A DNA stretch of 63,765 nt, the filler included, from Klebsormidium nitens (Eukaryota; Plantae; Klebsormidiophyceae), in assembly GCA_000708835.1 (NCBI GenBank). It is 6 parts of 6 records of this genome, joined end to end, with 100 filler letters (N's around TTAATTAATTAA, not from the genome) between each part and the next. Parts side by side here need not be neighbours in the genome. Positions count along the whole stretch, not along the records: positions 53,659 to 61,612 come from DF237324.1; 5 more parts are not named here. One strand, written 5' to 3'. The position numbers and the translations under genes are program-made. Each line of letters begins with the position of its first letter. Positions within the stretch are counted from its first letter, which is position 1. Positions 1-63,765 of the stretch are shown here, piece by piece. Below the pieces are notes generated by a model. The model made no database searches and had not been told where the DNA came from. It worked only from the letters and a program-made list of their open reading frames with translations.

Positions 1-702
1 AAAATAGAAAGGATAGTAGCCGGCCTTTTCGGGTGATCGGCCACACTGCCACTCAGGTCTGAGTTCGGTGTGAGCCACATATCCTGGCCAAGATCGCCAC
101 GTGGTGTCTGGCACGCGATTTCATGGCGTCACAACCCTCAAAATATGTCCACATAAACAGCCCCTTAGATGCTCGTACCGGTCCGTACCGGTCCGAAACA
201 CACACACTCTGGAGTGGTATACGGTAGCTAATGTCGACATTGTCGACAAGGCCAGTCTCGGCCTCAGCCTCCTCACCAACCCCTATTTTGCTGAGTTTCA
301 GACTCAATAACCGTCCGACACAGTGCCATTATCCACCAAAAAGGCTTCTATACTTCCGACGTCGATACTTCTTGTCATGGTTTCTGGCTCCTCATTCGTT
401 TGCGACTCAAGCTTACCGAAAAGGACAAACAGAATTTGGTAGAGAAGGGAATGATGCCAATTAGAAATTCTGCCTGACAGCCTGATAGCTTCAAAGCATC
501 AAAAAAAACTCGAGTCACCAGAAGACGGAATGTTAGTTCTTCCGTAGAGCCTTTTAGAGAGTCTGCTGCTGGGATGCTGTAGCGTCTCTGTTCCTAAGGA
601 ACCTGCCTAAAGCACTGCCGTTTCGTTGCAGAGACGTTGAAGGCCTGAGTGGCTCTTTCCGTAAGAGAGTCCACAGCCAGTCACCAACAATTCACACCTC
701 CA

Positions 703-3700
703 ATGGGGAGACGTTATTGCTCCGTCACCCTTTTCTGGTTGGCGTCCCTGGTCGTGCTGTGCCCAGCGCTCTTGGCTCAACCAGAGACGGCTGTAACCAT
801 TTGCTCCGGTCAAGCCGGGGCCTGCGTGGTTCGCAACGGCAATCTTCCGGATTTCCCATGGGACGGCCCGTGCTCGTGCTTGACCAAGGTGGTCAATCTA
901 ACCCTCGTTGACCAGGGCATCATCCACCTGCCCGTGACGTGGGCCTCCCCGGGGGCCTTCCCCGAGCTGCGGCTTCTCAACCTCACCTTCAACAGAATCA
1001 ACGACCTTCCCCCCAGGTGGGGCGCCCCGGCGGCATTTCCCAAGCTTGCGCAACTCTGGGCCTCCTTCAACCGGGTGCAAATGCTTCCCGCTGAGTGGGG
1101 TACCAACGGGGCATTCCCGGCGCTGGTTGAGCTGCGCCTTGGGTCAAACCAGATCAGCTTCCTACCAGACGCCCCCGCCTCCTTGCCCTTCTTCCCCTCC
1201 CTTCGGACATTCTCCCTTTCGAGGAACCAAATCACCGGGATCCTCCCGGCATCGTGGGGGCAGCGCGGGGCCTTCACCCAGCTTCGGTTGCTGTCTTTGA
1301 TCGAAAACAGCATCAGCGAACTTCCCGCATTGTGGGGCGCGGCGGGCTCCTTTCCGCAGCTTACAGTTTTGGTGCTGGACAATAACAGCATCGCGGCTCT
1401 TCCGGAAACCTGGGGCACCAATGGCGGCTTCCCCAAGCTGCAGGAGTTGTCATTGGACCAGAATCGGATTGCTGCGTTTCCAGCTTCTTGGGCGACCAAC
1501 ACCACTTTCCAGTCCTTACAGACACTTACTTTGGTTGACAACCAGCTGACGACTCTGCAAGACAGTTGGGGAAGCTTGTCCACATTCCCCGCGCTGCAAC
1601 AGCTGTCGCTGGATGGGAACCGCATCGCCGCTCTTCCGAGTGCCTGGGGGAGCCCTTTCCGCTTTCCGGTGCTCTCGAAGCTGCGGCTGGTGAACAACGC
1701 CATCGCGTCAGTGCCCGCCACGTGGACCACTCCGGGGGCATTCCCGAACCTCGCCACCCTCGTGCTGGAAAACAACCTGCTGACGAAGGCTCCGGCAGTC
1801 AGCTCCGCTGCCACATGGCCGTCCCTGCTGCTCTTGTCCCTTAGCGGAAACCGGATTGCCGAGTTGCCGGCGGGATGGGGCACCCCAGGGCTGTTTTCCA
1901 ACCTCCGGTTTCTTGAGATCGGGAACAACAGTCTCACTCGTCTCCCCCCTTCTTGGTCCGGCCCAAACATTTTCCCGAGTTTGAGTAAGCTGGACATCTC
2001 GGGTGGGCAGCTAGAGGAGTTGCCAGACGCGTTCTTCGCGAACGGCTCCTTGTCCAATCTTGTTAATGTCGACGCTTCGGGGAACCATATTTCTGCCCTT
2101 CCGAGCGCCTGGGGAACGCCCGGGAGAACATCCTACATCATTGACTTGAACCTGGCGAACAATAGGATTGCCACACTGCCCGCAAATTGGGGGCTCAATA
2201 ACACGTTCCCCTCCCTCTTGAAGTGGAACCTAAGCAATAACCTGATCGAGGAGCTTCCCGCGTCATACAGCGACGGACGCTTCACCGTACTGTCGTCGTT
2301 AGACCTGGCAGGAAACAGGATCCGCACCCTGCCGATAGAGTGGGGCTTCAAGCGCGCGTTTCGACCACTAAACATGCTTAACATCAGCGGCAACGGTGTC
2401 ACAAAGATTCCCAACAGCTGGGCGTTTCTGACGTCAGGGAACAATTCCTTCCCGGTGAGACGCTTCTCTGCCATGTTTCTGCAATTGACCAGTTTGCTTC
2501 GGGATCTTTGAACAATCCGAGACGGTCAGCTGACATCAGATTGGTGTAGCGTGCCGCTCTTTGTTCATGTAATATACTTCTACAGTACGTGAGATGCGGA
2601 AATGGTAGCTTCGTTCAAAGTGTCCACCCAAAGTTTGCAGAAAACCTCGAACGTCGGTTCTCACTCGCACTGTTTCAAGACACTAGGACTCCTTTCATAA
2701 GAGGACAGAAAAACAGTGGTAAAGACCCCGTCTCTCAGGTATCAAGTGTTCTTTCAATGTGACTCCCGTAATCATCAAGACGGACCAAGCCTCACGTAAT
2801 GTCCTGACCGTCCGCCGTTTTCGTGTCCGCAGAGCATGGACGAGCTCACCCTTTCGGATACCCCTGCACTCGCGGGCAGAAAGATCGAGTCAGTCCTCCC
2901 CGGGTTCTGGACCCGCTGCATCCAGTCCGGCGCCTACGGGTGCGCCGTCAACTTCCTCGGTAGCAACCTGAGCACCCAAGTGTCGGCCGGCGTCAAGCGC
3001 CAAGTTTGCTTCAGCAACATCACGGTACTCTTCCGGGGGCCCCCGGGATACGAGCTGCCGCGGCGCACCAACCCGGCTGTTGGCCGTGGATTGGTGCCTA
3101 TCGTCCAACTCGACGAGATCGATTTGGGCCCCGAGGGGGCCCATTTGACGGGCCTCCGGTTCCCCCCCCGGCCGGGCAACTTATGCCGCAACGCGCGCGC
3201 CGCGCTCGTGATCGGGCTCATGTGGGGATCAACCGGAGGGGCTCTCCTGCTTGGCATGATCGTCCTGCGAGTGTGGCACGCCTTCAAGCCGTTCGAGCCT
3301 CCCGCGTCGGGGGGCGCGCGGGCACACAGCTGGCATAAGGGCGCACGCCTCTTCCTCTGGGGCATCGGCGGCGCAGCCTGGCACGTGATCGACCTGGCGC
3401 TCGACCTGCGAGTGCTGCGCGATGTGTGGATTCAACGGCTCGACACGTGGGTTAAGTGGGTCTTGCTGGCGTTCATCATCGCGCAATACGCTGTTGCCGG
3501 GCTCTTTCTTGGGGCGTCTTGGTGGGGCGAGGCCTGGAGCGTGCCGCGCGGCGCCGCCGTGAAGCCTGGCGCCAAGCGGGCGGTTGTTGGCTTTCACTGG
3601 TGGCTGGTGGCAGACTACGCGTACTCCCACCCGGGGGCCCCGGCGCCGGTGGGCCTCCGACAATTGTGTTGGGCGGTTGCCACGTGGCCGATTGCGGTTG

Positions 3701-4143
3701 CAGCCGCGGTTGTTCTTGACGCGGCTGCAATCTTGTTGCGCTTCGGCGTTCACCCAGTGGTTTGGGGGAAGGTCGTTTCTCTGGACGCCTATGTCGCCGC
3801 CCGGGGCCTGGTTGAGGAGCTGTTCGAGGCGGTTCCGCAGGCGATCCTGCAGAGCGCGCTGTACTTGCTGGGCAACTCCGCGGCGACCAATTACTACATC
3901 GACGACGCGATCTTCATTCCGTCGCTCATATGGAGTCTCTTGTCGCTCCTGAAGTGTCTTTTGGGTAAGTATAAGGATGCGCTAGCCGTGGGCACGTTGG
4001 CGCCCAAATCCGTGTGGTACGAGCTCAGAAACATGTGCCCCTTGTTCATCGACCGGGGGGGCGTGCGCTCCGGCACCGGGGAGGAGGCCAACGCTGAGGA
4101 GGACATGGTGAAGGATAAATACCCCTTGGCCACATTTGCTTGA
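703..4143 (+). CDS. Signal peptide + about 20 LRRs + TM helix + XK-related (Xkr scramblase-like) multi-pass domain; spliced, with exons about 703-2454 and 2833-4143 and a possible small internal exon
   Basis: ATG at 703 is followed by hydrophobic VTLFWLASLVVLCPALLA. 26-aa repeats have consensus LPxxWGxxGAFPxLxxLxLxxNxI. A phase-0 donor CCG|GTGAGA at 2455 is compatible with a phase-0 acceptor CCGCAG| at 2832. The second exon has WHVIDLALDLRVL, EELFEAVPQAILQ and SLIWSLLSLL, which match XK-family motifs. Confidence 0.75.
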
Positions 4144-4538
4144 CGGTCCGCTTTCAAAATAGCGTGATACATGAAGTATGCAAGAAACACTAAAATCCTA
4201 AACCTGCCTCATAGCGCCAGCTCCAGTGCAGCAATACGTTGGGCTCTGTCCTTTTGGTTCAGTTGAGACAAAATGAGCAAAATGAACGCACATTGACCAC
4301 ATCACACGTCATGTAAGTGTCTGAATAATGGTGAGCATGTCACACATTAGGCATAAAGTGTCGAATGATGGTGAGCATGTTCCACATCCGGCAATGGCAA
4401 GACATGATGATGAACATGCCCTATCAGACCAGAACAGGGACTGATTAAGAACATGTCCTACATCAGATTCAGGCAACGAATGAAGCAGAATATGTTCCAC
4501 ATTGCCCAACCCTAAGACCCTAAAGCCAAAGCAAGGGG

Positions 4539-4679
4539 GTGAAAATGCTACAAACATGTTCAGCGTCAAGCAGTGAGTGAAAATGTCTGCAAACATGTTT
4601 AGTGTCATGCACAAGGTGAAAAATGCTACAAACATGTTCAGTGTCATGCAGTGAGTGACAATGTCTGCAAACATGTTTA
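4539..4679 (+). repeat. Minisatellite, 38-39-bp unit, about 3.6 copies with alternating variants
   Basis: Units alternate between gtgaaaatgctacaaacatgttcag.gtca.gcagtga and gtga.aatgtctgcaaacatgttta. Confidence 0.8.
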
Positions 4680-4876
4680 AGGATACAGGGAGTCACGGTG
4701 GTCTCTATCCATAATCTTAGACAAGGCATTGACAAAATCAACCAGGAACTGACTATTACTAGTCCATACTCCTTTGCATGCTACTATAACTCAAATCTTA
4801 CGTCTCGGGAAATACCTTGTTGATGAGTTAACAGTCAAAATGGTCACTGTTACATTAGCTGGTGTACTGTGTACCC

Positions 4877-4925
4877 CGAGTTTGGGATGCAACCACCGGC
4901 GAGCGTCTGCGTGTGCTCCCTAGGG
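4877..4925 (+). pseudogene. Isolated WD40-repeat fragment
   Basis: VWDATTGERLRVL is nearly identical to the repeats of the 8572-9197 gene (LWDSVTGERLRVL, ISDAATGERLRVL). No flanking repeat sequence is present. Confidence 0.55.
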
Positions 4926-5856
4926 CCAAGCAGAGGTTCAAGCGTTTAGCAGGCTCAGCCGCCGCAATGCATGCTTCAAAAAGAACATCCAGTCTTTCAC
5001 GGCATGCGGTCCATGTAATCTGCACTCTGTCGGCACGTGCGGGTATATTGACAGATGCCGGGGGATAGGATAAGAGGAAGCCAGAAAAGAGCATCGCAGA
5101 CGCACTTTAATATTGGATATTCCGCCATATTCTGTGGGCCCGTCTGTCCGGTGTGCGCGATTGGAAATTTTGGAAATGATATCGTAGCTTGCCGCCAACG
5201 TGCATCTGGCTTGGTATCCATCTTTCCGCTCATATCTTGCAACGACGGATGAGGTGGCCGACAAGGGGGCCCATGACGGAAATGATGGTGAACATGTTCC
5301 ATGTCAAGAAAGGGGAAGAGATGACCCGTAAACATGTCTCCCTCAGGAAGATACAAAGCATGCTGTGTGATGTTTACTGTGAGCGGTGTGCATCCACAAC
5401 GATATACTGGTACTCTTTAGACACATTGACTACATTACACGACATGTAAGGGTCTGAATGATGGTGAGCATGTCACACATCAGGCAAAAGTCTGGAATGA
5501 TGTTGAACATGTTCAACATCAGGCAATGGCGGGACATGATGGTGACCGTGTCCCTATCAGAATAACACAGGGACTGATCAAGAAAATGTCCTACATCAGG
5601 CAATCAGGATATGTTCCCAATTGCCTAAGCCTAACAAAATCCTCTTTCCCCCTTCATTGCGACACAAATTGTTTATTTACCAACCATCTAAATTACGTGC
5701 AACAATACAACACCTGATGTGAAATTCGCTAGAAATCTCAGGTTGCACATCTCGAGCAACCATGGACTTTCATTCCCTCACAAGTTGCTTCGATGCTCCA
5801 CATTCGAATAATCTTATGGCGAAAAGGTCTCTCTCTGCTTTTCTTTGAGGGGCCTC

Positions 5857-6416
5857 TCAAACTCCACTTGCAGGAAGCTGAACCTTCCCTGCAGAATCTA
5901 CAGCTTCCAACAACTTCCCCTTGTAGTACATCTGTTGCGTGGATGAATCCCACGACATCCCAGGGATCTTAGCTGTGCCAACCACTTCGGATGACAGGTA
6001 GTACCTGATCTTGAGGCCACTCATATCAAGGCCGCCGTACTTGATGGCCACAAGCTCTAGCACCAAAACAATGCTCATGGCAATTGCAATTGCCAGGTTC
6101 TTTCCTGATGGCTCAAGAATGAAGTAGAATAGAAAGAAGAGCAGGGCCACAAAAAGCCCACAGCCAGCTGTCAGACAATCAAGCACAAGTAAAGGGACTG
6201 CTAAATAGTAACGTGCAAATTGCAGTTTCTCCCATGCAGAGGCTGCTTCCCCTTCCGGCAGGCGCGCAATAGATGGTCCCCTGTCACACTCAGAACAATG
6301 TCCTCAGTGGGTGTGTGTGTGCTTGTTATTACAGTCCCATACCATGAACCCGCAGCAACCGTGTAGCCATGGCCTCCAGGTGGAAGACACCAGGTGACTC
6401 CAAGAAGGAAAGCCAT
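5857..6416 (-). CDS. Hypothetical small two-TM membrane protein, possibly two exons
   Basis: ORF 6186-5857 has two hydrophobic segments (GLFVALLFFLFYFIL and LAIAIAMSIVLVLELVAI) after an acceptor-like TGTCTGACAG. ORF 6416-6201 could be exon 1, but its donor is weak. Confidence 0.3.
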
Positions 6417-7067
6417 CTTTGGGCCTGATCAACCAGAAAACAGCATCTGAATCAGGGGGGGGGTAAAGGAAATAAGTTTGCAGAAGGTTTCAGATGCGCC
6501 AGCAGATATTTGAGCGCAAGAGCGGGAGCTATATCCTCGAGATAATCGGGAGTGGACCGGCGGATCCAACACTTCATCTAATGACTCGGAGATGCTGCCT
6601 AAAGACTTTAGCTGCTCAGTGTCCTAAAGAATTTTGTTTTGTTTTGAGAATGTAGGGCCTTAGTTTGACAAGGGTTAGGAAGTCTAAGTTAGTCTAGAAG
6701 CTTGCAAATGGGTGCCTCTCTTAGGGTTACAGCTGTCAGAAACTCTTTCCCCGACAGATTCGGAAAGGGTCACTCAACCGTGGCACACAGTCTGAAACTA
6801 CTGCCAAACAAAAATTGAGGTTAATTTGGAAGGGGAAATGTGGAAATTTGGGGCGCTCCCCCTCATGAACACCCTCGGCAATCATCATCCCCTGTCCGTG
6901 AATCATGCAGAACTCCCCCCGAACCGGATGTGTCCCCCAGATGTCGCTTCTGTCTTTAAACGACAGGGTACCCTAAAACCCACTTTTGCCACCTTAACCA
7001 ACCCATTCTGCACCGTTGAGCCCGCCATTAGTACACCTTTAATCTAAGAAATCCTGAAAGCCTAAGT

Positions 7068-7356
7068 GATGCAAGTCTTGACCAGAGCCATGTGGACCAT
7101 GAAATGATGCAAGTCATGACCACAGTCATTTGGCAACATAAATGATGCTGGTCATAACCACAGTCATTTGGACGTAGAATGATGCAAGTCAAGACCAGAG
7201 TCATTTGGACTAAAGACTGAAGCTCGTCATGACCACAGTCATGTGGACCATAGAATGATGCAAGTCATGACCACAGTCATCTGGCGACATGAATGATGCC
7301 TGTCATAACCACAGTTATTTGGACGTAGAATGATGCAAGTCAAGACCAGAGTCAGA
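7068..7356 (+). repeat. Minisatellite, about 38-bp unit, about 7.6 copies with a four-unit higher-order period
   Basis: Consensus gatgcaagtcatgaccacagtcatttggacNtagaat. Units 2/6, 3/7 and 4/8 share diagnostic variants. Confidence 0.9.
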
Positions 7357-7541
7357 GCAGACTGCAATGATTGCTGCAGAGCCAGCAGCCTTGACTCAAG
7401 GAAATGACGCAATCAAGTTGGCCGTAATGATCAGGCGTGATCAGCATAACACAGCCCAGTTGGCTGCTGTTGCTGCACAGATGGCCCGCCCAAGTACGAT
7501 GCACATGACTCCCGTCCAGGTATAATCTGGATCAACCACGA

Positions 7542-7838
7542 TCACACGAGGCGTAGCCGTTTTGCACCGCCTCCCGTATGGTCAGCGTGTGGCCCGGATA
7601 ACGAGATACGACATCCACCCCCATGGCCGTCCCCCAGCCGATCAAATTCTGTCAATACAGCCTTGTCTCGGACCTCAAACGTTCCAATCTGAATGGTGGG
7701 AGGCGGGGGAGGGGCAGGGGCAGGGGCAGGGGCAGGGGCAGGGGCAGGGGCGGGAGGTCGATCTCTGTCGCGGCAGCATAGGCAGTCTGCAATGAAGGAT
7801 GTCGCATTGGCGAACCAGTTGCAGATTACCTGCATCAT
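7542..7838 (-). CDS. Possible small protein with a (Pro-Ala)n linker encoded by a (GGGGCA)n tract
   Basis: Reads MMQVICNWFANATSFIADCLCCRDRDRPPAPAPAPAPAPAPAPPPPPT. The hexamer tract lies at about 7704-7752. No homology recognised. Confidence 0.25.
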   Translation of the reverse strand: MMQVICNWFANATSFIADCLCCRDRDRPPAPAPAPAPAPAPAPPPPPTIQIGTFEVRDKAVLTEFDRLGDGHGGGCRISLSGPHADHTGGGAKRLRLV

Positions 7839-8166
7839 TATAGCCTGGAGTCCACTTTTGACACCCACACCCACACCCACATCACCACCCTCTTTCAAGC
7901 CATATAACGATGTAAGAAAAGGGCGAAAATGGTAATAAAGAAGAGTTTTTTTCTTTTTTCTACTTAGGGGCTGTATTGAGACCGCGCGCCCAATATAAAC
8001 CGTCGGTCGGGTTTACGGCCCGGCGAGCAGGTGCGACGCGGCCGCTTCGGTCAGCGGGAGCCCCCTTAGGTGCACGTGAAGGGCGTTCAGGGAATGGGGC
8101 AGTGCACTGTGAGTTATCTCGGTCATTTCGGCGCTCATCTGACGCTCAGACTCACTGGCATGTGCA

Positions 8167-9197
8167 ATGGAGGTAGCGCTGGCAAATTCTGCAGCCAAAA
8201 AGCTAATCTCTGCCGTTCAGATGCTGCAGGCAGCCGTGGCAGCAGCGGACCAGAACAATCATAAATGTCAGATGATTGTGGACGAGGTGGCCGCCAAGGC
8301 CCCTTTTATTAGAGACATACTAAAAGAGGCAAGGCACTTTGAGGATGAAGACCTCAACAGAAGCATGGCGCTGAATTTGCAGTTAGCGGTAGATGCAGTT
8401 CAAGAAGCAACAATGGCAGTTTACCGGTGGCTAGCAAAACCATTCTACAAGCGGATGGGAGCCTCTCAGGCTTTCCAACCAGCTCTGAAGAATGCTAAAG
8501 AACGCATGTATGCACGACTGGCTGCCATCACGGCGCATCAAATACACCGCATTGATAGGAGGTCAGAGTAAATGGCCCAGCTGGCTGGCAGGTATGACGA
8601 CATAAGCCGCATCTTTGAGGGGCTGCTCTCTGGGACTAGATTGGAGGCGACAAAGAAGTGCACAGTTGCAATCGGAAGGGCCCAGATCGAGCAAGCTAGC
8701 AAGCATGGACAGAGCTTGCGTGGCCACACCGCAAATGTCAGATTCATCGCCTGGAGCCCTGAGGGGGGCAAAGTTGCCACGGCGTCAGCTGACAACACGT
8801 GCGCGCTTTGGGACTCCGTGACGGGGGAGCGCCTCAGGGTGCTGGAGGGTACCTTAGATCATACGATTATTGGGTGGAACCCTGACGGGAGCAGACTGTC
8901 GACAGGGACAATTAGTTTTTTAGGCCCCCCCAAAGGCGCCATCTGGAACGCCGCGACAGGGGAGCGTCTCAGCGTTGTGAAGGGCTGGATCCCCTGGAGC
9001 ATCATGCCACGGGACTATATTGATGGGCGTCTTGAAGGAAGGGTCTTGAGCCCCGACAGGAGCAAACTGGCGACAATGTTAGATGACAAGAGGGTGGCAA
9101 TTTCGGACGCCGCAACTGGGGAGCGCCTCAGGGTGCTGGAGGGCCACACCGGTCTTGTTCATTGCATCTGCTGGAGCCCCGATGGGAGCAGCATCGC
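8167..9197 (+). pseudogene. MLKL/RPW8-like N-terminal four-helix bundle + WD40 repeats, interrupted by one in-frame TAA (8569-8571) and truncated by the gap
   Basis: ORFs 8167-8571 and 8572- are in the same frame (GAG TAA ATG). The N-terminal helical pattern AAADQNNHKCQMIVDEV...AVDAVQEATMAVYRWLAKPFYKR resembles MLKL/RPW8/MCAfunc bundles. WD40 units include GHTANVRFIAWSPEGGKVATASADNTCALWD and GHTGLVHCICWSPDG. Confidence 0.65.
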
Positions 9198-9241
9198 NNN
9201 NNNNNNNNNNNNNNNNNNNNNNNNNNNNNNNNNNNNNNNNN

Positions 9242-9253
9242 TTAATTAATTAA
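9242..9253. other. Artificial assembly linker TTAATTAATTAA inside an N-gap (also at about 39544, 47754, 53603 and 61657)
   Basis: The identical 12-mer, which has stops in all six frames, sits between N-runs at five gaps. Confidence 0.95.
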
Positions 9254-9830
9254 NNNNNNNNNNNNNNNNNNNNNNNNNNNNNNNNNNNNNNNNNNNNTTC
9301 TCATGGTATAACTACTACGTCCATTTCAATTTGAGGAAGATGGTTTGGAAGTGGGAAGTTTGTTGATTGTCATTGCCGAACATGTGGCACCTTCTGATTT
9401 GTCCCTTTTTGCATTTTGGTAACACATGGGAAGTCAACCCGTCGACTAACCCGCACAACCAAACCTACTAGAGCATCCGCACACCTTATCGGACGGCTTA
9501 GAAATGGTCATTGGAACATCGAACGGTTCAGTACGGTCATCTCCTTTGGTTCCGTCACCGCGCAAATCGTGGTCAGAGAACCCCCCTGTAACCCTGCGCT
9601 TGACCTTTGGCGGTTTTAAATGCTTCTACCGGTATCTGCCACATCATCATGGATGATGGTAGGCTTCAGCCTGAGGAGTCCAGCTGATTTGCAAGCATCA
9701 ACTTCAAGTGCATTTTTAGCATGGCGGATGGATGGAAGGATTTGAGCACATGCAACCTCTCTCCTACTTCGCAGCCCTTTTAGGATGACCAGTGATTGAA
9801 GCGATGACGTTATTGCCTGGGGAAGGGTCC

Positions 9831-12800
9831 ATGGCGTCGGACGGTGCTTTGGAGGGAGGGCCTGTACGGTTGAAAGAAGCGCCGTCCGGTTTAGCCCTGC
9901 TCCTCCAGGAGCCCTCGACCTCACCTTCGATGCAGGGGCCGGCTCTGCTGAGTAGCGCGTCTGCGTCGTCCGCTCATCTGCTTGAATTGGCGGGTGATTC
10001 TGTATCACAGAGGGTGGTGAATCAGGTGCTGGCTGTGACTGACAGCACCAGGCAGCAGTGGCATCAGTCGAGGATCAACTTTCCTGTCTTGAAGCAAGAG
10101 TTGCAGATCATCTTAGACGAGGAGCGGTTTTCTGAGACACAAGGGGAGGCAAAGGCATGGGCGTTCCCCCTTGACTTGCAGTCCATGGGGCGGTTAGGGG
10201 TTGCCGAGGCAGTCTACATGGACGTCAAGAGCGCAAGCGGGGACTGCAAGTTTGACAGCACACAGCTGCGGTTGGAGAGCCAGAGCAACTTCAGCAGCCT
10301 GAGGACCAATTGTTGCGTGTTCAAGGGCAGCTGGATGTACGAGGCCACCTTGATAACCGCAGGTGAGCTATTGTGGGCATCCTTGAAACTTGGGGCGGAT
10401 CTATGTTGAATGAGAGAAGAAGAATGTGGTCATTGAGCTTGAGCAAATGCTCCAGAATTTGCACTTTGGCTCACAGGGTGACGCAGCTGGTGGGGCTGAG
10501 GACAGATTCTTTACGCCACCTTAATCTGCATACGTAAGCCCCTCATCGTTGAATCACTGACACTCCCCCTCCTCCTCGTTGTCGAAGCTGCTTTGTCTTG
10601 GATCCATCTATCACCCGCCGCCGCTGAAGAGGCACGTCTGAAGGTCCGCATCATTCTCATGTCAACAGCTTGTCATCTGCAGGTATTCAACAGATCGGAT
10701 GGGCCACCCTGCGCTGCCCGTTCACAAACGAGGAAGGCGTGGGAGACGCCCCTGACAGCTTTGCGTACGACGGCAAGCGTGTCAGGAAGTGGAGCGTCAA
10801 TTGTCAGCAGTATGGCCAGCCGTGGGTCCCAGGGGACGTAGTGGGGTGCTGCATAGATCTGGAGAAGGGAGAGGTGTCGTTCTCGAGGAACGGAATCTCT
10901 CTTGGTGTTGCCTACAAAGGTCAGTAATCAGGGCAGATTGGCAGTCAAGCTGTCGTTCACTTGAAGCTTGACGCTGCGCTTCCGGTGCTCCTTCTCTGCT
11001 GTAGGTCAAACATACTCTGCTTCAAACCCCTTTTATTCTTGCTCGGTATTGAAGCGAAGACTAGATTCGAGATTGATATCATGGTTCTTGGCTTTATATC
11101 AACAATTCATTAGAACGATCTTCACTGCAGGCATTAAGAGGTTGGCCCCAGGCGCGGCCTACTTCCCCGCCGTCTCGCTGTCTCACGGGGAGGCATGCGA
11201 GCTCAACTTTGGCGCCAAGCCGTTCGCCTATCCAGTAGCCGATTTCCTGCCCCTACAACCGCCTCCCCGAGTTCGGGCCAAGCGCACCGTTCTCATCCCC
11301 CCCACTCAGAAGCCTTTGGTGGAGTCCCCAGACAGCCACTCCCCTGTGACCACCCCTCAAACTGAGGGCGGCACAAGCGGCCCCATCGCAGTACCCACCC
11401 CAAAGCAGCCGCTGAACGCAGTTTCCCCTCCCCCGCTCTCGTTGCCCTTCTCGTCCGTCCCCGACAGATCTCCGTGGCAGGGCCCCGTAGAGATGGACTC
11501 AGACAGTCCGGAGCCCCTGCCAAACCTCACCCCCGTCTCCTCCCCGAAAGATGAGGGGATCCCCTCCGAGCCAAGCAAGTCGAGCAAGCCATTGACCCTG
11601 CCGGAGATCCTGGCCGCCCCCCGCGCCAAGTACCTTCTGAAGTGCCTCCAGCGGTTGATCGAAATTCAACCCCCCTCGTTGCGCGGCGGGCGCGCCCCCC
11701 TCCGCCCCCATGACACTCTCCTCTTCGCCTCCTTGCTTGTGGAGCAGCTCGCGCCGCTGCTCTTGGCGACCGTTCCCAGCCAACCCCCCCGTGTGAAACC
11801 CACCCGGCTGAAGCAGCCGAAGCAGCAGCCGTCGGTGCCGTTCTTTGTCGTGTGGGACGCGCTCGTGCCGTGGCTGGTCCAGCTCGCAGAGTCCAAGCCT
11901 CAGACGCTCGACAAGGCGCTCGAAGTCCTGCTTCTCTGCTTGGAGCCGCACGAACTGGCGCTCGTCATTCCGGAGATCATGGCGGCGCTCGCGTACGGGT
12001 GTCGGACGGCCGTGGTCGCGTCCGAACGGTTGCCGCACACGGGGGGGTATCCGTACCTGAAGCTGGCGTGCGCGCTGGCGGCGCGGAAAAAAGTGCTCGA
12101 TTGTTGGTGGCGTAGCTGGGGCTTCGAGGAGTCGCTCGAGGGGCTGCTGACCAAGAAAGCCGTCAATAAGAATGACCTCGCGGAGCTGCTGCCGCAGGTG
12201 AGGGATCCCTCTCGTTGGGCAGTTGGAAGGAGGGTTTTGAGGGCGATTCATATCCGACCTCAGCACTATAAAGAAACGCAGAAATGTCAGGTTCGATCCT
12301 ATGTGTTTCCTTACCTCCGCTCCTCAGCCGTTGCTCTCGTCCCTACTCGGAGCAAGCAATACTCATGTTCGCTTTTCGTAACGCCGTACCCAGTGCGGCA
12401 ATAGGCTTCTCATGGCACACAAACGTTGTGTTTGTTGGGATTTGTTTGCTTCATCAACCTAAGATCAGATTAAGCCTACCAACATTACAGTAAACTCGTT
12501 TATTTCGTACAGCTTCAGATTTCTCTGACTGATAGCAGATTAACCAATTCACGGATCCTAGGCCTGACGCAGCCTAGGTCTGACGCAACGAGCTTCGTTC
12601 CAGGTCTGGTGGCCCACTTACCGAGACTTCCCGAGCACCGAGGCCGCCTTCAAGGCCGCAACCAAGTCCCTCATGGTTGCCGTCGATAAGATCGAAGAGT
12701 TGCAGGTGCGGCTGTGCGTTAGCCTCCTCGACTTTACGCCCTCCCCGCCACGTCCCCCTCCAACTTCGGAACCGGCGGGGCCGTCCCGGAAGCAAGAAAG

Positions 12801-15800
12801 CGGCGATGCCCAGGACAATGTGTCTCGGATCCAAAGTGGGCAGGCAGAGCTCAACTTCGGGACTATGTCTACGATGAGTCAGTCTTGGCAGAATCTCGCA
12901 CAGGCAGTCGGCAGCAGTGGGCTTGCGGGTGTGGCACGGGGGGAAGGGGTCGGGGAGCTCGGAAGAGAGACCGGTTCGCAGCGACAGGACGAGGGGACTA
13001 GCGGCCGCGGGGTCGAAGAAACGGACGCGGGCGCGTTGCGGGAAAGGCGGGCTGGGCCCGAGGGGGGGCCGTCAACGAGCGCCGGTGTGGCGGAAGGGAG
13101 CGCGTCGGTTCCGAGGGGCAAGAGAACGCAGGGCGGCGGCAGTTGGCAGTCTGCGGCTCCAACGCGAGAGCCGATGCTGAGGGGGGGCGCTTTCAAGCAT
13201 TTTCTCTTGTGGCTGCTAAAGAAGAACAAGGGGCTGCACCGGAATGTGCCCCCCCCCGGACTGTCGGACAATTCTGTACTCGTGTCAGTGTACTTTGCTT
13301 TGTTGCGGATTTTATTCGAGGGGAGCGACGCTGTGAGGGCGCTAGGGGAAGGGGAGAGTGCGGAGAGGGAGCGAAACGGGCTGCTGAGTCGCGGAGGGGT
13401 GCGGTCGTTTCCTGTAAAACTGTTTTTGCGGTCGGACGGGCATATTGCGGACCTGTCTCGGCTGGGGGGCCTTTACAGCCACTTGTCGAAGGAAGTTCCT
13501 TGGGGGAAGTCAGACGCGCGCGAGATTTCGTGGGTGGAGAAAAACGGAGAGGTCGTTCCTCAGGGAGAGGATGCGCAACCGGTGCCATCCGAAGCCAGCG
13601 GAAGCGCAACGGCGTCGCCGTCAGATGCGATGGAAACCGACGAGCGGGCCGGCCCGCTGGCCAGCAGCGGCTCGCACGCCAGCCCGGCCGGCCCCGCTGA
13701 CGTCAGCGCCACGTCATCGAGCGGGGCCGCCCCCGGAGCGTCGGCGGTGCGCGAGGCGGAGCTCCTGGACGTGCTGATCGTGCTGTACAATATGGGGATC
13801 GCGAGCAACTTCAAGCAGGCCAGCCACTTTCTGCAGAACCAGATGCACAACATCGCGCAGCTGGACGAGACGGACCGCCAGCTGGCGGCGGCGCGCCCGG
13901 ACCAGCAGCGGACGCTGCGCGACGTGCGGGCCGTGTTTGTGGACGACGTGGCGGAGAACGCACGCTGGTCGGCGTGGTGAGGGTTCGCTCTTACTTAGAC
14001 AGGGCAACGGTATTATCATGCTCGTTGCTTTTGACGGGTACGACCTATTTCCATATTGGAGGAGGGTCCGTTACTGAACTTTCCCTACGACATTAGTTTT
14101 GTTATCGTTCAAATTGGTGTCTGGCAATCGAGTCGCAGCTGAGAATGCGAAGGGTCGCGGTGCGGATGGGTCAGATCTTACTATCTTGGTGCACTAGCTC
14201 TCATCACCTCACGGCTTGCGGTTTGCAGTACGATCTACCATCTATAACTCGTCCGTGCTGGTGCTCTTATCGCCCCGCTCTCAACGTTGTGGCATATGCA
14301 AAGGTTTTACAAACAAACGAAACCTGCGCATGCCTCGCCTTTCCAGGTCGCGCGTGACTCTGTCCAGTTCGTGGAAGCAGGAGGCCATGTATGCGGCATG
14401 CGCCTGGGTGGTGCAGATGCTGCTGGCGGCCAGCAAGCGGGGCACCGTCTTCAGCTATGTGCCCGAGGTCTACGTCGAGTCCCTGGTGAGGGGACGCGCC
14501 CAGGCTTGCGCGCAGCACTTTGTGTTGGATTTCAGTCAGGCCTGAACGCCTCGATCAACTTCTATTTTCAGTCATTTCAAAACCTGAGCGGTTCGATGAT
14601 TAGGCTGGGTTGGTTGAACGACCCAAGTTCTTCAATTGTCTGAATCAGGAGTCCAGTTCAGCGGCCAGGTTTTGCAAGGTGTGCAACATGTTCGCCACTC
14701 GTCTCCTCAGCGACGCAACACTCTATAGGACAGTGTACTTTTACGATGCGAACGTGTGGCAACTGTAGAGAGCTCGCAAGAATGTCAGCTTGTTTGCTCC
14801 TTGCATCGATTGACGGGTTTTTAAGCGAAGTTAGACTAGAGGGGACACACTCTGATGGCTGTTTCCATGGCCGATTCCGGCTTGTCATGTGTCCTTGTGT
14901 CATGCTGCTCGTGCGGCTTCTCGAGCGCTCTTCTTTCACTTCAAGTGACAATTTGATTGCAATTTTAATGGTATTTTTCAGCCATGAGACTGCTTGCTTC
15001 TCGTACACGAACGACTTTGTCCATGAAGTCACGTCTGCTTGGCGTACACTCAAAGCTTTCACGTGTTGCAAGCCACCTTCCTCGTTAATCATCACTAAAA
15101 GGTTAGAGGTGTCCTGCCTGTAAATCTGCCTACGACGGTCGACCTTTCCGAAGTAGACCCTTCCAAGCCAAACTCATCCAACTCCCAAGCGATTACAAAC
15201 TCAAATCTGTGTCGCTATTTTTAGATGTCTCCGCTGGATTTTGAAGTACTCCTGTGACGCGCCAAACAACGACGTTCGTCAGCTAGGGCTTCTTAGGCTG
15301 TTACAGGCTCTCCTGACTGACACAAATACAGAGGTTCGCTCTCGCTCCCCAGGTGGACTCGTTCCACGCCATCCGCCGCAGCGACCCGCCCTTCCTTCCC
15401 CCCCTCGGGCTGCTCCAGAACGGGCTCCCCCCTCTAGTTACATTCCTGGTGACGCACTTTACGGACGCCCGCATTGCCAACCCGGACGTCCGAGACGTAT
15501 TGCTGCAGTCCATCAGCGTGCTTCTAAATTACAAGGAGTACGTGGCGGCCTTCGAGCGCAACCGCGCCGCGCGCGAGAGCCTCATCCCGGCCCTGCTGCA
15601 CTCGTTCGACAACCGCTTCTGGATCCCAATCTCCAATATCCTGCTGCGAATGGTCAAGGTGAGGCACGGCGGACATGCTCGAATCAGCAACGGCGCGGCG
15701 AGCTGGTATGATATGGGTGTGGTCACTTCGTGCCGTTTGATTCGTTTCAAGTGTGAGAGCTCTGCTGGTTCCTTTGTTATCATAGAGTGTCGTCGCTTCT

Positions 15801-18398
15801 TCGGCTCCTCTCGAGGGGAGCCGCTCGTGAAATACTGCGGTGCAACTCTGGTTCGTGGCCCGGTTTTCTTTTCTTGATAAAGTCCGCACTGCTCCATGCC
15901 TTGACGAATGAGGTTTAACTCCGCGCATGCCGGTGCCTGTAAGGCGCCCTTACGGGCTGTCCATCTGCACGACTTTGTTCCGCATCAAAGGCTTCCATGC
16001 ATATTCTGCTTCATTCCAATGGCGAGACCCAGAGAGTTGCACCTCCCCGACGCATCCCAAGGACTCGCTCCCACTGCGACTACAGTTCTCTGCTTTTCCG
16101 TCGCTGATCTTGTACTGATTTGCACTGCGCAGGGCTCCGGGTTTGGCGCGTCGCGGCCGTCGCACCAGGGGCTGGAGTCGCAGGTGTTCCAGTGGCTGAT
16201 CAAGGACACGATCGCCGCAGACGACGCGCTGGCCAGCTCCTTCCTCAACCGGCTGTTTAACATGCTCAACTGGACCGTCACCGAGTTCAGCGTCGCCATG
16301 AAGGAGATGCAGGACCTGCTCGCGCGCCGCCAGGTGAGGCCACGTGGCAGCGCACCCACAGCAGCAGAGGGGTTTTAAATTCTATGTTTCGCTACTTTCT
16401 TTTTGACTGGATGAAGGTCGAATGGCCGTTCGCGCTTGTTTTGCTGTGGAAACCCTTGGCAGGCTTGTCAGGTACTAACAGAAGGTTCTCTGAGACGTCC
16501 GCACCAGAACCGGTCAGTAACATCGCGCGGTTGGCAAGGACTACTGGTAGTGCCTTTTCTTCTCAGGGAAATGGATCATTCAGTTTCTGTCTTATCCTTC
16601 AGTCGCGTCTCTCGGTTCCATGCCTCTCTCCTCCTTTTCAGTCCTGCTCTCCTGCTTCTGAGTCCTTCCTCGTTATAGTCCCTCCCTCCTTTGCAATCCC
16701 TCTTCCCCCCCCTGGATCCTTTTGTCTACTCGGTTCTTCTCTCCTCCTTTTCTGTTTTTCTCCTCGTTTTCATTTCGTCTTCCCTCTTTCCGATCGCGCT
16801 GTCCTCCTTCTCAGCCCCCTTCTCCCGCCTGCCCGCAGGTCCCCGAGCTGCAGCAGCGCAAGTGCGCCATCATGTTTGAGCTGAGCTGCAATCTGGAGCG
16901 CATCCTGGAGTTCCTCTCGCAGGAGCTGCCCGGCCTCTTCCTCGCGGGGCCCGAGATGAACCTCAGCCGCCTCTGCGAGCTCATCACCTTCGTGCTCAAC
17001 CACACCACCGCCGGGCCCGACGCGGGCCTCTTTGACCGGTGAGCGTGCTGCGCTTGCCCTGTCAAACAGTGTGTTGGTTGCAGAGTCTCCGTGGCTGGGA
17101 CGCAGCCACGTGCTAGCCTTGAAGATCCAGAAGTCCAGGTCAAACGCGGTGCGCGGGACCCTTGATTGGTGATGGCACCTTGCCTGCTGTCGGTGCCCTG
17201 TCTGCTGTCGAATACCTACCAAAGAGGGGAAACTCAACCAGCTTTTCTTGCTGTTTTGGGAGGCCGGGCCGGTTAGGTTTTGACTGCTTGGAACATGATT
17301 CCAGCGGCATCGGCCTTTTCACGTCGTTCATTTCTGCCCAACACGACCTGGGTGGAATACTTTAAAGAGAAGTTCCGTTCTGAACCGCAGACTTAATAAT
17401 AAAGAATAAATTCTGACCCTTCCCATTCTGCCTCCCTTGTAGGACCCTCCGGCTGCAGATGCAGTCCCTGGAGAAGATCAGCCGCCCCATGATTTTGGCC
17501 CCCCTCATCGGGATCGTCATCAACCTTGCGGCCGCCCCTACGCGCGTGCGGGGGCTGCAGCACGACATTGTGCGCGCGCTCGCGGCCGCCGACGCGACGG
17601 CCGGGTCGAGCGCCAACTTCGATTACTTGCTCGAGTTCAACTGGGGGGACGCGTTCAAGGGGGATCCCTCGCTGCACCGCGTGGCGGAGCTCAAGAGCTT
17701 CGTGCGGCGTTACAAGCAGGTGCGGGAAGCGAGAATCCTTTCTTGCATTGGAAGACGACTCGATAGTGGATGTAGAGAGTTGTGCGGTGTGGAAGACTGC
17801 GTGTTACGTTTGCTTAGGCTGTCTTTCGAAAAGAGCGAGCATAACATCGTGAGGTTTGTATTCTTCTAAGAGGATTCTCGTCGGGCAATCAGCACGGAAG
17901 TTTAGCGGCCGGAAAAGCAGAAGTGTCCGTCGTTTGAATCTCACAAGGCTGTTTCATCGTCTAATGCTCTCTCTGGTCAACTACTAAAGAAGTCATCTCC
18001 TTGAGAAAGTGTGGTGTTTCAAAATCATGGCACCGAAGCGCATGTTTCTCGTGTCGATGTGAATCCTGTCAAAACCAAGGGCGTCCATATCTGGGGATCA
18101 GCTGACACTTCGTTCGACGCAGGAACTTGAGGACCTGCGGCAGCGCAATGCCGACGAGAAGGATCGAAAAGCTGCCGCCAAAGGCAAGGCTGTGGTTGAT
18201 TCTGTTGGGGCCACCGAGGATGGGGATCAGATGGACGAAGACGGGGAGCTTTGTCCCATATGCTATGCGTACGAGGTAGACACAGTGTTTGAGCCGTGCT
18301 TGCACGAATCGTGCAAGCGGTGCATCTCGCGGCATTTGCTCAACAACAAACGATGTTTCTTTTGCAACGCGGAAGTGACCGAGCTAGTAAGCAAATAG
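9831..18398 (+). CDS. RKP: E3 ubiquitin ligase RKP / KPC1 (RNF123) ortholog with SPRY domain and C-terminal C3HC4 RING; about 10 exons (9831-10362, 10683-10919, 11131-12197, 12604-13976, 14347-14485, 15353-15658, 16133-16333, 16839-17038, 17443-17719, 18123-18398)
   Basis: SPRY motifs [25 protein letters not shown]|IQQIGWAT and [15 protein letters not shown]; [16 protein letters not shown]; [46 protein letters not shown] junctions are phase-compatible. Confidence 0.93.
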
Positions 18399-20229
18399 CG
18401 TTTGGTCGATCGTCTAGAGGGTGATAGGTATGTGTGTGTTTTGAGTCTCTGGCGACCGGATCTTGCTTTGTATAAATAAGATGCGCAACAGACTTCCACG
18501 AAGATATAGAATAGTAAACACTCGTTGCAGCTAAGTGGCCCTGCAGGAAGCAGAATCTGTGGTTTGTAAACAGACTGCACGCTGTATATGCTTTTACCAG
18601 TGCTGTTATCACACAACCCGCTGGCCAAGTACGGTCGATCATGAGTGAACCTGCACGTCCTTGATTACCGGGAATCATGCGATGGCTGGCCCTAGGACTA
18701 CAGATATCAATCATTGATGGTTGTCCAGAACCTTAGAAATGCACCGTAGGAAAGGCCAAACATGCATGCTTACTTTTAAGAGCCATGTAATATCGCGAGT
18801 GCTCAATGTTTCAATTATAGGCATTTCGTAAACCGCAATCATTAATTAACTGCAATCAAGGAGCTACAATATATTGCAGTATTGATACGTGCGAGCATAC
18901 CATGGCAGGGCACTCAGATGCTTGCATGGGCGCGCGCAGCGAAGGACTCTGATTCGGTGAATTGCCGCGGCATGGGCCGGGTTTGCAACAGGCTGTTAAG
19001 TTCAAGCTGCCTAGCTGACCTGGGCACGCGTGCGAACATGAAGCCTGACGGCCTGTTAATTGCACATGATGCTCAGATTGACGTGCATGGATTCTCACAT
19101 GCATGTGCATTTTGGACATATGACTTACGTTATAAACATTGGGCCTGCCAGCTGACTTCTCAGAGTATGAACTTGGCTGATCCTTCAACAATTGGATAGA
19201 TCCTGGCTTGAGCTCTTCTCATGCACCTTATGGCGAGCTCCTTGCAGATGATGTGCATCACACATAAGCTAACTCGATCTATAGCTGACAGTGACACCCC
19301 TTGGCACCTAGGGTTTTTCAAGATGAGATAGCATATGCATAATCTCAACTCAAGTTCGGTTTGAGTGTTCATTTCTGGATCGATCGTTTGAAGAAAACGA
19401 ACGGGATACAGACCATATGTAAGGGTAACCACAACACTCAATGCCTCTCAAAAACATAGTTGGCATCGAGCACCTACTGTACAGACAAACCCCCGATTCA
19501 ACTCCCCCCATAGCTACGAGTTTCTATTCTTCCGTGCTTGAGAAAATAACGAAAACATCCACTTTCCCCTCGTCAAATCCCACTCACTTGCGACCAAAGC
19601 ATGGGCAGGTCAAGTCGGGATCAGCTGCTTCCAGGCCTGACTATGTGCAGGATTTGCTGGAGCTGCTTCATGATGACTTGGACCCATTGGATACTCATGT
19701 GCGACTGTATAAGCGCACAGGTATCCGCCCCATCTCTTTGATCCACTTTGAAGATCTTCGGGTCGCGGCACCTGCCAGAACCTCCATCTTACCCAAGATG
19801 TGCAAGACGGAGATCCAAGATAGCAGGTGCCTTACCGACCTCAGGCGCCACCAGGAGCACTAGCACCTGCAGATCCACCATAAGAGGGTTCGAGGATGTC
19901 CTTTGGCACGTTTTGAATTCCCTATGTTGCTCTACTACACCCACTGGTTATCTGGTAGCTTTACGGAGCCTATCTGCAAGGGGTGATCTCTGAACAGATG
20001 CAGAAGTTTATGCGCTTGCATCAATGAAAGCAACAATTACGGGGCTCAGAATTTGGAAACGACACGGGTCGCTTCTTCAGACCATGAGCTCAACGCGTTC
20101 GAAATGCAGTGAGACCTCACGGAATGATCTAAGCTCCGCCAAGATCCAGATGCGAAATGGATAGCCTAATGACGAGGATTATCAGCATTAGCATCACTCA
20201 CAGTGATCAATGCCCCTGACCCGCTCAAG

Positions 20230-20725
20230 ACCGTTTATGGGCTTTGAGCCGCTGCCCCCCGGAGGTGGCGGCGGCCGTCCTCCTCCTCCCCCCCACCCCC
20301 GCCNCCCCACCCCCNCCCCCGCCCGCCCCCGCCCGTCCGACTCGACGCTCGTCCGTCCCTTTCCGTACGACGNNNNNNNNNNNNNNNNNNNNNNNNNNNN
20401 NNNNNNNNNNNNNNNNNNNNNNNNNNNNNNNNNNNNNNNNNNNNNNNNNNNNNNNNNNNNNNNNNNNNNNNNNNNNNNNNNNNNNNNNNNNNNNNNNNNN
20501 NNNNNNNNNNNNNNNNNNNNNNNNNNNNNNNNNNNNNNNNNNNNNNNNNNNNNNNNNNNNNNNNNNNNNNNNNNNNNNNNNNNNNNNNNNNNNNNNNNNN
20601 NNNNNNNNNNNNNNNNNNNNNGTCCGGCCGGCGGGCCGGCCCGCCGTCCTACCCCCCTACCCCCCCCACCCCCGACCCACCCCCAACCCCGACCCCCCGC
20701 CGACCCCCCCGCCCGCCCGACATGC
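20230..20725. repeat. C-rich low-complexity tract spanning an N-gap
   Basis: Runs of C with CCCG/CCCA units lie on both sides of the 20373-20621 gap. Confidence 0.7.
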
Positions 20726-21672
20726 ATTGCCTCCTTTTCCAGAGGCTGGCTTTGAAGTCTCATCCTGCTTGGTCAAGCAACCAGGGGTTGAGCTGCTGAT
20801 CTTCAGGATCCCCTTGCTCGCGAAGGTCTCACTCAGTCTCACAGTCTCAATTACAACAAAGCATGATTAGGAAGATTCCATGAACCCAGGAATTGACAAT
20901 CTGCACCAGGCTGTGTTTTATGCCAGATGACCCATTGCAGATCAGAAACGAACAGTCAAACTACAAGATTGTTAACGTGGTGAACCTGGTTGAGCTGTGT
21001 CTTGAATCAAACTGATCACAGAGTGATGCTGGCACTCACCCCAAACATCGTCGACAAGCTGCAGGAATGGGAAAGCAGAAAGGGTCAGAAGAGCCAGCCA
21101 GACGAAGCAGGAGCCTTAACCTCTTGTTGTCTGACCACTACAAATGGGATACAATATCAGCTTGCATAACTTGCTGAAACCAAGACAGTTCTCCCCAGCT
21201 CTCAAAGCTTTCACCTAAACAATTGTTGCAAAACTTGAGCATTCAAGGCAGTGCAGGCAGATGCGACCTCAAGTGAAGAGCATGTGAATTGCACTTGCCA
21301 GATGGGTTCAAGGCAAGCCAAAGGCATCAAAGACGAAGAGGCAGACTCACAAGAAGGCGATGCCATTCACAATTGCCCAGAAGAAATCCAGGATGGCCCC
21401 CAGCCTCCAGGGGGGGCGGTCCACCACCTGCAAAATCTCAACTTTGATTTAGGGTTGAAATTAGAAACAAACGATGCCGAACAGGTTTCACAACAAATGA
21501 GAAGTTGCACTTTAGAATCACAAGAATTCACAAGAAGCCTTTTGCCTGAGGCCTAAAGGCAAGAAGATATTGAGGGGCACTTACCTGACCATCCTTTATG
21601 TACGCCATAAGGGCGGCCTTGGCCTCATGAGCTGCTCTCAAAGAACAACTTGGTCCCAAGTCCTTGACTAGG

Positions 21673-21990
21673 TACCGTAGAGCGCCCAAAACCGGATCAA
21701 GTACCATAATAGTGGATCACCTCCGCCCTAAACTGGACCTATCTTGATCCAGTCTCGTATTTCCAACTGTCTAAAACTGGATCAGCTCTTTTGTGCGTAA
21801 AACCGAGGTTTTTGACTCCGAAGCATGACCTAAAGTTGGTCAAATCTGGATCCAAGAGCATCGGCAGATAGCCCTTAGAAAATTTGGATATGTGGAGAAA
21901 ACCGCACTTCAAAAAAATAATTTCGTCAAAAAATATTGCAAATAAGCGGTGCACAAAATAAGGTGATCCAGTAATGGGCGCTCTACGGTA
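21673..21990. mobile_element. MITE of about 315 bp, Tc1/mariner-like, with TA target-site duplication
   Basis: The 5' end TA-CCGTAGAGCGCCCA (21673-21688) is the exact reverse complement of the 3' end TGGGCGCTCTACGG-TA (21975-21990). The match extends imperfectly to GGATC. The interior is non-coding. Confidence 0.8.
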
Positions 21991-22851
21991 TTATATGTCA
22001 ATGAGGGCTTCACAAATTACTCAGTCTGCATCACCACGCATGCAGATCTTCTTTATTTCTTCATTTCCTTGGATCTAGACCGGTCATTACATCGGCGTAT
22101 GCTTCTCTGCAAGGAGCTTTTGAACACCGTTTTAACTCGCTCATTTGGTTACCTTTTCCAACAGCAAACAGACGGACCATCTAAATTGAGTAGGTACCTT
22201 GAGAAAGTAAAATCCACACGATCAGGGCAAAAGGAGGCCAAAATACGGCCTGATTTCCCGCTCCTAATATTCTACAAGAGCAAGACGCTATAGCCTTAGG
22301 ATCGAAAAACTTCCTCCAATCATGCAGTGCCTTTGCTCCCCTTCTGTTTGGAATCCGTTCAGGGTAATTCAGGGTGATCAAGAGAGCAAGCCATTCTCCA
22401 GCATTGGCGACAAACCTACCCAGTGCCTCTCCCCTCCTCCCTTCTGTGCGTTACAGGAGGCTTTAGCCTATGAGGGCGGTGAGGCTGCTGCGATCTTGTT
22501 TTATGCATAGGAAACAAGCTCAGAGTCGTTCTTAGGCACGGTGGAGTGGCCTGGGCAGTCTGGGCCTTGTGGTCCGCCCTGTGCTGGGCGAATGTCCTGG
22601 GCAATGTAAAGCAGGTTACTGTTCAGGAGCTGGAAGGGCCATCTGTGATAGAGTTTCAGGGGCTTGCCGTTTTAGTAGATGGGTCCCGCAAAGACACAGA
22701 GACGCAGCCAGTCTAGCATGTTCTGAGCTGCAGAACGTGCAATTGGACTCAAGAGGTGCACAAACGCAAATTTTGACAGGGGAGCGGATTTCTGCTTTGC
22801 GAAGTTGTTGTGATAGTGGCGACAAACTCTGGGATCACATACACAAGCAAA

Positions 22852-25800
22852 ATGAGTAGCTCTGGCCTGCAGCCGGTGAGTTTCTTCTCTTACTCGTCTA
22901 ATTTGCTGACAGACGGCATTGCTGGACCTGAAGTAGTATTTTGAATGGATCAAATCCCGAGGCTATTGCAGACTGTACAAATTTTGCAGTTTGATTTTGC
23001 AGGGCCCTCAAATCAGAATGCAGAATTTCTAAAAGAATCAGGCCTGAAGTCTGATGATTGTGGTACTAATATGAGAAGCCTGGAACATTCTTACACAAAT
23101 CACAAAGAAAAAACAGTCAAGTGTTTACTTAAAAAAGCAAGTCAGTTGTCGCACGCAATGTTTCTGCCACTTCGCAAGTATGTGCTGTCTTCTTGTCAGG
23201 CTAGACAAAAACGCTCACTCAGATCTTTTCTGATTGCAGCTTCAGAATGCCTTCAGTGGCTTCACAAGATTGTCCAAGGGGATCGCGGTGCTTCTTGCAG
23301 TTGGGTTTCTGGTTGTGACGGTGCTTCCATGGGCGTTGGAGTATGTGGCCTTGGTGCCCGGCAAGTGCGTACCTTCGTAGTTTCCCTCACCTTGTCGTAC
23401 TCTTGAGCAGATGTGCATGTTTTCTCTATTCGAATCGACATTGCGGAGGTTCTTCTTCAGTCTGTTTGAAGATGACACTGCGTGCATCGCAAGCTGTTCA
23501 TTAGAATGCTAGTCGCCTTTGTGCAGGTGCGCAACGATCAATCTTTCTTTAAGTGGTTAAAAGTATGTGTCCCTTTCTTGTGCAGGTCCATCCCTATGGC
23601 ATGGAATCTTCTGACAGCTGGCTACATAGAAAAGTCGCTTCTCAGCGTGAGTAAATTCCACCCATTCCGTACCTAGTAAGATGTCGACAAGACGACACTT
23701 GGCAAAGGTTTGTCTGCGCTTCACCTCTCATCTGGACACCGTAGATTGTCTCCATGCTCTGCTCTAGCTGGTCAAAACTGATTGAAGTTTCTTGCCACCA
23801 CTTTGGGCTTCTGATACCAAGATTGGACTTAACAGCCTTCTTGCGTACAGCAGAACTGAATTGAATCTTCTCCTACTTGCAGGCAATTGTCAATGTTCTG
23901 GCCGTTCTTTTCATCGGGAAGACCTTGGAGCCAATCTGGGGTTCCAAGGAGTTCCTGAAGTTCATCGTCTTGGTTAACCTCTTCACAGGGGCTAGCACCT
24001 TTGCCACAATGATCTTCTTGTACTTTTGCACAATGAACGAGGACTTCTTGTGAGTGGTTCACCCCTTGCCTTACCTCGCAACGTGCTTTATGGGTCACTA
24101 TTATCAACATGCAGTTGCTTGTCAATCTTATGGCGGATCGTATCCCACTAATCAGAGGTTGTGATTTTTGCTTCGGATACATGTAAAGATTGCCTGACGT
24201 GGGCGTCACCTCGTTCTTGTCCGCTGCTTCGTAAGCCGCTTGACTGGGCCCAGATTACTTTAGAGAAACACTCGAATCTATTCCTTCCTCCAGGTATCCA
24301 AAAATCTCGGGCTTTCATGGGGTGGTGGCCGGTTTCCTTGTGGCCATCAAGCAGCTGATGCCAGACCAGGAGATCACAGCCTTCTTTGTCTTCAAGTTCA
24401 GGGCCAAGGTACGTGCTGATAGACTGGAGAACCAGCGGTGCTCGGTATGCCTCTGGTGGACCACCACGCGATTCGTCAGGCAACAGCATTGGATATGCGA
24501 TCGTTCCCTGTTTAGGGCTCGCCCAGTGTCAAGCTCCACATTCAATTGCTTCGAAGTTGATAGCTGAAAGTTGTTCTTGGCTGACTAGCGATTCAACTTC
24601 GTTCGTTGACTCCTGTCTGCAGCACGTTCCGTCTCTGTTCGTGCTGGTCAGCGTCGTTTTGTCCCTCCTTGCTGGGGACGCCGTTCAGCTCCTTCCCTTC
24701 ATCCTGTTTGGCACCTATGGCAGCTGGCTCTACCTGCGCTTCTTCCAAACCCGGTCGGAGAGTAACTTGAGGGGGGACCCAAGCGACGAGTTCGGCTTCG
24801 ACACTTTCTTCCCGGAAGTTGTTCGGTGCGGATATCTTCCCTGATAACAAACCGAGAGTATTGCAGCATCTCCCTTCTGGGAACTGAAGTTCCACGTATC
24901 TGCTTATGTTGCACTGCGGAACGAGCAGTTTAGTCTACATAGCATTTTCCTCCGCCTTGGTACTGCATGGATCCTCGTCTTTTGCAAAAATAATAGATTA
25001 TCAACCTCGGCAGAAAACGGTACTTGGATGGTTGTTCCCTCCAAAATAAAGTGTCAATTTGCGTCGGATTAGCTCGTAGGCGCCAACGTTTTGGAAGCGT
25101 ATGATCCCGAATGTCGCTTGAGCTGAAAAAACATGCGGTTGCAAGTGCCATGACGAAACGAAAGTTGGTACTCTTTTTCGCTTCCAGCCCTGCGATCCGG
25201 CCAGTAACGACAATCCTGAGCAAGATCTTTTGTGGGAGACGGTCCGCAGAGGGTGAAGAGGGAACGGGCCACATCTTAGGGGGCAAGCCTTTACCGGGCT
25301 CCGATCCTGCCGAAGCGACACGGCGAAGGTACAGGCCTGATGTTTTGCTCTCTAGACCATGGTTGCCACGGCTGAAGGAGAACGCTTTTCATTACGCCTG
25401 ACTAGACATCAGCGGCTGGCGACCTCTAGAGTATTTGAGCGGGCTTTTTGAATTCTTTGTCACTGTCAGCAGAGTTTGTTGGTCTCCGCTCTAGCAGAGT
25501 CAACTCTGACGAACGGTGCAAGGTGAGTCGCTTAGACCTTCTCCCATTGCCGTGTAGGTGGAGTGGCATGTATCCGTGAACCTGCTTGCCACGTTCCTTC
25601 AGCACCTTAATTGAAGGCCGTCAAGGTGCCCGTGGTTCTCTATGAGCAAGCCTGCAGAGGTTTGGCGCCAGGATACATTTGAATGCGCCGAAGAGTACAA
25701 ATCCTGCATTGATCAGAGGTTGCGGTTCGTGCTCCCTGTCTGAAGTCCTTACTTTGAGTTACTTTCTGGTTCTTAATTCAAGTTGCAAGAAAGCCATCGG

Positions 25801-26077
25801 GGCCACCCCTGGTTGTTGGTTGTGGCAGGAGCGGTCTCGATGAACGGCTGTGGCCTCATCTCAAGGGCTCAGAACAGCAGTGAGAAACTCATTGACAAGA
25901 GGCAAATGGGTGCTGCTTTCTTGTAGGGAGCGAGGAGCCCGTGCTTTGGAAGAGAGGTTGGCTGCGGCTGCCCAAAACGCAACAGGGGCGGCGGACGGTG
26001 GGGCGTCAAGTCTCCCAGTTTCTAGCAAGCCGCCTGGGATGGGCAAGGAAAAGGCACCCGCTGACGAAAGCGTCTGA
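22852..26077 (+). CDS. RBL19: TMEM115 / rhomboid-like protein 19 ortholog; 8 exons (22852-22875, 23240-23364, 23586-23646, 23883-24049, 24294-24408, 24623-24825, 25188-25328, 25927-26077)
   Basis: Spliced product contains GFTRLSKGIAVLL, KSIPMAWNLLTAGYIE, IKQLMPDQEI, FGTYGSWLYLRFFQ, LRGDPSDEFGFDTFFPE and GKPLPGSDPAEATRRRERGARALEERL, matching plant RBL19/TMEM115. Confidence 0.9.
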
Positions 26078-27170
26078 CACATCGAGTTAGTGAAGTTTAG
26101 CAGACAACTTGTTGCTCTTACAGCCTGGTGTAGATAGTTTTGGAAGGTTCTTGTAAGCAGTCTGGTCTGATCGATGTGTGCAAACATGCTCTCCCCTGCG
26201 ACTCAGGATCATAACATCAAGCTCAACGATGTCAAGTCTGCGCAGCGGATCACCGCTTGTGACAGGTTGGGTGCAAGCAGGATCCACTTTCAAGAAAGCT
26301 TCAAGAACGTCGAATCATACAAGGTGCAAGGTGACACTCCGCTCGTCCTTTGCTGTACATATTGCAAGGGTTTGAGACACTGCAGTGTGTCTCAGCATCT
26401 CGGCGAAGCAGTCACTTGAGACCTCATTGTATGCAATTGTTGAGGCCGTGTAGTATAAGCCATTTCAAGAGCTGCCGAAAGTCTTCTGCTTCTTCTAAAT
26501 GGGGTATGTCCCTGATACATGATGGTAAGCAAGCTGCTTGGGTCACGTCATCTTAATTGACTGCTTTCCATGACTGCCATGATGAATAGTACATGTAAGC
26601 AAGCTGCACGGTCATCAAACCATGATAAATGGAACATCATATATGGTGTACATGACGAGATGCTGCATCCTGCGCGGACAGAGTCCATGTCTCCATGTGC
26701 AGATTGTCGTCTGCGCAATGACTGCCACCGCTCGAATAATGGAAGCAGCTCGTGTGCGCGCGTACGCGCGTACAGTGGGCATGCGTTCCAAGTTCTGTTG
26801 CAACAGGATTGATTCTGCATTTACTTTTGCATAATGCACCGGTTCAGTGACATCATGATTCACGGGGACAATTCTACAGCGCAATGGCGGCCTCAACTTT
26901 CAAGCAAGCTTGCCCAAGGCCAATTCCAATTCTGCCACAAATCCGCAGCATTGGTTGTCTCTCCCCCGTGAGTACGCTGTGGGTAGGTTCCTCCACTCAG
27001 CTGCAACCTTGATTCCGGTGACCAAGACGGCTTGTTCTTATGTGCTCGGATTGCACCATATACAGCCACCCCAGCACCTTCAGAACCCCATCCAGATTAC
27101 TTTGAGCAAGAAAACCTGGGTTTTCGGCCTCCAATTGACTGACGCCCCACTTCCCTGAAAGCTGAGGAGA

Positions 27171-30100
27171 ATGCTGGGTTTTTCTCGGCATGATGTGAAG
27201 GTGGCAGCATTGGCAATTGTGATGATGCTGGTCATGCCCGGTAAGCAGACTCAGCTGACGGGCCAACCTTTTCTGTCAAGGCCACAACGTCATTCGTGTC
27301 TGAGTCATCAAAAACTTGCCATGCCTGAGAAGCAGTGGATTCTTCCAAATTGAAAGGGTGATGTTGCTTTTGTCAAAGCCTTGCATCAGGTCATTCGTGT
27401 CTGAGTCATCACAAACTTGCCATGCCTGAGAAGCATTGGATTCTTCCAAATCGAAAGGGTGATGTTGCTTTTGTCAAAGCCTTGCATCAGGCATCGGAAT
27501 GGCTTGCAGCAGGTGCCAGGGCAGTATGGCAATGCAAAGGCTATTTCTTGAAACGATGAGCTCCAGTTGGTCAATTCAGTTGCCCAGCATACTCCTTTCC
27601 AATGTGACGTCACTGTGGTCAGACTGTATCCTTACGAGGAGCTTCCATACACTTGGAACCATGATGCTGAGTCAACCTGCTTTTCTTTTGAAAGTCGGTG
27701 CCTGCATCTCCCTGTTCATTGTTCACTTGCAACATTGTCCTTCCACTGGCTCCTTTCTGGAGCACTTACATTCCACCTGCCATGACAATAGCTTGCTTGT
27801 TGCGCTTACATTTTGTTGCAGATTGGGTATCATAACTGCCTAGGCATCCCTGAGCAGCTCCACAGCTTGGACGGCATTGCCTGGCATATGGCCTAACATG
27901 AATCCAGCCTAGCTGTCTGTCCCTGCAAGATGATCATGATTTTGAAGTGGCGCGGTAAAGATTACCCATGCAGGCCCCTCCCTGTTCTCCCTCTAGGTCT
28001 GCAGCCCACCCCGCGGGTTCCCGACACATCCTACAGGGCCAACCCCAGCACACTACAGCAGCATGTGGAGTACTTTGACAGGAACCGTGACGGGGTCATC
28101 AGCCTGCCTGAGACTTTTGAAAGTAAGCTGCACGGGCACGCAGATCTATCCAAACTTGACCCTTTCAATCTGTTTGAATTGGAAAATTTCAACACATTCA
28201 AGAAGCCTAATGTTCAGAATGGCCGCTTCTGCCCAAGCAGACATGACCGGGCATCTAGCTTCCTCCATTCGTAGCAATGCTATTCCACACCCGCGCACAA
28301 GCACACGTGAACAACAATCTAAAGCCATTCATTAACCTTGCTTGATTTCTTGTGAGGATTGGATTTGAAGCCCTAGTCCTTGTGGCTAGAGCCTCAGACA
28401 CATGATGGCAAAGCGGGGCAATTGCAGATCTACCGGATCTCTTTTCTGTTTTCGTAAGAATCAAAGAAGCCCAGGTTTGGGCCGCGACACTCCTCCAGAG
28501 AAAAATCCTGTGATGCCAGTCAATCAACTGACTGGCCGACACGCAATTGTGCAGGCCTCAACCGGTTGGGTTTTAACTGGTGGGGCAACTTTTACCGAGC
28601 CCCATTCATCAATTGGGGCCTGACGATGGGGCTATATGTCAAAGGGTTCCCTCCTCTTAGCTTGGTACGTCATTGCTTTGCTATCCAGGCTTACAATTTT
28701 GCACAAAGTCCAAAAGGCTCTTGCAAAAGAACCCTCGTCATAGTCAGCTCCCATCGTTGATGCAGCAAAGGGTTTCGCGTAGATTCAATTCACACGAGGG
28801 TAACCAGATTTGCTGCCTCCATGCGTTCTGCCATTCTTAATGAGAACTGACGAGTGCTTGCGTTGCTAGCAGCCCTCAACGGCGTGTTTCTACATACAAC
28901 TTTGGTATCCTTGAAGATCATGCATGAGCAGCTAAGATCCGCTCTGAAGTATCTGACTGGGTTGGTTTCTTTGGTCCAAGGCTTCAACCCTCTAGCCAGA
29001 GGTAAATGCAAATTACTGACTTGTGCTTGAAGTACAGCGAAGTCCTCAAGCGAACGTCCCTCCTCAAGAGAACCCTTTCAATCCCAAGAGCCTACGCATC
29101 AAGTTATGCGGAAATGCTGATTCTGCGCTTGCTCAAGAAGCTATTGAACATAGGACATAGAGCTTCTTGATGCTCCAGCCAACACACAGGGCTTCTCCCG
29201 GCAGCCACAGCTCGCAACATGCCTGACAAAAGCACCGTTCTTGATTCTGCAGTCGTCGCTCATCTCTCCGGCCTTCTGGAACCACCTTCTGTCGTTCGAC
29301 TTCCAGTTGCGGGTCCCCATCCAGACCATCCACCAGACGATCCACCCCAGCGACTCGGGCGTGTACGACAAGAACGGGCAGTGAGCGTCTCGCCTCGTCT
29401 GCATTTATACCCTCACCGCACCTTCTCGCCCAGACGCAGTTCTTGATGGGACCGATCTCTTAAGGCTCAGGAATGTATTTCGTCCTTCGCAAGTGCTTTT
29501 GCAGTCAGGAGAATCCAAAGACTTAAAGCCGCAGCTGTTTAGTTTTATCCGCTCTTTTGCAACTTCGCGTTTCTCCATGTAGGGTTAAGCACCAGTCCTC
29601 GTGCTTCCTGGAACAGAGGACACCTCACCGTCGCTCATAACCGAAACTCTGCCTTGCTCTGACTTTTTCCTTGGTTCAATACCTTCTTAGGTTCAATGAA
29701 GCGAAGTTCGAGCGGCTGATGTCGTTCGACAAGGCCGGCAAAGGCGGCATCAATCGGTGCGAAATGACCCGCTTCATCAAGGCAAACAACAACCCTCCAG
29801 ACGTACCCGGCAAGTGAGTGACTGTGCGGACTATGCAGCCCTCGGCTTTCGGCCTAGGATGTACGTTTGAAGAGCACAGTCACCATATGCTCACTGATGC
29901 CGCCCTTTTTGATGGAGCGATGCTAAGTCACTCCGTTTTCTGGGCAGCTTTGGGTATTCAGCGCGAAGACTATCATTGTTCCTTCGATCGTCTCATTGAA
30001 GCGGTAGTGTACTCTGCGGTGTTGCATTTCCGAAACGGGTGTGACGCCATCTGAAGTGTATGCACTCCGCTCACCCAGGATCAAGCTCTGTGTGCAGTAT

Positions 30101-30281
30101 CGGTTCCAAATTCGAGTGGTTCAATGTGTTCGAGATCCTGCACGACGACAAAGGCGTCATGAGCAGGGAGAAACTCCTCAAGATGTACAACGGGTCCGTG
30201 TTTGAGGAGATCGAGCGCGCGGTCGCTGCTAAGAAGGGCATCCAGACCGTGAGGACCTCCGCAATGAAGAACGATGCTTAG
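27171..30281 (+). CDS. Caleosin/peroxygenase-family protein; 6 exons (27171-27240, 27997-28122, 28555-28664, 29253-29370, 29691-29813, 30098-30281)
   Basis: STLQQHVEYFDRNRDGVISLPETF (heme His + EF-hand); IHQTIHPSDSGVYDKNG; KFEW...HDDKGVMSREKLLKMYNGSVFE. All junctions are GT-AG and phase-compatible. Confidence 0.88.
27289..27490 (+). repeat. Tandem duplication of 101 bp in caleosin intron 1
   Basis: gtcattcgtgtctgagtcatca...gtcaaagccttgcatcag occurs at 27289 and 27390 with few mismatches. Confidence 0.9.
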
Positions 30282-31684
30282 AGGCTGGCATTTCTGTGGT
30301 CGTACAACCATAACTTATGAGGGGTTGCCGGCCGTCCATCCTGTATGCAGCATTCATCTCTCTTGAATCTAGAGCCGAGGCAAACTGGTTTTTCATGGGC
30401 CTCAATGTTACGAACTACATAGTATGTTCGCTAAAACAATCTGCACGATTATTAAGTAGATGACACTCCTGAAGAATGTTTATGCTGATTGGATATCGTG
30501 AAGACTGACCTTAGGTCTGCAGATTACTTTGTACTAGCTCAAACTGGAAAGGTTGAACTGTATACTGTAGTTGGCCGGTTTAAGCTCCTTAAGCCTGCGT
30601 GCACCACATTGTAGCCACAAAAAATCTAACCAGCAGCAGCCAATGAACCACGTGGTTCAAACTTGCCATCTTCATGTTTAAGATATACCTAGGTAGTACA
30701 TACACACGTCCATTAGTCGGAATTATTGCATGGCCGGATGAAACACATTGATAACTGTAAGTACGTCATGCACTACTTCAAGTTGCTGTGTCAGGCCGTC
30801 CTCCTTCATACAAGCTCATTGTCCCTGCTTACATACACAGGGATCTATCAATCTGTGGATCTTATCTGATATCTTGTGACTCAGTTTCGAAGAACTCATC
30901 ATGATCCACAATCACAACGATGTAAAATGTAGTGACAACAATTGATTTGCTGGACCTCAGCCTGTCTCTGTATGTTACCACTTTTCTAGACTACTCCTTT
31001 GGACTACTGAATCTCCTTGCACTAAAACCTACATGGAGTTGGAGTTGTTCCTAAGCTCGGTCTGTTGAAACATCATACAATATCTGTGTATCTTTACACA
31101 AGTGTTTGATCCTGTTCTTTACCTGTATGGGTGCGTGCTCTCAAGATTAAGTTACATTATCAATGCCAGGGCTTCGCATGCTCTTCACTGCAACATCAGT
31201 GCCAATGGCTGTCATATTGTCACCTTCGATCCTGCAAGATCACACTGAACTTCAGTCGAACGTTTTTTGCTGATGCAGTGTTTAGTGATGAACTGGCAGA
31301 GTACTGCTGTTTTCTAAGAAGGGCCCTGACGACCAAGCAATCAAAAGTCAGCCCAGTCCATGCGCTATCATGTGATCTCCTACTCAAAGATGCAATTGGC
31401 AAGCTGTCAGACCGCTTCTCAAATTCAAGTGCATACGAATGTTTCAGCAGATCCCAGCCACTGAGCTGGCCAGAAGAAGGGCTTGCATTCAAAAACTCAG
31501 GATGAAAGCGATACCTGCGAGTGAATGCATGGTGCTCTTCAATAGCTCTTTACAGGGCTGACAATTGGCAGGCCTGGAGGAAAGTTGCCATGAAAAGATA
31601 AGCTTAAAGAGTTGCCCTTTGTGGCTAGGACAACGACTAGAAAAACTCACGTGCGATGTTACAGTGATTGTATGAGTGCTTGTT

Positions 31685-31999
31685 TCATTGGAAGTCAGCC
31701 GCTGTCACCTCCTCTGGTGCTGCCGTCACTTCCGGGTCTAGCGAGTGCGTGACCTCCTGATCTGAGGGCGCGTGCGCTGCTGCTGCTGCTGCCGTCTGTG
31801 ACTGCTTCTCAAAGAACTTGTGCATCTCTCGCTGCTCTTGGGCTAGCTCTTCCTTCTCCTGAGAACCCTGACCAAGCGGATGCGTCACAGCCTGGTCGGA
31901 CGGGGCCTTGGCTGCAGCCTGTGCTGCGCTGTCTTCCTGTTGCTCGAGGAATGCATGCAGAGCCGCTTGCTGGGCAGCCCCCTCTTGTGCGCTCGCCAT
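31685..31999 (-). CDS. Hypothetical 104-aa Ala/Gln/Glu-rich protein with an internal duplication
   Basis: ATG-initiated single-exon ORF. FLEQQEDSAAQAAAKAPSDQAVTH is repeated as FFEKQSQTAAAAAAHAPSDQEVTH. Confidence 0.5.
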   Translation of the reverse strand: MASAQEGAAQQAALHAFLEQQEDSAAQAAAKAPSDQAVTHPLGQGSQEKEELAQEQREMHKFFEKQSQTAAAAAAHAPSDQEVTHSLDPEVTAAPEEVTAADFQ

Positions 32000-32867
32000 G
32001 ACGGATCACTGCCTGTGCCGCTCTCAAAGAAAAAGGAGCGAAATTTTCCCTGCGCAGGGAATCTGCGCCTGCAAATTGGTCTGCAACCTCCACCTCCAGC
32101 AACTTTTGATAGAGCTGTGCTTTATCAAAGCCAGCTAGCTAGGCCAGGTAGCTCGCTGGCACTGCGCAAGCTGCATGCATGGTGAGCTGTCCACCAGAAT
32201 TCACCTCCAGGTTTCGTTTCGGGTTAGATTGCTTGGTCAACTTGTAGACGCAAGCGACAAGCAATGCCGTTTCTGGTGAAGGCGTTTCCAAAAGAACAGT
32301 CAGGCCTGAATCGAAATTTCATGGAGAGGTCCGAGAGGACACCGGTTTATGTCAGTCGTTTCTAAGAAACGGCGTGCTTCCTTCCCACTAACCCACTATG
32401 CTCTTAACCCTAGGAATACCCGGCATGCACCTGCCTGTGTCAGTGACTCTTCGGAGTCATGTGCATGAGTCAGTGCATGTGAGGTCTGCTTTTCAAAGAA
32501 CAGGAAGGGGGAATAAGGGAATACGGGGGAAGGGCGCTGTGCAGTCTGCACCAGCACCAGCACCAGTGGCAGCAGTGGCACCAGACAACTCCGCAGGAGG
32601 CAGTTTCAGGTGGATCTGCAACGAGCTGCATTTGGGCGCATTGTGGTGCTTTGGGTTCGCTGACACAAGCCCACAAAATCAGTCACACCGAGTGTTTTCC
32701 AGCCTGCAGATTTGTATTTTCAAGGTCGATTGCAAAGGGTTTTACGAACTTACCACCTTCGTCCTGAGTGCTCTGGGCCCTTAGGAGCAAAAACCCCTGG
32801 AGCTGGCATCCATCTTGCAGCCCATTGAGCTGGCAAAAAATATTCTGGAAGCACTGACGGTTAGACG

Positions 32868-33914
32868 ATGTCTTACAATCCCAGTCACTTGATGCCCACA
32901 GGTAAGGTAAAACCAAATGCGCCAGTTGCGGTTCCAGTTACTTAGGTACTTTTTGGCAGGCAAGAACTAAGAGCATCAGCTTTGATCATATTAGGATAGT
33001 AAAATCACATTTGTTTCTACTGATTGCAGATTCCCGCCAGCTCCGCTGTCTGAGAGTTTGCTCAACGAGCCCTGTGCCATGATCAGGTGCCTTTTAAATT
33101 CCCAAGCGGATGTTCATGTTCCTATGACAGATTGCCTTGCTTGATCCAGACTGAAAGAGGAAATCGTACATGCCTGCTATCGGCTCCTCTTATGGTGCAC
33201 CGTTCTTGTGACACGCAGAGTTGGTAGACCGATGCATCGGGTCAAAGATTTGGGTCATCATGAAGGGCGACAAGGAGTTGGTGGGGACCCTTCGGGGCTT
33301 TGACATGTATGTCAACATGGTCTTAGAAGACGTCACAGAGTAGTAAGTCCTCTCCCAGCTTTCCTGTTGAATTTGAGTCATTGTACTAGTCCAATCAATT
33401 TTAGGCGCTTTCAAGTGTGACATATGTGAGCGTTTAATCACCCGGCTCTGGCACATCATTGGCAGCTCGTTTGCACCTGAACAGATACAGATAGTTTGTT
33501 CCACTTTTTGTTGTTGAAAGGTGGCCATGAATTCCACACTGGAAAGACATATCTGCCTGGCCTGTGCCTCCTCACTGTTTTGTGAACCTTCTTGCCTGTT
33601 TACTTCTGCAGTGAGATCACCGCAGAGGGGAGGCGAGTCACAAAGCTGGATCAAATTCTGTTGAATGGAAACAACATTGCAATGGTAAGTCATCCAATCT
33701 CGCGCTGATTGGCGGTGAATTACCTGCACTTGTAGCCTCAGATCTGTTGGACTCCTGATCCAATTGGTTCCTGTCTCTCAGCTCGACGTTCTGATTTCGA
33801 TCCAACTGCTGTATGTTTTGCGCGACAACCAGATTGTTGTCCTTGAGGCCAAAGAGGTTTCGAACAAACAGTTGACTGTCTTTGCAGCTTGTTCCGGGAG
33901 GGAGCCCTGAGTGA
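32868..33914 (+). CDS. LSM5: Sm-like protein LSm5; 4 exons (32868-32901, 33219-33342, 33612-33684, 33888-33914)
   Basis: Spliced product [85 protein letters not shown]. Confidence 0.96.
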
Positions 33915-35440
33915 AAGAACATTGACAAAGGACGGTGATTGATGCTCCAAACCAAAGGACGTGAGCCGACCTTAGCCTGTGCCCATGAATCGTATTTCTG
34001 GGGTCATTGATACTACCGGAGTACTTTGCAAGTTACGAGGGGTTCAAAAGGGAAATCTTAGCAGTGTGGCCAGCACGTCCCTTACGTATCGGGGAGAAAC
34101 ATCCCTTTCAAGTAAGGGACCCCACAGCCCTGCTTGGAGGCCAGGTTGCTCTTGGGATGGTCCACTTCTCCAAGTGCATCGAAGCAGACTTTCTCAGTAA
34201 AGTTCTCAGAAGTTCTCCGTCGTTCCGATTATACACGGAGCCAGAAGCCATTTTCGTCATGGACTCGGATGTCCATGTTGGGCATTGAATGAGAGGTTGC
34301 CATGTTGCGAAGCTTCACTGGGTATTATAGCGTGATTCCTGCAACCTTGACCACAATTCGTTCAAAATACTGGCTTCAATATGCGTGTGACAGACACATC
34401 ATTAGTTGCTGCAAATCGCATAAATAATACTAGCTGGACATGTATGCACTCCTTAGCGCAGGTCTGTTTAATCATGCCGAGCCGCGATCCAATTGTCACA
34501 TCTACGGCCCCATCAACAGGCCGATATTGTCCGGTCCGGCGATCCTGGTTATAAACAATCGTCTGGGTCGATCTGCCAGACAACAAGTACTGAAATGATG
34601 TTACTTTGACTGCAAATTAGGGGCATGTGAACATGTGGATAAAGACACTGAGACGACCGCGCACGTCACGATCTTCCATGCATTCTGTAGATTTGGCCGT
34701 CAATTTGCATGCCATGATGCGACTGCATGGCTGGATTGAAGTGAGTTTAGTTCCAGGATCATGAAACAGACAGTAATACGATGGCAATACTGCGGAGCCC
34801 ATTGGCACCTGGCATGCAGTGGTGAACGTTGTATTCACATATGATTGGCAAATAATGCAGAGATGGCAGGGTGGCACTGGGACGGTCGCGACTCTGACGG
34901 TCCCTCATATCCGACCCAGCATTGCCGCACAAATCAAAAAGCTGAATTATCCGGAAACATGAACTGCCAGCGATCCACTGACCGAGCTTAGGGCCGAGCA
35001 AGCAAGGCAAGTCCGTTACAATTGTACTGTACACTTTTTTGACTAGATCGAAGCGCTTCATTATTTGTTTGGCAAGCTTGACGGCCTTGGGCCTAAAGTC
35101 GATCAGGTGGATTGATTATCTTCTGCGGGTATCATAATTCTAGATAGTCGTCAAAGAACCGAGTCCCGCGAGCAATCAGGCGGCTAGCCCAACAAACTCA
35201 TAATCAATCTGCTATGAGCCTATCACCCTCCGAACGACACACTTTCAAATGCCCTGATCTTCCGTGGTATCTACATCAAGAGCAGCTTTACTAGCTTCCA
35301 TCTACACCTGAGAAAAGAAAAGAAGGCCCCTCCCTACGAAATGCTTCCCAGCCAGCTACGCGCGCTTGCTTAAGTCAGTGTCTAGTTCATACTCCAAAAG
35401 ATCACATGTAATGGTTATTTGATCTTGGTAGACGACCTTC

Positions 35441-38087
35441 CTAGTTATCTTCCACGTATCTAGCCATGCCCCGCAAATGTTCCGCCCCTCTTCCCAACAG
35501 AGTGTTGACTAAGAACGGCGGAAGCAGGCCCCTCGGGTCCATGTGGACCGTAGAAACGAATCTCGTACTCTTTCCATCTTCGGACGGCTCGATCTGAGTG
35601 ATGCTGATTGCCATCTCGGCGCGCACGACCTTCGACGGAGCAGGGGGGTATGCAGGGTGTGCGATTGACATGGCTGCAAGCAAGACAAGGATTGAGGAGT
35701 TAGGGAGTCCTTCCTTTGCATAAACGTTGATGGCTGAACACAATGAGTCCTGGAACTTACGATGCAAAGGAAATTAAAGCAAAGTTCCTTAGAGGGAGAG
35801 GGGATGCACAAGCAACCACAGACACCATTGCAAAAAGCCTGCTGATTGACGCTTCAGCCGTTGATACAAGTTGCTGGGTTACCGACAGCCGGCTGAGCTG
35901 CCAGCACATCACGTGAGCTCGCTTGCTTCCTACCTTTCAAAAGCAAGGGCATGCTGACGGACATCAGGGAGGGCACAAGAATTGCACACGACGGAGAGCG
36001 CATAATCTTGAGATGGCCGGAACGCTGTTACAGCAGTCTAGCTCACACGGCCGCTCTGAGAGTGCATTAGGGCGTGAGCGGTTAGCCACCAGGACCGGAC
36101 TTGTAAGCCTAGGCCCCTGCTCTTGAGCTTGAAAGCACAGATCGGATCCATCGATCTGTTGAATTGACAAGATAGACAACGGACACAGTCTGGCCGCTTG
36201 GCCCCAGCCAATTTCCAAATTGTCCCATCCGCCTAACAAGAGCCAAGCAGTTACTCACCTGCCGTTGTGAAGTGCCCGGCCCTGTGCTCTGTTGCCCCTG
36301 TCTCGAGGTTCAGCACACCCTCCCACCGCATCGTTAGGAACACAGTATCCCGAGGATCAATCACTGGCAGCTCCGACTTGGCTGTTAGCACGCGCGCGTT
36401 CCCGTCTATCTCCTCGAGGATCCTAGACTTGACGTGCGGATTCCACTTTTGCCACAGGTTCATGTCGGCGTACACGGTCTGTACCTTGGAGGGGGGTGCC
36501 TTCACAGTGGTCTGCGAAAGGGAGGAGCATCAAACTTGTTCAAGACTACAATAGTACGCAGGAACCGCTTAGCTTCATAATGGCCGGCAAAAACATCCCT
36601 AGGTTACGGGGTTGGAAAGCAAGGATGTCAGGAATTTGAATAGGAACAACGTTTTCGAGACCTATTGTTGAGAAGAACGATGTAGGGAGGCCCCCACACA
36701 ATCCATGCTGTCAGCGAGTGAACTTTGGCCACGACTTACCTGATTCCGGACGCAAACGAAGGGGCTGTTGGGAACAGGCTGTACGGAGGTGACCACTCCG
36801 CCAGCGTTCTGCGTCTGGTGCCAAGTTGGTTCGGGAAGCCTCAAATATTCGAGTGTCCTCTTCAGAAGCTGCAAGGATAGAAGAACATCCTTCAGATCAC
36901 GGGTCCGGTATAAGTCAGACGCCGGATACATCTATTCTGGCACCCGAAACATTTAGTCGTCGACCAGTACATCCTTACACACAAACTCAAGGGGAATCAG
37001 CAGACCCACAGCAGTCTAACAGCCCTTGAATCTAAAGATGGCTTTTGATTTGCGCCCCTGGCAAACTCCTCCATTTAACATAGTCTCCAACTTTCCTGCC
37101 TTGTGCCCCCACAAGGGCCTGCTGATCATAAAGTTTCCGGGTTGTTGGCGACAGAATCCCAACCACAACCTTACTGCCCTTGTTTGCAATATCTCTGTCT
37201 CACCTCAGCTCGCAGGGAAGGATAATCTGGTGGCTTGACCTCGCCACTCTGCTTCTTCGCTTCATACTGTAGCGTAAGAACGTAAGTGTGACAGGCGGAG
37301 CAGACTCGCTGGGGTCCATTGTAGTTGAAGGTGGGGGGTAACGTGATGCGGCTGTCACTGCACTGCTGACACACCAGCTTCCCACACCCCCGACTGCAGC
37401 AGTGCATAAACGCATCAGCTGCTATTCATATGAGATTGCTCCTCTTGGGTGCGTTTGAAATAGAAAGAGCGATTGCAGACGCACTCAATCTGACTCCGAA
37501 GTCTGAGCGAGGTGCAAGCAGAGTGAAGCGAAGCGAACGGGATCATCTAAAAGCCGTGCAATGAATTACCCATGCCTCTGAGAGGAGAGTCAGGGATATG
37601 CGCTGAGCAAAGGACGCGCTTCAATCAGCACCAGACCTGTCACTGAATCATCAAATGCACTACGATGCTTACCAGTGATGCCGCCGGTGAAAGACAGTGA
37701 ACTCCCGGTTGCACTTTGTGCACGATTTTGAATCTGAATTTGCCTGCACACGGAGTGGTAAAAGGCATTTCACTTCTAGATCTGATGTTGAGTATCAGTG
37801 GACCGCCCTCATTAGCCAGATATACGGCAAAGCCGAGTACAAACTGGCTGATTCTTCTTTGCCAGAAGCTGGTCAAAGCACCGAGGAAAAAAGTTCTGAG
37901 TCGGGTACCTTGCACGCTACTACTACAACTGCCGGTATGACAAAGTAGCCTGATGTACTTTGTCAGAATTTGCATGCATGCGTCCTATGATGAGGCGAGG
38001 GCACTCTGCATGTGGATCTGGAAAGGTGGCCTTGCTCACCTGCCACACCGGCCTGTCCACCGCATCCTCATGAGTGGGGCCCGTCAT
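35441..38087 (-). CDS. FYVE zinc finger + START lipid-binding domain protein, spliced
   Basis: Exons join as PVWQ|ANSDSKSCTKCNREFTVFHRRHHC|RGCGKLVCQQCS...RVCSAC (FYVE). START-like segments follow: WQKWNPHVKSRILEEID, LPVIDPRDTVFL and HMDPRGLLPPFLVN. Confidence 0.85.
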
Positions 38088-38332
38088 CGTGCCCAGCCCC
38101 TGTGACTCAAGAGAGAACCTTACTTCCAAAGAGGGTAACCTTGGGTTAAACAGATCTACCCGGCACCCTGCTGATCAGACTGCGTCCGGCTGTGGTGTTC
38201 CAAAAAAATTGACAGACTTCCATTATTAAAGGTTTCACCAAGTCGAGCAGACTTGATGTCTGAACGTGAGCGCCTTCCTCTTCCTTTGGACACCCTTCAC
38301 AGTTCACTTGCTTCAGGCTACGGTACCGGTAT

Positions 38333-38606
38333 ACCGTAGTANNNNNNNNNNNNNNNNNNNNTTCCAACAATCCGACCAGGAAAGCGGAAATATTTATGCG
38401 GATTCCGACAACAATCCGAATGCCCTATGTTCCCAGTAAGGAGGGGATTTGAAGGCTAATTCTGGCGTTTTAGGGCTTCCGAGGACCATTCTAAAACTAT
38501 TTAACCTTTCCGAATTTCCACTTTCCGAATGAGAAACCCGAATTTCTGACTTTCCGAATGCAAATAATTATTTATTTATTCGGATCATTACTTTGGACTA
38601 CGGGTA
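38333..38606. mobile_element. Probable related MITE, 5' end cut by a small gap
   Basis: Starts TACCGTAG and ends ACTACGGGTA. It shares the subterminal block actttccgaatgcaaataattatttatttattcgga with the adjacent MITE. Confidence 0.5.
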
Positions 38607-38608
38607 CC

Positions 38609-38934
38609 TACCGTACGACCAAGGTATGATTCCGAATGCTCAAAAAAAGCAATTATTTTAGCGAATGCGAGCCCAAATCATGTATTATTTTCCACTTTCC
38701 GACCCTAAATCCGAATCGCCTAAAGGTACCCCGGTACCCTTATATTTGAGGCTTTTAACGTGTGCCGGTACGTACCGTTTAGTCATGGGGCCTTTGCAAT
38801 CACTTTCCGAACGGAATTTAACAGCTATTTTCGGTTTCCGAAAAAGCAGAATCCGACTGCTTATCGGGAGTTTCCAACTTTCCGAATGCAAATAATTATT
38901 TATTTATTCGGAATCATACCTTGGTCGTACGGTA
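38609..38934. mobile_element. MITE with 29-bp perfect terminal inverted repeat, TA-flanked
   Basis: taccgtacgaccaaggtatgattccgaat (38609-) is the exact reverse complement of attcggaatcataccttggtcgtacggta (38906-38934). Confidence 0.85.
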
Positions 38935-39204
38935 TTTCGGAAGCGGGTAGCAGCCACCAGGTGGTCTTGCCTGGCCGGTCTCTTCAAGTTCTGTTCGTCT
39001 TCCTTGACATCGTAATTTTAATACACTAGATTTCATCGCATTCGACAGACAAAGTTTCGGCTATTCATTCGTGCAGTGATCTGTGCTTGGATCCAACGTG
39101 GATTCAACTTCGTCGTCGAACAAATCACTGCACACAAAGCTGGCTGACTATACCTGGATTTTGGCCGGCGTGAGACGACTACCGTACTACCTACGACTAC
39201 CTAC

Positions 39205-39413
39205 TACCGTACCAATTGTCCGGTTGGGCAACAATTAAATATTCTTTGACTTGCCCAAAAATCTGAATTAAGAATAAATTCCAATTAAAGATTTGCAAGT
39301 CTTTTTGCCCCGTAAAAAAACAAATAAATGGATAAATGAAGCTGCCCAAAATCCATGAGATACGAAATTAATTATTGGGCAAAAATTTGCCCAACCAGAC
39401 AATTGGTACGGTA
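39205..39413. mobile_element. MITE with a terminal inverted repeat of about 27-30 bp, TA-flanked
   Basis: taccgtaccaattgtccggttgggcaa pairs with ttgcccaaccagacaattggtacggta with one mismatch. Confidence 0.8.
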
Positions 39414-39598
39414 GTACTAGCATCATCTCCCCCTGGCGCAAAACGTACAAAACTTGTGAACTCCTTTCGAAATTTCGGACGCGGACGGTCTCTGCCCGGN
39501 NNNNNNNNNNNNNNNNNNNNNNNNNNNNNNNNNNNNNNNNNNNTTAATTAATTAANNNNNNNNNNNNNNNNNNNNNNNNNNNNNNNNNNNNNNNNNNN

Positions 39599-40592
39599 NG
39601 CTCATAATGAACTTTATCTGGAACATGTCCATTGTTCCTCCAAGCATTCTCATGCGATCCGCCTCCGAAGCTGCTTCGTGCTTAGTTGTTCCCACCATGA
39701 AGCCCATGGCGGCCTCTCTCTCGTTAGCATTCGGTTCCTCAAGTTGGCCCGTCTCCGTGTTAAGGAGAAGGCTATGCCCATTGTTGCGGTAGGCATGTGA
39801 TCCTCGTACGGTAACGAAAGTTGAGAACGCGCGAAGTGGCTTGCCGATCTCATTTACAACATAATTTCCTGGCACCGACTCGTGTCCCGCGAGTTTTGCT
39901 TCATGTTGTGGCTCAATGATGTCGCTCACTGATTGTGTGGGCACACAGTTTTCAAACGTATGTGTGACCATGTGTCCTACTAGCGCGGCTGGTATGCCAT
40001 TTGTCCAGAATCGACCGTGTCGATGTGCATACGAGCCGACGGCCACTGCATCAAAGGCCACACCGTGGCCTAGGATGCTTTTTACGATGTGGTTATATTC
40101 ATGCGCAATTTGTGAGTCGCGGTGGTCTGTCGCGTCGACATTTTCAAATAACCCTACACATGGGCCATGTTGGTTATAGACCCAATGTATTATCTCTACG
40201 CATGTATAGAAAAGACTTGTCCGTGTATCGCGGAGCCCAAGGGGCTTCGTGGCTGCGGATGAGAATCCCTGGCACGGAAATCCGGCAACTATAATGTCTG
40301 GAGGTTCCAAGACAGCTATATGCTGCGCGGTAATGTCCGCTATATCGTGTGGTAATGGGTTGTGACAATTGGCGATAGCATCCATTGTTATCAGATGTGG
40401 AAACAATTGGCTGAGTATAACCAATCGTTGGGTTGCCACTTGCCGACAGGTTTCGTCAATTTCACAGGCATATATTTTGCGAATCTTTACACCTGCGCGG
40501 ACAAGCGCTTCAGTTGCCGCGCACAGTCCAGAACAGAGTTCAATGACCACTATGCCTAGGTTGTTTACAGCTGTTTGTTTATGGATGTCCAC
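39599..40592 (-). CDS. C5 cytosine DNA methyltransferase domain of the retroelement, 3' end truncated by the gap
   Basis: Motif I VIELCSGL, ACEID, motif IV VAGFPCQGFS, motif VI FENV, motif VIII-like AHRHGRFWTN, motif IX-like EREAAMGF and motif X-like LGGTMD occur in canonical order. Confidence 0.9.
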
Positions 40593-40866
40593 AAAATTTG
40601 GATCCAGCGAAAAGGTTAAAAAAAGATTCTTTTTTTGAGCAATGGAGATCCGTGTCTAGATGCTAACAGAATTGCCGGCTCCGGCGGCTCTGTGAGGCTG
40701 CGTATGCTACGCTGAAAGCTAGCTATGACGCTCTGGGTGTCTAACTGATCCCGAAATTCTAACTGAAGCCGGACGGCTCGCTCGTCATGCGCCGCCTGCG
40801 GCGCCGGGACAGGTCCTGTACACAGGTGCTGGAAAGCCAATGGCGGTCTGGAGGCTCGTGGGCCCG

Positions 40867-41871
40867 TCACTCGCGCTGCATTACTTTATTAATTCGTGAA
40901 CTGGTTGCGAAGCTGAGCCCTGAGTTGATGAGATCAACGTTAAAAATGGCTGGCAGCTCTGCGGATGGAGCGTTCTCTTCCCACCACCTGTAATAATACG
41001 TGAGAGTTTGAGTGTATGGATTGGACGTGAGTCCAATCCGCCCAATAACGCTCATGCCAATTAAAGTTTCACGTGTCTGCGATGGAACTATAGTTATCTT
41101 GACTTGCACTGTTGTGGCCGCAGACGTGCCTGGATTGATAGAGATCTCGGCTGTGTCCCAGTTTCTGTCCACTGGTGCCGTCGTGACCGCATCTGCAGTA
41201 ATCAAACTAATTGCTTTGCGCTGGTGCATCTCTGCGTTAATTCCTAACTTTTTGGCTGTCCAATTGGAAATGATAACACTCTCGCAGCCAGTGTCGATTA
41301 TCAACCACTCCAAAGCCACGCCGTTGATCAAAAAGGCTGGGTTGGGTCCAGAGTTGTCAATTCTGGGTGCGTGGTGAAATCCCGCTAGTCTGTCTGCGTG
41401 ATTAGTATATGTTAATTTGTCCATGGTGAAAGAGCTACCTGGGCGCAGAGCATATTGTAGTGATTTCGCATGTGTGTGAGCCAAATTGGCTTGTTCCACA
41501 GGCAAATCACAGAAAGCCAACGGGGGAGCGTAAATCATGTGCCGGATGGCTGTGGGCTGTTTAATTTCGCACCAAGTGTAGTGACGGTAGACACCTGACG
41601 CAGTGGCATGTAAAAATTGTGACGCCAGGCACAGTCTCATAAACAGGGCCACAGTCTGCCAAGCATTTTGGAACTCCAAAGTGAGTTCTGCTCCTGGCTT
41701 TGATTTAAGAAAGTTGTAAACCAAAGGTTCTGGTTCGAGAAGCCAATGGGACTGAACCAAAAGGTCTAATCCCTGTCCCAACATTTTTAAGGATTCACAC
41801 GGAAGGTTGTGCGCTGACGTCCAATGGAACTCTAGCACCACTCCTTCCGTTAATTCCAGAAGTTGGTTCAC
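40867..41871 (-). CDS. Retropepsin-like aspartic protease region
   Basis: FLINGVALEWLIIDTGCESVIIS..AKKLGI and the downstream LIGMSVIGRIG match the D(T/S)G...(I/L)LG retropepsin pattern. Confidence 0.85.
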   Translation of the reverse strand: MNQLLELTEGVVLEFHWTSAHNLPCESLKMLGQGLDLLVQSHWLLEPEPLVYNFLKSKPGAELTLEFQNAWQTVALFMRLCLASQFLHATASGVYRHYTWCEIKQPTAIRHMIYAPPLAFCDLPVEQANLAHTHAKSLQYALRPGSSFTMDKLTYTNHADRLAGFHHAPRIDNSGPNPAFLINGVALEWLIIDTGCESVIISNWTAKKLGINAEMHQRKAISLITADAVTTAPVDRNWDTAEISINPGTSAATTVQVKITIVPSQTRETLIGMSVIGRIGLTSNPYTQTLTYYYRWWEENAPSAELPAIFNVDLINSGLSFATSSRINKVMQRE

Positions 41872-41932
41872 AGCATTATTTGCGCGCTAGTGAACCCGAC
41901 AGAAAATGTAGGTTCGGACAGAATGGGTTCTT

Positions 41933-44539
41933 CTATGTTGACCTGTGCGCACAGGCCCGTTCGGGTGGTGTTTTGACTTGATGGGCTGTGCGCAAGTTTG
42001 TCGATTTTTCAATGAAGACATCTTGCGCAGCTACTCTTTCCTGATCAACAACATTTACCAGGTCGTACGGGTCGGTGGGCTTGCTGCGGTGGGCCAGAAC
42101 CTGAGGCTCGCTGCTGTTGCTGCCGTTGCCGTCGCTGGAGGACTTCTCCGGGGACGCGGGCGCCGGCGGTTGACGGGCGACAGGGCCTTCCTCAGGGTTC
42201 ATGTTGGCCAGCTCGGTAGTCTTCGCAGGTCCAGGTCGCCGCAGCTTCTTCAGGGTCTGGCGGACGTCCTGTCCGCCCTTCTCTGGGTGCTTGCGCAGCC
42301 GGGTCTTGTCTTGGCGGACATAATGTCCGCCCTTCTGCTTCTTGAGGGGGAGGGATCCCCCTGCGTCCTCGGTGGTGAGGCGCTGGCGGCGGTGCGCCTT
42401 CTTGCGCTCCCGGAGCTCGTTCAGCGCCTCCGCATCGGTGACCGGCGGAGGAGACTGCTCCTGGGGTGCGGGCGGCGGCTGGGCCCGGTCCCGCTTGCGC
42501 TCCCTGCGCAATGGTGGAGGCGCAGGCTGCGGGGAAGCCTCGTGAGGTGGCGAGGGAACCGCGAGTATTGGCTCAGGCCCTCCCAGGGTGTCAGGTCCTG
42601 GGTCGGGGCGGTTCTTCTTCTTCCTCTTGGGCAGCTCCGTGGTGGCTGCCGTGCCTTGCGGCCGCATGCGGGTGTCAGGTCCCGGCTGGCGCGGCGGGAG
42701 GATGGCCCGAGGCTCTCCGGGATCAGCCTGGTTAGGGGGCTGATCCGCCGGAGCCTAGGGAGCAGGCTGCACGGAAGTGGTGCGAGCCTGGGCCGGCGGC
42801 GTCGTGGTGGCCGCTGGCTGGTCCTGGTTCTGCGCAGGGGCTGGTGTGGCCGGGGTCTGCGCGACGGGGGTTGGCTGCGCGCCTGGTGCAGGAGCGTGCA
42901 GGTCGAGGTTCTGGTTGTCCTGTGGCTGCACAGAGGCCTCGTGGGCCAGGGCCTGTGCAGCCGGGGAAGGGGATGCCTGCGCAGGGGCCGTGTCTGTGGC
43001 CGGGTTATGCGCAGGGTTAGGAAGGACGGGAGACGGTGAGCGCTGCCGGGGGCCGGTGGGCGAGTCGTTGAGGCCCGCAGTCTGGTCCTCGGCGGCGTCA
43101 TTTGCGGGGTCTGCGTCCGCGCCTGACAGGTCCGGGATGGCGTTGTCCGGGCCAGTGTTGTCCTGGACGTTCGCCTCCTGCCCCTCACCATCAGAGGCGG
43201 CGGTTTTCTGGGCCGCAGCCTCGGGGTTGATGGCAGCCGGCGCGTTCTGCACATCGGCGGGCTGCGGCTGAGTGGTGTCGTCGGCGGCCTTGGCGATGGC
43301 CTTGTACGCCTTGTAGAAGTCGGCGAGCTCCTTGACGTTGATGGACGGGCCAGAGACGTCCGTCGCGGCGCCAATGAGCTCCTCCAGCACGTTGAGCTGC
43401 GTGCGGCGCCGCTTGGGCTTCTTGGGGGCGGGGGCCGCATCGTCCTTGTGCCGCTTGACGTAGTCCGCCTGGGCCTGGTCCACCTCCTTAATCCAGGCCA
43501 GGCACCGGTCCATCTGCTGCCTGTCCTGCATGCGCCAGTGGTGGCGGTCCAAGGCCACGATGACCTTGTCCACCTTGGCCATGCCCTTCAGCTTGTTCTT
43601 GCCGGCAAGGACGCGGCAGTTTGCGAGGCAGACGTAGGACCGGATGATGTCATTCTCGTACTGCTCCGCTCTCCGCCAGAACTTGGGCTCGAGGGCAGTG
43701 TCGTGGATGTAATGAGTGCGGCTCCAGGGGTCGAGGGAGTCCATGGCCGTGCCCAGCCTGCGGTCTGCAGGGTCATAGGGCCGGCCCGTCAGGCACTCCT
43801 TGCGGAAAGCTTCGTACTGGGGGGAGGTCAGGGAAAGGCTCCCGGGCGGGAGATCCTCCGGTTCTGCAGACGTGGACAAGTCACATGAGTTCCCGGAGCT
43901 GGTTGACTTTGAGTCTGTTGACGTTGTGAATTCGCTGGATCCCAATTCTGCCGACTCCTCTGGGCTGCTCTCCCGTGACGATGGGGAATAGAGCTCCCCA
44001 GACCCGGATGACTCGCTATTGCTCTCTGTTTCAGTGGGCTCGTCTGGAGTTTCTTCCGAGTCCCTGCTGGAACTTGAAACAGATCCCTTCGTGCTAGTGC
44101 TAGCTGAAATTTCCCCCTGGCTAACGTTCTATAAAACCTCTGGCTCAGGGACATCAATGATTTGCGAGTCTGCAGCCAGAGCTAATGCAATTGGGACACC
44201 CGTTTGTGATGGTGAACCCATGGCATTTTCCGCGTTTACGACAGGCTTCTGCTGGCTGATGCTAGCATTTTCCTGTGCATTGCTGATTTGAGAGTTTGGT
44301 GCCTGCCCACCTTCAGCTTCCGCGTCTCCTGCATCCTGCGGAACTTCCTTGGTCAGGCCATTGCGCGTCTCCCCCTGAGGGCGCAAGTCTCGCACCACCC
44401 GGGCTTGGTGCCCGCTGTTTGCTGTGGTTGCCATGGTGCGGGGCCGTTGCGGGGAGATGACTTGGTGGGCAGGGCTGTGCTTCAACTCTGCTGGGGGGTC
44501 CAACAGAAAAGTGGCTGATGGGTCAGCCAGCTGCAGCAA
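41933..44539 (-). pseudogene. Long low-complexity ORF of the retroelement with a central helical domain; single frame broken by TAGs at about 44129 and 42755
   Basis: ORFs 44539-44129, 43945-42755 and 42667-41933 share one frame, and the reading continues across both TAGs. Confidence 0.6.
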
Positions 44540-45828
44540 GTTTGAAGGGCTGGGTAGAATGCTCTTTCCTTGAATGCCCGTGGAAGTATATCCAGTGAGG
44601 CCTAGCCGCGACTAGTGAGCTGACTAGGCTTGGTGGACTCCATGTGATGCAGAATCTTTTCAGAGCCAATGGTTGGCTGTTGGTCGACTGCAAAGTCGAC
44701 GTTCCCTAGGCTTAATGCTGGATTGTCAGATATCTCGTCGCTTGAAGTGACTTGACATGTGACATTAGGGCTGTTCGTGCATGGGTTAAGCTCAGTCAGG
44801 CTGGCACGAGCTGCCCTTTCTGACTGAATGGGTAGAGAGTCTGATCCTGTTGGACATCCAGTGACTGCAGCTGGAGTGACCACAACTAGTGCGGGCTCCT
44901 TCGGCGCAGTCCGTTGATCCAGAGTCAGAACTTTCTGACTCAGACTCTGAGCCAATGGCAGTGTGAGGTGACGAACTTGACCCCGTAGGTCTAGGAGTCA
45001 TAGTTGCCAGTCTGGCCACTTGAGTGGCCTGGTCTTCTGGTGATAGGGTATGAAACCCAAAATCATAACCGCGTGGGTCAGCCTTTAACACAGTTTGGAA
45101 TGATCTGGATGTGGATTCTTGTAACTGTTGGATTTGGATCGGCAGGTGGTGTCCTCGGACGTCCGATCCATTGTAAATCAGCCGGATCCTCCCAGTATTC
45201 GTAATTTCTGTGATGTGTATTGGTTATGATGGGGGGGAGTTTATCCAACTCCTCCAATTCTTTTGTCATTTTAATGCTTCGTGCACGTCGTTCATCCTCC
45301 TCTTTGTTACGTTGAGCGTCAGTTCTGCGCTGGTCTTTTGGTACATGATATGGCAACTGTTGCTCTTCTTCTTTTGCGATTTCTAAGGATCGAAAAGTGT
45401 CAGATTTCTCAGTATAATTAACGGTATTTGTGTGTCCCTCCCCCTCGCATTGGAACGAAATTTCTCAATCTCTTCATGCGGTCGAAAGCTCAACGGCATG
45501 TCGGGATTGCGTCTGAGGAATTGAGTTTCAGTGCGTTTTCGGGAATACTTTCGCTCGGTGTGTTTTCGTGCGCGTTGTTTGGTGATGGTGGCTGGCGCTT
45601 TGGGTGACAACTTCCGTTTTTGATGTTCCCGTTTGGCTGCCTTTGCTTGTATATGATCACTTATTTTATTTTCCAAATTGGTAAGATCAAATTCAAGTTG
45701 CTCGATTACATCTAGTTTTTTTATTTCGCATACGCGCGCTTCCTTCACATGTGAGGGCAAGGGATTTTCAGACTCTATTTCCTTGCGACTGGCAGGACTT
45801 GAGCTTCGTGAGGAATACGATTAGATAT

Positions 45829-46311
45829 TTAATGACGTTTCTCATATTCTTTCCATAATTCTTTCTTTAACTTGGGGTCGGTTATGCCCCTGGATGTCCG
45901 TCGGTTGTGTTGTGCCGCGGAACTCCGTGTAGTTTGGTTTCTAGGCTTATTAGCCAATTCCGGATGCATTGCGATGCATTGTGATGCATCATGGGTATTC
46001 AATTTATGATGGGTGCACCATGGTTTTCCAGGTATGCGTTGATTGATTCGACCATTGGTCATGGGCCGATTTGGGCATTGGGCCGCTTGATGGCCCGGTT
46101 GTCCGCATCTAAAACATGGTCCTGGCTGAAATGAAGCTGGGATGTTCTGAGCTGTTTTAGCACATGTTTTATTAGTACTTCTACAATTGGAGGCAGTATG
46201 CCCCAGTCGTCCACAATTAGCACACTTAGGCTTCTTAGTGTTATACTTATGGTCACTCTTAGAATTGCTAGGACTAGCGGACCTATGTGAAGTGATTGTC
46301 TTAGGATTCAA
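45829..46311 (-). CDS. Gag nucleocapsid region with two CCHC zinc knuckles and a further Cys/His motif
   Basis: CANCGRLGHTASNC, CFRCGQPGHQAAQC and WCTHHKLNTHDASQC. Confidence 0.85.
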   Translation of the reverse strand: MNPKTITSHRSASPSNSKSDHKYNTKKPKCANCGRLGHTASNCRSTNKTCAKTAQNIPASFQPGPCFRCGQPGHQAAQCPNRPMTNGRINQRIPGKPWCTHHKLNTHDASQCIAMHPELANKPRNQTTRSSAAQHNRRTSRGITDPKLKKELWKEYEKRH

Positions 46312-47255
46312 TAGCTTCTTTTGATTAATCGATTTTCTCTAATTTCTCGGCTTCCGATCTTAAACAATTCTACTGTCCAAGTACTAATATCTTCATACTG
46401 AAACTGTAACTTAGTTCTAACTTTAGACTGTATATTCCACGGCAAGGCATTGAGCAGCTTCTCAGCTGCCCGTGTCTGTGGTTGTTTTAGGTCTAACGCT
46501 AACTTAGACATCCTCTGACTAGCGGTTGCAATGGACTCATTCTCTTCAACCTTGAAGTCTCCATAAGCTTGGATCTTGGCGGCGGAATCCTTCGGGTAGG
46601 CCTGCAATAGACAAGTCCAAAGTTCAGTAACCGGATTTCCAAGAAAATCAGTAACCAATGGAGGTTCAGGTGGCAGAGTGGGTCTGGCATTCGAGCCGCG
46701 TTGTTCTGCTGTCTGGGCATCCCAGGCAACAATAGCTTGTTCAGCGGTAGTCTTATCCCTGATGTAATTGGATTGCAATGATTCATTATGTTTGACTAAG
46801 TCCTCTTCCTTTTCTGTTAAGAGTGTTAGACAAAGGTCGTGGGCTGCGCCACCAGTTCTGGACATGATAACATGGAACTTGTCCGTGGATGTTAGCCTGT
46901 CAAAACCTGCTTGCAACTTGTGTGTGGCTTCCCATGCTGAGTATGTTGAACGCAGGTTGTCCAGAGTGACAGATGATTTTGTCTCTCCGGTAAACTTCTG
47001 ACTAAACGAATCCAAGTCTTTCAGTGCTGTTGTGACGGAGGCCACTGACTGAGAGTCGGCTGAATCCAAAAGTTCAGAAGTATCGGTGTCCTGAGTGGTA
47101 GCAGAAAGCTCACCTCCTACAACACGATGTTGTCGGTGTGACCACTGGACAAAAGGTTGTCGTGGCCCTTCGTTCCTGTATGAAGAACGTTGGGCGTAAG
47201 GGTTCTGAAGGTTTCTGCGGAGATGGTATCCGCCTTCAGTTCCTGGATCGAACAT
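46308..47255 (-). CDS. Gag capsid-like region, frameshifted relative to the knuckle ORF
   Basis: The intronless ORF lies directly upstream of the knuckles. FKVEENESIATASQRMSKLA...KLLNALPWNIQSKV resembles the retrotransposon Gag C-terminal pattern. Confidence 0.6.
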   Translation of the reverse strand: MFDPGTEGGYHLRRNLQNPYAQRSSYRNEGPRQPFVQWSHRQHRVVGGELSATTQDTDTSELLDSADSQSVASVTTALKDLDSFSQKFTGETKSSVTLDNLRSTYSAWEATHKLQAGFDRLTSTDKFHVIMSRTGGAAHDLCLTLLTEKEEDLVKHNESLQSNYIRDKTTAEQAIVAWDAQTAEQRGSNARPTLPPEPPLVTDFLGNPVTELWTCLLQAYPKDSAAKIQAYGDFKVEENESIATASQRMSKLALDLKQPQTRAAEKLLNALPWNIQSKVRTKLQFQYEDISTWTVELFKIGSREIRENRLIKRSY

Positions 47256-48733
47256 AGGTACTGTGAGCTACCTGGTTGTCCAATCACACGTCCAAATTGG
47301 ACTAGTGGCAATTATTCTGCCTGAGTTGGAATGTCCAAACTCGTAATTATGCTGCTGATCCTATTGCAGAATCTTAGTGATTCTGCCAGTAGGCACTACT
47401 TTCCAACGTTGTTTTTCCTTTGACCTTTCAATTTGAAACTGGAAGGGATGATGCGGATCAACAATGTTGTCACCTGTCGCTGTGGGAAACTACTGTATAA
47501 CTACGTGGGTCTTATCTACTCCGAACGCAGGGGGTGGGTACTTTCCCACTGGGCTTGCCAGTTGCGGATGTCCGTTGGAGATTCCCTCCGCTGAACAACC
47601 GCCTAGTATGCTAACTGGACTCTATCACTAGCTGTTACACACAGGCTTTGAAAAATTCAAAGCTTCAATATCCAGTCAATCCTGACAGTTGTAACGATTA
47701 CGACTGGTTNNNNNNNNNNNNNNNNNNNNNNNNNNNNNNNNNNNNNNNNNNNNTTAATTAATTAANNNNNNNNNNNNNNNNNNNNNNNNNNNNNNNNNNN
47801 NNNNNNNNNTCATCTTATTCACACTCCCTTCTATTTACGATTCTTCCCTCCCAATAGTGTGCATGGGCCGCCTAAACCGCATCTCGTCCGTCGGTCGCCG
47901 GCCGAGGCGGCCGCGCACCGGTAACGATAAAGGGTCCCGTCGCATGCCCAAGCGCTACGCTTAATGCTTTGCGGGGGCCGCTCACCTCACATGGGCCGCG
48001 GGGCCATCGCGGGACCGCGCGGGTCCACGTGCCAAAGGTCGACTCATCGCGTGGCTTGACGGTACGCGATCGGCCTGAAGGCTGCAGCCTAGTTCTATAC
48101 TCGAGCCTGCCATGTCTCGTCCAGATTGTTTCAAGTTTGCGAGCAGATGCAACGACTCCATCTCCATAGTGACCAGCCTCCAAGCGTCCTGAATGGCCAC
48201 CATGGACCCACCAAGGGGACCACACATGCAGCTCTGCTCTGCACCCGTGCGGCGTGCGCCGCGGCAAGAGAGAGCCCGCCGCCCGTGAGCTGGCACGCGA
48301 CGTGCAGTATGCGTGCTGAGGCAGTCGCCCGCCTTTTAAGCGCGCACGCCCACGCGGATGTACACTCAGGCCCTCAGCCGCTGTGACCGGCAGGGTCCGC
48401 CGCCAAACCCGCGCCATGCTTGTTGGCGGTGCCCCGCGACTGAGAGAGCGCCGCTGCCTCCATAATAAGCATCCCGAAAATTGCGTTGCAACCTTTAGCG
48501 AAGATTCGGAGAACTAAGAGATTTCGCCGGAGCAGAATGGGCGGCTGTCGACCCTCAAAACCTTTAGCGGGGAGGCCTGGCCTGCGGTCTGTCCGTTCAG
48601 GCCATGTGGAGAAGTGGGCGCACGGAGTATGACTACATATGACGTAAGTCCCCACCCAATCGAACTGCTTCCCGCCCTTTCGTTTGTCTGGCCGAATAAA
48701 GGCAGGTGGCCGCTGCCAGGCGCTGGGGTCTAA

Positions 48734-51700
48734 ATGGCAGATATGGCCGAGCGGGTACCCTTTGGTGCTCGGGGATGCTACTTTCAGACCTGGAACTTGA
48801 TACAGGGACGAATCCCCGGTCCTCCTACTTTCCGCGTGCGCCTTCTGGCAGCCTTTTATCCACCAATCGTGTCACATTGGCGTCTCTCTGAATCGCCCCA
48901 AAGTTCTGGAGTTGACCTCGATGAAAAGGAAGGGATGATGCGCCAGCAAAAGGATCTCACAATCTTTAGGAAGATTCGATGGCCGACGACGACCATGTAA
49001 ACATTAAGGAGGAGATACTGCTGTGGGAAGCCCTTGTGAGTCCCACTCAGTGCCTTCTTGCTCCCAAGTTCAGCGTGCGTCTCCCATTATGTTGATTGGG
49101 GTTTTCTGTCGAGGCTTGTGGCTTCCCACAAGGTGCAGTGGAAATACTGATGCTTGATTGCTTTTGATCCTGCAGTACCATGGCAGCGGTCATGGCCATG
49201 ATATGTTTCAGCTTGGACAACAGGTTGCGCAGGAGTTTGAAGGTGGTGGGGAGCTGCTGGCCGATCTGCTGGTGAGTAGGAAAGCGGTTGCCTTGGTTTG
49301 TCGCTGCTTCTTGTATCTGGCGGCTGTCCAGCGGAATGATTTCTTGAATCGCACGACTACTGGCTTGATGGCCCCATTTCCTGGTCTGCAGCAACAAGGA
49401 GGAAATGGTGCTAGGGAGATGTCACCTCTGCTGGTGAGTAGGGAAAGGGAGAGGCTTTGCATTGATTGCTTTGATCAGTCTGAAGCTGATGGGGAGCGTA
49501 GGAAAAGGGTTGCCTTCATTGTCGTTGCTTCTTGTCTATAGGGGCTGTGCAGTGGAGCCATAATTTCATTGACTTTTATGGCAGCTGCCCTGATGGCCCC
49601 ACTTTCCTTAAGGAAGAGTGGTGCTGGGCCTCTGCTGGTGAGTAGGGAAAGGGAGAGGGTTTTCCTTGGATTGGATTCTGGGCTCTATGTACCATTTTCG
49701 GGGACCCGGGATCCGCCACAAACAGCAAAGCAACCTTGCTACAAAGCTTGGAAGCCTGATGGCCTGATTCGCTTGCAGGAGGATTGCCTGCCACCAAGCC
49801 CTAATGGAGACGAAGTCACCAGTCCTTTCAACGTGAGTACAATGCAGCTCTCAATTCCCATGGTTGGTTCAGAGTTGCTCAATGATTGGAAAGTTTGCTT
49901 CCTACGAAGAGCCAGAGCGTGGGATGATGGGAAGCTTCCTACTTGATGCAGCACAACGCTGGAGATGAGGCGGGTCAGGGTGGGGACTTTGATCTGCTGA
50001 GCCTCCTCATCGTGAGTCCTTTGGTTCTTTGGCTTGAAAGCTTGAAAGGTGCACGGGTTGCTCGCCTAGCGCCACCTCACCTAGTGCTGTGACTGTCCAG
50101 AGGTTGTTCCAACCAGGAGTTGTCTTGTGGTTTTTATGCGGTGCAGTGCGGAGCTGCACCACTACTGCAGCTGAGTGGTGTCTCTGTTTGAAACTCTGTA
50201 CAGGAAGAGGGGGCTGACACGAACCTGGAGGATACAGCTGGGATTGACAGTTCAACAACAAATCAGCAGATGTTACACGGGGTAAGTCTGTAAGCAGACT
50301 TTCTTTACATGAATGCAAGGAGGAATCAGCAGTTTCAACGAAGCTAGTCAAGGCAGATGTGCCATCTGGCAACCCGGCAGACTCTTTGTAATTCCGTGCA
50401 GGGGCAAGCGGACAATCAGAAGCGAGGCGACACAGGCTTTCATCCCATGCAAGAGCTCTTCACTGAGCAGCAGACACCAGCGTTTCCTGGCCGATTAGGG
50501 ATACCCCCCCTCACTCAGACAGGGATGTCCTTACCTTCTCCAACAGGGATGCCCTCGCCCACCAATATGGTAAGTGTGTTGACGTTATCAACTGTTGACA
50601 GTGTAAACACTGTAAGAATCTCACGCAAGAGAGGCAAGCTCGTCCTCCACATGTGACTGTGACCCTAAAGCCCTAAAACTAACCTAACCACGTGTGTGAA
50701 TGTGACGTGCAGGGTCAGGTGGACAACCCGCAACATTCATTTACAACTGCGTTCTCCAGCCCCATGCAAGGGGCATTCATTGGTCAAAGCATGCCAGCTC
50801 GCCGCCAGCTTTTCCCTCTCCAGTCGGGGATGCCCGCACCGACAGTCAGGGTAAGTCTGTTATGGCGCAGCAATGTCAAAGACACTTCATGGCTCGCCTG
50901 TGGCCTGTGTAATGTCTCAAAGGGAAACAGCTATGGCTGCTCAAGCTTCCGTTGAACGACGTGCAGGTTGAGGCGGGCAATGCGCGAAGTCCACCCCCAA
51001 CTGCGGTCTCAAGTCCCATGCCAGCTCACCGCCAGCTTTTTGCTGGGGTGTCCTCACCTGCAAACATGGTAAGCTCACAGCTGCATCCCTTGCAGCCGTG
51101 CAGGTGCTGAGCCTGTGCAAGGGCATGAGGAGAGTTGCACTTCTGCACTTCTTCGAAGTGCACCTCTTCGAAGTACTTCTTCGAAGCGCACTTTCCGTTC
51201 TCTCCTTGACTCCAGGAGTCCTCATGGGAGTCCCTCAGACTAGTAACAAAACACGTGCAGGGGCTGGGGGTCTCGTTTTCAGGCGTGCGCCAGCTTTCCT
51301 CTCCCCAGACAGTGGCACCGACTTCGATTCAAGGAGTCTACGGGCTTGCCAACAAGCCCAGCACGAGCGCCTACGGCTTTGCGCCCGCAGCCAGCGCCAG
51401 CGCCTACAGTCGTGCGCCCAGAGGTCTGCCATCACACCGGCCCGCAGCCAGCGCCAGCGCTTACAGCCATGAACCAAGAGGTCTGCCATCAAACGGGCCC
51501 GCGGCGAGCGCCAGCGCCTACAGCCATGAACCAAGAAGTCTGCCATCACACCGGCCCGCNNNNNNNNNNNNNNNNNNNNNNNNNNNNNNNNNNNNNNNNN
51601 NNNNNNNNNNNNNNNNNNNNNNNNNNNNNNNNNNNNNNNNNNNNNNNNNNNNNNNNNNNNNNNNNNNNNNNNNNNNNNNNNNNNNNNNNNNNNNNNNNNN

Positions 51701-52509
51701 NNNNNNNNNNNNNNNNNNNNNNNNNNNNNNNNNNNNNNNNNNNNNNNNNNNNNNNNNNNNNNNNNNNNNNNNNNNNNNNNNNNNNNNNNNNNNNNNNNNN
51801 NNNNNNNNNNNNNNNNNNNNNNNNNNNNNNNNNNNNNNNNNNNNNNNNNNNNNNNNNNNNNNNNNNNNNNNNNNNNNNNNNNNNNNNNNNNNNNNNNNNN
51901 NNNNNNNNNNNNNNNNNNNNNNNNNNNNNNNNNNNNNNNNNNNNNNNNNNNNNNNNNNNNNNNNNNNNNNNNNNNNNNNNNNNNNNNNNNNNNNNNNNNN
52001 NNNNNNNNNNNNNNNNNNNNNNNNNNNNNNNNNNNNNNNNNNNNNNNNNNNNNNNNNNNNNNNNNNNNNNNNNNNNNNNNNNNNNNNNNNNNNNNNNNNN
52101 NNNNNNNNNNNNNNNNNNNNNNNNNNNNNNNNNNNNNNNNNNNNNNNNNNNNNNNNNNNNNNNNNNNNNNNNNNNNNNNNNNNNNNNNNNNNNNNNNNNN
52201 NNNNNNNNNNNNNNNNNNNNNNNNNNNNNNNNNNNNNNNNNNNNNNNNNNNNNNNNNNNNNNNNNNNNNNNNNNNNNNNNNNNNNNNNNNNNNNNNNNNN
52301 NNNNNNNNNNNNNNNNNNNNNNNNNNNNNNNAGGTCTGCCATCACACCGGCCCGCAGCCAGCGCCAGCGCCTTTGCCTCAAGAAAACGCGCACGCCAGGA
52401 CTACAATGAAGAGAGAGTGATGGTTTCAGTCTTGAAGCAGTTGTCGCCCTTCGCGCCAGACAGGCAGGAAAGGTTGGTCAACCTAGTCCAATTCTTGGAG
52501 CAGTTGTAG
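48734..52509 (+). CDS. Orphan multi-exon, low-complexity protein; recognisable exons are all phase 0; terminal exon carries a 19-aa tandem repeat; start codon uncertain
   Basis: Phase-0 exons with AG/GT borders include YHGSGHG..LADLL, RNDFLNR..MSPLL, GLCSGA..GPLL, EDCLPP..PFN, HNAGDE..LLI, EEGADT..LHG, GQADNQ..TNM, GQVDNP..TVR, then TVAPTS...FLEQL*. Confidence 0.55.
51383..52375 (+). repeat. 57-bp coding tandem repeat (PAASASAYSHEPRGLPSHR), mostly hidden in the gap
   Basis: About three copies precede the N-run and a partial copy follows it (gcccgcagccagcgccagcgcctacag...ggtctgccatcacaccg). Confidence 0.9.
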
Positions 52510-52569
52510 GCGAGGTTGAGTTGTAGTGCGCCAGGATTACAGCCAGCGGGCATAGGGGGTACTTGTGCT

Positions 52570-52872
52570 GAGTTATTTGAGTTATTTGAGTTATTTGAGT
52601 TAAATGGGGTACTTCGATTTTGACCGGAGGTATTCACACATTCCACTCACGACATCGGTCTGTGTCTGTATAGAATTGTAACATAGATTTTGGATGTCAC
52701 CGTGGTGGGTTAAGGAACTTATACCCTGTCTAGCTACGGAATAGAGGTTGGCTGTTTTTGACCGGAGATACTCACACGTTCCTTATAGATTTGTAACATA
52801 GAGGTTGAATGTAAACGTGGTGGGTTAAGGAGATTATACATACTGTCTAGCTAGGGAATAGAGGTTGGCTGT
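52570..52872 (+). repeat. (GAGTTATTT)x3-4 followed by a diverged tandem duplication of about 115-135 bp
   Basis: ttttgaccggag...gtggtgggttaagga...ctgtctagcta.ggaatagaggttggctgt occurs twice. Confidence 0.75.
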
Positions 52873-53013
52873 ATAGGAGGTGTGTTAAGATCATAGATAG
52901 TGAGAGGGGCCTTAGGGCCATGTACAGTGGCCCGCTAGTTGCGCACGCACGGATTCAGCCTTTGCTCTTAGGAGGGTGATCAGCAAGCAGAGGAGCGTGG
53001 TCATTACAATTAT

Positions 53014-53558
53014 GTGCAGAGATCACAGTCGGATATGTCTCAACCACGCCTTATAAACCCCCCCAATTCAGCCATGTATGCCAAGTGTTTTGCCAAGCGG
53101 CAAAGACGTGCGTCCATTGCAAGTGCATTGGGGTTTGCAATCCCCCCTCTCATGAATTGGATGCAGGATAAAGGGATGTTCTGTGTCATCATAGGAAGCC
53201 AGGCGCTGAGACACTGGCAAGTGCAGGTGGCGCCACCTGCATCGATTCAATTGGAAGATGAGACAGAGAAAAATGCTTTTGCCCCAATTGACTGGAACAT
53301 CTGGGTACTGACATCCGATGACGATGAGGCCGCTTGGGTGTCGACCGAACTATGCACTTACTTTCAGCTTCTGCTTGAGCAGCTGCGTGCAGTCAAGGAG
53401 CTGCGGAGACACAGGCTTTACACCACTGCACAATCGCGCCATTGCGACACGCCTCTGTCCACAGAATACACCTCTGTGTACGGTGTAAACACGCGTGTGG
53501 TCGGCATCGCTCTCGAGAAGCCGACGCACAAATTCATTGATGAAGCGGCGCTGAACAG
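53014..53558 (+). CDS. Hypothetical intronless ORF, possibly Pol-beta-type nucleotidyltransferase fold, truncated by the gap
   Basis: CVIIGSQAL followed by APIDWNIWV loosely resembles the hG(G/S)...DxD signature, with N in place of the second D. Confidence 0.3.
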
Positions 53559-53807
53559 NNNNNNNNNNNNNNNNNNNNNNNNNNNNNNNNNNNNNNNNNN
53601 NNTTAATTAATTAANNNNNNNNNNNNNNNNNNNNNNNNNNNNNNNNNNNNNNNNNNNNCATCACAGATAGACAAGACCAGGTCGAGTCATCTGGATAGAA
53701 CGCCGTACATCAACGGTCTCACAGCGCGCCGTTAAGACGTAACCGCTGTCGTTTCGCTAACAAGCAGCTAACGAAATCCTGACGAGAACGAGGTTAGGCT
53801 TAACCAG

Positions 53808-54599
53808 ACGTAATCGTCACACTGGCAATATTTCGTGCGAGGCATTCGAAGGAGCTGCGGCTGCAGGCGGCGGAAACTCTGCCGTATCCAGAGCCCCTTC
53901 CGCCGCCCGCCTATCTGCCTCCGCCCTTGTCATGGCTCCTGAGCAAGAGCCCGGTTCGTGCTGACGGCTTGGCGGCCCTCTTCGCGGGCACCGCAGGCGG
54001 ACTCAGGATCGACCATAGAACCTGGAGTCTGCAATATCATCCCGACCACGTGCAGGTGAGCCAAAAACACGGATCGAATTAATGAGGAGACCTGTACAGT
54101 TTCTGAACAGAAACCCATTTAACCCTTTTGGTGAATATCTACATCTGTACAGCTTTTTTGCGCGTTTTCACTTTCGAAAACGTGATAATACGTGTGCCTG
54201 TACACTTTTGCGCAGGTCAAGAACGCAAGCGCCCTCGAGGCCTTCGAACGGCACTATGGCTACTTCATTGACGACGAGCTTAGGGGGCTCGACTCTTCGG
54301 CGCGTGCTGAGAAGGTCGTCTCTATCTACTCCACGGCGCTCTACGCACCCATCAACGAGCACCGCTTCGGGCCGGGCACCTTGGCGCAGAAGCTCGGCGG
54401 TTTTGAATGGCAGTGGTGGCTGATCGTGGAGGCCGATTTGGTGCGGGAGTATCGGAGGTATCTGGAACGATTCGATGCACATGGTGCGGCTGCCGCAGCG
54501 GCAAGCCAAGCGGTGGACGCCGTGCGGGAGCGGTGGTTCGAGAACGAGATCGATAGCAAGTTCAAGAGCTCGTTGGCATACTCGCGCAATGTCGAGTAA
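53808..54599 (+). CDS. Spliced hypothetical gene with a J-domain-like HPD motif (intron 54056-54215); start not seen
   Basis: Phase-0 splice CAG|GTGAGC...TTTTGCGCAG|GTC gives RTWSLQYHPDHVQ-VKNASALEAFERHYGY. Confidence 0.45.
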
Positions 54600-54662
54600 G
54601 GCGTTCGTTTGGCGCCAGTTTTTTGATCTTCCCCTAAGTAAGACACTGAGACCTTCGACACC

Positions 54663-55145
54663 ATGCAGGGCATCATTGACTCTCAAGCCAAGAGGTCCAA
54701 TCAAATCGAAGATTTCTACAACGGATGCCTCGACAAAGCTGTAGGCCGAATCAAACGCACATATACTGAGGAACGATGCACGAGCATGATTCTGAAGGTC
54801 GGTGAAATCGCTGGATCAAGAGCATTTCTCCCCCCATACTCAATGCGCGATCTGGTCAAGGTGGTACGCTTCGGGCTTGAAAAAGCCGGAGTTCGAGTGC
54901 ATAAATGCCGCGATCCCCACCATCTTTCCGTCGATTGGAGGGGTATCCTAAAGAAAAGCGCCCAACCGTCGGATGCTAGAGCGATTCACAGCAAACGTAA
55001 GCATGTGGCTGCGGATGGTGGGTCACACGGTTTCATCTTCGATGGGGAGGGCGGTGGAATCCCGATGCTGGATGTGCTGATGAACCCCGCAAAATGCAAA
55101 CCGGAATATCTTTGCAAGCAGAAGGCAATCGATGTGACGAGTTAG
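54663..55145 (+). CDS. Hypothetical protein resembling a small conserved giant-virus (NCLDV) family, recalled as DUF5759-like
   Basis: Pattern Y..CL.K...RIK...PPY...D....V...L.K.G..V....HLSVDW parallels that family. Recognised from memory, not searched. Confidence 0.45.
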   Translation: MQGIIDSQAKRSNQIEDFYNGCLDKAVGRIKRTYTEERCTSMILKVGEIAGSRAFLPPYSMRDLVKVVRFGLEKAGVRVHKCRDPHHLSVDWRGILKKSAQPSDARAIHSKRKHVAADGGSHGFIFDGEGGGIPMLDVLMNPAKCKPEYLCKQKAIDVTS

Positions 55146-55195
55146 CACCCATGCCCCATCCCCCGTTCGTAAGTCCGAACGATGTTCGACCGATT

Positions 55196-55825
55196 CTAAT
55201 AGCCAGATGATGAAGAATCGTAATCGTCGGTGACTGGGGGCGCTCGGCGTCGTCGTCGGAAGCCCTTAGGTTTTGGCTGCATGTTGAGCGCTTTAGGAGT
55301 CGTCATCGCTTTTGACTTCCTTCGGTTTGCTTGTGCAGTCAAAGCCTCGAATGCTTCGATCGAAAGCTTCGTAGCGCTCGTCCTATAAGACCCCTCAAAA
55401 TGCATAGCCTGAGGCCTCAGATTCTCTGGCAACGCATGGAGAGATACCTGGTATGCATACTCTTTGTGTTTGCTGGCCCTCGTTGTCTCCATCAGCAAAA
55501 CATATGCCTTGAATGGAAGGGTTGCTGACCTAGGGGCCGACACTTTGAGCAACCGATATAAAGCACTACCGGCTCTGCAACCCGCTTGTACGACGCGGCC
55601 TCGCTCTGCATCGATCTCGAGCCGCGAATTATCCAGCTTGCTGGATTGATCCGAACACTTTGCATCAAGTGCCTTCACAATCTTGAATGATCGTCGATTT
55701 CTCTTGTCTCTGAGCGGCCGATCTTCCATATCCAATGAGATCATAATAAAATGCAGCAGGGGTCGGCGTGAGAGCGGCTCCCCCTGATGCCTTTTTGGAG
55801 TCTGTCTGTGGATAACTAAAAGCAT
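55196..55825 (-). CDS. MC1-like (archaeal/giant-virus non-histone DNA-bending) protein
   Basis: RSFKIV...GRVV...LLMETTRASKHKEYAYQV parallels the viral MC1-type RSFK...GR...ETTRGSKxKxYxY pattern. Basic tail. Confidence 0.5.
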   Translation of the reverse strand: MLLVIHRQTPKRHQGEPLSRRPLLHFIMISLDMEDRPLRDKRNRRSFKIVKALDAKCSDQSSKLDNSRLEIDAERGRVVQAGCRAGSALYRLLKVSAPRSATLPFKAYVLLMETTRASKHKEYAYQVSLHALPENLRPQAMHFEGSYRTSATKLSIEAFEALTAQANRRKSKAMTTPKALNMQPKPKGFRRRRRAPPVTDDYDSSSSGY

Positions 55826-56106
55826 GCCCCGTCAAATGTCCACTCGTCAAGCGGAATGCACTATTAAATGCGAACGGCCTCCCTTGTCTTTTAGAATACT
55901 CCAATGTTTATTTACAGTAAATAGTACTGCTGATATTTTACACCCAAAGCGCTTTGATAAATTCATTGTTTTATAAGCGTCCGAACGCCTCGAAAAAGAT
56001 GCCCATAGCCCCTTGGAATAAGGCCTCGTGAAATCGGACTTCCTTACCCAGAGCGCTTGCTTCGGATTATTCTGAGAATAATATCTTACGGGAGAGTATC
56101 GTCCCC

Positions 56107-57159
56107 ATGGCAGCTAACCAGTCAGCACCAGCAACCGATGATGATGTTAAGAGAGTCATATGCGGCGAGAGTTTCTGTCATAACCTGCTAAATGACGGCA
56201 TCGCAAGGGCCTCGACGACTTGTATTCAGTACATGGCAAGCCTGACTGTGATGTATAAGCTGCTGAACAGGGGAACGGTTATGCCGCCCAACATCGAGTG
56301 GATTCGCGACGACATCGACCGCCTCATCCCCTTGCTGGAAAAAAAGTACACAAATAAGGGGACACTTTGCAATAAATATACGCCGTTGATGACCCTGTCA
56401 AAGCAGCAAGGGTGGATGGATTCGTACAACCGATACTATCGAAGCTTCTTGATCGCAAAAACAGCGCAAATCTCTCAGGCAGGATCGCAGAAAGCCACCG
56501 AAAAAGAAGAGGCCAATTGGATCGACATAGGCGAGATCAAACAGAAGATGGAAGAGCTAGGACGGCGCATCATGCGCCAAATCCTCCCCGAGTTCCGCGC
56601 GAGCCGGAGGCCGCTCGGTCAAGACGAGGTGAAGTGTGTTTTTCAACACCTCGTGCTGGCGGCAAACGTCCTCGAACCTCCCAAACGACGTGATTGGGGT
56701 AACCTTCCGATTCGGAAGCTGGACGGCACCTTCTACAATGAAGCAGCGAAGGCCCTATACGAAGAGTTTGGCAACGAACTGGTCGAGAAAGCCACCGATA
56801 CATATGTCATGGTCCTGAAGACGTTCAAAACTGCCAAAAAGTTCGGTCAGCAGGAGTTCGAGTTGCCAAAAAGGCTCTCGCACTACATTCAGCGCTCGAT
56901 CGAGCTCGTTCCCAGGGCGTACTTCGTGACACTGCTGAGCGATCTCGGCCAGCCCATGAATGATAACTATTGGACGCAATTCATTCGAGAGATTCCGTTT
57001 TCAAAGGGCCGCCACCTCACGACGAACCATCTGCGGCACGTATTCGTGACCGATAGATACAACAAAGACGCCTCCCTCTCCGATCGACAGTCCGTTGCTG
57101 GCCGAATGCTGCACTCCGTTTCGACCCAGATGCGTAGCTACGAGAGGAAGCGGAGCTAA
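56107..57159 (+). CDS. Tyrosine recombinase/integrase of the Polinton-like-virus/virophage/NCLDV type
   Basis: Catalytic set appears in order: EPPKRRD (R), FKTAKKFG (K), NHLRH (HxxR), RMLHS (H), RSY (Y). The 350-aa ORF is uninterrupted. Confidence 0.88.
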   Translation: MAANQSAPATDDDVKRVICGESFCHNLLNDGIARASTTCIQYMASLTVMYKLLNRGTVMPPNIEWIRDDIDRLIPLLEKKYTNKGTLCNKYTPLMTLSKQQGWMDSYNRYYRSFLIAKTAQISQAGSQKATEKEEANWIDIGEIKQKMEELGRRIMRQILPEFRASRRPLGQDEVKCVFQHLVLAANVLEPPKRRDWGNLPIRKLDGTFYNEAAKALYEEFGNELVEKATDTYVMVLKTFKTAKKFGQQEFELPKRLSHYIQRSIELVPRAYFVTLLSDLGQPMNDNYWTQFIREIPFSKGRHLTTNHLRHVFVTDRYNKDASLSDRQSVAGRMLHSVSTQMRSYERKRS

Positions 57160-57497
57160 GTGGCTTCAATCGACCTGTCTGATACGAACCTCATCAGGTT
57201 GTCCCCTTCCTCAAGATTTTCGAAGGATTGAGGAGTCGTAACGGGAAACCCTGCATTCAACAACCTCTCAAGCATCCGTTTTTGTGTCTTCACTCCGGTT
57301 TGATACCTCTCATATGCTTGTGCTAGAAGTATTGAATCCTTTTTTCGTGCGTAATAGCGTCTACCGGATCGTTTGTGGGCTTCGGGGTCGCGGAAGTAGT
57401 TCCTTCTGGCTGTCAGGCAATGCCTGCACTCGCAAGTGAATATCTCGTTGTCGTAAGTGTCTTTTAAAGGTTGGTCTGCGGTCGAAGACGACATCAC
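57156..57497 (-). CDS. Small basic viral-type hypothetical protein
   Basis: CECRHC followed by RRNYFRDPEAHKRSGRRYYARKK. It is packed between the recombinase (4-nt convergent overlap) and the primase. Confidence 0.45.
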   Translation of the reverse strand: MMSSSTADQPLKDTYDNEIFTCECRHCLTARRNYFRDPEAHKRSGRRYYARKKDSILLAQAYERYQTGVKTQKRMLERLLNAGFPVTTPQSFENLEEGDNLMRFVSDRSIEAT

Positions 57498-57591
57498 TAA
57501 TCTGCAGCTAGAAAATATTCCTCAGACATCGCCCGCGCCGCGTTTATTCCTCGTGAAAATTTCCTTCTTCCATTGGAGAGAGAACCTCAGC

Positions 57592-60473
57592 ATGCAAAAC
57601 GCCAACACCCCTTGCTCCCTCGAGCACACCATCGACGCGCCTGCAATCGAGATCCCAGAGACTCTGCCCCCCGAGGAAGAGGATGCTGTGACCCACGGCA
57701 CCCGAGACGTCAGACCTGCGTCATCCAACGGTTTGAGCATCAAGGATGAGATATTGCACCTCGCTGACCACGGACTGTATGGGATCCCGGTGCACATCAA
57801 GATCGATTCTCGTGGCAAGAAGCGGAGCCGGTTTCCTTCCACCTACGCGCACATAGTCACCGTGGACGATTGGCAGGAACACATCGGTACAGTGCTCGAT
57901 GCATTTGAAAACCCCAATGGAGTGGCTATACTGACCGGCACGAGTGGCCTATTCGTCATCGATATTGACGTGGCGGATACCAGCGATAAGAAGTCGGGAA
58001 TGGACTTCTGGCACGGGCAAATCATTGAGCATGGAGAGCCGGAGACACTCTCCGTTCGCACGGGCTCTGGAGGCCTCCATTACTACTTTCGGCTCGACAA
58101 AACCACCGGCTTGCACGAAACTACCAATTTTGCTGGACTCACGCTCGATGGGCAAAAGTTCGGCGTCGACGGCCGCGGCATGGGAGGGGTAATCTTTGCA
58201 CCGCCGAGCAGGTACGGGGAAGGCAAGGATACACGCCGCGAGTACACGTGGGTGGCCGGAGGCGATGGTAAGATCAATGGTATGCCCCCGGGGCTCGTGA
58301 CCTTAATAAACCGAGGGCGCGCCTCGGAAGGGGTTTTGAGAAATGCAAAAAGCCGAGTGCCTCACCATAAGGAAGTCCATTCTGAGGAGGTCACGCCAGA
58401 GGCCGTCGACAACGCAGAGGCTGGCGGCCCCGCGGCCAAGGCGGCTCCGGGCTTGGCGCACGTGGAAGTCAAGCAATTGGTGAGGGAGAAGGCGAAGGAT
58501 TGCTGTTCCTTCTATACCGGCTCGACCATCCTACCGGACGGCAACAGATCGTTTCAGTTTAGGGTCAATGGGCCGCGCCAGTGCTACCTTGGGAAAACGC
58601 ACAGAGGGTCCAACAATTTCACGGTGATTCAAGGGTGCACCGGTGACTTCCAGGAGCTTTCTTACAATTGCTTTGGGTCTGGTTGCTGTGGCAGCAAGCC
58701 GAAGCTACTGGGGCGTCTCACGATAGCCGGTGCTCTCGAGCAAGCTGGGGGTGGTGCTTTTGGGCCCAAGGATCAGCAGCCGTCGAGCCTCACTAAGCTG
58801 GCCGCTAGGTTCTCCGAACCGTTCATGTTGTCAAACGTAAGTAAGAGCGATTTCGGGAGTGCTCTGATATTCAGCAAACTATTCGAGCATGACAGGCGGG
58901 TCGTGTATGACTCAGGGAGATTTTGGACGTGGGATGCAACGAGTTGGGTGCCCTCCGATATGGAGGCAACTCTGCTGAAGACCTCGTTCATGTACCACAT
59001 GGGACGGGTCAAATCCTTTTGGTGCGATCGCCTAGAACGAGATGCTGCAGAAAGGGTTCAGCCGTTGACTACTCGCAGAGACAATGCTGTGAATGAACTA
59101 CAATCTAGGGCCCCGCAGAGTGCGGACAATAACAAGAAGGACGTCTTGAAGGCCATCGAAAAGGCAGAGAAAGCTATCATGGCAGACTTCAAGACGGAGC
59201 TGGATAAGATACCCAAACCGGTGTGGCATGGGGCTGAAGTCGAGTCTGTCCCAATCGCTCACAGGTGTCTCATTCCTCTGAAAGTGAATTTACGTGTGCG
59301 GGATTTTGCAAGCTCGCTGAATGCCAATCGGGACTACTTGAACACCACATGTGGCGCCATCGACCTCCGAACGGGGGAGCTCGTTGCTCACCATCCAAGC
59401 AATATGCTCTTAAAAGAGATTGGCACCCTTTATGAGGGTGCCAGTTACCCATCGCCGCTCATTGATCAATTCATGGCTGAGGTGCTGTCCGAGGACATAG
59501 TTCCCGTTATGCAAATGACGCTCGGGTATGGCATCACTGGGCACAGCAAGGAAAAGCAATTCATCGTCATGCATGGCCCTACGAACAGCGCAAAGACAAA
59601 ACTCGTCACCATGGTCCGAGAGTGTACCGGACCTTATTGCGTTTCTATGGCCCGAGATTGCGTCATAGGCGCAGGTCAGCACTCAGAAGGGGCTGCCACG
59701 CCGCATCTTCTTATGCTCGATGGAGCGCATATTGCTGTCCTCGAAGAGACTGAGGACTCGGATATATACAATGGAGCATCGGTTAAGGCAATCGCGTCCG
59801 GCGATGGAAGCATGACGGTGAGGGGGCTGCACAAGGACCCCGTTGAAGTCACTATGAGGTGCCTACCGATCATATGCACCAATTCATTGCCAAAGTTCAA
59901 TGCAGGAGATACGGGTACCCTCAACAAGCTGAGGATCTTTCCGTTTGAGCACGAGTTCGTGGAGAACCCGAGGCCTGGAACCAACCAGAGATTACGAGAC
60001 ACCGATCTCATGGACAAGATCAAGACCCCCGAATGGAGGAAGCAGATGCTAGCTTGGCTCGTGCGCGGCAGCATGAAGTGGTACGAGCCCCGGGCACTCT
60101 ACCGACGGTCGAAGAGTTGCCTCCGGCCATGGGCAAGGCACTCGAGAGCTATTCGAATGACAACGACCACTTTGGGAACTTCATCATGGACGGATGCATC
60201 ATACAGCCGAGCCAGAGGTGCCATGTGAGGCCTCTGAAGGAGGCGTACGAGATATACATGGGCAGACTCCAACGTCCGATGGTCGAGAACGACTTCAAGA
60301 CTCTGATGAGGCAACTCATCCCAAATGGGGTCGTGTACTCGCTCGGCGTGAAAATCGAGCGAATCAATACCACCGGCTACAGAGGCATAGGGCTGCTCGA
60401 CCCGAACGAAGAAGCATGGGACTTGGAGGGGGAACAACAGGCGGCAGACGAGCAAGTCGCGAGAGGTAGGTGA
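57592..60473 (+). CDS. Prim-Pol (AEP) primase + D5-like SF3 helicase, with a 1-nt frameshift near 60090
   Basis: Prim-Pol motifs GLFVIDID, RTGSGGLHYYF and DGRGMGGVIFAPPS; D5_N-like YLNTTCGAIDLRTG; Walker A HGPTNSAKT; Walker B AVLEE; motif C ICTNSLP. The C-terminus YSNDNDHFGNFIMDGC...GYRGIGL continues in ORF 60033-60473. Confidence 0.92.
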
Positions 60474-60760
60474 GGTAGGTGGAGGTAGGTGCAAAGGTAG
60501 GTGTCGAAAAAAGTCCGTTCTCCGAATGATTTGCGTACTGTTTTGTTACTAGGTAGGTAAAGTAGTTATAAATTTCTTTTTTTATATATAGAAGAGAAAA
60601 GGATTTCCTTCCGATCCTCCTCCACCAATTGCTTTTTTTTTTTCTGTATACATAAAGAAAAGTTGGAAGATAACTACCTACCTACCTCAACTACCACCTG
60701 AATTCATCGACTGATCATAGGACTGGAACCCTGTAGGACTGCAACTACCTCAACTACCTC
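60464..60760. promoter_or_regulatory. Candidate replication origin: convergent iterons around an AT-rich core
   Basis: AGGTAGGT occurs at 60464, 60473, 60483, 60495 and 60551. An AT-rich core spans about 60559-60672. Reverse-oriented CTACCT/CTACC copies follow at about 60674-60695 and 60745-60759. Confidence 0.55.
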
Positions 60761-61609
60761 CCTAAGAGCACTGCCCTAAAGGCCTCGCTCCACAGCCTCG
60801 CCGGCACGGCTATGGACAACTTGGCGTCGTCTACCCTGCTCAGGTCGAGGTTGAAGCCGCTCAGCAGGATTGGGAGGAAGACCATTAGACTCTGGAGCCC
60901 AGAGTACCACCCAAGCACCCGGAACTTCTTTAGAAAGCTGTTCACGCTCTCAACGGCAGAGGTGTTGACCCATCGGAGGGCGTCGTAGTACTCGGTGGCG
61001 TTGCTCGGGCCGCACTTGTGCACCTCTGCCCCGGCTTTCGCATAATGAAACCTGCATGGAAGCGAACGGCGCATGAACAAACGCACAATCGTAACACCTT
61101 CACCCTTTGCTGGAATGACTCGATCTGTGCAGGAATCGACCTGCAGAAGCCGAAGCTTTTGATTGAGCAGACGCTTACCTGTCAACGACGAAGGTGACAT
61201 CGGAGAAGAACGCCGGCTCGCGGCGCATGCAGTAGTTCCTCAGCTGGCATGCGTTGTCATAAACAACGAATTTTGGGAGATCCTCCCGGTCCTTGCGCGT
61301 GTACAAAACCGCGAACGCATCGCGGGGGCTCTCCCCCCGGAGGAAGAAGTGGAAGCCCGAGATGACCCGGTGCGGACAACAGAAGAGGAAAGCACCCCGG
61401 CTGCGGTGGGGGCGCTTGCCCTTCTTCGTCGACTTGCTCCCCCCCTTGACCAGCCCGGGGACGTTTGCGGCGTCCCACTCGCCCACCGTCTGCCCGGTAG
61501 CGCATTTGAACTCCTCCGACGTCCTGCTGCGCCCGTCCTCGTGCTCGAAGGACGTGTATCGCGGCAAGCCCCGTCGCTGTTCCCACCCCGGCAGCGCGTA
61601 GTGCCCCAA
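60754..61609 (-). mobile_element. Kyakuja-Dileera-Zisupton (KDZ) transposase, C-terminal part; intron 61180-61052; 5' end lost in the gap
   Basis: GAFLFCCPHRV, FVVYDNACQL, VDR|FHYAK...HKC and NTSAVESVNSFL are the KDZ motifs. The splice is GACAG|GTAAGC...CATGCAG|G. Confidence 0.85.
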
Positions 61610-62327
61610 CCCNNNNNNNNNNNNNNNNNNNNNNNNNNNNNNNNNNNNNNNNNNNNTTAATTAATTAANNNNNNNNNNNNNNNNNNNNNNNNNNNNNNNN
61701 NNNNNNNNNNNNGGGGATCATTCGAAGTGCGAATTCCCAACCAGCCAGCAGAAATGTCTTGAGCAGAAATACAACATTTTTACAGAGCAAGCGCCTCCAT
61801 CCGAGAATGCCTGCAACCATGCTTTCCGCACATGGTTGCCGTATGTGTGTCTAGTTATCCCGCCAGCGCTTCGCTTAAGCTGGCCAACCGTCACAGTGGT
61901 ATCAGAGGGTAGAGTTCTGGTCTCTTCGCACAGATTGGATTGGGTCCAAGTCGGACGACGAGCGCCTTTCGTCATACCTCGACAGAGTAACGGATCTTTG
62001 TTTTAGTATCTCGGAGTTGAGATTGAAGAAAAGCTCTGAAGGGGAGGTTGCGAAGCCTTCCACAAGTGCGAGTCTACTCAGCGCAGAGGCACCGGCGTTT
62101 ACTCCTGCAAGCAAGGGGAAGGAGCACTGCAGGTTTCTGGGGACCAGGAAAGCAATCTGCTGTTTTTGAGGATTGGGAGAGTGTTCCTATTTTGCCTTTT
62201 GAGAGTGTTTCACTTGCAACCAGTTACAGTCAGGTTGCTGGGTCTAGCTCTCAGGCGCTTTTTGTTACTCCTGTGAGGAGAACTGTAAGGGCACAGTCTG
62301 TTGAATCTGCCGAGTCGGGGATCACTA

Positions 62328-63448
62328 TGGCTGCAGCTGGGGGGTGGTGTTCCACCTGTTCCTCCGCCTCCTCCGCCAGTGGCACCGAACTTTGCCAGCT
62401 GTACGGGTCCTCAGTTTGAGGCGTACTGGCAAGCTCTTGGTACTGATGGTGAAAGGATTGCGGCTGAAACACTGGCTCTGACGATTCAGAATGCTCCAGT
62501 GACGTTGGTTGTGTTGACTCATCAGAATGAGCGCAACTAGGCTCGCGTCGCGAATCTGAACAATGCTTTGGGCCGTGCCCAGAACCAGATCGCTGCTGCA
62601 AATGCCAACGCGATAGCCAGGGCTGCTGCTCCCTCGAGATTCGAGAACAAGGAGAGTGGTCCTGACATTCGTCAGTGGTTGCCTATGATTGAGGAGTATC
62701 TCAATGCTACGCCCAATGCAGAGTATCTGCGTATTGCGTCTTCCTACCTTAATGAGAAGCCGAGGTCCTACTGGATGTCGGCTTGGGAGGCATGGCAGGC
62801 AGCCAACCCTGCAGCGTATCCTGGAAGTGCAGTCCCGGGTCCATTTATTGGAAACGCTCGTGCGTTCTTCCGTGAGACCATGATCAGGGGCTATGGTCCC
62901 CGTACTCCCATTCAGTCTTATTGGGATACCTGGAACAAGTTGTCCCAGAGGTCCAAGAGTGTGGATGACTACAATATCGAGTTTCACTAGGCCATGGTTA
63001 ATCTTCGTGAGGAGATCACTGGAGAGGCTGTCAAGATCGAGAAGTATCGGTCTCGACTTCAGCCTGACATCAGGGAGATGTGTCGTACGTCCCCCACTGG
63101 TCAACGTTGGGCTACGCTCAATGAGAAGGGTAGTATGCAACGCTGATGTGGCCTATTGTGGCTGAACGTTTGGCGAAGCGTAAGTCTTCCCAGCCTGCCA
63201 AGTCGGTGGGTGGTAAGCGCAAGGCCTCAGAAAGTGGTTATGGACGTTCGTCCAAGGCCAAGTTGTCGGCAGCTCTTACTGATGAGCAGTATGCCAACGA
63301 TATGGAAAACCGCTTGTGCCACAAGTGTCACAAGCCAGGCCATATTGCCCGTGATTGCGAGAAGGACGTTCCAAGTGGAAGCCAGAGCAAGGGCAAGGGC
63401 CAGAAGAAGGGTAACAAGAAGTCGGAGAAGGGTTTTCAGAAAGTCTAG
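62328..63448 (+). pseudogene. Decayed Ty3/Gypsy-type gag with CCHC knuckle; no pol within the window
   Basis: DIRQWLPMIEEYL...WNKLSQRSKSVDDYNIEF and CHKCHKPGHIARDC. In-frame TAGs at about 62538 and 62988, plus a frameshift near 63130. Confidence 0.8.
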
Positions 63449-63765
63449 CCAACATAGGACAGTTGCCTAGTCAGGAGAACTCTGTATTGGATCTGACAGA
63501 ATAGGACTTCCTGAACATTTCAAATGTTACTTGTCGTATGTTTGAAATGGGAGTTCAGCGTTCAGAAGATTCCATCTCCACAGATGTAGGTCCTATTTCA
63601 GCTTTTCTGTCATCGTCTATGGCAAGCAAGCATGTGTGGATAAACGCGAGCTGCCATGCCGGACCAACGGCGCGCCGGAGGAGGCGACGCACGTGGGGCC
63701 GCGGCTGGAGCAGCGGATAAGACGCCGGCAGACGATAGGCTATAGTCCAGTGTATATTCGTATAA

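Follow-up and report, generated by a model that had tools for sequence, protein, structure and literature searches.

An LRR receptor-like protein of Klebsormidium nitens with a membrane domain remotely resembling the N-terminal repeat of XKR proteins

XKR scramblases are known mainly from animals, for phosphatidylserine exposure on dying cells, and their lipid cavities C1 and C2 lie at the ND–CD interface. ND and CD are the two structurally related repeats of the XKR fold, which comprises eight TM helices plus inserted helices (PMC8298096; PMC12334663), and an acidic cluster contributed by TM1 and TM3 in the ND is called a hallmark of the family (PMC8298096). Six residues of XKR8 are essential for scrambling, all of them within the ND; in hXKR8, D26 and D30 were found to be needed for scrambling and E137 and E141 to be essential (PMC8500837). 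In hXkr4, E313 adjoins a helix break at P316, and the equivalent Xkr4 residues shape a membrane-thinning surface (PMC12334663). The XKR8 partners basigin and neuroplastin are separate proteins with an Ig-type ectodomain, the helix of which touches alpha-9 of the C-terminal repeat (PMC8500837).

The protein described here, GAQ93027.1 of Klebsormidium nitens, is encoded in the window, i.e. the whole stretch of DNA that was analysed (63,765 nucleotides, filler included). With XKR8, XKR9, XKR4, CED-8 and XK (PF09815) it shares the fold of the ND, two TM helices, a buried-helix loop and two further TM helices, as well as the cytoplasmic start of TM1. Unlike these proteins, it has one repeat of about 220 aa instead of about 340 aa, lacks the C-terminal repeat and the C-terminal regulatory helix with its caspase site, and carries an extra TM helix before the bundle and a large LRR ectodomain; its sequence similarity to them is under the Pfam threshold, and its host is a streptophyte alga and not an animal. 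The signal peptide, the extracellular LRR solenoid, the Cys-containing juxtamembrane region and the TM helix are features in common with plant LRR-RLKs and RLPs such as FLS2. It differs from LRR-RLKs in having no kinase domain, from RLPs in having a multi-pass bundle after the TM helix instead of a short tail, and from plant LRR receptors in its LRR unit, which is of 26 aa with an LPxxWGxxxxFP signature in contrast to the 24-aa plant-specific type. The pairing of an XKR-type bundle with a single-pass helix and an extracellular domain recalls XKR8–basigin/neuroplastin by analogy only, since in GAQ93027.1 helix and ectodomain are fused before the ND-like repeat.

This combination of an LRR receptor with a half-XKR-like domain is not described before; neither LRR–XK fusions nor XKR homologues in algae or plants were found in the literature. 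An LRR sensor wired to an XKR-like domain, in a streptophyte alga near the land-plant lineage, touches both the gating of XKRs and the origin of their two-repeat fold. It suggests a receptor output that would act directly on the bilayer, outside the kinase-centred view of plant LRR receptors.

Gene structure and ectodomain

Translation revealed a gene of two exons on the plus strand (703–2454 and 2833–4143), the joined product of which is identical, residue for residue, to the public model GAQ93027.1 (A0A1Y1IWB9; 1020 aa). Exon 1 extends to 2454, in phase 0, with GTGAGA coming next; the intron of 378 nt (2455–2832, plus strand) terminates in CCGCAG, from where exon 2 continues in the same frame from 2833 to the stop codon at 4141–4143. 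The sites are thus canonical (GT..AG) and in phase, the latter as the sequence-only reading had proposed. The fusion of an LRR part to a membrane part, also claimed there, was corroborated. The two exons meet within an LRR unit (..SFP / S MDELTLS), and the equivalent stretch is unbroken in the homologue P0023 (SFPSLNQLRLS). In P0001 and P0023, both from metagenomic contigs, LRRs, stalk and membrane domain are contained within one unbroken ORF, and P0006, a Trinity transcript of K. subtile, shows the same order of parts. Based on the public gene model, the intron-split LRR unit and the homologues present as single ORFs or as a transcript, the assignment of the LRR and membrane parts to one protein from one spliced gene is supported.

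With the intron retained, the exon 1 reading frame would stop at 2509–2511. This allows for two genes, one coding for a secreted LRR protein with this stop and the other for a membrane protein initiated at ATG 2836, one codon after the start of exon 2, with each ORF being open on its own. None of the RNA runs was listed with the GAQ93027.1 locus, and no part of it was covered by the contigs of four runs labelled with the same species. We nevertheless consider two genes extremely improbable, given the canonical, in-phase splice sites and the division of an LRR unit precisely at the exon junction. Moreover, a protein starting at 2836 would be devoid of a signal peptide, yet its first 120 residues, comprising the stalk, are extracellular in homologues and therefore need the signal peptide of exon 1. 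LRRs occur in the same protein in 39 of the 61 longer family members, several of these being single ORFs and one a transcript assembly.

Judging from its sequence, GAQ93027.1 is a type-I surface protein made up of signal peptide, LRRs, stalk, TM helix and membrane bundle. The start codon at 703, coinciding with the start of GAQ93027.1, opens a hydrophobic N-terminus resembling a signal peptide (MGRRYCSVTLFWLASLVVLCPALLAQ; 703–780, plus strand; translation and hydropathy), in agreement with the signal peptide claimed earlier. The LRR ectodomain (889–2454, plus strand), defined by spacing and Pfam, extends to the end of exon 1. The estimate of about 20 LRRs with an unusual length of 26 aa proved accurate, there being 19 regular units of 25–27 aa plus one degenerate unit on each side, with the consensus LxxLxLxxNxIxxLPxxWGxxxxFPx and with matches to LRR_4 (E 3.5e-46) and LRR_8 (E 2.1e-40). 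Scanning against NCBIfam returned only a generic likeness to bacterial effectors for the LRR part and no match for the membrane part.

The last degenerate LRR and a conserved, Cys-containing extracellular stalk follow at 2833–3195 (plus strand), as delimited by the family alignment. From FW..C onwards, the stalk can be aligned to P0001 and further members of the family, and it ends in GNLCxN, a motif that is invariant in the family, with the Cys of NLC present in all 82 members covering that position (82/82). No Pfam family matched the stalk.

The membrane domain and its relation to XKR proteins

The sequence-only reading had placed one TM helix before a multi-pass region, and this layout was recovered. 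A single hydrophobic helix, TM0, is found at 3202–3276 (plus strand), predicted to run from outside to inside by hydropathy and modelled by AlphaFold as a helix at 8–36 with a pLDDT of 97–98. It is followed by a loop with many R, K and H residues (3277–3330, plus strand), assigned to the cytoplasm by the positive-inside rule, and, further downstream in exon 2, by the XKR N-terminal-repeat-like domain (3331–3990, plus strand), consisting of TM1, TM2, a buried-helix loop and two further TM helices. Translation showed the signatures named earlier, DLALD, EELFEAVPQAILQ and SLIWSLLSLL, to be all present in this multi-pass region. A short Lys-rich tail with the stop codon (3991–4143, plus strand; translation) concludes the protein; a Pfam scan identified neither a kinase nor any other known domain in it. 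With a basic loop behind TM0, TM1 begins on the cytoplasmic side, an arrangement shared with XKRs; the Lys-rich tail is likewise predicted to be cytoplasmic. AlphaFold yielded two confident models (pLDDT 84.6 and 87.7), which are not fully independent as their alignments are largely common, and showed a bundle of about 220 aa with five helices after TM0.

The best Pfam match of the membrane domain is PF09815 (XK-related), with an E of 0.003 and covering profile positions 4–190 out of 337. The same family is the best Pfam match of a second member with about 25% identity to GAQ93027.1 (E 2.4e-4, profile 3–174), and both match in the same register. The scores, 16.4–17.1 bits for GAQ93027.1 and 20.6 bits for P0043, are below the gathering threshold of 24.8 bits. 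Hence, the assignment to the XK family proposed earlier holds as regards the best match but falls short at 16–21 bits. PF09815 was matched at E < 1 by only 2 of 33 family domains. Of the clusters listed in both searches with language-model features, PF09815 was the sole Pfam family, ranking first for GAQ93027.1 and third for P0092.

Structural comparison with 48,161 chains returned XKR9, XKR4 and XKR8 as the top three matches for each of the two models, and the best alignment covers residues 1–190 of rXKR9. The arrangement TM1-TM2-IH1-TM3-TM4 of the N-terminal repeat was found in the membrane domain; the two-repeat organisation (ND plus CD) of the XK family was not found in GAQ93027.1. Foldseek against the PDB gave nothing significant, the XKR entries being best in probability and TM-score but weak (TM-score 0.27–0.33). 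Among the PDB chain sequences, no XKR was retrieved by phmmer or hmmsearch using exon 2, the alignments A3 and A5 or the P0043 core, and a word-index protein search using alignment A3 and an E limit of 10 recovered family members only and no protein annotated with PF09815. In the ESM Atlas the top shape match was a diatom cluster of 194 aa (TM-score 0.66 by the match); a shape match there to CD20/MS4A (0.36–0.42) was judged a generic four-helix likeness.

An unrelated helical bundle would be compatible with several of these results. In that case, the multi-pass domain of this LRR receptor-like protein would be of a novel kind and would resemble the XKR ND by chance or convergence, in keeping with Pfam matches that are all below threshold, the 31 of 33 members without a PF09815 match, PDB sequence searches devoid of matches and the non-significant Foldseek result. 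We regard this as improbable, because four kinds of evidence converge, namely the register of the Pfam matches, the language-model features, the three top-ranking structures and the motif spacing detailed below, and because the membrane topology is that of XKRs. That the membrane part is closer to XK/XKR than to any other known family is supported, and its link to XK, remote and partial as it is, is real. Since only the first half of PF09815 is matched, a single XKR-type repeat preceded by an additional TM helix is indicated and not a full XKR. The XK/Xkr-like membrane domain of the sequence-only reading is consequently retained as a resemblance to the XKR ND, seen in Pfam, structure and motif spacing, and given up as a full XKR.

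Acidic motifs and possible output

Two acidic motifs stand out in the translated bundle. DLALD (3391–3405, plus strand), with D186 and D190 in exon 2 ORF numbering, is located on TM1 and has the DxxxD spacing of D26 and D30 in hXKR8. EELFEAVPQ (3814–3840, plus strand), on the helix equivalent to TM3, has the E-x3-E-x2-P-Q spacing of hXKR8 E137 and E141 and, as we infer, P144. Residue equivalence with XKR8 is based on motif spacing and alignment end-points; the structural alignment starts with model residue 53 at chain residue 7, which would bring model residues 72 and 76 onto XKR8 26 and 30 if TM1 is gapless. At the two DxxxD positions, 58% and 61% of the family have Asp. For ExxxExxP, the Pro is kept in 89% and the first Glu in 50%; the second is Glu in just 24%, elsewhere being mostly Q or N. 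This low figure, together with the about 60% for the two Asp, speaks against a scrambling mechanism, as does the absence of the C-terminal XKR repeat from GAQ93027.1.

No cytoplasmic enzymatic domain was found in GAQ93027.1 with Pfam, which we count in favor of the membrane domain itself as the probable output of this receptor-like protein. It has acidic motifs spaced like the buried XKR8 residues D26, D30, E137 and E141 and like the helix-breaking Pro. As these residues of XKR8 and Xkr4, all of them in the ND, form the hydrophilic, membrane-thinning path that scrambling requires, regulated local bilayer thinning leading to lipid scrambling appears the most likely mechanism. Two half-XKR domains probably pair to give a pseudo-symmetric unit like ND–CD, and this pairing could be driven or altered by LRR ectodomains that bind ligand or each other. 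We assign a probability of roughly 45% to this reading as a whole, that is, to one spliced gene with a remote XKR ND-like bundle as the output, acting through regulated bilayer thinning and scrambling. A "receptor-gated scramblase", as suggested by the sequence-only reading, is plausible; scrambling and its gating by ligand are the elements that we infer.

The same gene and the same remote XKR-like half domain might also serve without scrambling, anchoring the protein by several membrane passes, docking partners, binding cations or conducting ions, or acting as a signalling scaffold for the LRR ectodomain. Precedents for docking are XK with VPS13A and XKR8 with basigin. A non-scrambling role is a tentative but serious alternative. 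It would be in line with one XKR repeat being present out of two, with the poorly kept second Glu of the motif, with the elusive function of many XKR family members and with the distant likeness of the buried acidic cluster to a divalent-cation site pointed out by the XKR9 authors (PMC8298096). Arguing for scrambling instead are the confinement of the six essential XKR8 residues to the ND (PMC8500837) and the kept spacing of the four acidic positions in GAQ93027.1, while the intramembrane D295, which is Asp or Glu in 98% of the family, and the polar PQ motif suggest more than an anchor.

Thinning and scrambling by the ND-like bundle can be extended to an evolutionary proposal that we consider rather unlikely. 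The domain would represent a single-repeat XKR form, a possible source by duplication of the animal two-repeat fold, and two copies would become scrambling-competent only upon LRR-driven pairing. If this were true, loss of lipid asymmetry would be a receptor output dispensing with kinase and second messenger, and XKR-type scrambling would long predate animal apoptosis and extend far beyond it. Being half-size, with XKR8-like motif spacing, the domain is a naturally minimal system in which the mechanism of scrambling could be examined.

Family members and paralogues

GAQ93027.1 is a member of an unannotated family that occurs in algae and other microbial eukaryotes. The majority of its 113 representative clusters have LRR ectodomains. 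A word-index protein search with exon 2 detected one relative only. Pfam scans of GAQ93027.1 and 61 family members revealed no kinase family. Other members of the family use the 24-aa LRR type. Counting of paralogues, as called for by the sequence-only reading, gave at least seven in K. nitens. Several of these bear wrong labels, either FLS2-like kinase or "L domain-like" protein, two of them carrying the name FLS2.

Gene structure and ectodomain

Two long ORFs lie in the same frame on the plus strand of the piece at 1–9197, at 649–2511 and 2836–4143. The upstream ORF has its first ATG at 703, where a hydrophobic, signal-peptide-like N-terminus (MGRRYCSVTLFWLASLVVLCPALLAQ) begins. Exon 1 ends at 2454 with a complete codon followed by GTGAGA, CCGCAG runs up to 2832, and the reading frame is unchanged from 2833. 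An intron of 378 nt is therefore placed at 2455–2832, the position proposed in the sequence-only reading. The joined product (584 + 436 = 1020 residues) is identical to the public protein GAQ93027.1 (UniProt A0A1Y1IWB9; here P0002), named “L domain-like superfamily protein” and assigned to a 9197-bp scaffold of Klebsormidium nitens. It was retrieved by an exhaustive HMMER search; the exons were searched separately, and the full length only as this database protein.

The intron interrupts a leucine-rich repeat (LRR) unit, with ...NNSFP before it and S MDELTLS... after it; in the homologue P0023 the same stretch is unbroken (SFPSLNQLRLS). P0023 and a second homologue, P0001, both from eukaryotic metagenomic contigs, hold LRRs, stalk and membrane domain in one unbroken ORF, and the parts have the same order in P0006, a Trinity transcript of Klebsormidium subtile. 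In the homologues the stalk comes after the LRRs and ahead of the first transmembrane (TM) helix, so it has to be extracellular and depends on the exon 1 signal peptide. On these sequence grounds, namely the public protein, the split LRR unit, the stalk and the single-ORF and transcript homologues, the join of the exons is real. The locus is thus shown to be one gene, with the order of its parts, and that the LRR and membrane parts are two separate genes is very improbable. Four runs labelled with this species gave zero RNA coverage of the locus, and no public run is listed as containing it. The contig of P0001 also carries fragments of a 14-3-3 gene in exon-like pieces (17614–18828, minus strand), which is consistent with that contig being eukaryotic and probably algal.

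The LRRs occupy about 889–2454 (plus strand), as judged from repeat spacing and Pfam (LRR_4, E 3.5e-46; LRR_8, E 2.1e-40). There are 19 units 25–27 residues apart with the consensus LxxLxLxxNxIxxLPxxWGxxxxFPx, plus one degenerate unit at either side, so that the earlier estimate, about 20 LRRs with a length of 26 residues, was correct. Exon 2 opens with a stalk of 120 residues that contains Cys and ends in the family-invariant GNLCxN, the Cys of which is present in 82 of 82 members. Its conserved extracellular portion (about 100 residues, 2905–3195; four Cys, motifs IDLGPxG and GNLCxN) has no counterpart in Pfam and could constitute a separate domain.

Probable relation of the membrane domain to XKR proteins

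After the stalk, one clear TM helix (3202–3276) leads into a basic loop (R, K, H), cytoplasmic by the positive-inside rule, followed by several membrane helices within about 220 residues (3331–3990) and then by a Lys-rich tail of 50 residues. Pfam found no kinase or other cytoplasmic domain in GAQ93027.1 and has no model capturing the membrane domain.

Sequence evidence for a link to XK/XKR, the animal lipid scramblase family (PF09815), is weak. Exon 2 has its best Pfam match in PF09815 (E 0.0048; domain alone 0.0029), but at 16–17 bits it stays below the cut-off of 24.8, and only profile positions 4–190 of 337 are covered. The homologue P0043, about 25% identical in the membrane domain, matches the same half without a shift of register (E 2.4e-4, positions 3–174); the remaining 31 of 33 family domains tested gave no PF09815 match, and neither single-protein nor family-profile queries found XKR in PDB sequences. 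In both protein-language-model feature searches PF09815 was the sole Pfam family among the clusters listed, ranking first for this protein and third for the divergent homologue P0092, which provides leads only.

The structural evidence is the stronger. An AlphaFold2 model of P0002:700–1005, built from a 33-sequence family alignment, was confident (pLDDT 84.6, pTM 0.81); Foldseek returned no significant match with it. XKR9, XKR8 and XKR4 are each built from a pair of related repeats, N-terminal (ND) and C-terminal (CD); a repeat has four TM helices, and a further helix enters the inner leaflet (PMC8298096, PMC12334663). The algal domain corresponds to ND only. It is a single XKR-type repeat preceded by an additional TM helix and not a full XKR, lacking both the Pfam score and the two-repeat architecture of members. 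An XKR-ND-like fold with motifs of matching spacing is well supported for the K. nitens protein, and an unrelated bundle resembling XKR by convergence seems unlikely. The domain is probably a distant relative of the XKR N-terminal repeat and is predicted to work likewise.

Acidic motifs and predicted function

The hallmark of the XKR family is a buried acidic cluster in TM1 and TM3 of ND (PMC8298096). Six residues, all in ND, are essential for scrambling by XKR8: D26, D30, K/R134, E137, E141 and R183 (PMC8500837). The hXkr4 equivalents D125, D129 and E313, the last adjoining a helix break at P316, form a negative surface within the membrane, with a proposed role in bilayer thinning (PMC12334663). 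In the K. nitens protein (exon-2 numbering from ATG 2836), TM1 carries D186-x3-D190 (DLALD; 3391–3405, plus strand) and the TM3-equivalent helix E327-x3-E331-x2-P334-Q335 (EELFEAVPQ; 3814–3840, plus strand), with R323 one turn ahead; the spacing of both motifs equals that in XKR8. The structural alignment with XKR8 begins at model residue 53 and chain residue 7, and from end-points and spacing we infer that D186/D190 (model 72/76) would fall on XKR8 26/30, given a gap-free TM1. Across 90–110 family domains, Asp occupies position 186 in 58% and 190 in 61%, and Glu 327 in 50%; E331 is Glu in 24% and elsewhere mostly Q, N or R. Position 334 is Pro in 89% and 346 Gly in 98%; at D295, in the buried helix, the residue is acidic in 98%.

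The membrane domain would be the output of the receptor-like protein, thinning the bilayer or scrambling lipids, and two half domains would pair like ND and CD, perhaps controlled by the ectodomains. We give this predicted mechanism as a whole a probability of about 0.45. Counting against a scramblase are the absent CD, the location of the XKR lipid cavities C1 and C2 at the ND–CD interface, the in part poorly conserved acidic motif, and the still elusive function of many XKR family members (PMC8298096). The same architecture in a non-scrambling role is a serious, if not favoured, possibility. In full-text literature searches, no account turned up of an LRR-XKR fusion, of an XKR-like family with a single repeat, or of streptophyte-algal XKR relatives.

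Family members and the rest of the piece

At E ≤ 1e-3 the exhaustive search gave 113 representative clusters, and at E ≤ 1e-10 it gave 56. In K. nitens the family counts at least seven paralogues (GAQ93027, GAQ78274, GAQ78110, GAQ80901, GAQ78170, GAQ84842 and GAQ81742); the remaining members come from eukaryotic metagenome contigs and assemblies of public sequencing runs. LRR domains occur in 39 of the 61 longer members; apart from these, no type of ectodomain or cytoplasmic domain is seen repeatedly. Most family members have ordinary 24-residue plant-type LRRs; the 26-residue LPxxWG type is common to this gene and P0023. In public records GAQ78274.1 and GAQ78170.1 go by the name “LRR receptor-like serine/threonine-protein kinase FLS2”; Pfam found LRRs only and no kinase domain, and with an XKR-ND-like membrane domain at the end, these names look wrong. 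ESM Atlas clusters resembling the domain comprise proteins of about 190–270 residues from Foraminifera, Mucoromycota, Mollusca and diatoms, some partly annotated as PF09815, which points to a wide distribution of LRR-less, half-size XK-like proteins among eukaryotes.

Downstream of this LRR-encoding gene, an AT-richer intergenic stretch holds tandem arrays at 4539–4677, 5456–5552 and 7067–7354 (units of 38–39 nt, up to 7.6 copies, 76–91% matches). A (GGGGCA)n microsatellite of about 8 copies (7705–7751) reads as poly-(Gly-Ala) or poly-(Pro-Ala) within spurious ORFs on both strands. A WD40-repeat gene (8167–9197, plus strand; Pfam WD40, E 1.8e-17 for 8572–9195) is truncated by the scaffold end. 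Its ORFs, 8167–8571 and 8572 onwards, share a frame and are separated by one stop, possibly the sign of a small intron or of a break in the model.

What the first reader, a model, noticed from the sequence alone, without database searches (positions are those of the whole stretch)
54663..60760. Compact integrative, self-replicating virus-like element with no visible capsid (integrase + primase-helicase + nucleoid protein + candidate ori)
Seen: tightly packed intronless ORFs in about 6 kb, comprising two giant-virus-like small genes, a tyrosine recombinase with a full catalytic set, a small basic ORF, a Prim-Pol/D5-SF3 helicase and an iteron array. No jelly-roll capsid, A32 ATPase, protein-primed PolB or SF1 helicase is recognisable. 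Established: Polinton-like viruses and virophages carry capsid and ATPase genes, transpovirons use SF1 helicases, and bacterial PICI/P4 satellites use exactly integrase + primase-helicase + adjacent ori. Inference: a eukaryotic PICI-like satellite of a giant virus, or a reduced giant-virus/PLV relic, integrated in an algal genome.
Basis: partly seen in the sequence, partly recalled or inferred. Interest (0 to 1): 0.86.

Follow-up and report, generated by a model that had tools for sequence, protein, structure and literature searches.

The report
Repeated virus-like replicon in an alga
This is a damaged copy of a repeated DNA element in a green alga; it carries a recombinase and a primase-helicase, likely spread like the integration-and-replication arm of a polinton-like virus, and sits on a contig cut at both ends, so a missing capsid is not shown.

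Summary
The core genes are real: a viral-type tyrosine recombinase, a Prim-Pol/D5-SF3 primase-helicase, a probable DUF5759 gene and a non-random head-to-head AGGTAG array around an AT-rich core.

Corrections: this copy's helicase is frameshifted near 60090. The recombinase has Asn for the HxxR His. The 'nucleoid protein' label got no tool support. Both 'gaps' are fixed assembly linkers, so the element's ends are unknown.

New: it belongs to a multi-copy family. Recombinase and DUF5759-like relatives share 16 exact contig lengths, an unbroken helicase exists in another copy, and this copy has the same depth as single-copy neighbouring DNA.

A helicase homologue is labelled Klebsormidium nitens, a species with seven published polinton-like-virus (PLV) capsid genes. 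Recombinase + primase-helicase + inverted repeats is the described PLV 'end module'. Best reading: the replication-integration arm of a PLV-type element (0.45). Rivals: capsid-less replicon (0.25), KDZ-carried composite (0.15), giant-virus relic (0.12).

The parts
53559..53658 (.). Assembly linker (44 N, 12-nt six-frame stop linker, 44 N); adjacency across it is unproven
   Evidence: the same linker occurs 5 times in the window
53659..53821 (.). End of a very high-copy host repeat (ends in CA; LTR- or MITE-like) that cuts the element's left part
   Evidence: summed depth about 5e4 in X1, loose ends at 53821 in three runs, near-absent in organism B; similar terminus at 47690-47709
53822..54599 (+). 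5'-truncated spliced gene with an HPD motif (J-domain-like, recalled label); predicted GT-AG intron 54056-54215
   Evidence: splicing gives an open 206-aa frame; no Pfam/NCBIfam/PHROG hit; covered by related contigs in organisms A and B
54663..55145 (+). DUF5759-like small gene (giant-virus-type family), 160 aa
   Evidence: weak; 29 related clusters at 54-86% identity
55196..55825 (-). Basic ORF (pI 10.5, 209 aa); MC1-like nucleoid label is unconfirmed
   Evidence: no hit; single-sequence model too poor to use
55826..56106 (.). Intergenic stretch between divergent genes; likely promoters, possibly a recombination site (untested)
   Evidence: sequence; 56% AT
56107..57159 (+). Tyrosine recombinase of PLV/giant-virus type, 350 aa, open frame; R194 K241 (N307) R310 H336 Y345
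57156..57494 (-). Small basic ORF with a CxCxxC cluster, 112 aa, no family
57592..60473 (+). Prim-Pol + D5/SF3 primase-helicase, frameshifted near 60090 in this copy; C-terminal part in ORF 60033-60473
   Evidence: other contigs of the same sample are two bases shorter at 60090 (depth 54 of 105)
60464..60759 (.). Head-to-head AGGTAG arrays (5 on +, 5 on -) around a 73% AT core (60557-60673); candidate replication origin; overlaps the stop codons of both flanking genes
60754..61612 (-). 3' part of a KDZ (Kyakuja-Dileera-Zisupton)-like transposase gene; predicted GT-AG intron 61178-61052; runs into the contig end
   Evidence: Pfam KDZ E 0.0067, below cut-off; splicing gives a 244-codon frame with one terminal stop; related contigs skip this intron region
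61613..61712 (.). Assembly linker; beyond it lies a decayed gag-like gene with a zinc knuckle

Best explanation
The contig holds a damaged copy of a multi-copy element that is likely the replication-and-integration arm of a polinton-like virus (PLV)-type element, whose capsid genes would lie beyond the broken contig ends or in other family members. Shown: the gene set, the repeat array, the multi-copy state, the recurrent pairing of the genes, single-copy depth of this locus, and the frameshift. Inferred mechanism: the tyrosine recombinase excises the element as a circle and inserts it elsewhere. The Prim-Pol/SF3 protein binds the head-to-head AGGTAG arrays, opens the AT-rich core and primes copying. 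The small giant-virus-type genes likely act on DNA packaging or on a helper giant virus. Repeated insertion would explain the subfamilies with short branches. This copy has a broken helicase and a host repeat in its left part, so it would be dead or dependent on other copies. The KDZ-like gene is likely part of the repeated unit (captured or fused), but that link is indirect.
For: The order recombinase, primase-helicase, inverted repeats matches the PLV 'end module' of Barth et al. (PMC11296320; passages and section 5 read). In the green alga Tetraselmis, 18-19-kb PLVs put a D5 helicase-primase next to a recombinase on one side and capsid genes on the other (10.1101/2025.10.09.676808, passages), so an 8-kb broken contig could show only this arm. 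P0047, labelled Klebsormidium nitens, is 100% identical over helicase residues 40-400. Bellas et al. list 7 capsid genes of one PLV cluster in that species, five full-length ones at 71-100% identity to one reference (supplement rows); their text places the PgVV group in Chlorophyta and Streptophyta. That spread resembles the family's recombinases (70-95% for 12 of 15 clusters). Recombinases are the most widespread information gene of PgVV-like PLVs, and such PLVs also carry giant-virus-type genes (10.1101/2022.07.28.501842, passages). Multi-copy: 576 contigs of run X1 lie on the stretch (140/123/195/118 at 99+/95-99/90-95/<90%; some belong to the left repeat) and all 30 bins are covered in a second organism. 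16 of 45 recombinase contig lengths recur among 41 DUF5759-like ones, and 4 among 9 helicase ones; chance gave 0 in 9,148 of 10,000 draws, at most 3. P0254 is an unbroken 901-aa helicase with canonical GKT on a contig length shared with a recombinase. The recombinase family is one clade (100/100) with short terminal branches.
Against: No capsid, ATPase or terminal repeat is on the contig, and no call linked any copy to a capsid gene. Two spliced, host-style genes are within the repeated stretch, whereas PLV genes are usually intronless (recalled). DUF5759 clusters are mostly Nucleocytoviricota, and the species also holds giant-virus polymerase, capsid, ATPase and VLTF3 genes (PMC5294986, table passage). 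The inverted arrays are followed by a gene rather than by host DNA, unlike a terminal repeat. No relative was found in 8 of 8 IMG/VR scans. 4 of 8 family helicases share the A-for-G Walker A change and 1 has E, which suggests much copying in a defective state.
Confidence: 0.45

Rival explanations
1. A capsid-less, self-copying integrative element (transpoviron- or PICI-like in lifestyle): recombinase plus Prim-Pol/SF3 plus origin are the whole engine. It multiplies in the nucleus or rides in particles of a helper virus.
For: The contig is fully tiled without structural genes. Dozens of diverged but conserved copies exist (48 recombinase and 42 DUF5759-like sequences), more than the 7 capsid genes listed for K. 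nitens, though from other assemblies. A 2026 preprint argues that such replicase modules can act as autonomous elements (10.64898/2026.10.13.758929, section 13 read).
Against: Ends unseen on both sides. PLV capsids exist in the named species at a similar divergence. No circle or joined-end contig appeared among the joints shown, though contigs are weak for this.
Confidence: 0.25
2. A large KDZ DNA transposon that captured a virus-derived block and carries it as cargo; the DDE transposase, not the recombinase, makes the copies.
For: The KDZ-like gene's stop codon overlaps the right repeat arm. Summed depth runs on across 60750 in both organisms (X1: 105, 120, 136, 115). No multi-contig loose end at that junction is among the rows shown (344 rows not shown). 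Giant repeats with a flanking transposase and many recombinase genes are described in Amoebidium (PMC11244446, passages).
Against: The Pfam match is below cut-off. No transposon end or target duplication was seen. Two organism-B contigs match from 60575 and 60645 rightwards with unrelated left parts, so the KDZ side may also occur alone. Plavaka, the Amoebidium transposase, is not related to KDZ (PMC12730594, passages). The recombinase keeps its catalytic residues in most full-length copies.
Confidence: 0.15
3. A piece of a giant-virus (Nucleocytoviricota) genome that was inserted many times or duplicated after insertion.
For: DUF5759-like gene. Recombinase fold matches are mostly giant-virus proteins. 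The best PDB match of the helicase profile is the asfarvirus primase C962R (E 3e-26). Giant-virus core genes are reported in the species.
Against: No giant-virus core gene is on the contig. The primase domain is Prim-Pol, and the intact copy scores best against phage primases (E 2e-69). The paper's table lists no D5 for this species. The segment on the left is single-copy, absent from organism B and has no recognisable viral gene.
Confidence: 0.12
4. A contaminant or a free, non-integrated virus co-assembled with the alga.
For: The contig is bounded by linkers. CpG is not depleted (o/e 1.03 against 0.71-0.81 in the other five segments). The contig bridging the host repeat reaches only 26 letters into it, below the tool's 31-letter rule.
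Against: Contigs identical to this copy have depth 7-17 in X1, like the neighbouring single-copy segment (13-16). The contig begins in a very high-copy repeat of organism A. It has spliceosomal-type introns and a frameshift. Relatives occur in a second sample and a second organism.
Confidence: 0.03

Closest known systems
PLV 'replicative end module' (AHEV_PLV2, CBEV_PLV1, Gezel-14T; Barth et al. 2024, PMC11296320) and Tetraselmis S2x PLVs (10.1101/2025.10.09.676808)
   Same: Primase-helicase placed between a tyrosine recombinase and inverted repeats; no protein-primed PolB.
   Different: No capsid or ATPase seen; primase domain is Prim-Pol (PF09250) rather than the D5-type AEP or TVpol described there; the repeats are short head-to-head arrays followed by a gene; spliced J-like and KDZ-like genes adjoin.
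PgVV-group PLVs listed for Klebsormidium nitens (Bellas et al. 2023, PMC10120064, Tables S1, S4, S5)
   Same: Same named species; multi-copy with a similar spread of identity; the group commonly encodes a tyrosine recombinase.
   Different: Only capsid genes were readable in the tables; no link to this recombinase/helicase could be tested.
Transpovirons (about 7-kb capsid-less episomes of Megamimivirinae; PMC11464507, passages)
   Same: Size, 6-8 genes, no capsid, can integrate.
   Different: They are associated with giant-virus particles and factories; an SF1 helicase is their hallmark (recalled). This element has SF3/Prim-Pol and a recombinase and is multi-copy in a host nuclear genome.
Bacterial P4/PICI satellites (recalled)
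   Same: Integrase + P4-family primase-helicase (TIGR01613 above cut-off in P0254) + repeat arrays around an AT-rich core.
   Different: Eukaryotic host, viral-type recombinase with no relative in GTDB scans, no phage-interference genes, no att sites or helper shown.
'Plavaka giant repeats' of Amoebidium (PMC11244446) and KDZ transposons (PMC12730594)
   Same: Repeated blocks that pair a DDE-type transposase with tyrosine-recombinase genes.
   Different: Different transposase lineage; a primase-helicase and origin-like array are not described there in the passages read; no KDZ termini found here.

Membership tests
Polinton-like virus | Major and minor capsid genes | tested here: inconclusive
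   No room on the contig; both ends are cut; flanks of other copies were not obtainable.
Polinton-like virus | A32-like packaging ATPase | tested here: inconclusive
   No GxxxxGK[ST] motif on the contig; ends unknown.
Polinton-like virus | Integrase (tyrosine recombinase or rve) | tested here: met
Polinton-like virus | Replicase (pPolB or primase-SF3 helicase) | tested here: met
   broken in this copy, unbroken in P0254
Polinton-like virus | 14-40 kb length with terminal repeats | not testable with these tools
   No genome held; contig 7,954 nt; no long terminal repeat within it.
Transpoviron | SF1 helicase (recalled hallmark) | tested here: not met
   The helicase is D5/SF3.
Transpoviron | Episome carried in giant-virus or virophage particles | not testable with these tools
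   No virion data; this copy is at host single-copy depth.
P4/PICI-like satellite | Integrase + P4-family primase-helicase + origin | tested here: met
   origin function itself untested
P4/PICI-like satellite | att-bounded, capsid-less unit mobilised by a helper virus | not testable with these tools
   No ends, att sites or helper seen.
KDZ transposon | KDZ transposase domain | tested here: inconclusive
   Pfam E 0.0067, 16.6 bits against cut-off 26.6, one exon only
KDZ transposon | Termini (CA..TG or TIRs) with 7-8-bp target duplication | not testable with these tools
   Gene runs into the contig end; features from PMC12730594.
Giant-virus endogenous element | Core genes (PolB, VLTF3, NCLDV capsid, A32) in a long block | tested here: inconclusive
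   None on the contig or recognised in the adjacent segments; adjacency across linkers unproven.

The most novel reading that the evidence does not exclude
A capsid-less, self-copying DNA element family of a land-plant relative: tyrosine recombinase, Prim-Pol/SF3 replicase, iteron-type origin and giant-virus-type accessory genes, possibly fused to a KDZ transposase, amplified to dozens of nuclear copies. It would be a direct eukaryotic counterpart of P4/PICI satellites and a concrete case of a PLV replication module living on its own.
Probability: 0.3. Interest if true: 0.8.

Novelty: new variant of a known kind. Interest (0 to 1): 0.5.

Why it matters
Autonomous movement of PLV replication-integration modules has been proposed from scattered genome maps. 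Here the module forms a multi-copy family with unbroken members in a culturable alga, so a long-read assembly and an outward PCR could settle whether it travels without a capsid. If it is a PLV arm, it still supplies the probable replication genes of PLVs for which I could read only capsid entries in a streptophyte alga, and it shows an unusual link to a spliced KDZ transposase.

Tried and rejected
No whole genome is held for the window, so other copies' flanks could not be read.

Scans for related loci found nothing: IMG/VR 8 of 8, JGI metagenome contigs 2 of 2, GTDB 2 of 2. They rely on short exact peptides and reach close relatives only.

No RNA holder was listed; this is no evidence on expression.

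MC1 identity of the basic ORF: five sequence or feature searches blank. The single-sequence model (pLDDT 59) was not used for a fold search. I read passages of the MC1 preprint, which give no testable sequence.

The wide structural search of the recombinase model did not run. Rfam: no match. Phage tblastn with P0254 gave only 20-23% identity in the 15 rows listed.

No att-like or terminal repeat was found within the contig. Summed contig depth was not used as a copy number.

The ORF at 53035-53558 was considered as part of the element and rejected: single-copy and absent from organism B.

Literature searches returned no paper describing this element. The journal version of the Gezel-14T paper is not held (preprint passages read). 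bioRxiv supplements are closed. Figure S5 of PMC5294986 and Dataset S1 of PMC10120064 are pictures. Any of these could show this element next to a capsid gene. Searches of earlier scan findings by place and by sequence were empty.
Full report
SETTING. The window is a chain of six segments separated by one fixed 100-nt linker. The finding lies on the segment 53659-61612 (7,954 nt). No whole genome is held. A helicase homologue labelled Klebsormidium nitens (P0047) is 100% identical over residues 40-400; its gene model skips the stretch before this copy's frameshift. I take the host to be that alga or a very close relative.

GENES. The ORF at 56107-57159 has no Pfam recombinase hit itself. A profile of 16 close sequences finds 1,840 relatives at E<=0.001, and 5 of 11 such relatives scanned hit Phage_integrase below cut-off. 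R194, R310 and H336 are invariant and K241 and Y345 nearly so in 19 aligned sequences. The His of HxxR is Asn307, a position that also varies in the relatives. The model (pLDDT 65) matches giant-virus proteins including a named integrase and, weakly, Cre. The ORF from 57592 has Prim-Pol and D5_N domains. It shifts frame near 60090: the unbroken homologue P0254 aligns as 1-785 to 57733-60087 and 787-898 to 60093-60428 in another frame, and other contigs of the same sample are two bases shorter there. Walker A has A for G in this copy and in 4 of 8 family members, canonical G in 3 and E in 1. The ORF at 54663 is DUF5759-like on weak evidence. The basic ORF at 55196-55825 gave no hit anywhere; its MC1 label is a recalled resemblance. 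Two spliced genes flank this core. On the left is a truncated gene with an HPD motif, cut by a very high-copy repeat at 53821. On the right is the 3' part of a KDZ-like transposase. Assigned genes fill 6,735 of 7,954 nt, and no capsid or ATPase fits.

REPEAT ARRAY. Five AGGTAG copies on each strand face each other across a 73% AT core. The cluster (10 in 300 nt) exceeds the best hexamer cluster of all 60 simulated contigs (maximum 5) and folds with z = -3.6. The stop codons of the helicase tail and of the KDZ-like gene both lie within the arms. An origin is the likeliest function, by analogy with iteron origins (recalled) and with the PLV end module. A paired terminator or a recombination site is not excluded.

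IT IS A FAMILY. Fifteen recombinase clusters at 46-95% identity were found, many truncated, and 29 DUF5759-like clusters. With members read (one cluster listed only 15 of 20) I had 48 recombinases, 42 DUF5759-like proteins and 10 JGI helicases; the three NCBI-named and the distant helicases were left out. Exact 'longest contig' lengths are shared by recombinase and DUF5759-like proteins 16 times (of 45 and 41 distinct lengths), by recombinase and helicase 4 times (of 9), and by all three once. Random draws gave 0 in 9,148 of 10,000 and never more than 3. This shows shared contigs, not order or distance. In a tree of 43 recombinases the 19 family rows form one side of a branch (100/100), with two supported subgroups and short terminal branches, mostly under 0.06; the outside rows carry no names, so the tree does not place the family among PLVs or giant viruses. 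In run X1, 576 contigs lie on the stretch at 85-100% identity, part of them from the left repeat. All 30 bins are covered in a second sample of organism A and in organism B. Contigs identical to this copy have depth 7-17, the same as the single-copy segment on the left (13-16), which organism B lacks. So this locus is one integrated copy among many. Against over-reading: summed depth is not a copy number, the one contig bridging the host repeat enters it by only 26 letters, and CpG is not depleted as in the other segments.

IS THE KDZ GENE PART OF IT? For: depth continues across the junction in both organisms, no multi-contig loose end at about 60755 is among the rows shown (344 rows hidden), and its stop overlaps the array. 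Against: two organism-B contigs match rightwards from 60575 and 60645 with unrelated left parts.

COMPARISON. Barth et al. (PMC11296320; passages and section 5) describe PLVs whose primase-helicase lies between inverted repeats and a tyrosine recombinase, and propose the repeats serve as both origin and integration substrate. Tetraselmis PLVs of 18-19 kb have a D5 helicase-primase beside a recombinase, with capsid genes on the other side (passages). Bellas et al. list seven PLV capsid genes for K. nitens (supplement rows). Gallot-Lavallee and Blanc list giant-virus polymerase, capsid, ATPase and VLTF3, but no D5, for K. flaccidum, recalled as the earlier name of this species (passages). A 2026 preprint argues such replicases can move alone (passages and section 13); another notes frequent replication-module switches (passages). 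Sarre et al. describe transposase-flanked giant repeats rich in recombinases (passages), and Kojima separates that transposase from KDZ (passages). Searches found no description of this element; unreadable figures and closed supplements could hold one.

VERDICT. It works like a PLV end module: recombinase-driven excision and insertion, Prim-Pol/SF3 copying from a repeat origin. I put that mechanism at about 0.7, the sum of the first two readings; all of it is inferred from anatomy and none assayed. Membership is open. PLV arm with capsid genes out of view 0.45, capsid-less replicon 0.25, KDZ-carried composite 0.15, giant-virus relic 0.12, contaminant 0.03. Interest 0.5; 0.8 if full-length copies prove capsid-less.

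Noticed in passing
window 39600-47709 (-): Retrotransposon-like segment with zinc knuckles, an aspartyl protease and a C5 DNA methyltransferase (Pfam E 7.5e-14); methyltransferase-carrying retrotransposons in this alga are recalled as described.
   Followed up: partly
window 53035-53558 (+): Single-copy ORF (174 aa, cut by the linker) with a GS motif that recalls nucleotidyltransferases; no family hit; preceded by an 89-nt direct repeat at 52669/52784.
   Followed up: partly
window 53659-53821 and 47690-47709: Ends of a very high-copy repeat with TG..CA-type termini, near-absent in organism B; two of the five linkers fall beside it.
   Followed up: partly
window 21673-21990, 38609-38934, 39202-39416: Three MITE-like units of 200-330 nt with 27-30-nt terminal inverted repeats that begin alike.
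   Followed up: no
window 61713-63765: Decayed LTR-retrotransposon start: primer-binding-site-like motif near 61900 (recalled) and a broken gag with a zinc knuckle.
   Followed up: no
run X12 on window 47810-53558: All differences from the window are C>T or G>A (79 and 87), a pattern that suggests a converted library rather than strain variation.
   Followed up: no
P0052, P0053, P0054; P0012, P0014, P0063: More distant full-length Prim-Pol/D5 proteins (33-39% identity over the N-terminal part) and recombinases (46-51%) suggest related element families in other organisms.
   Followed up: partly
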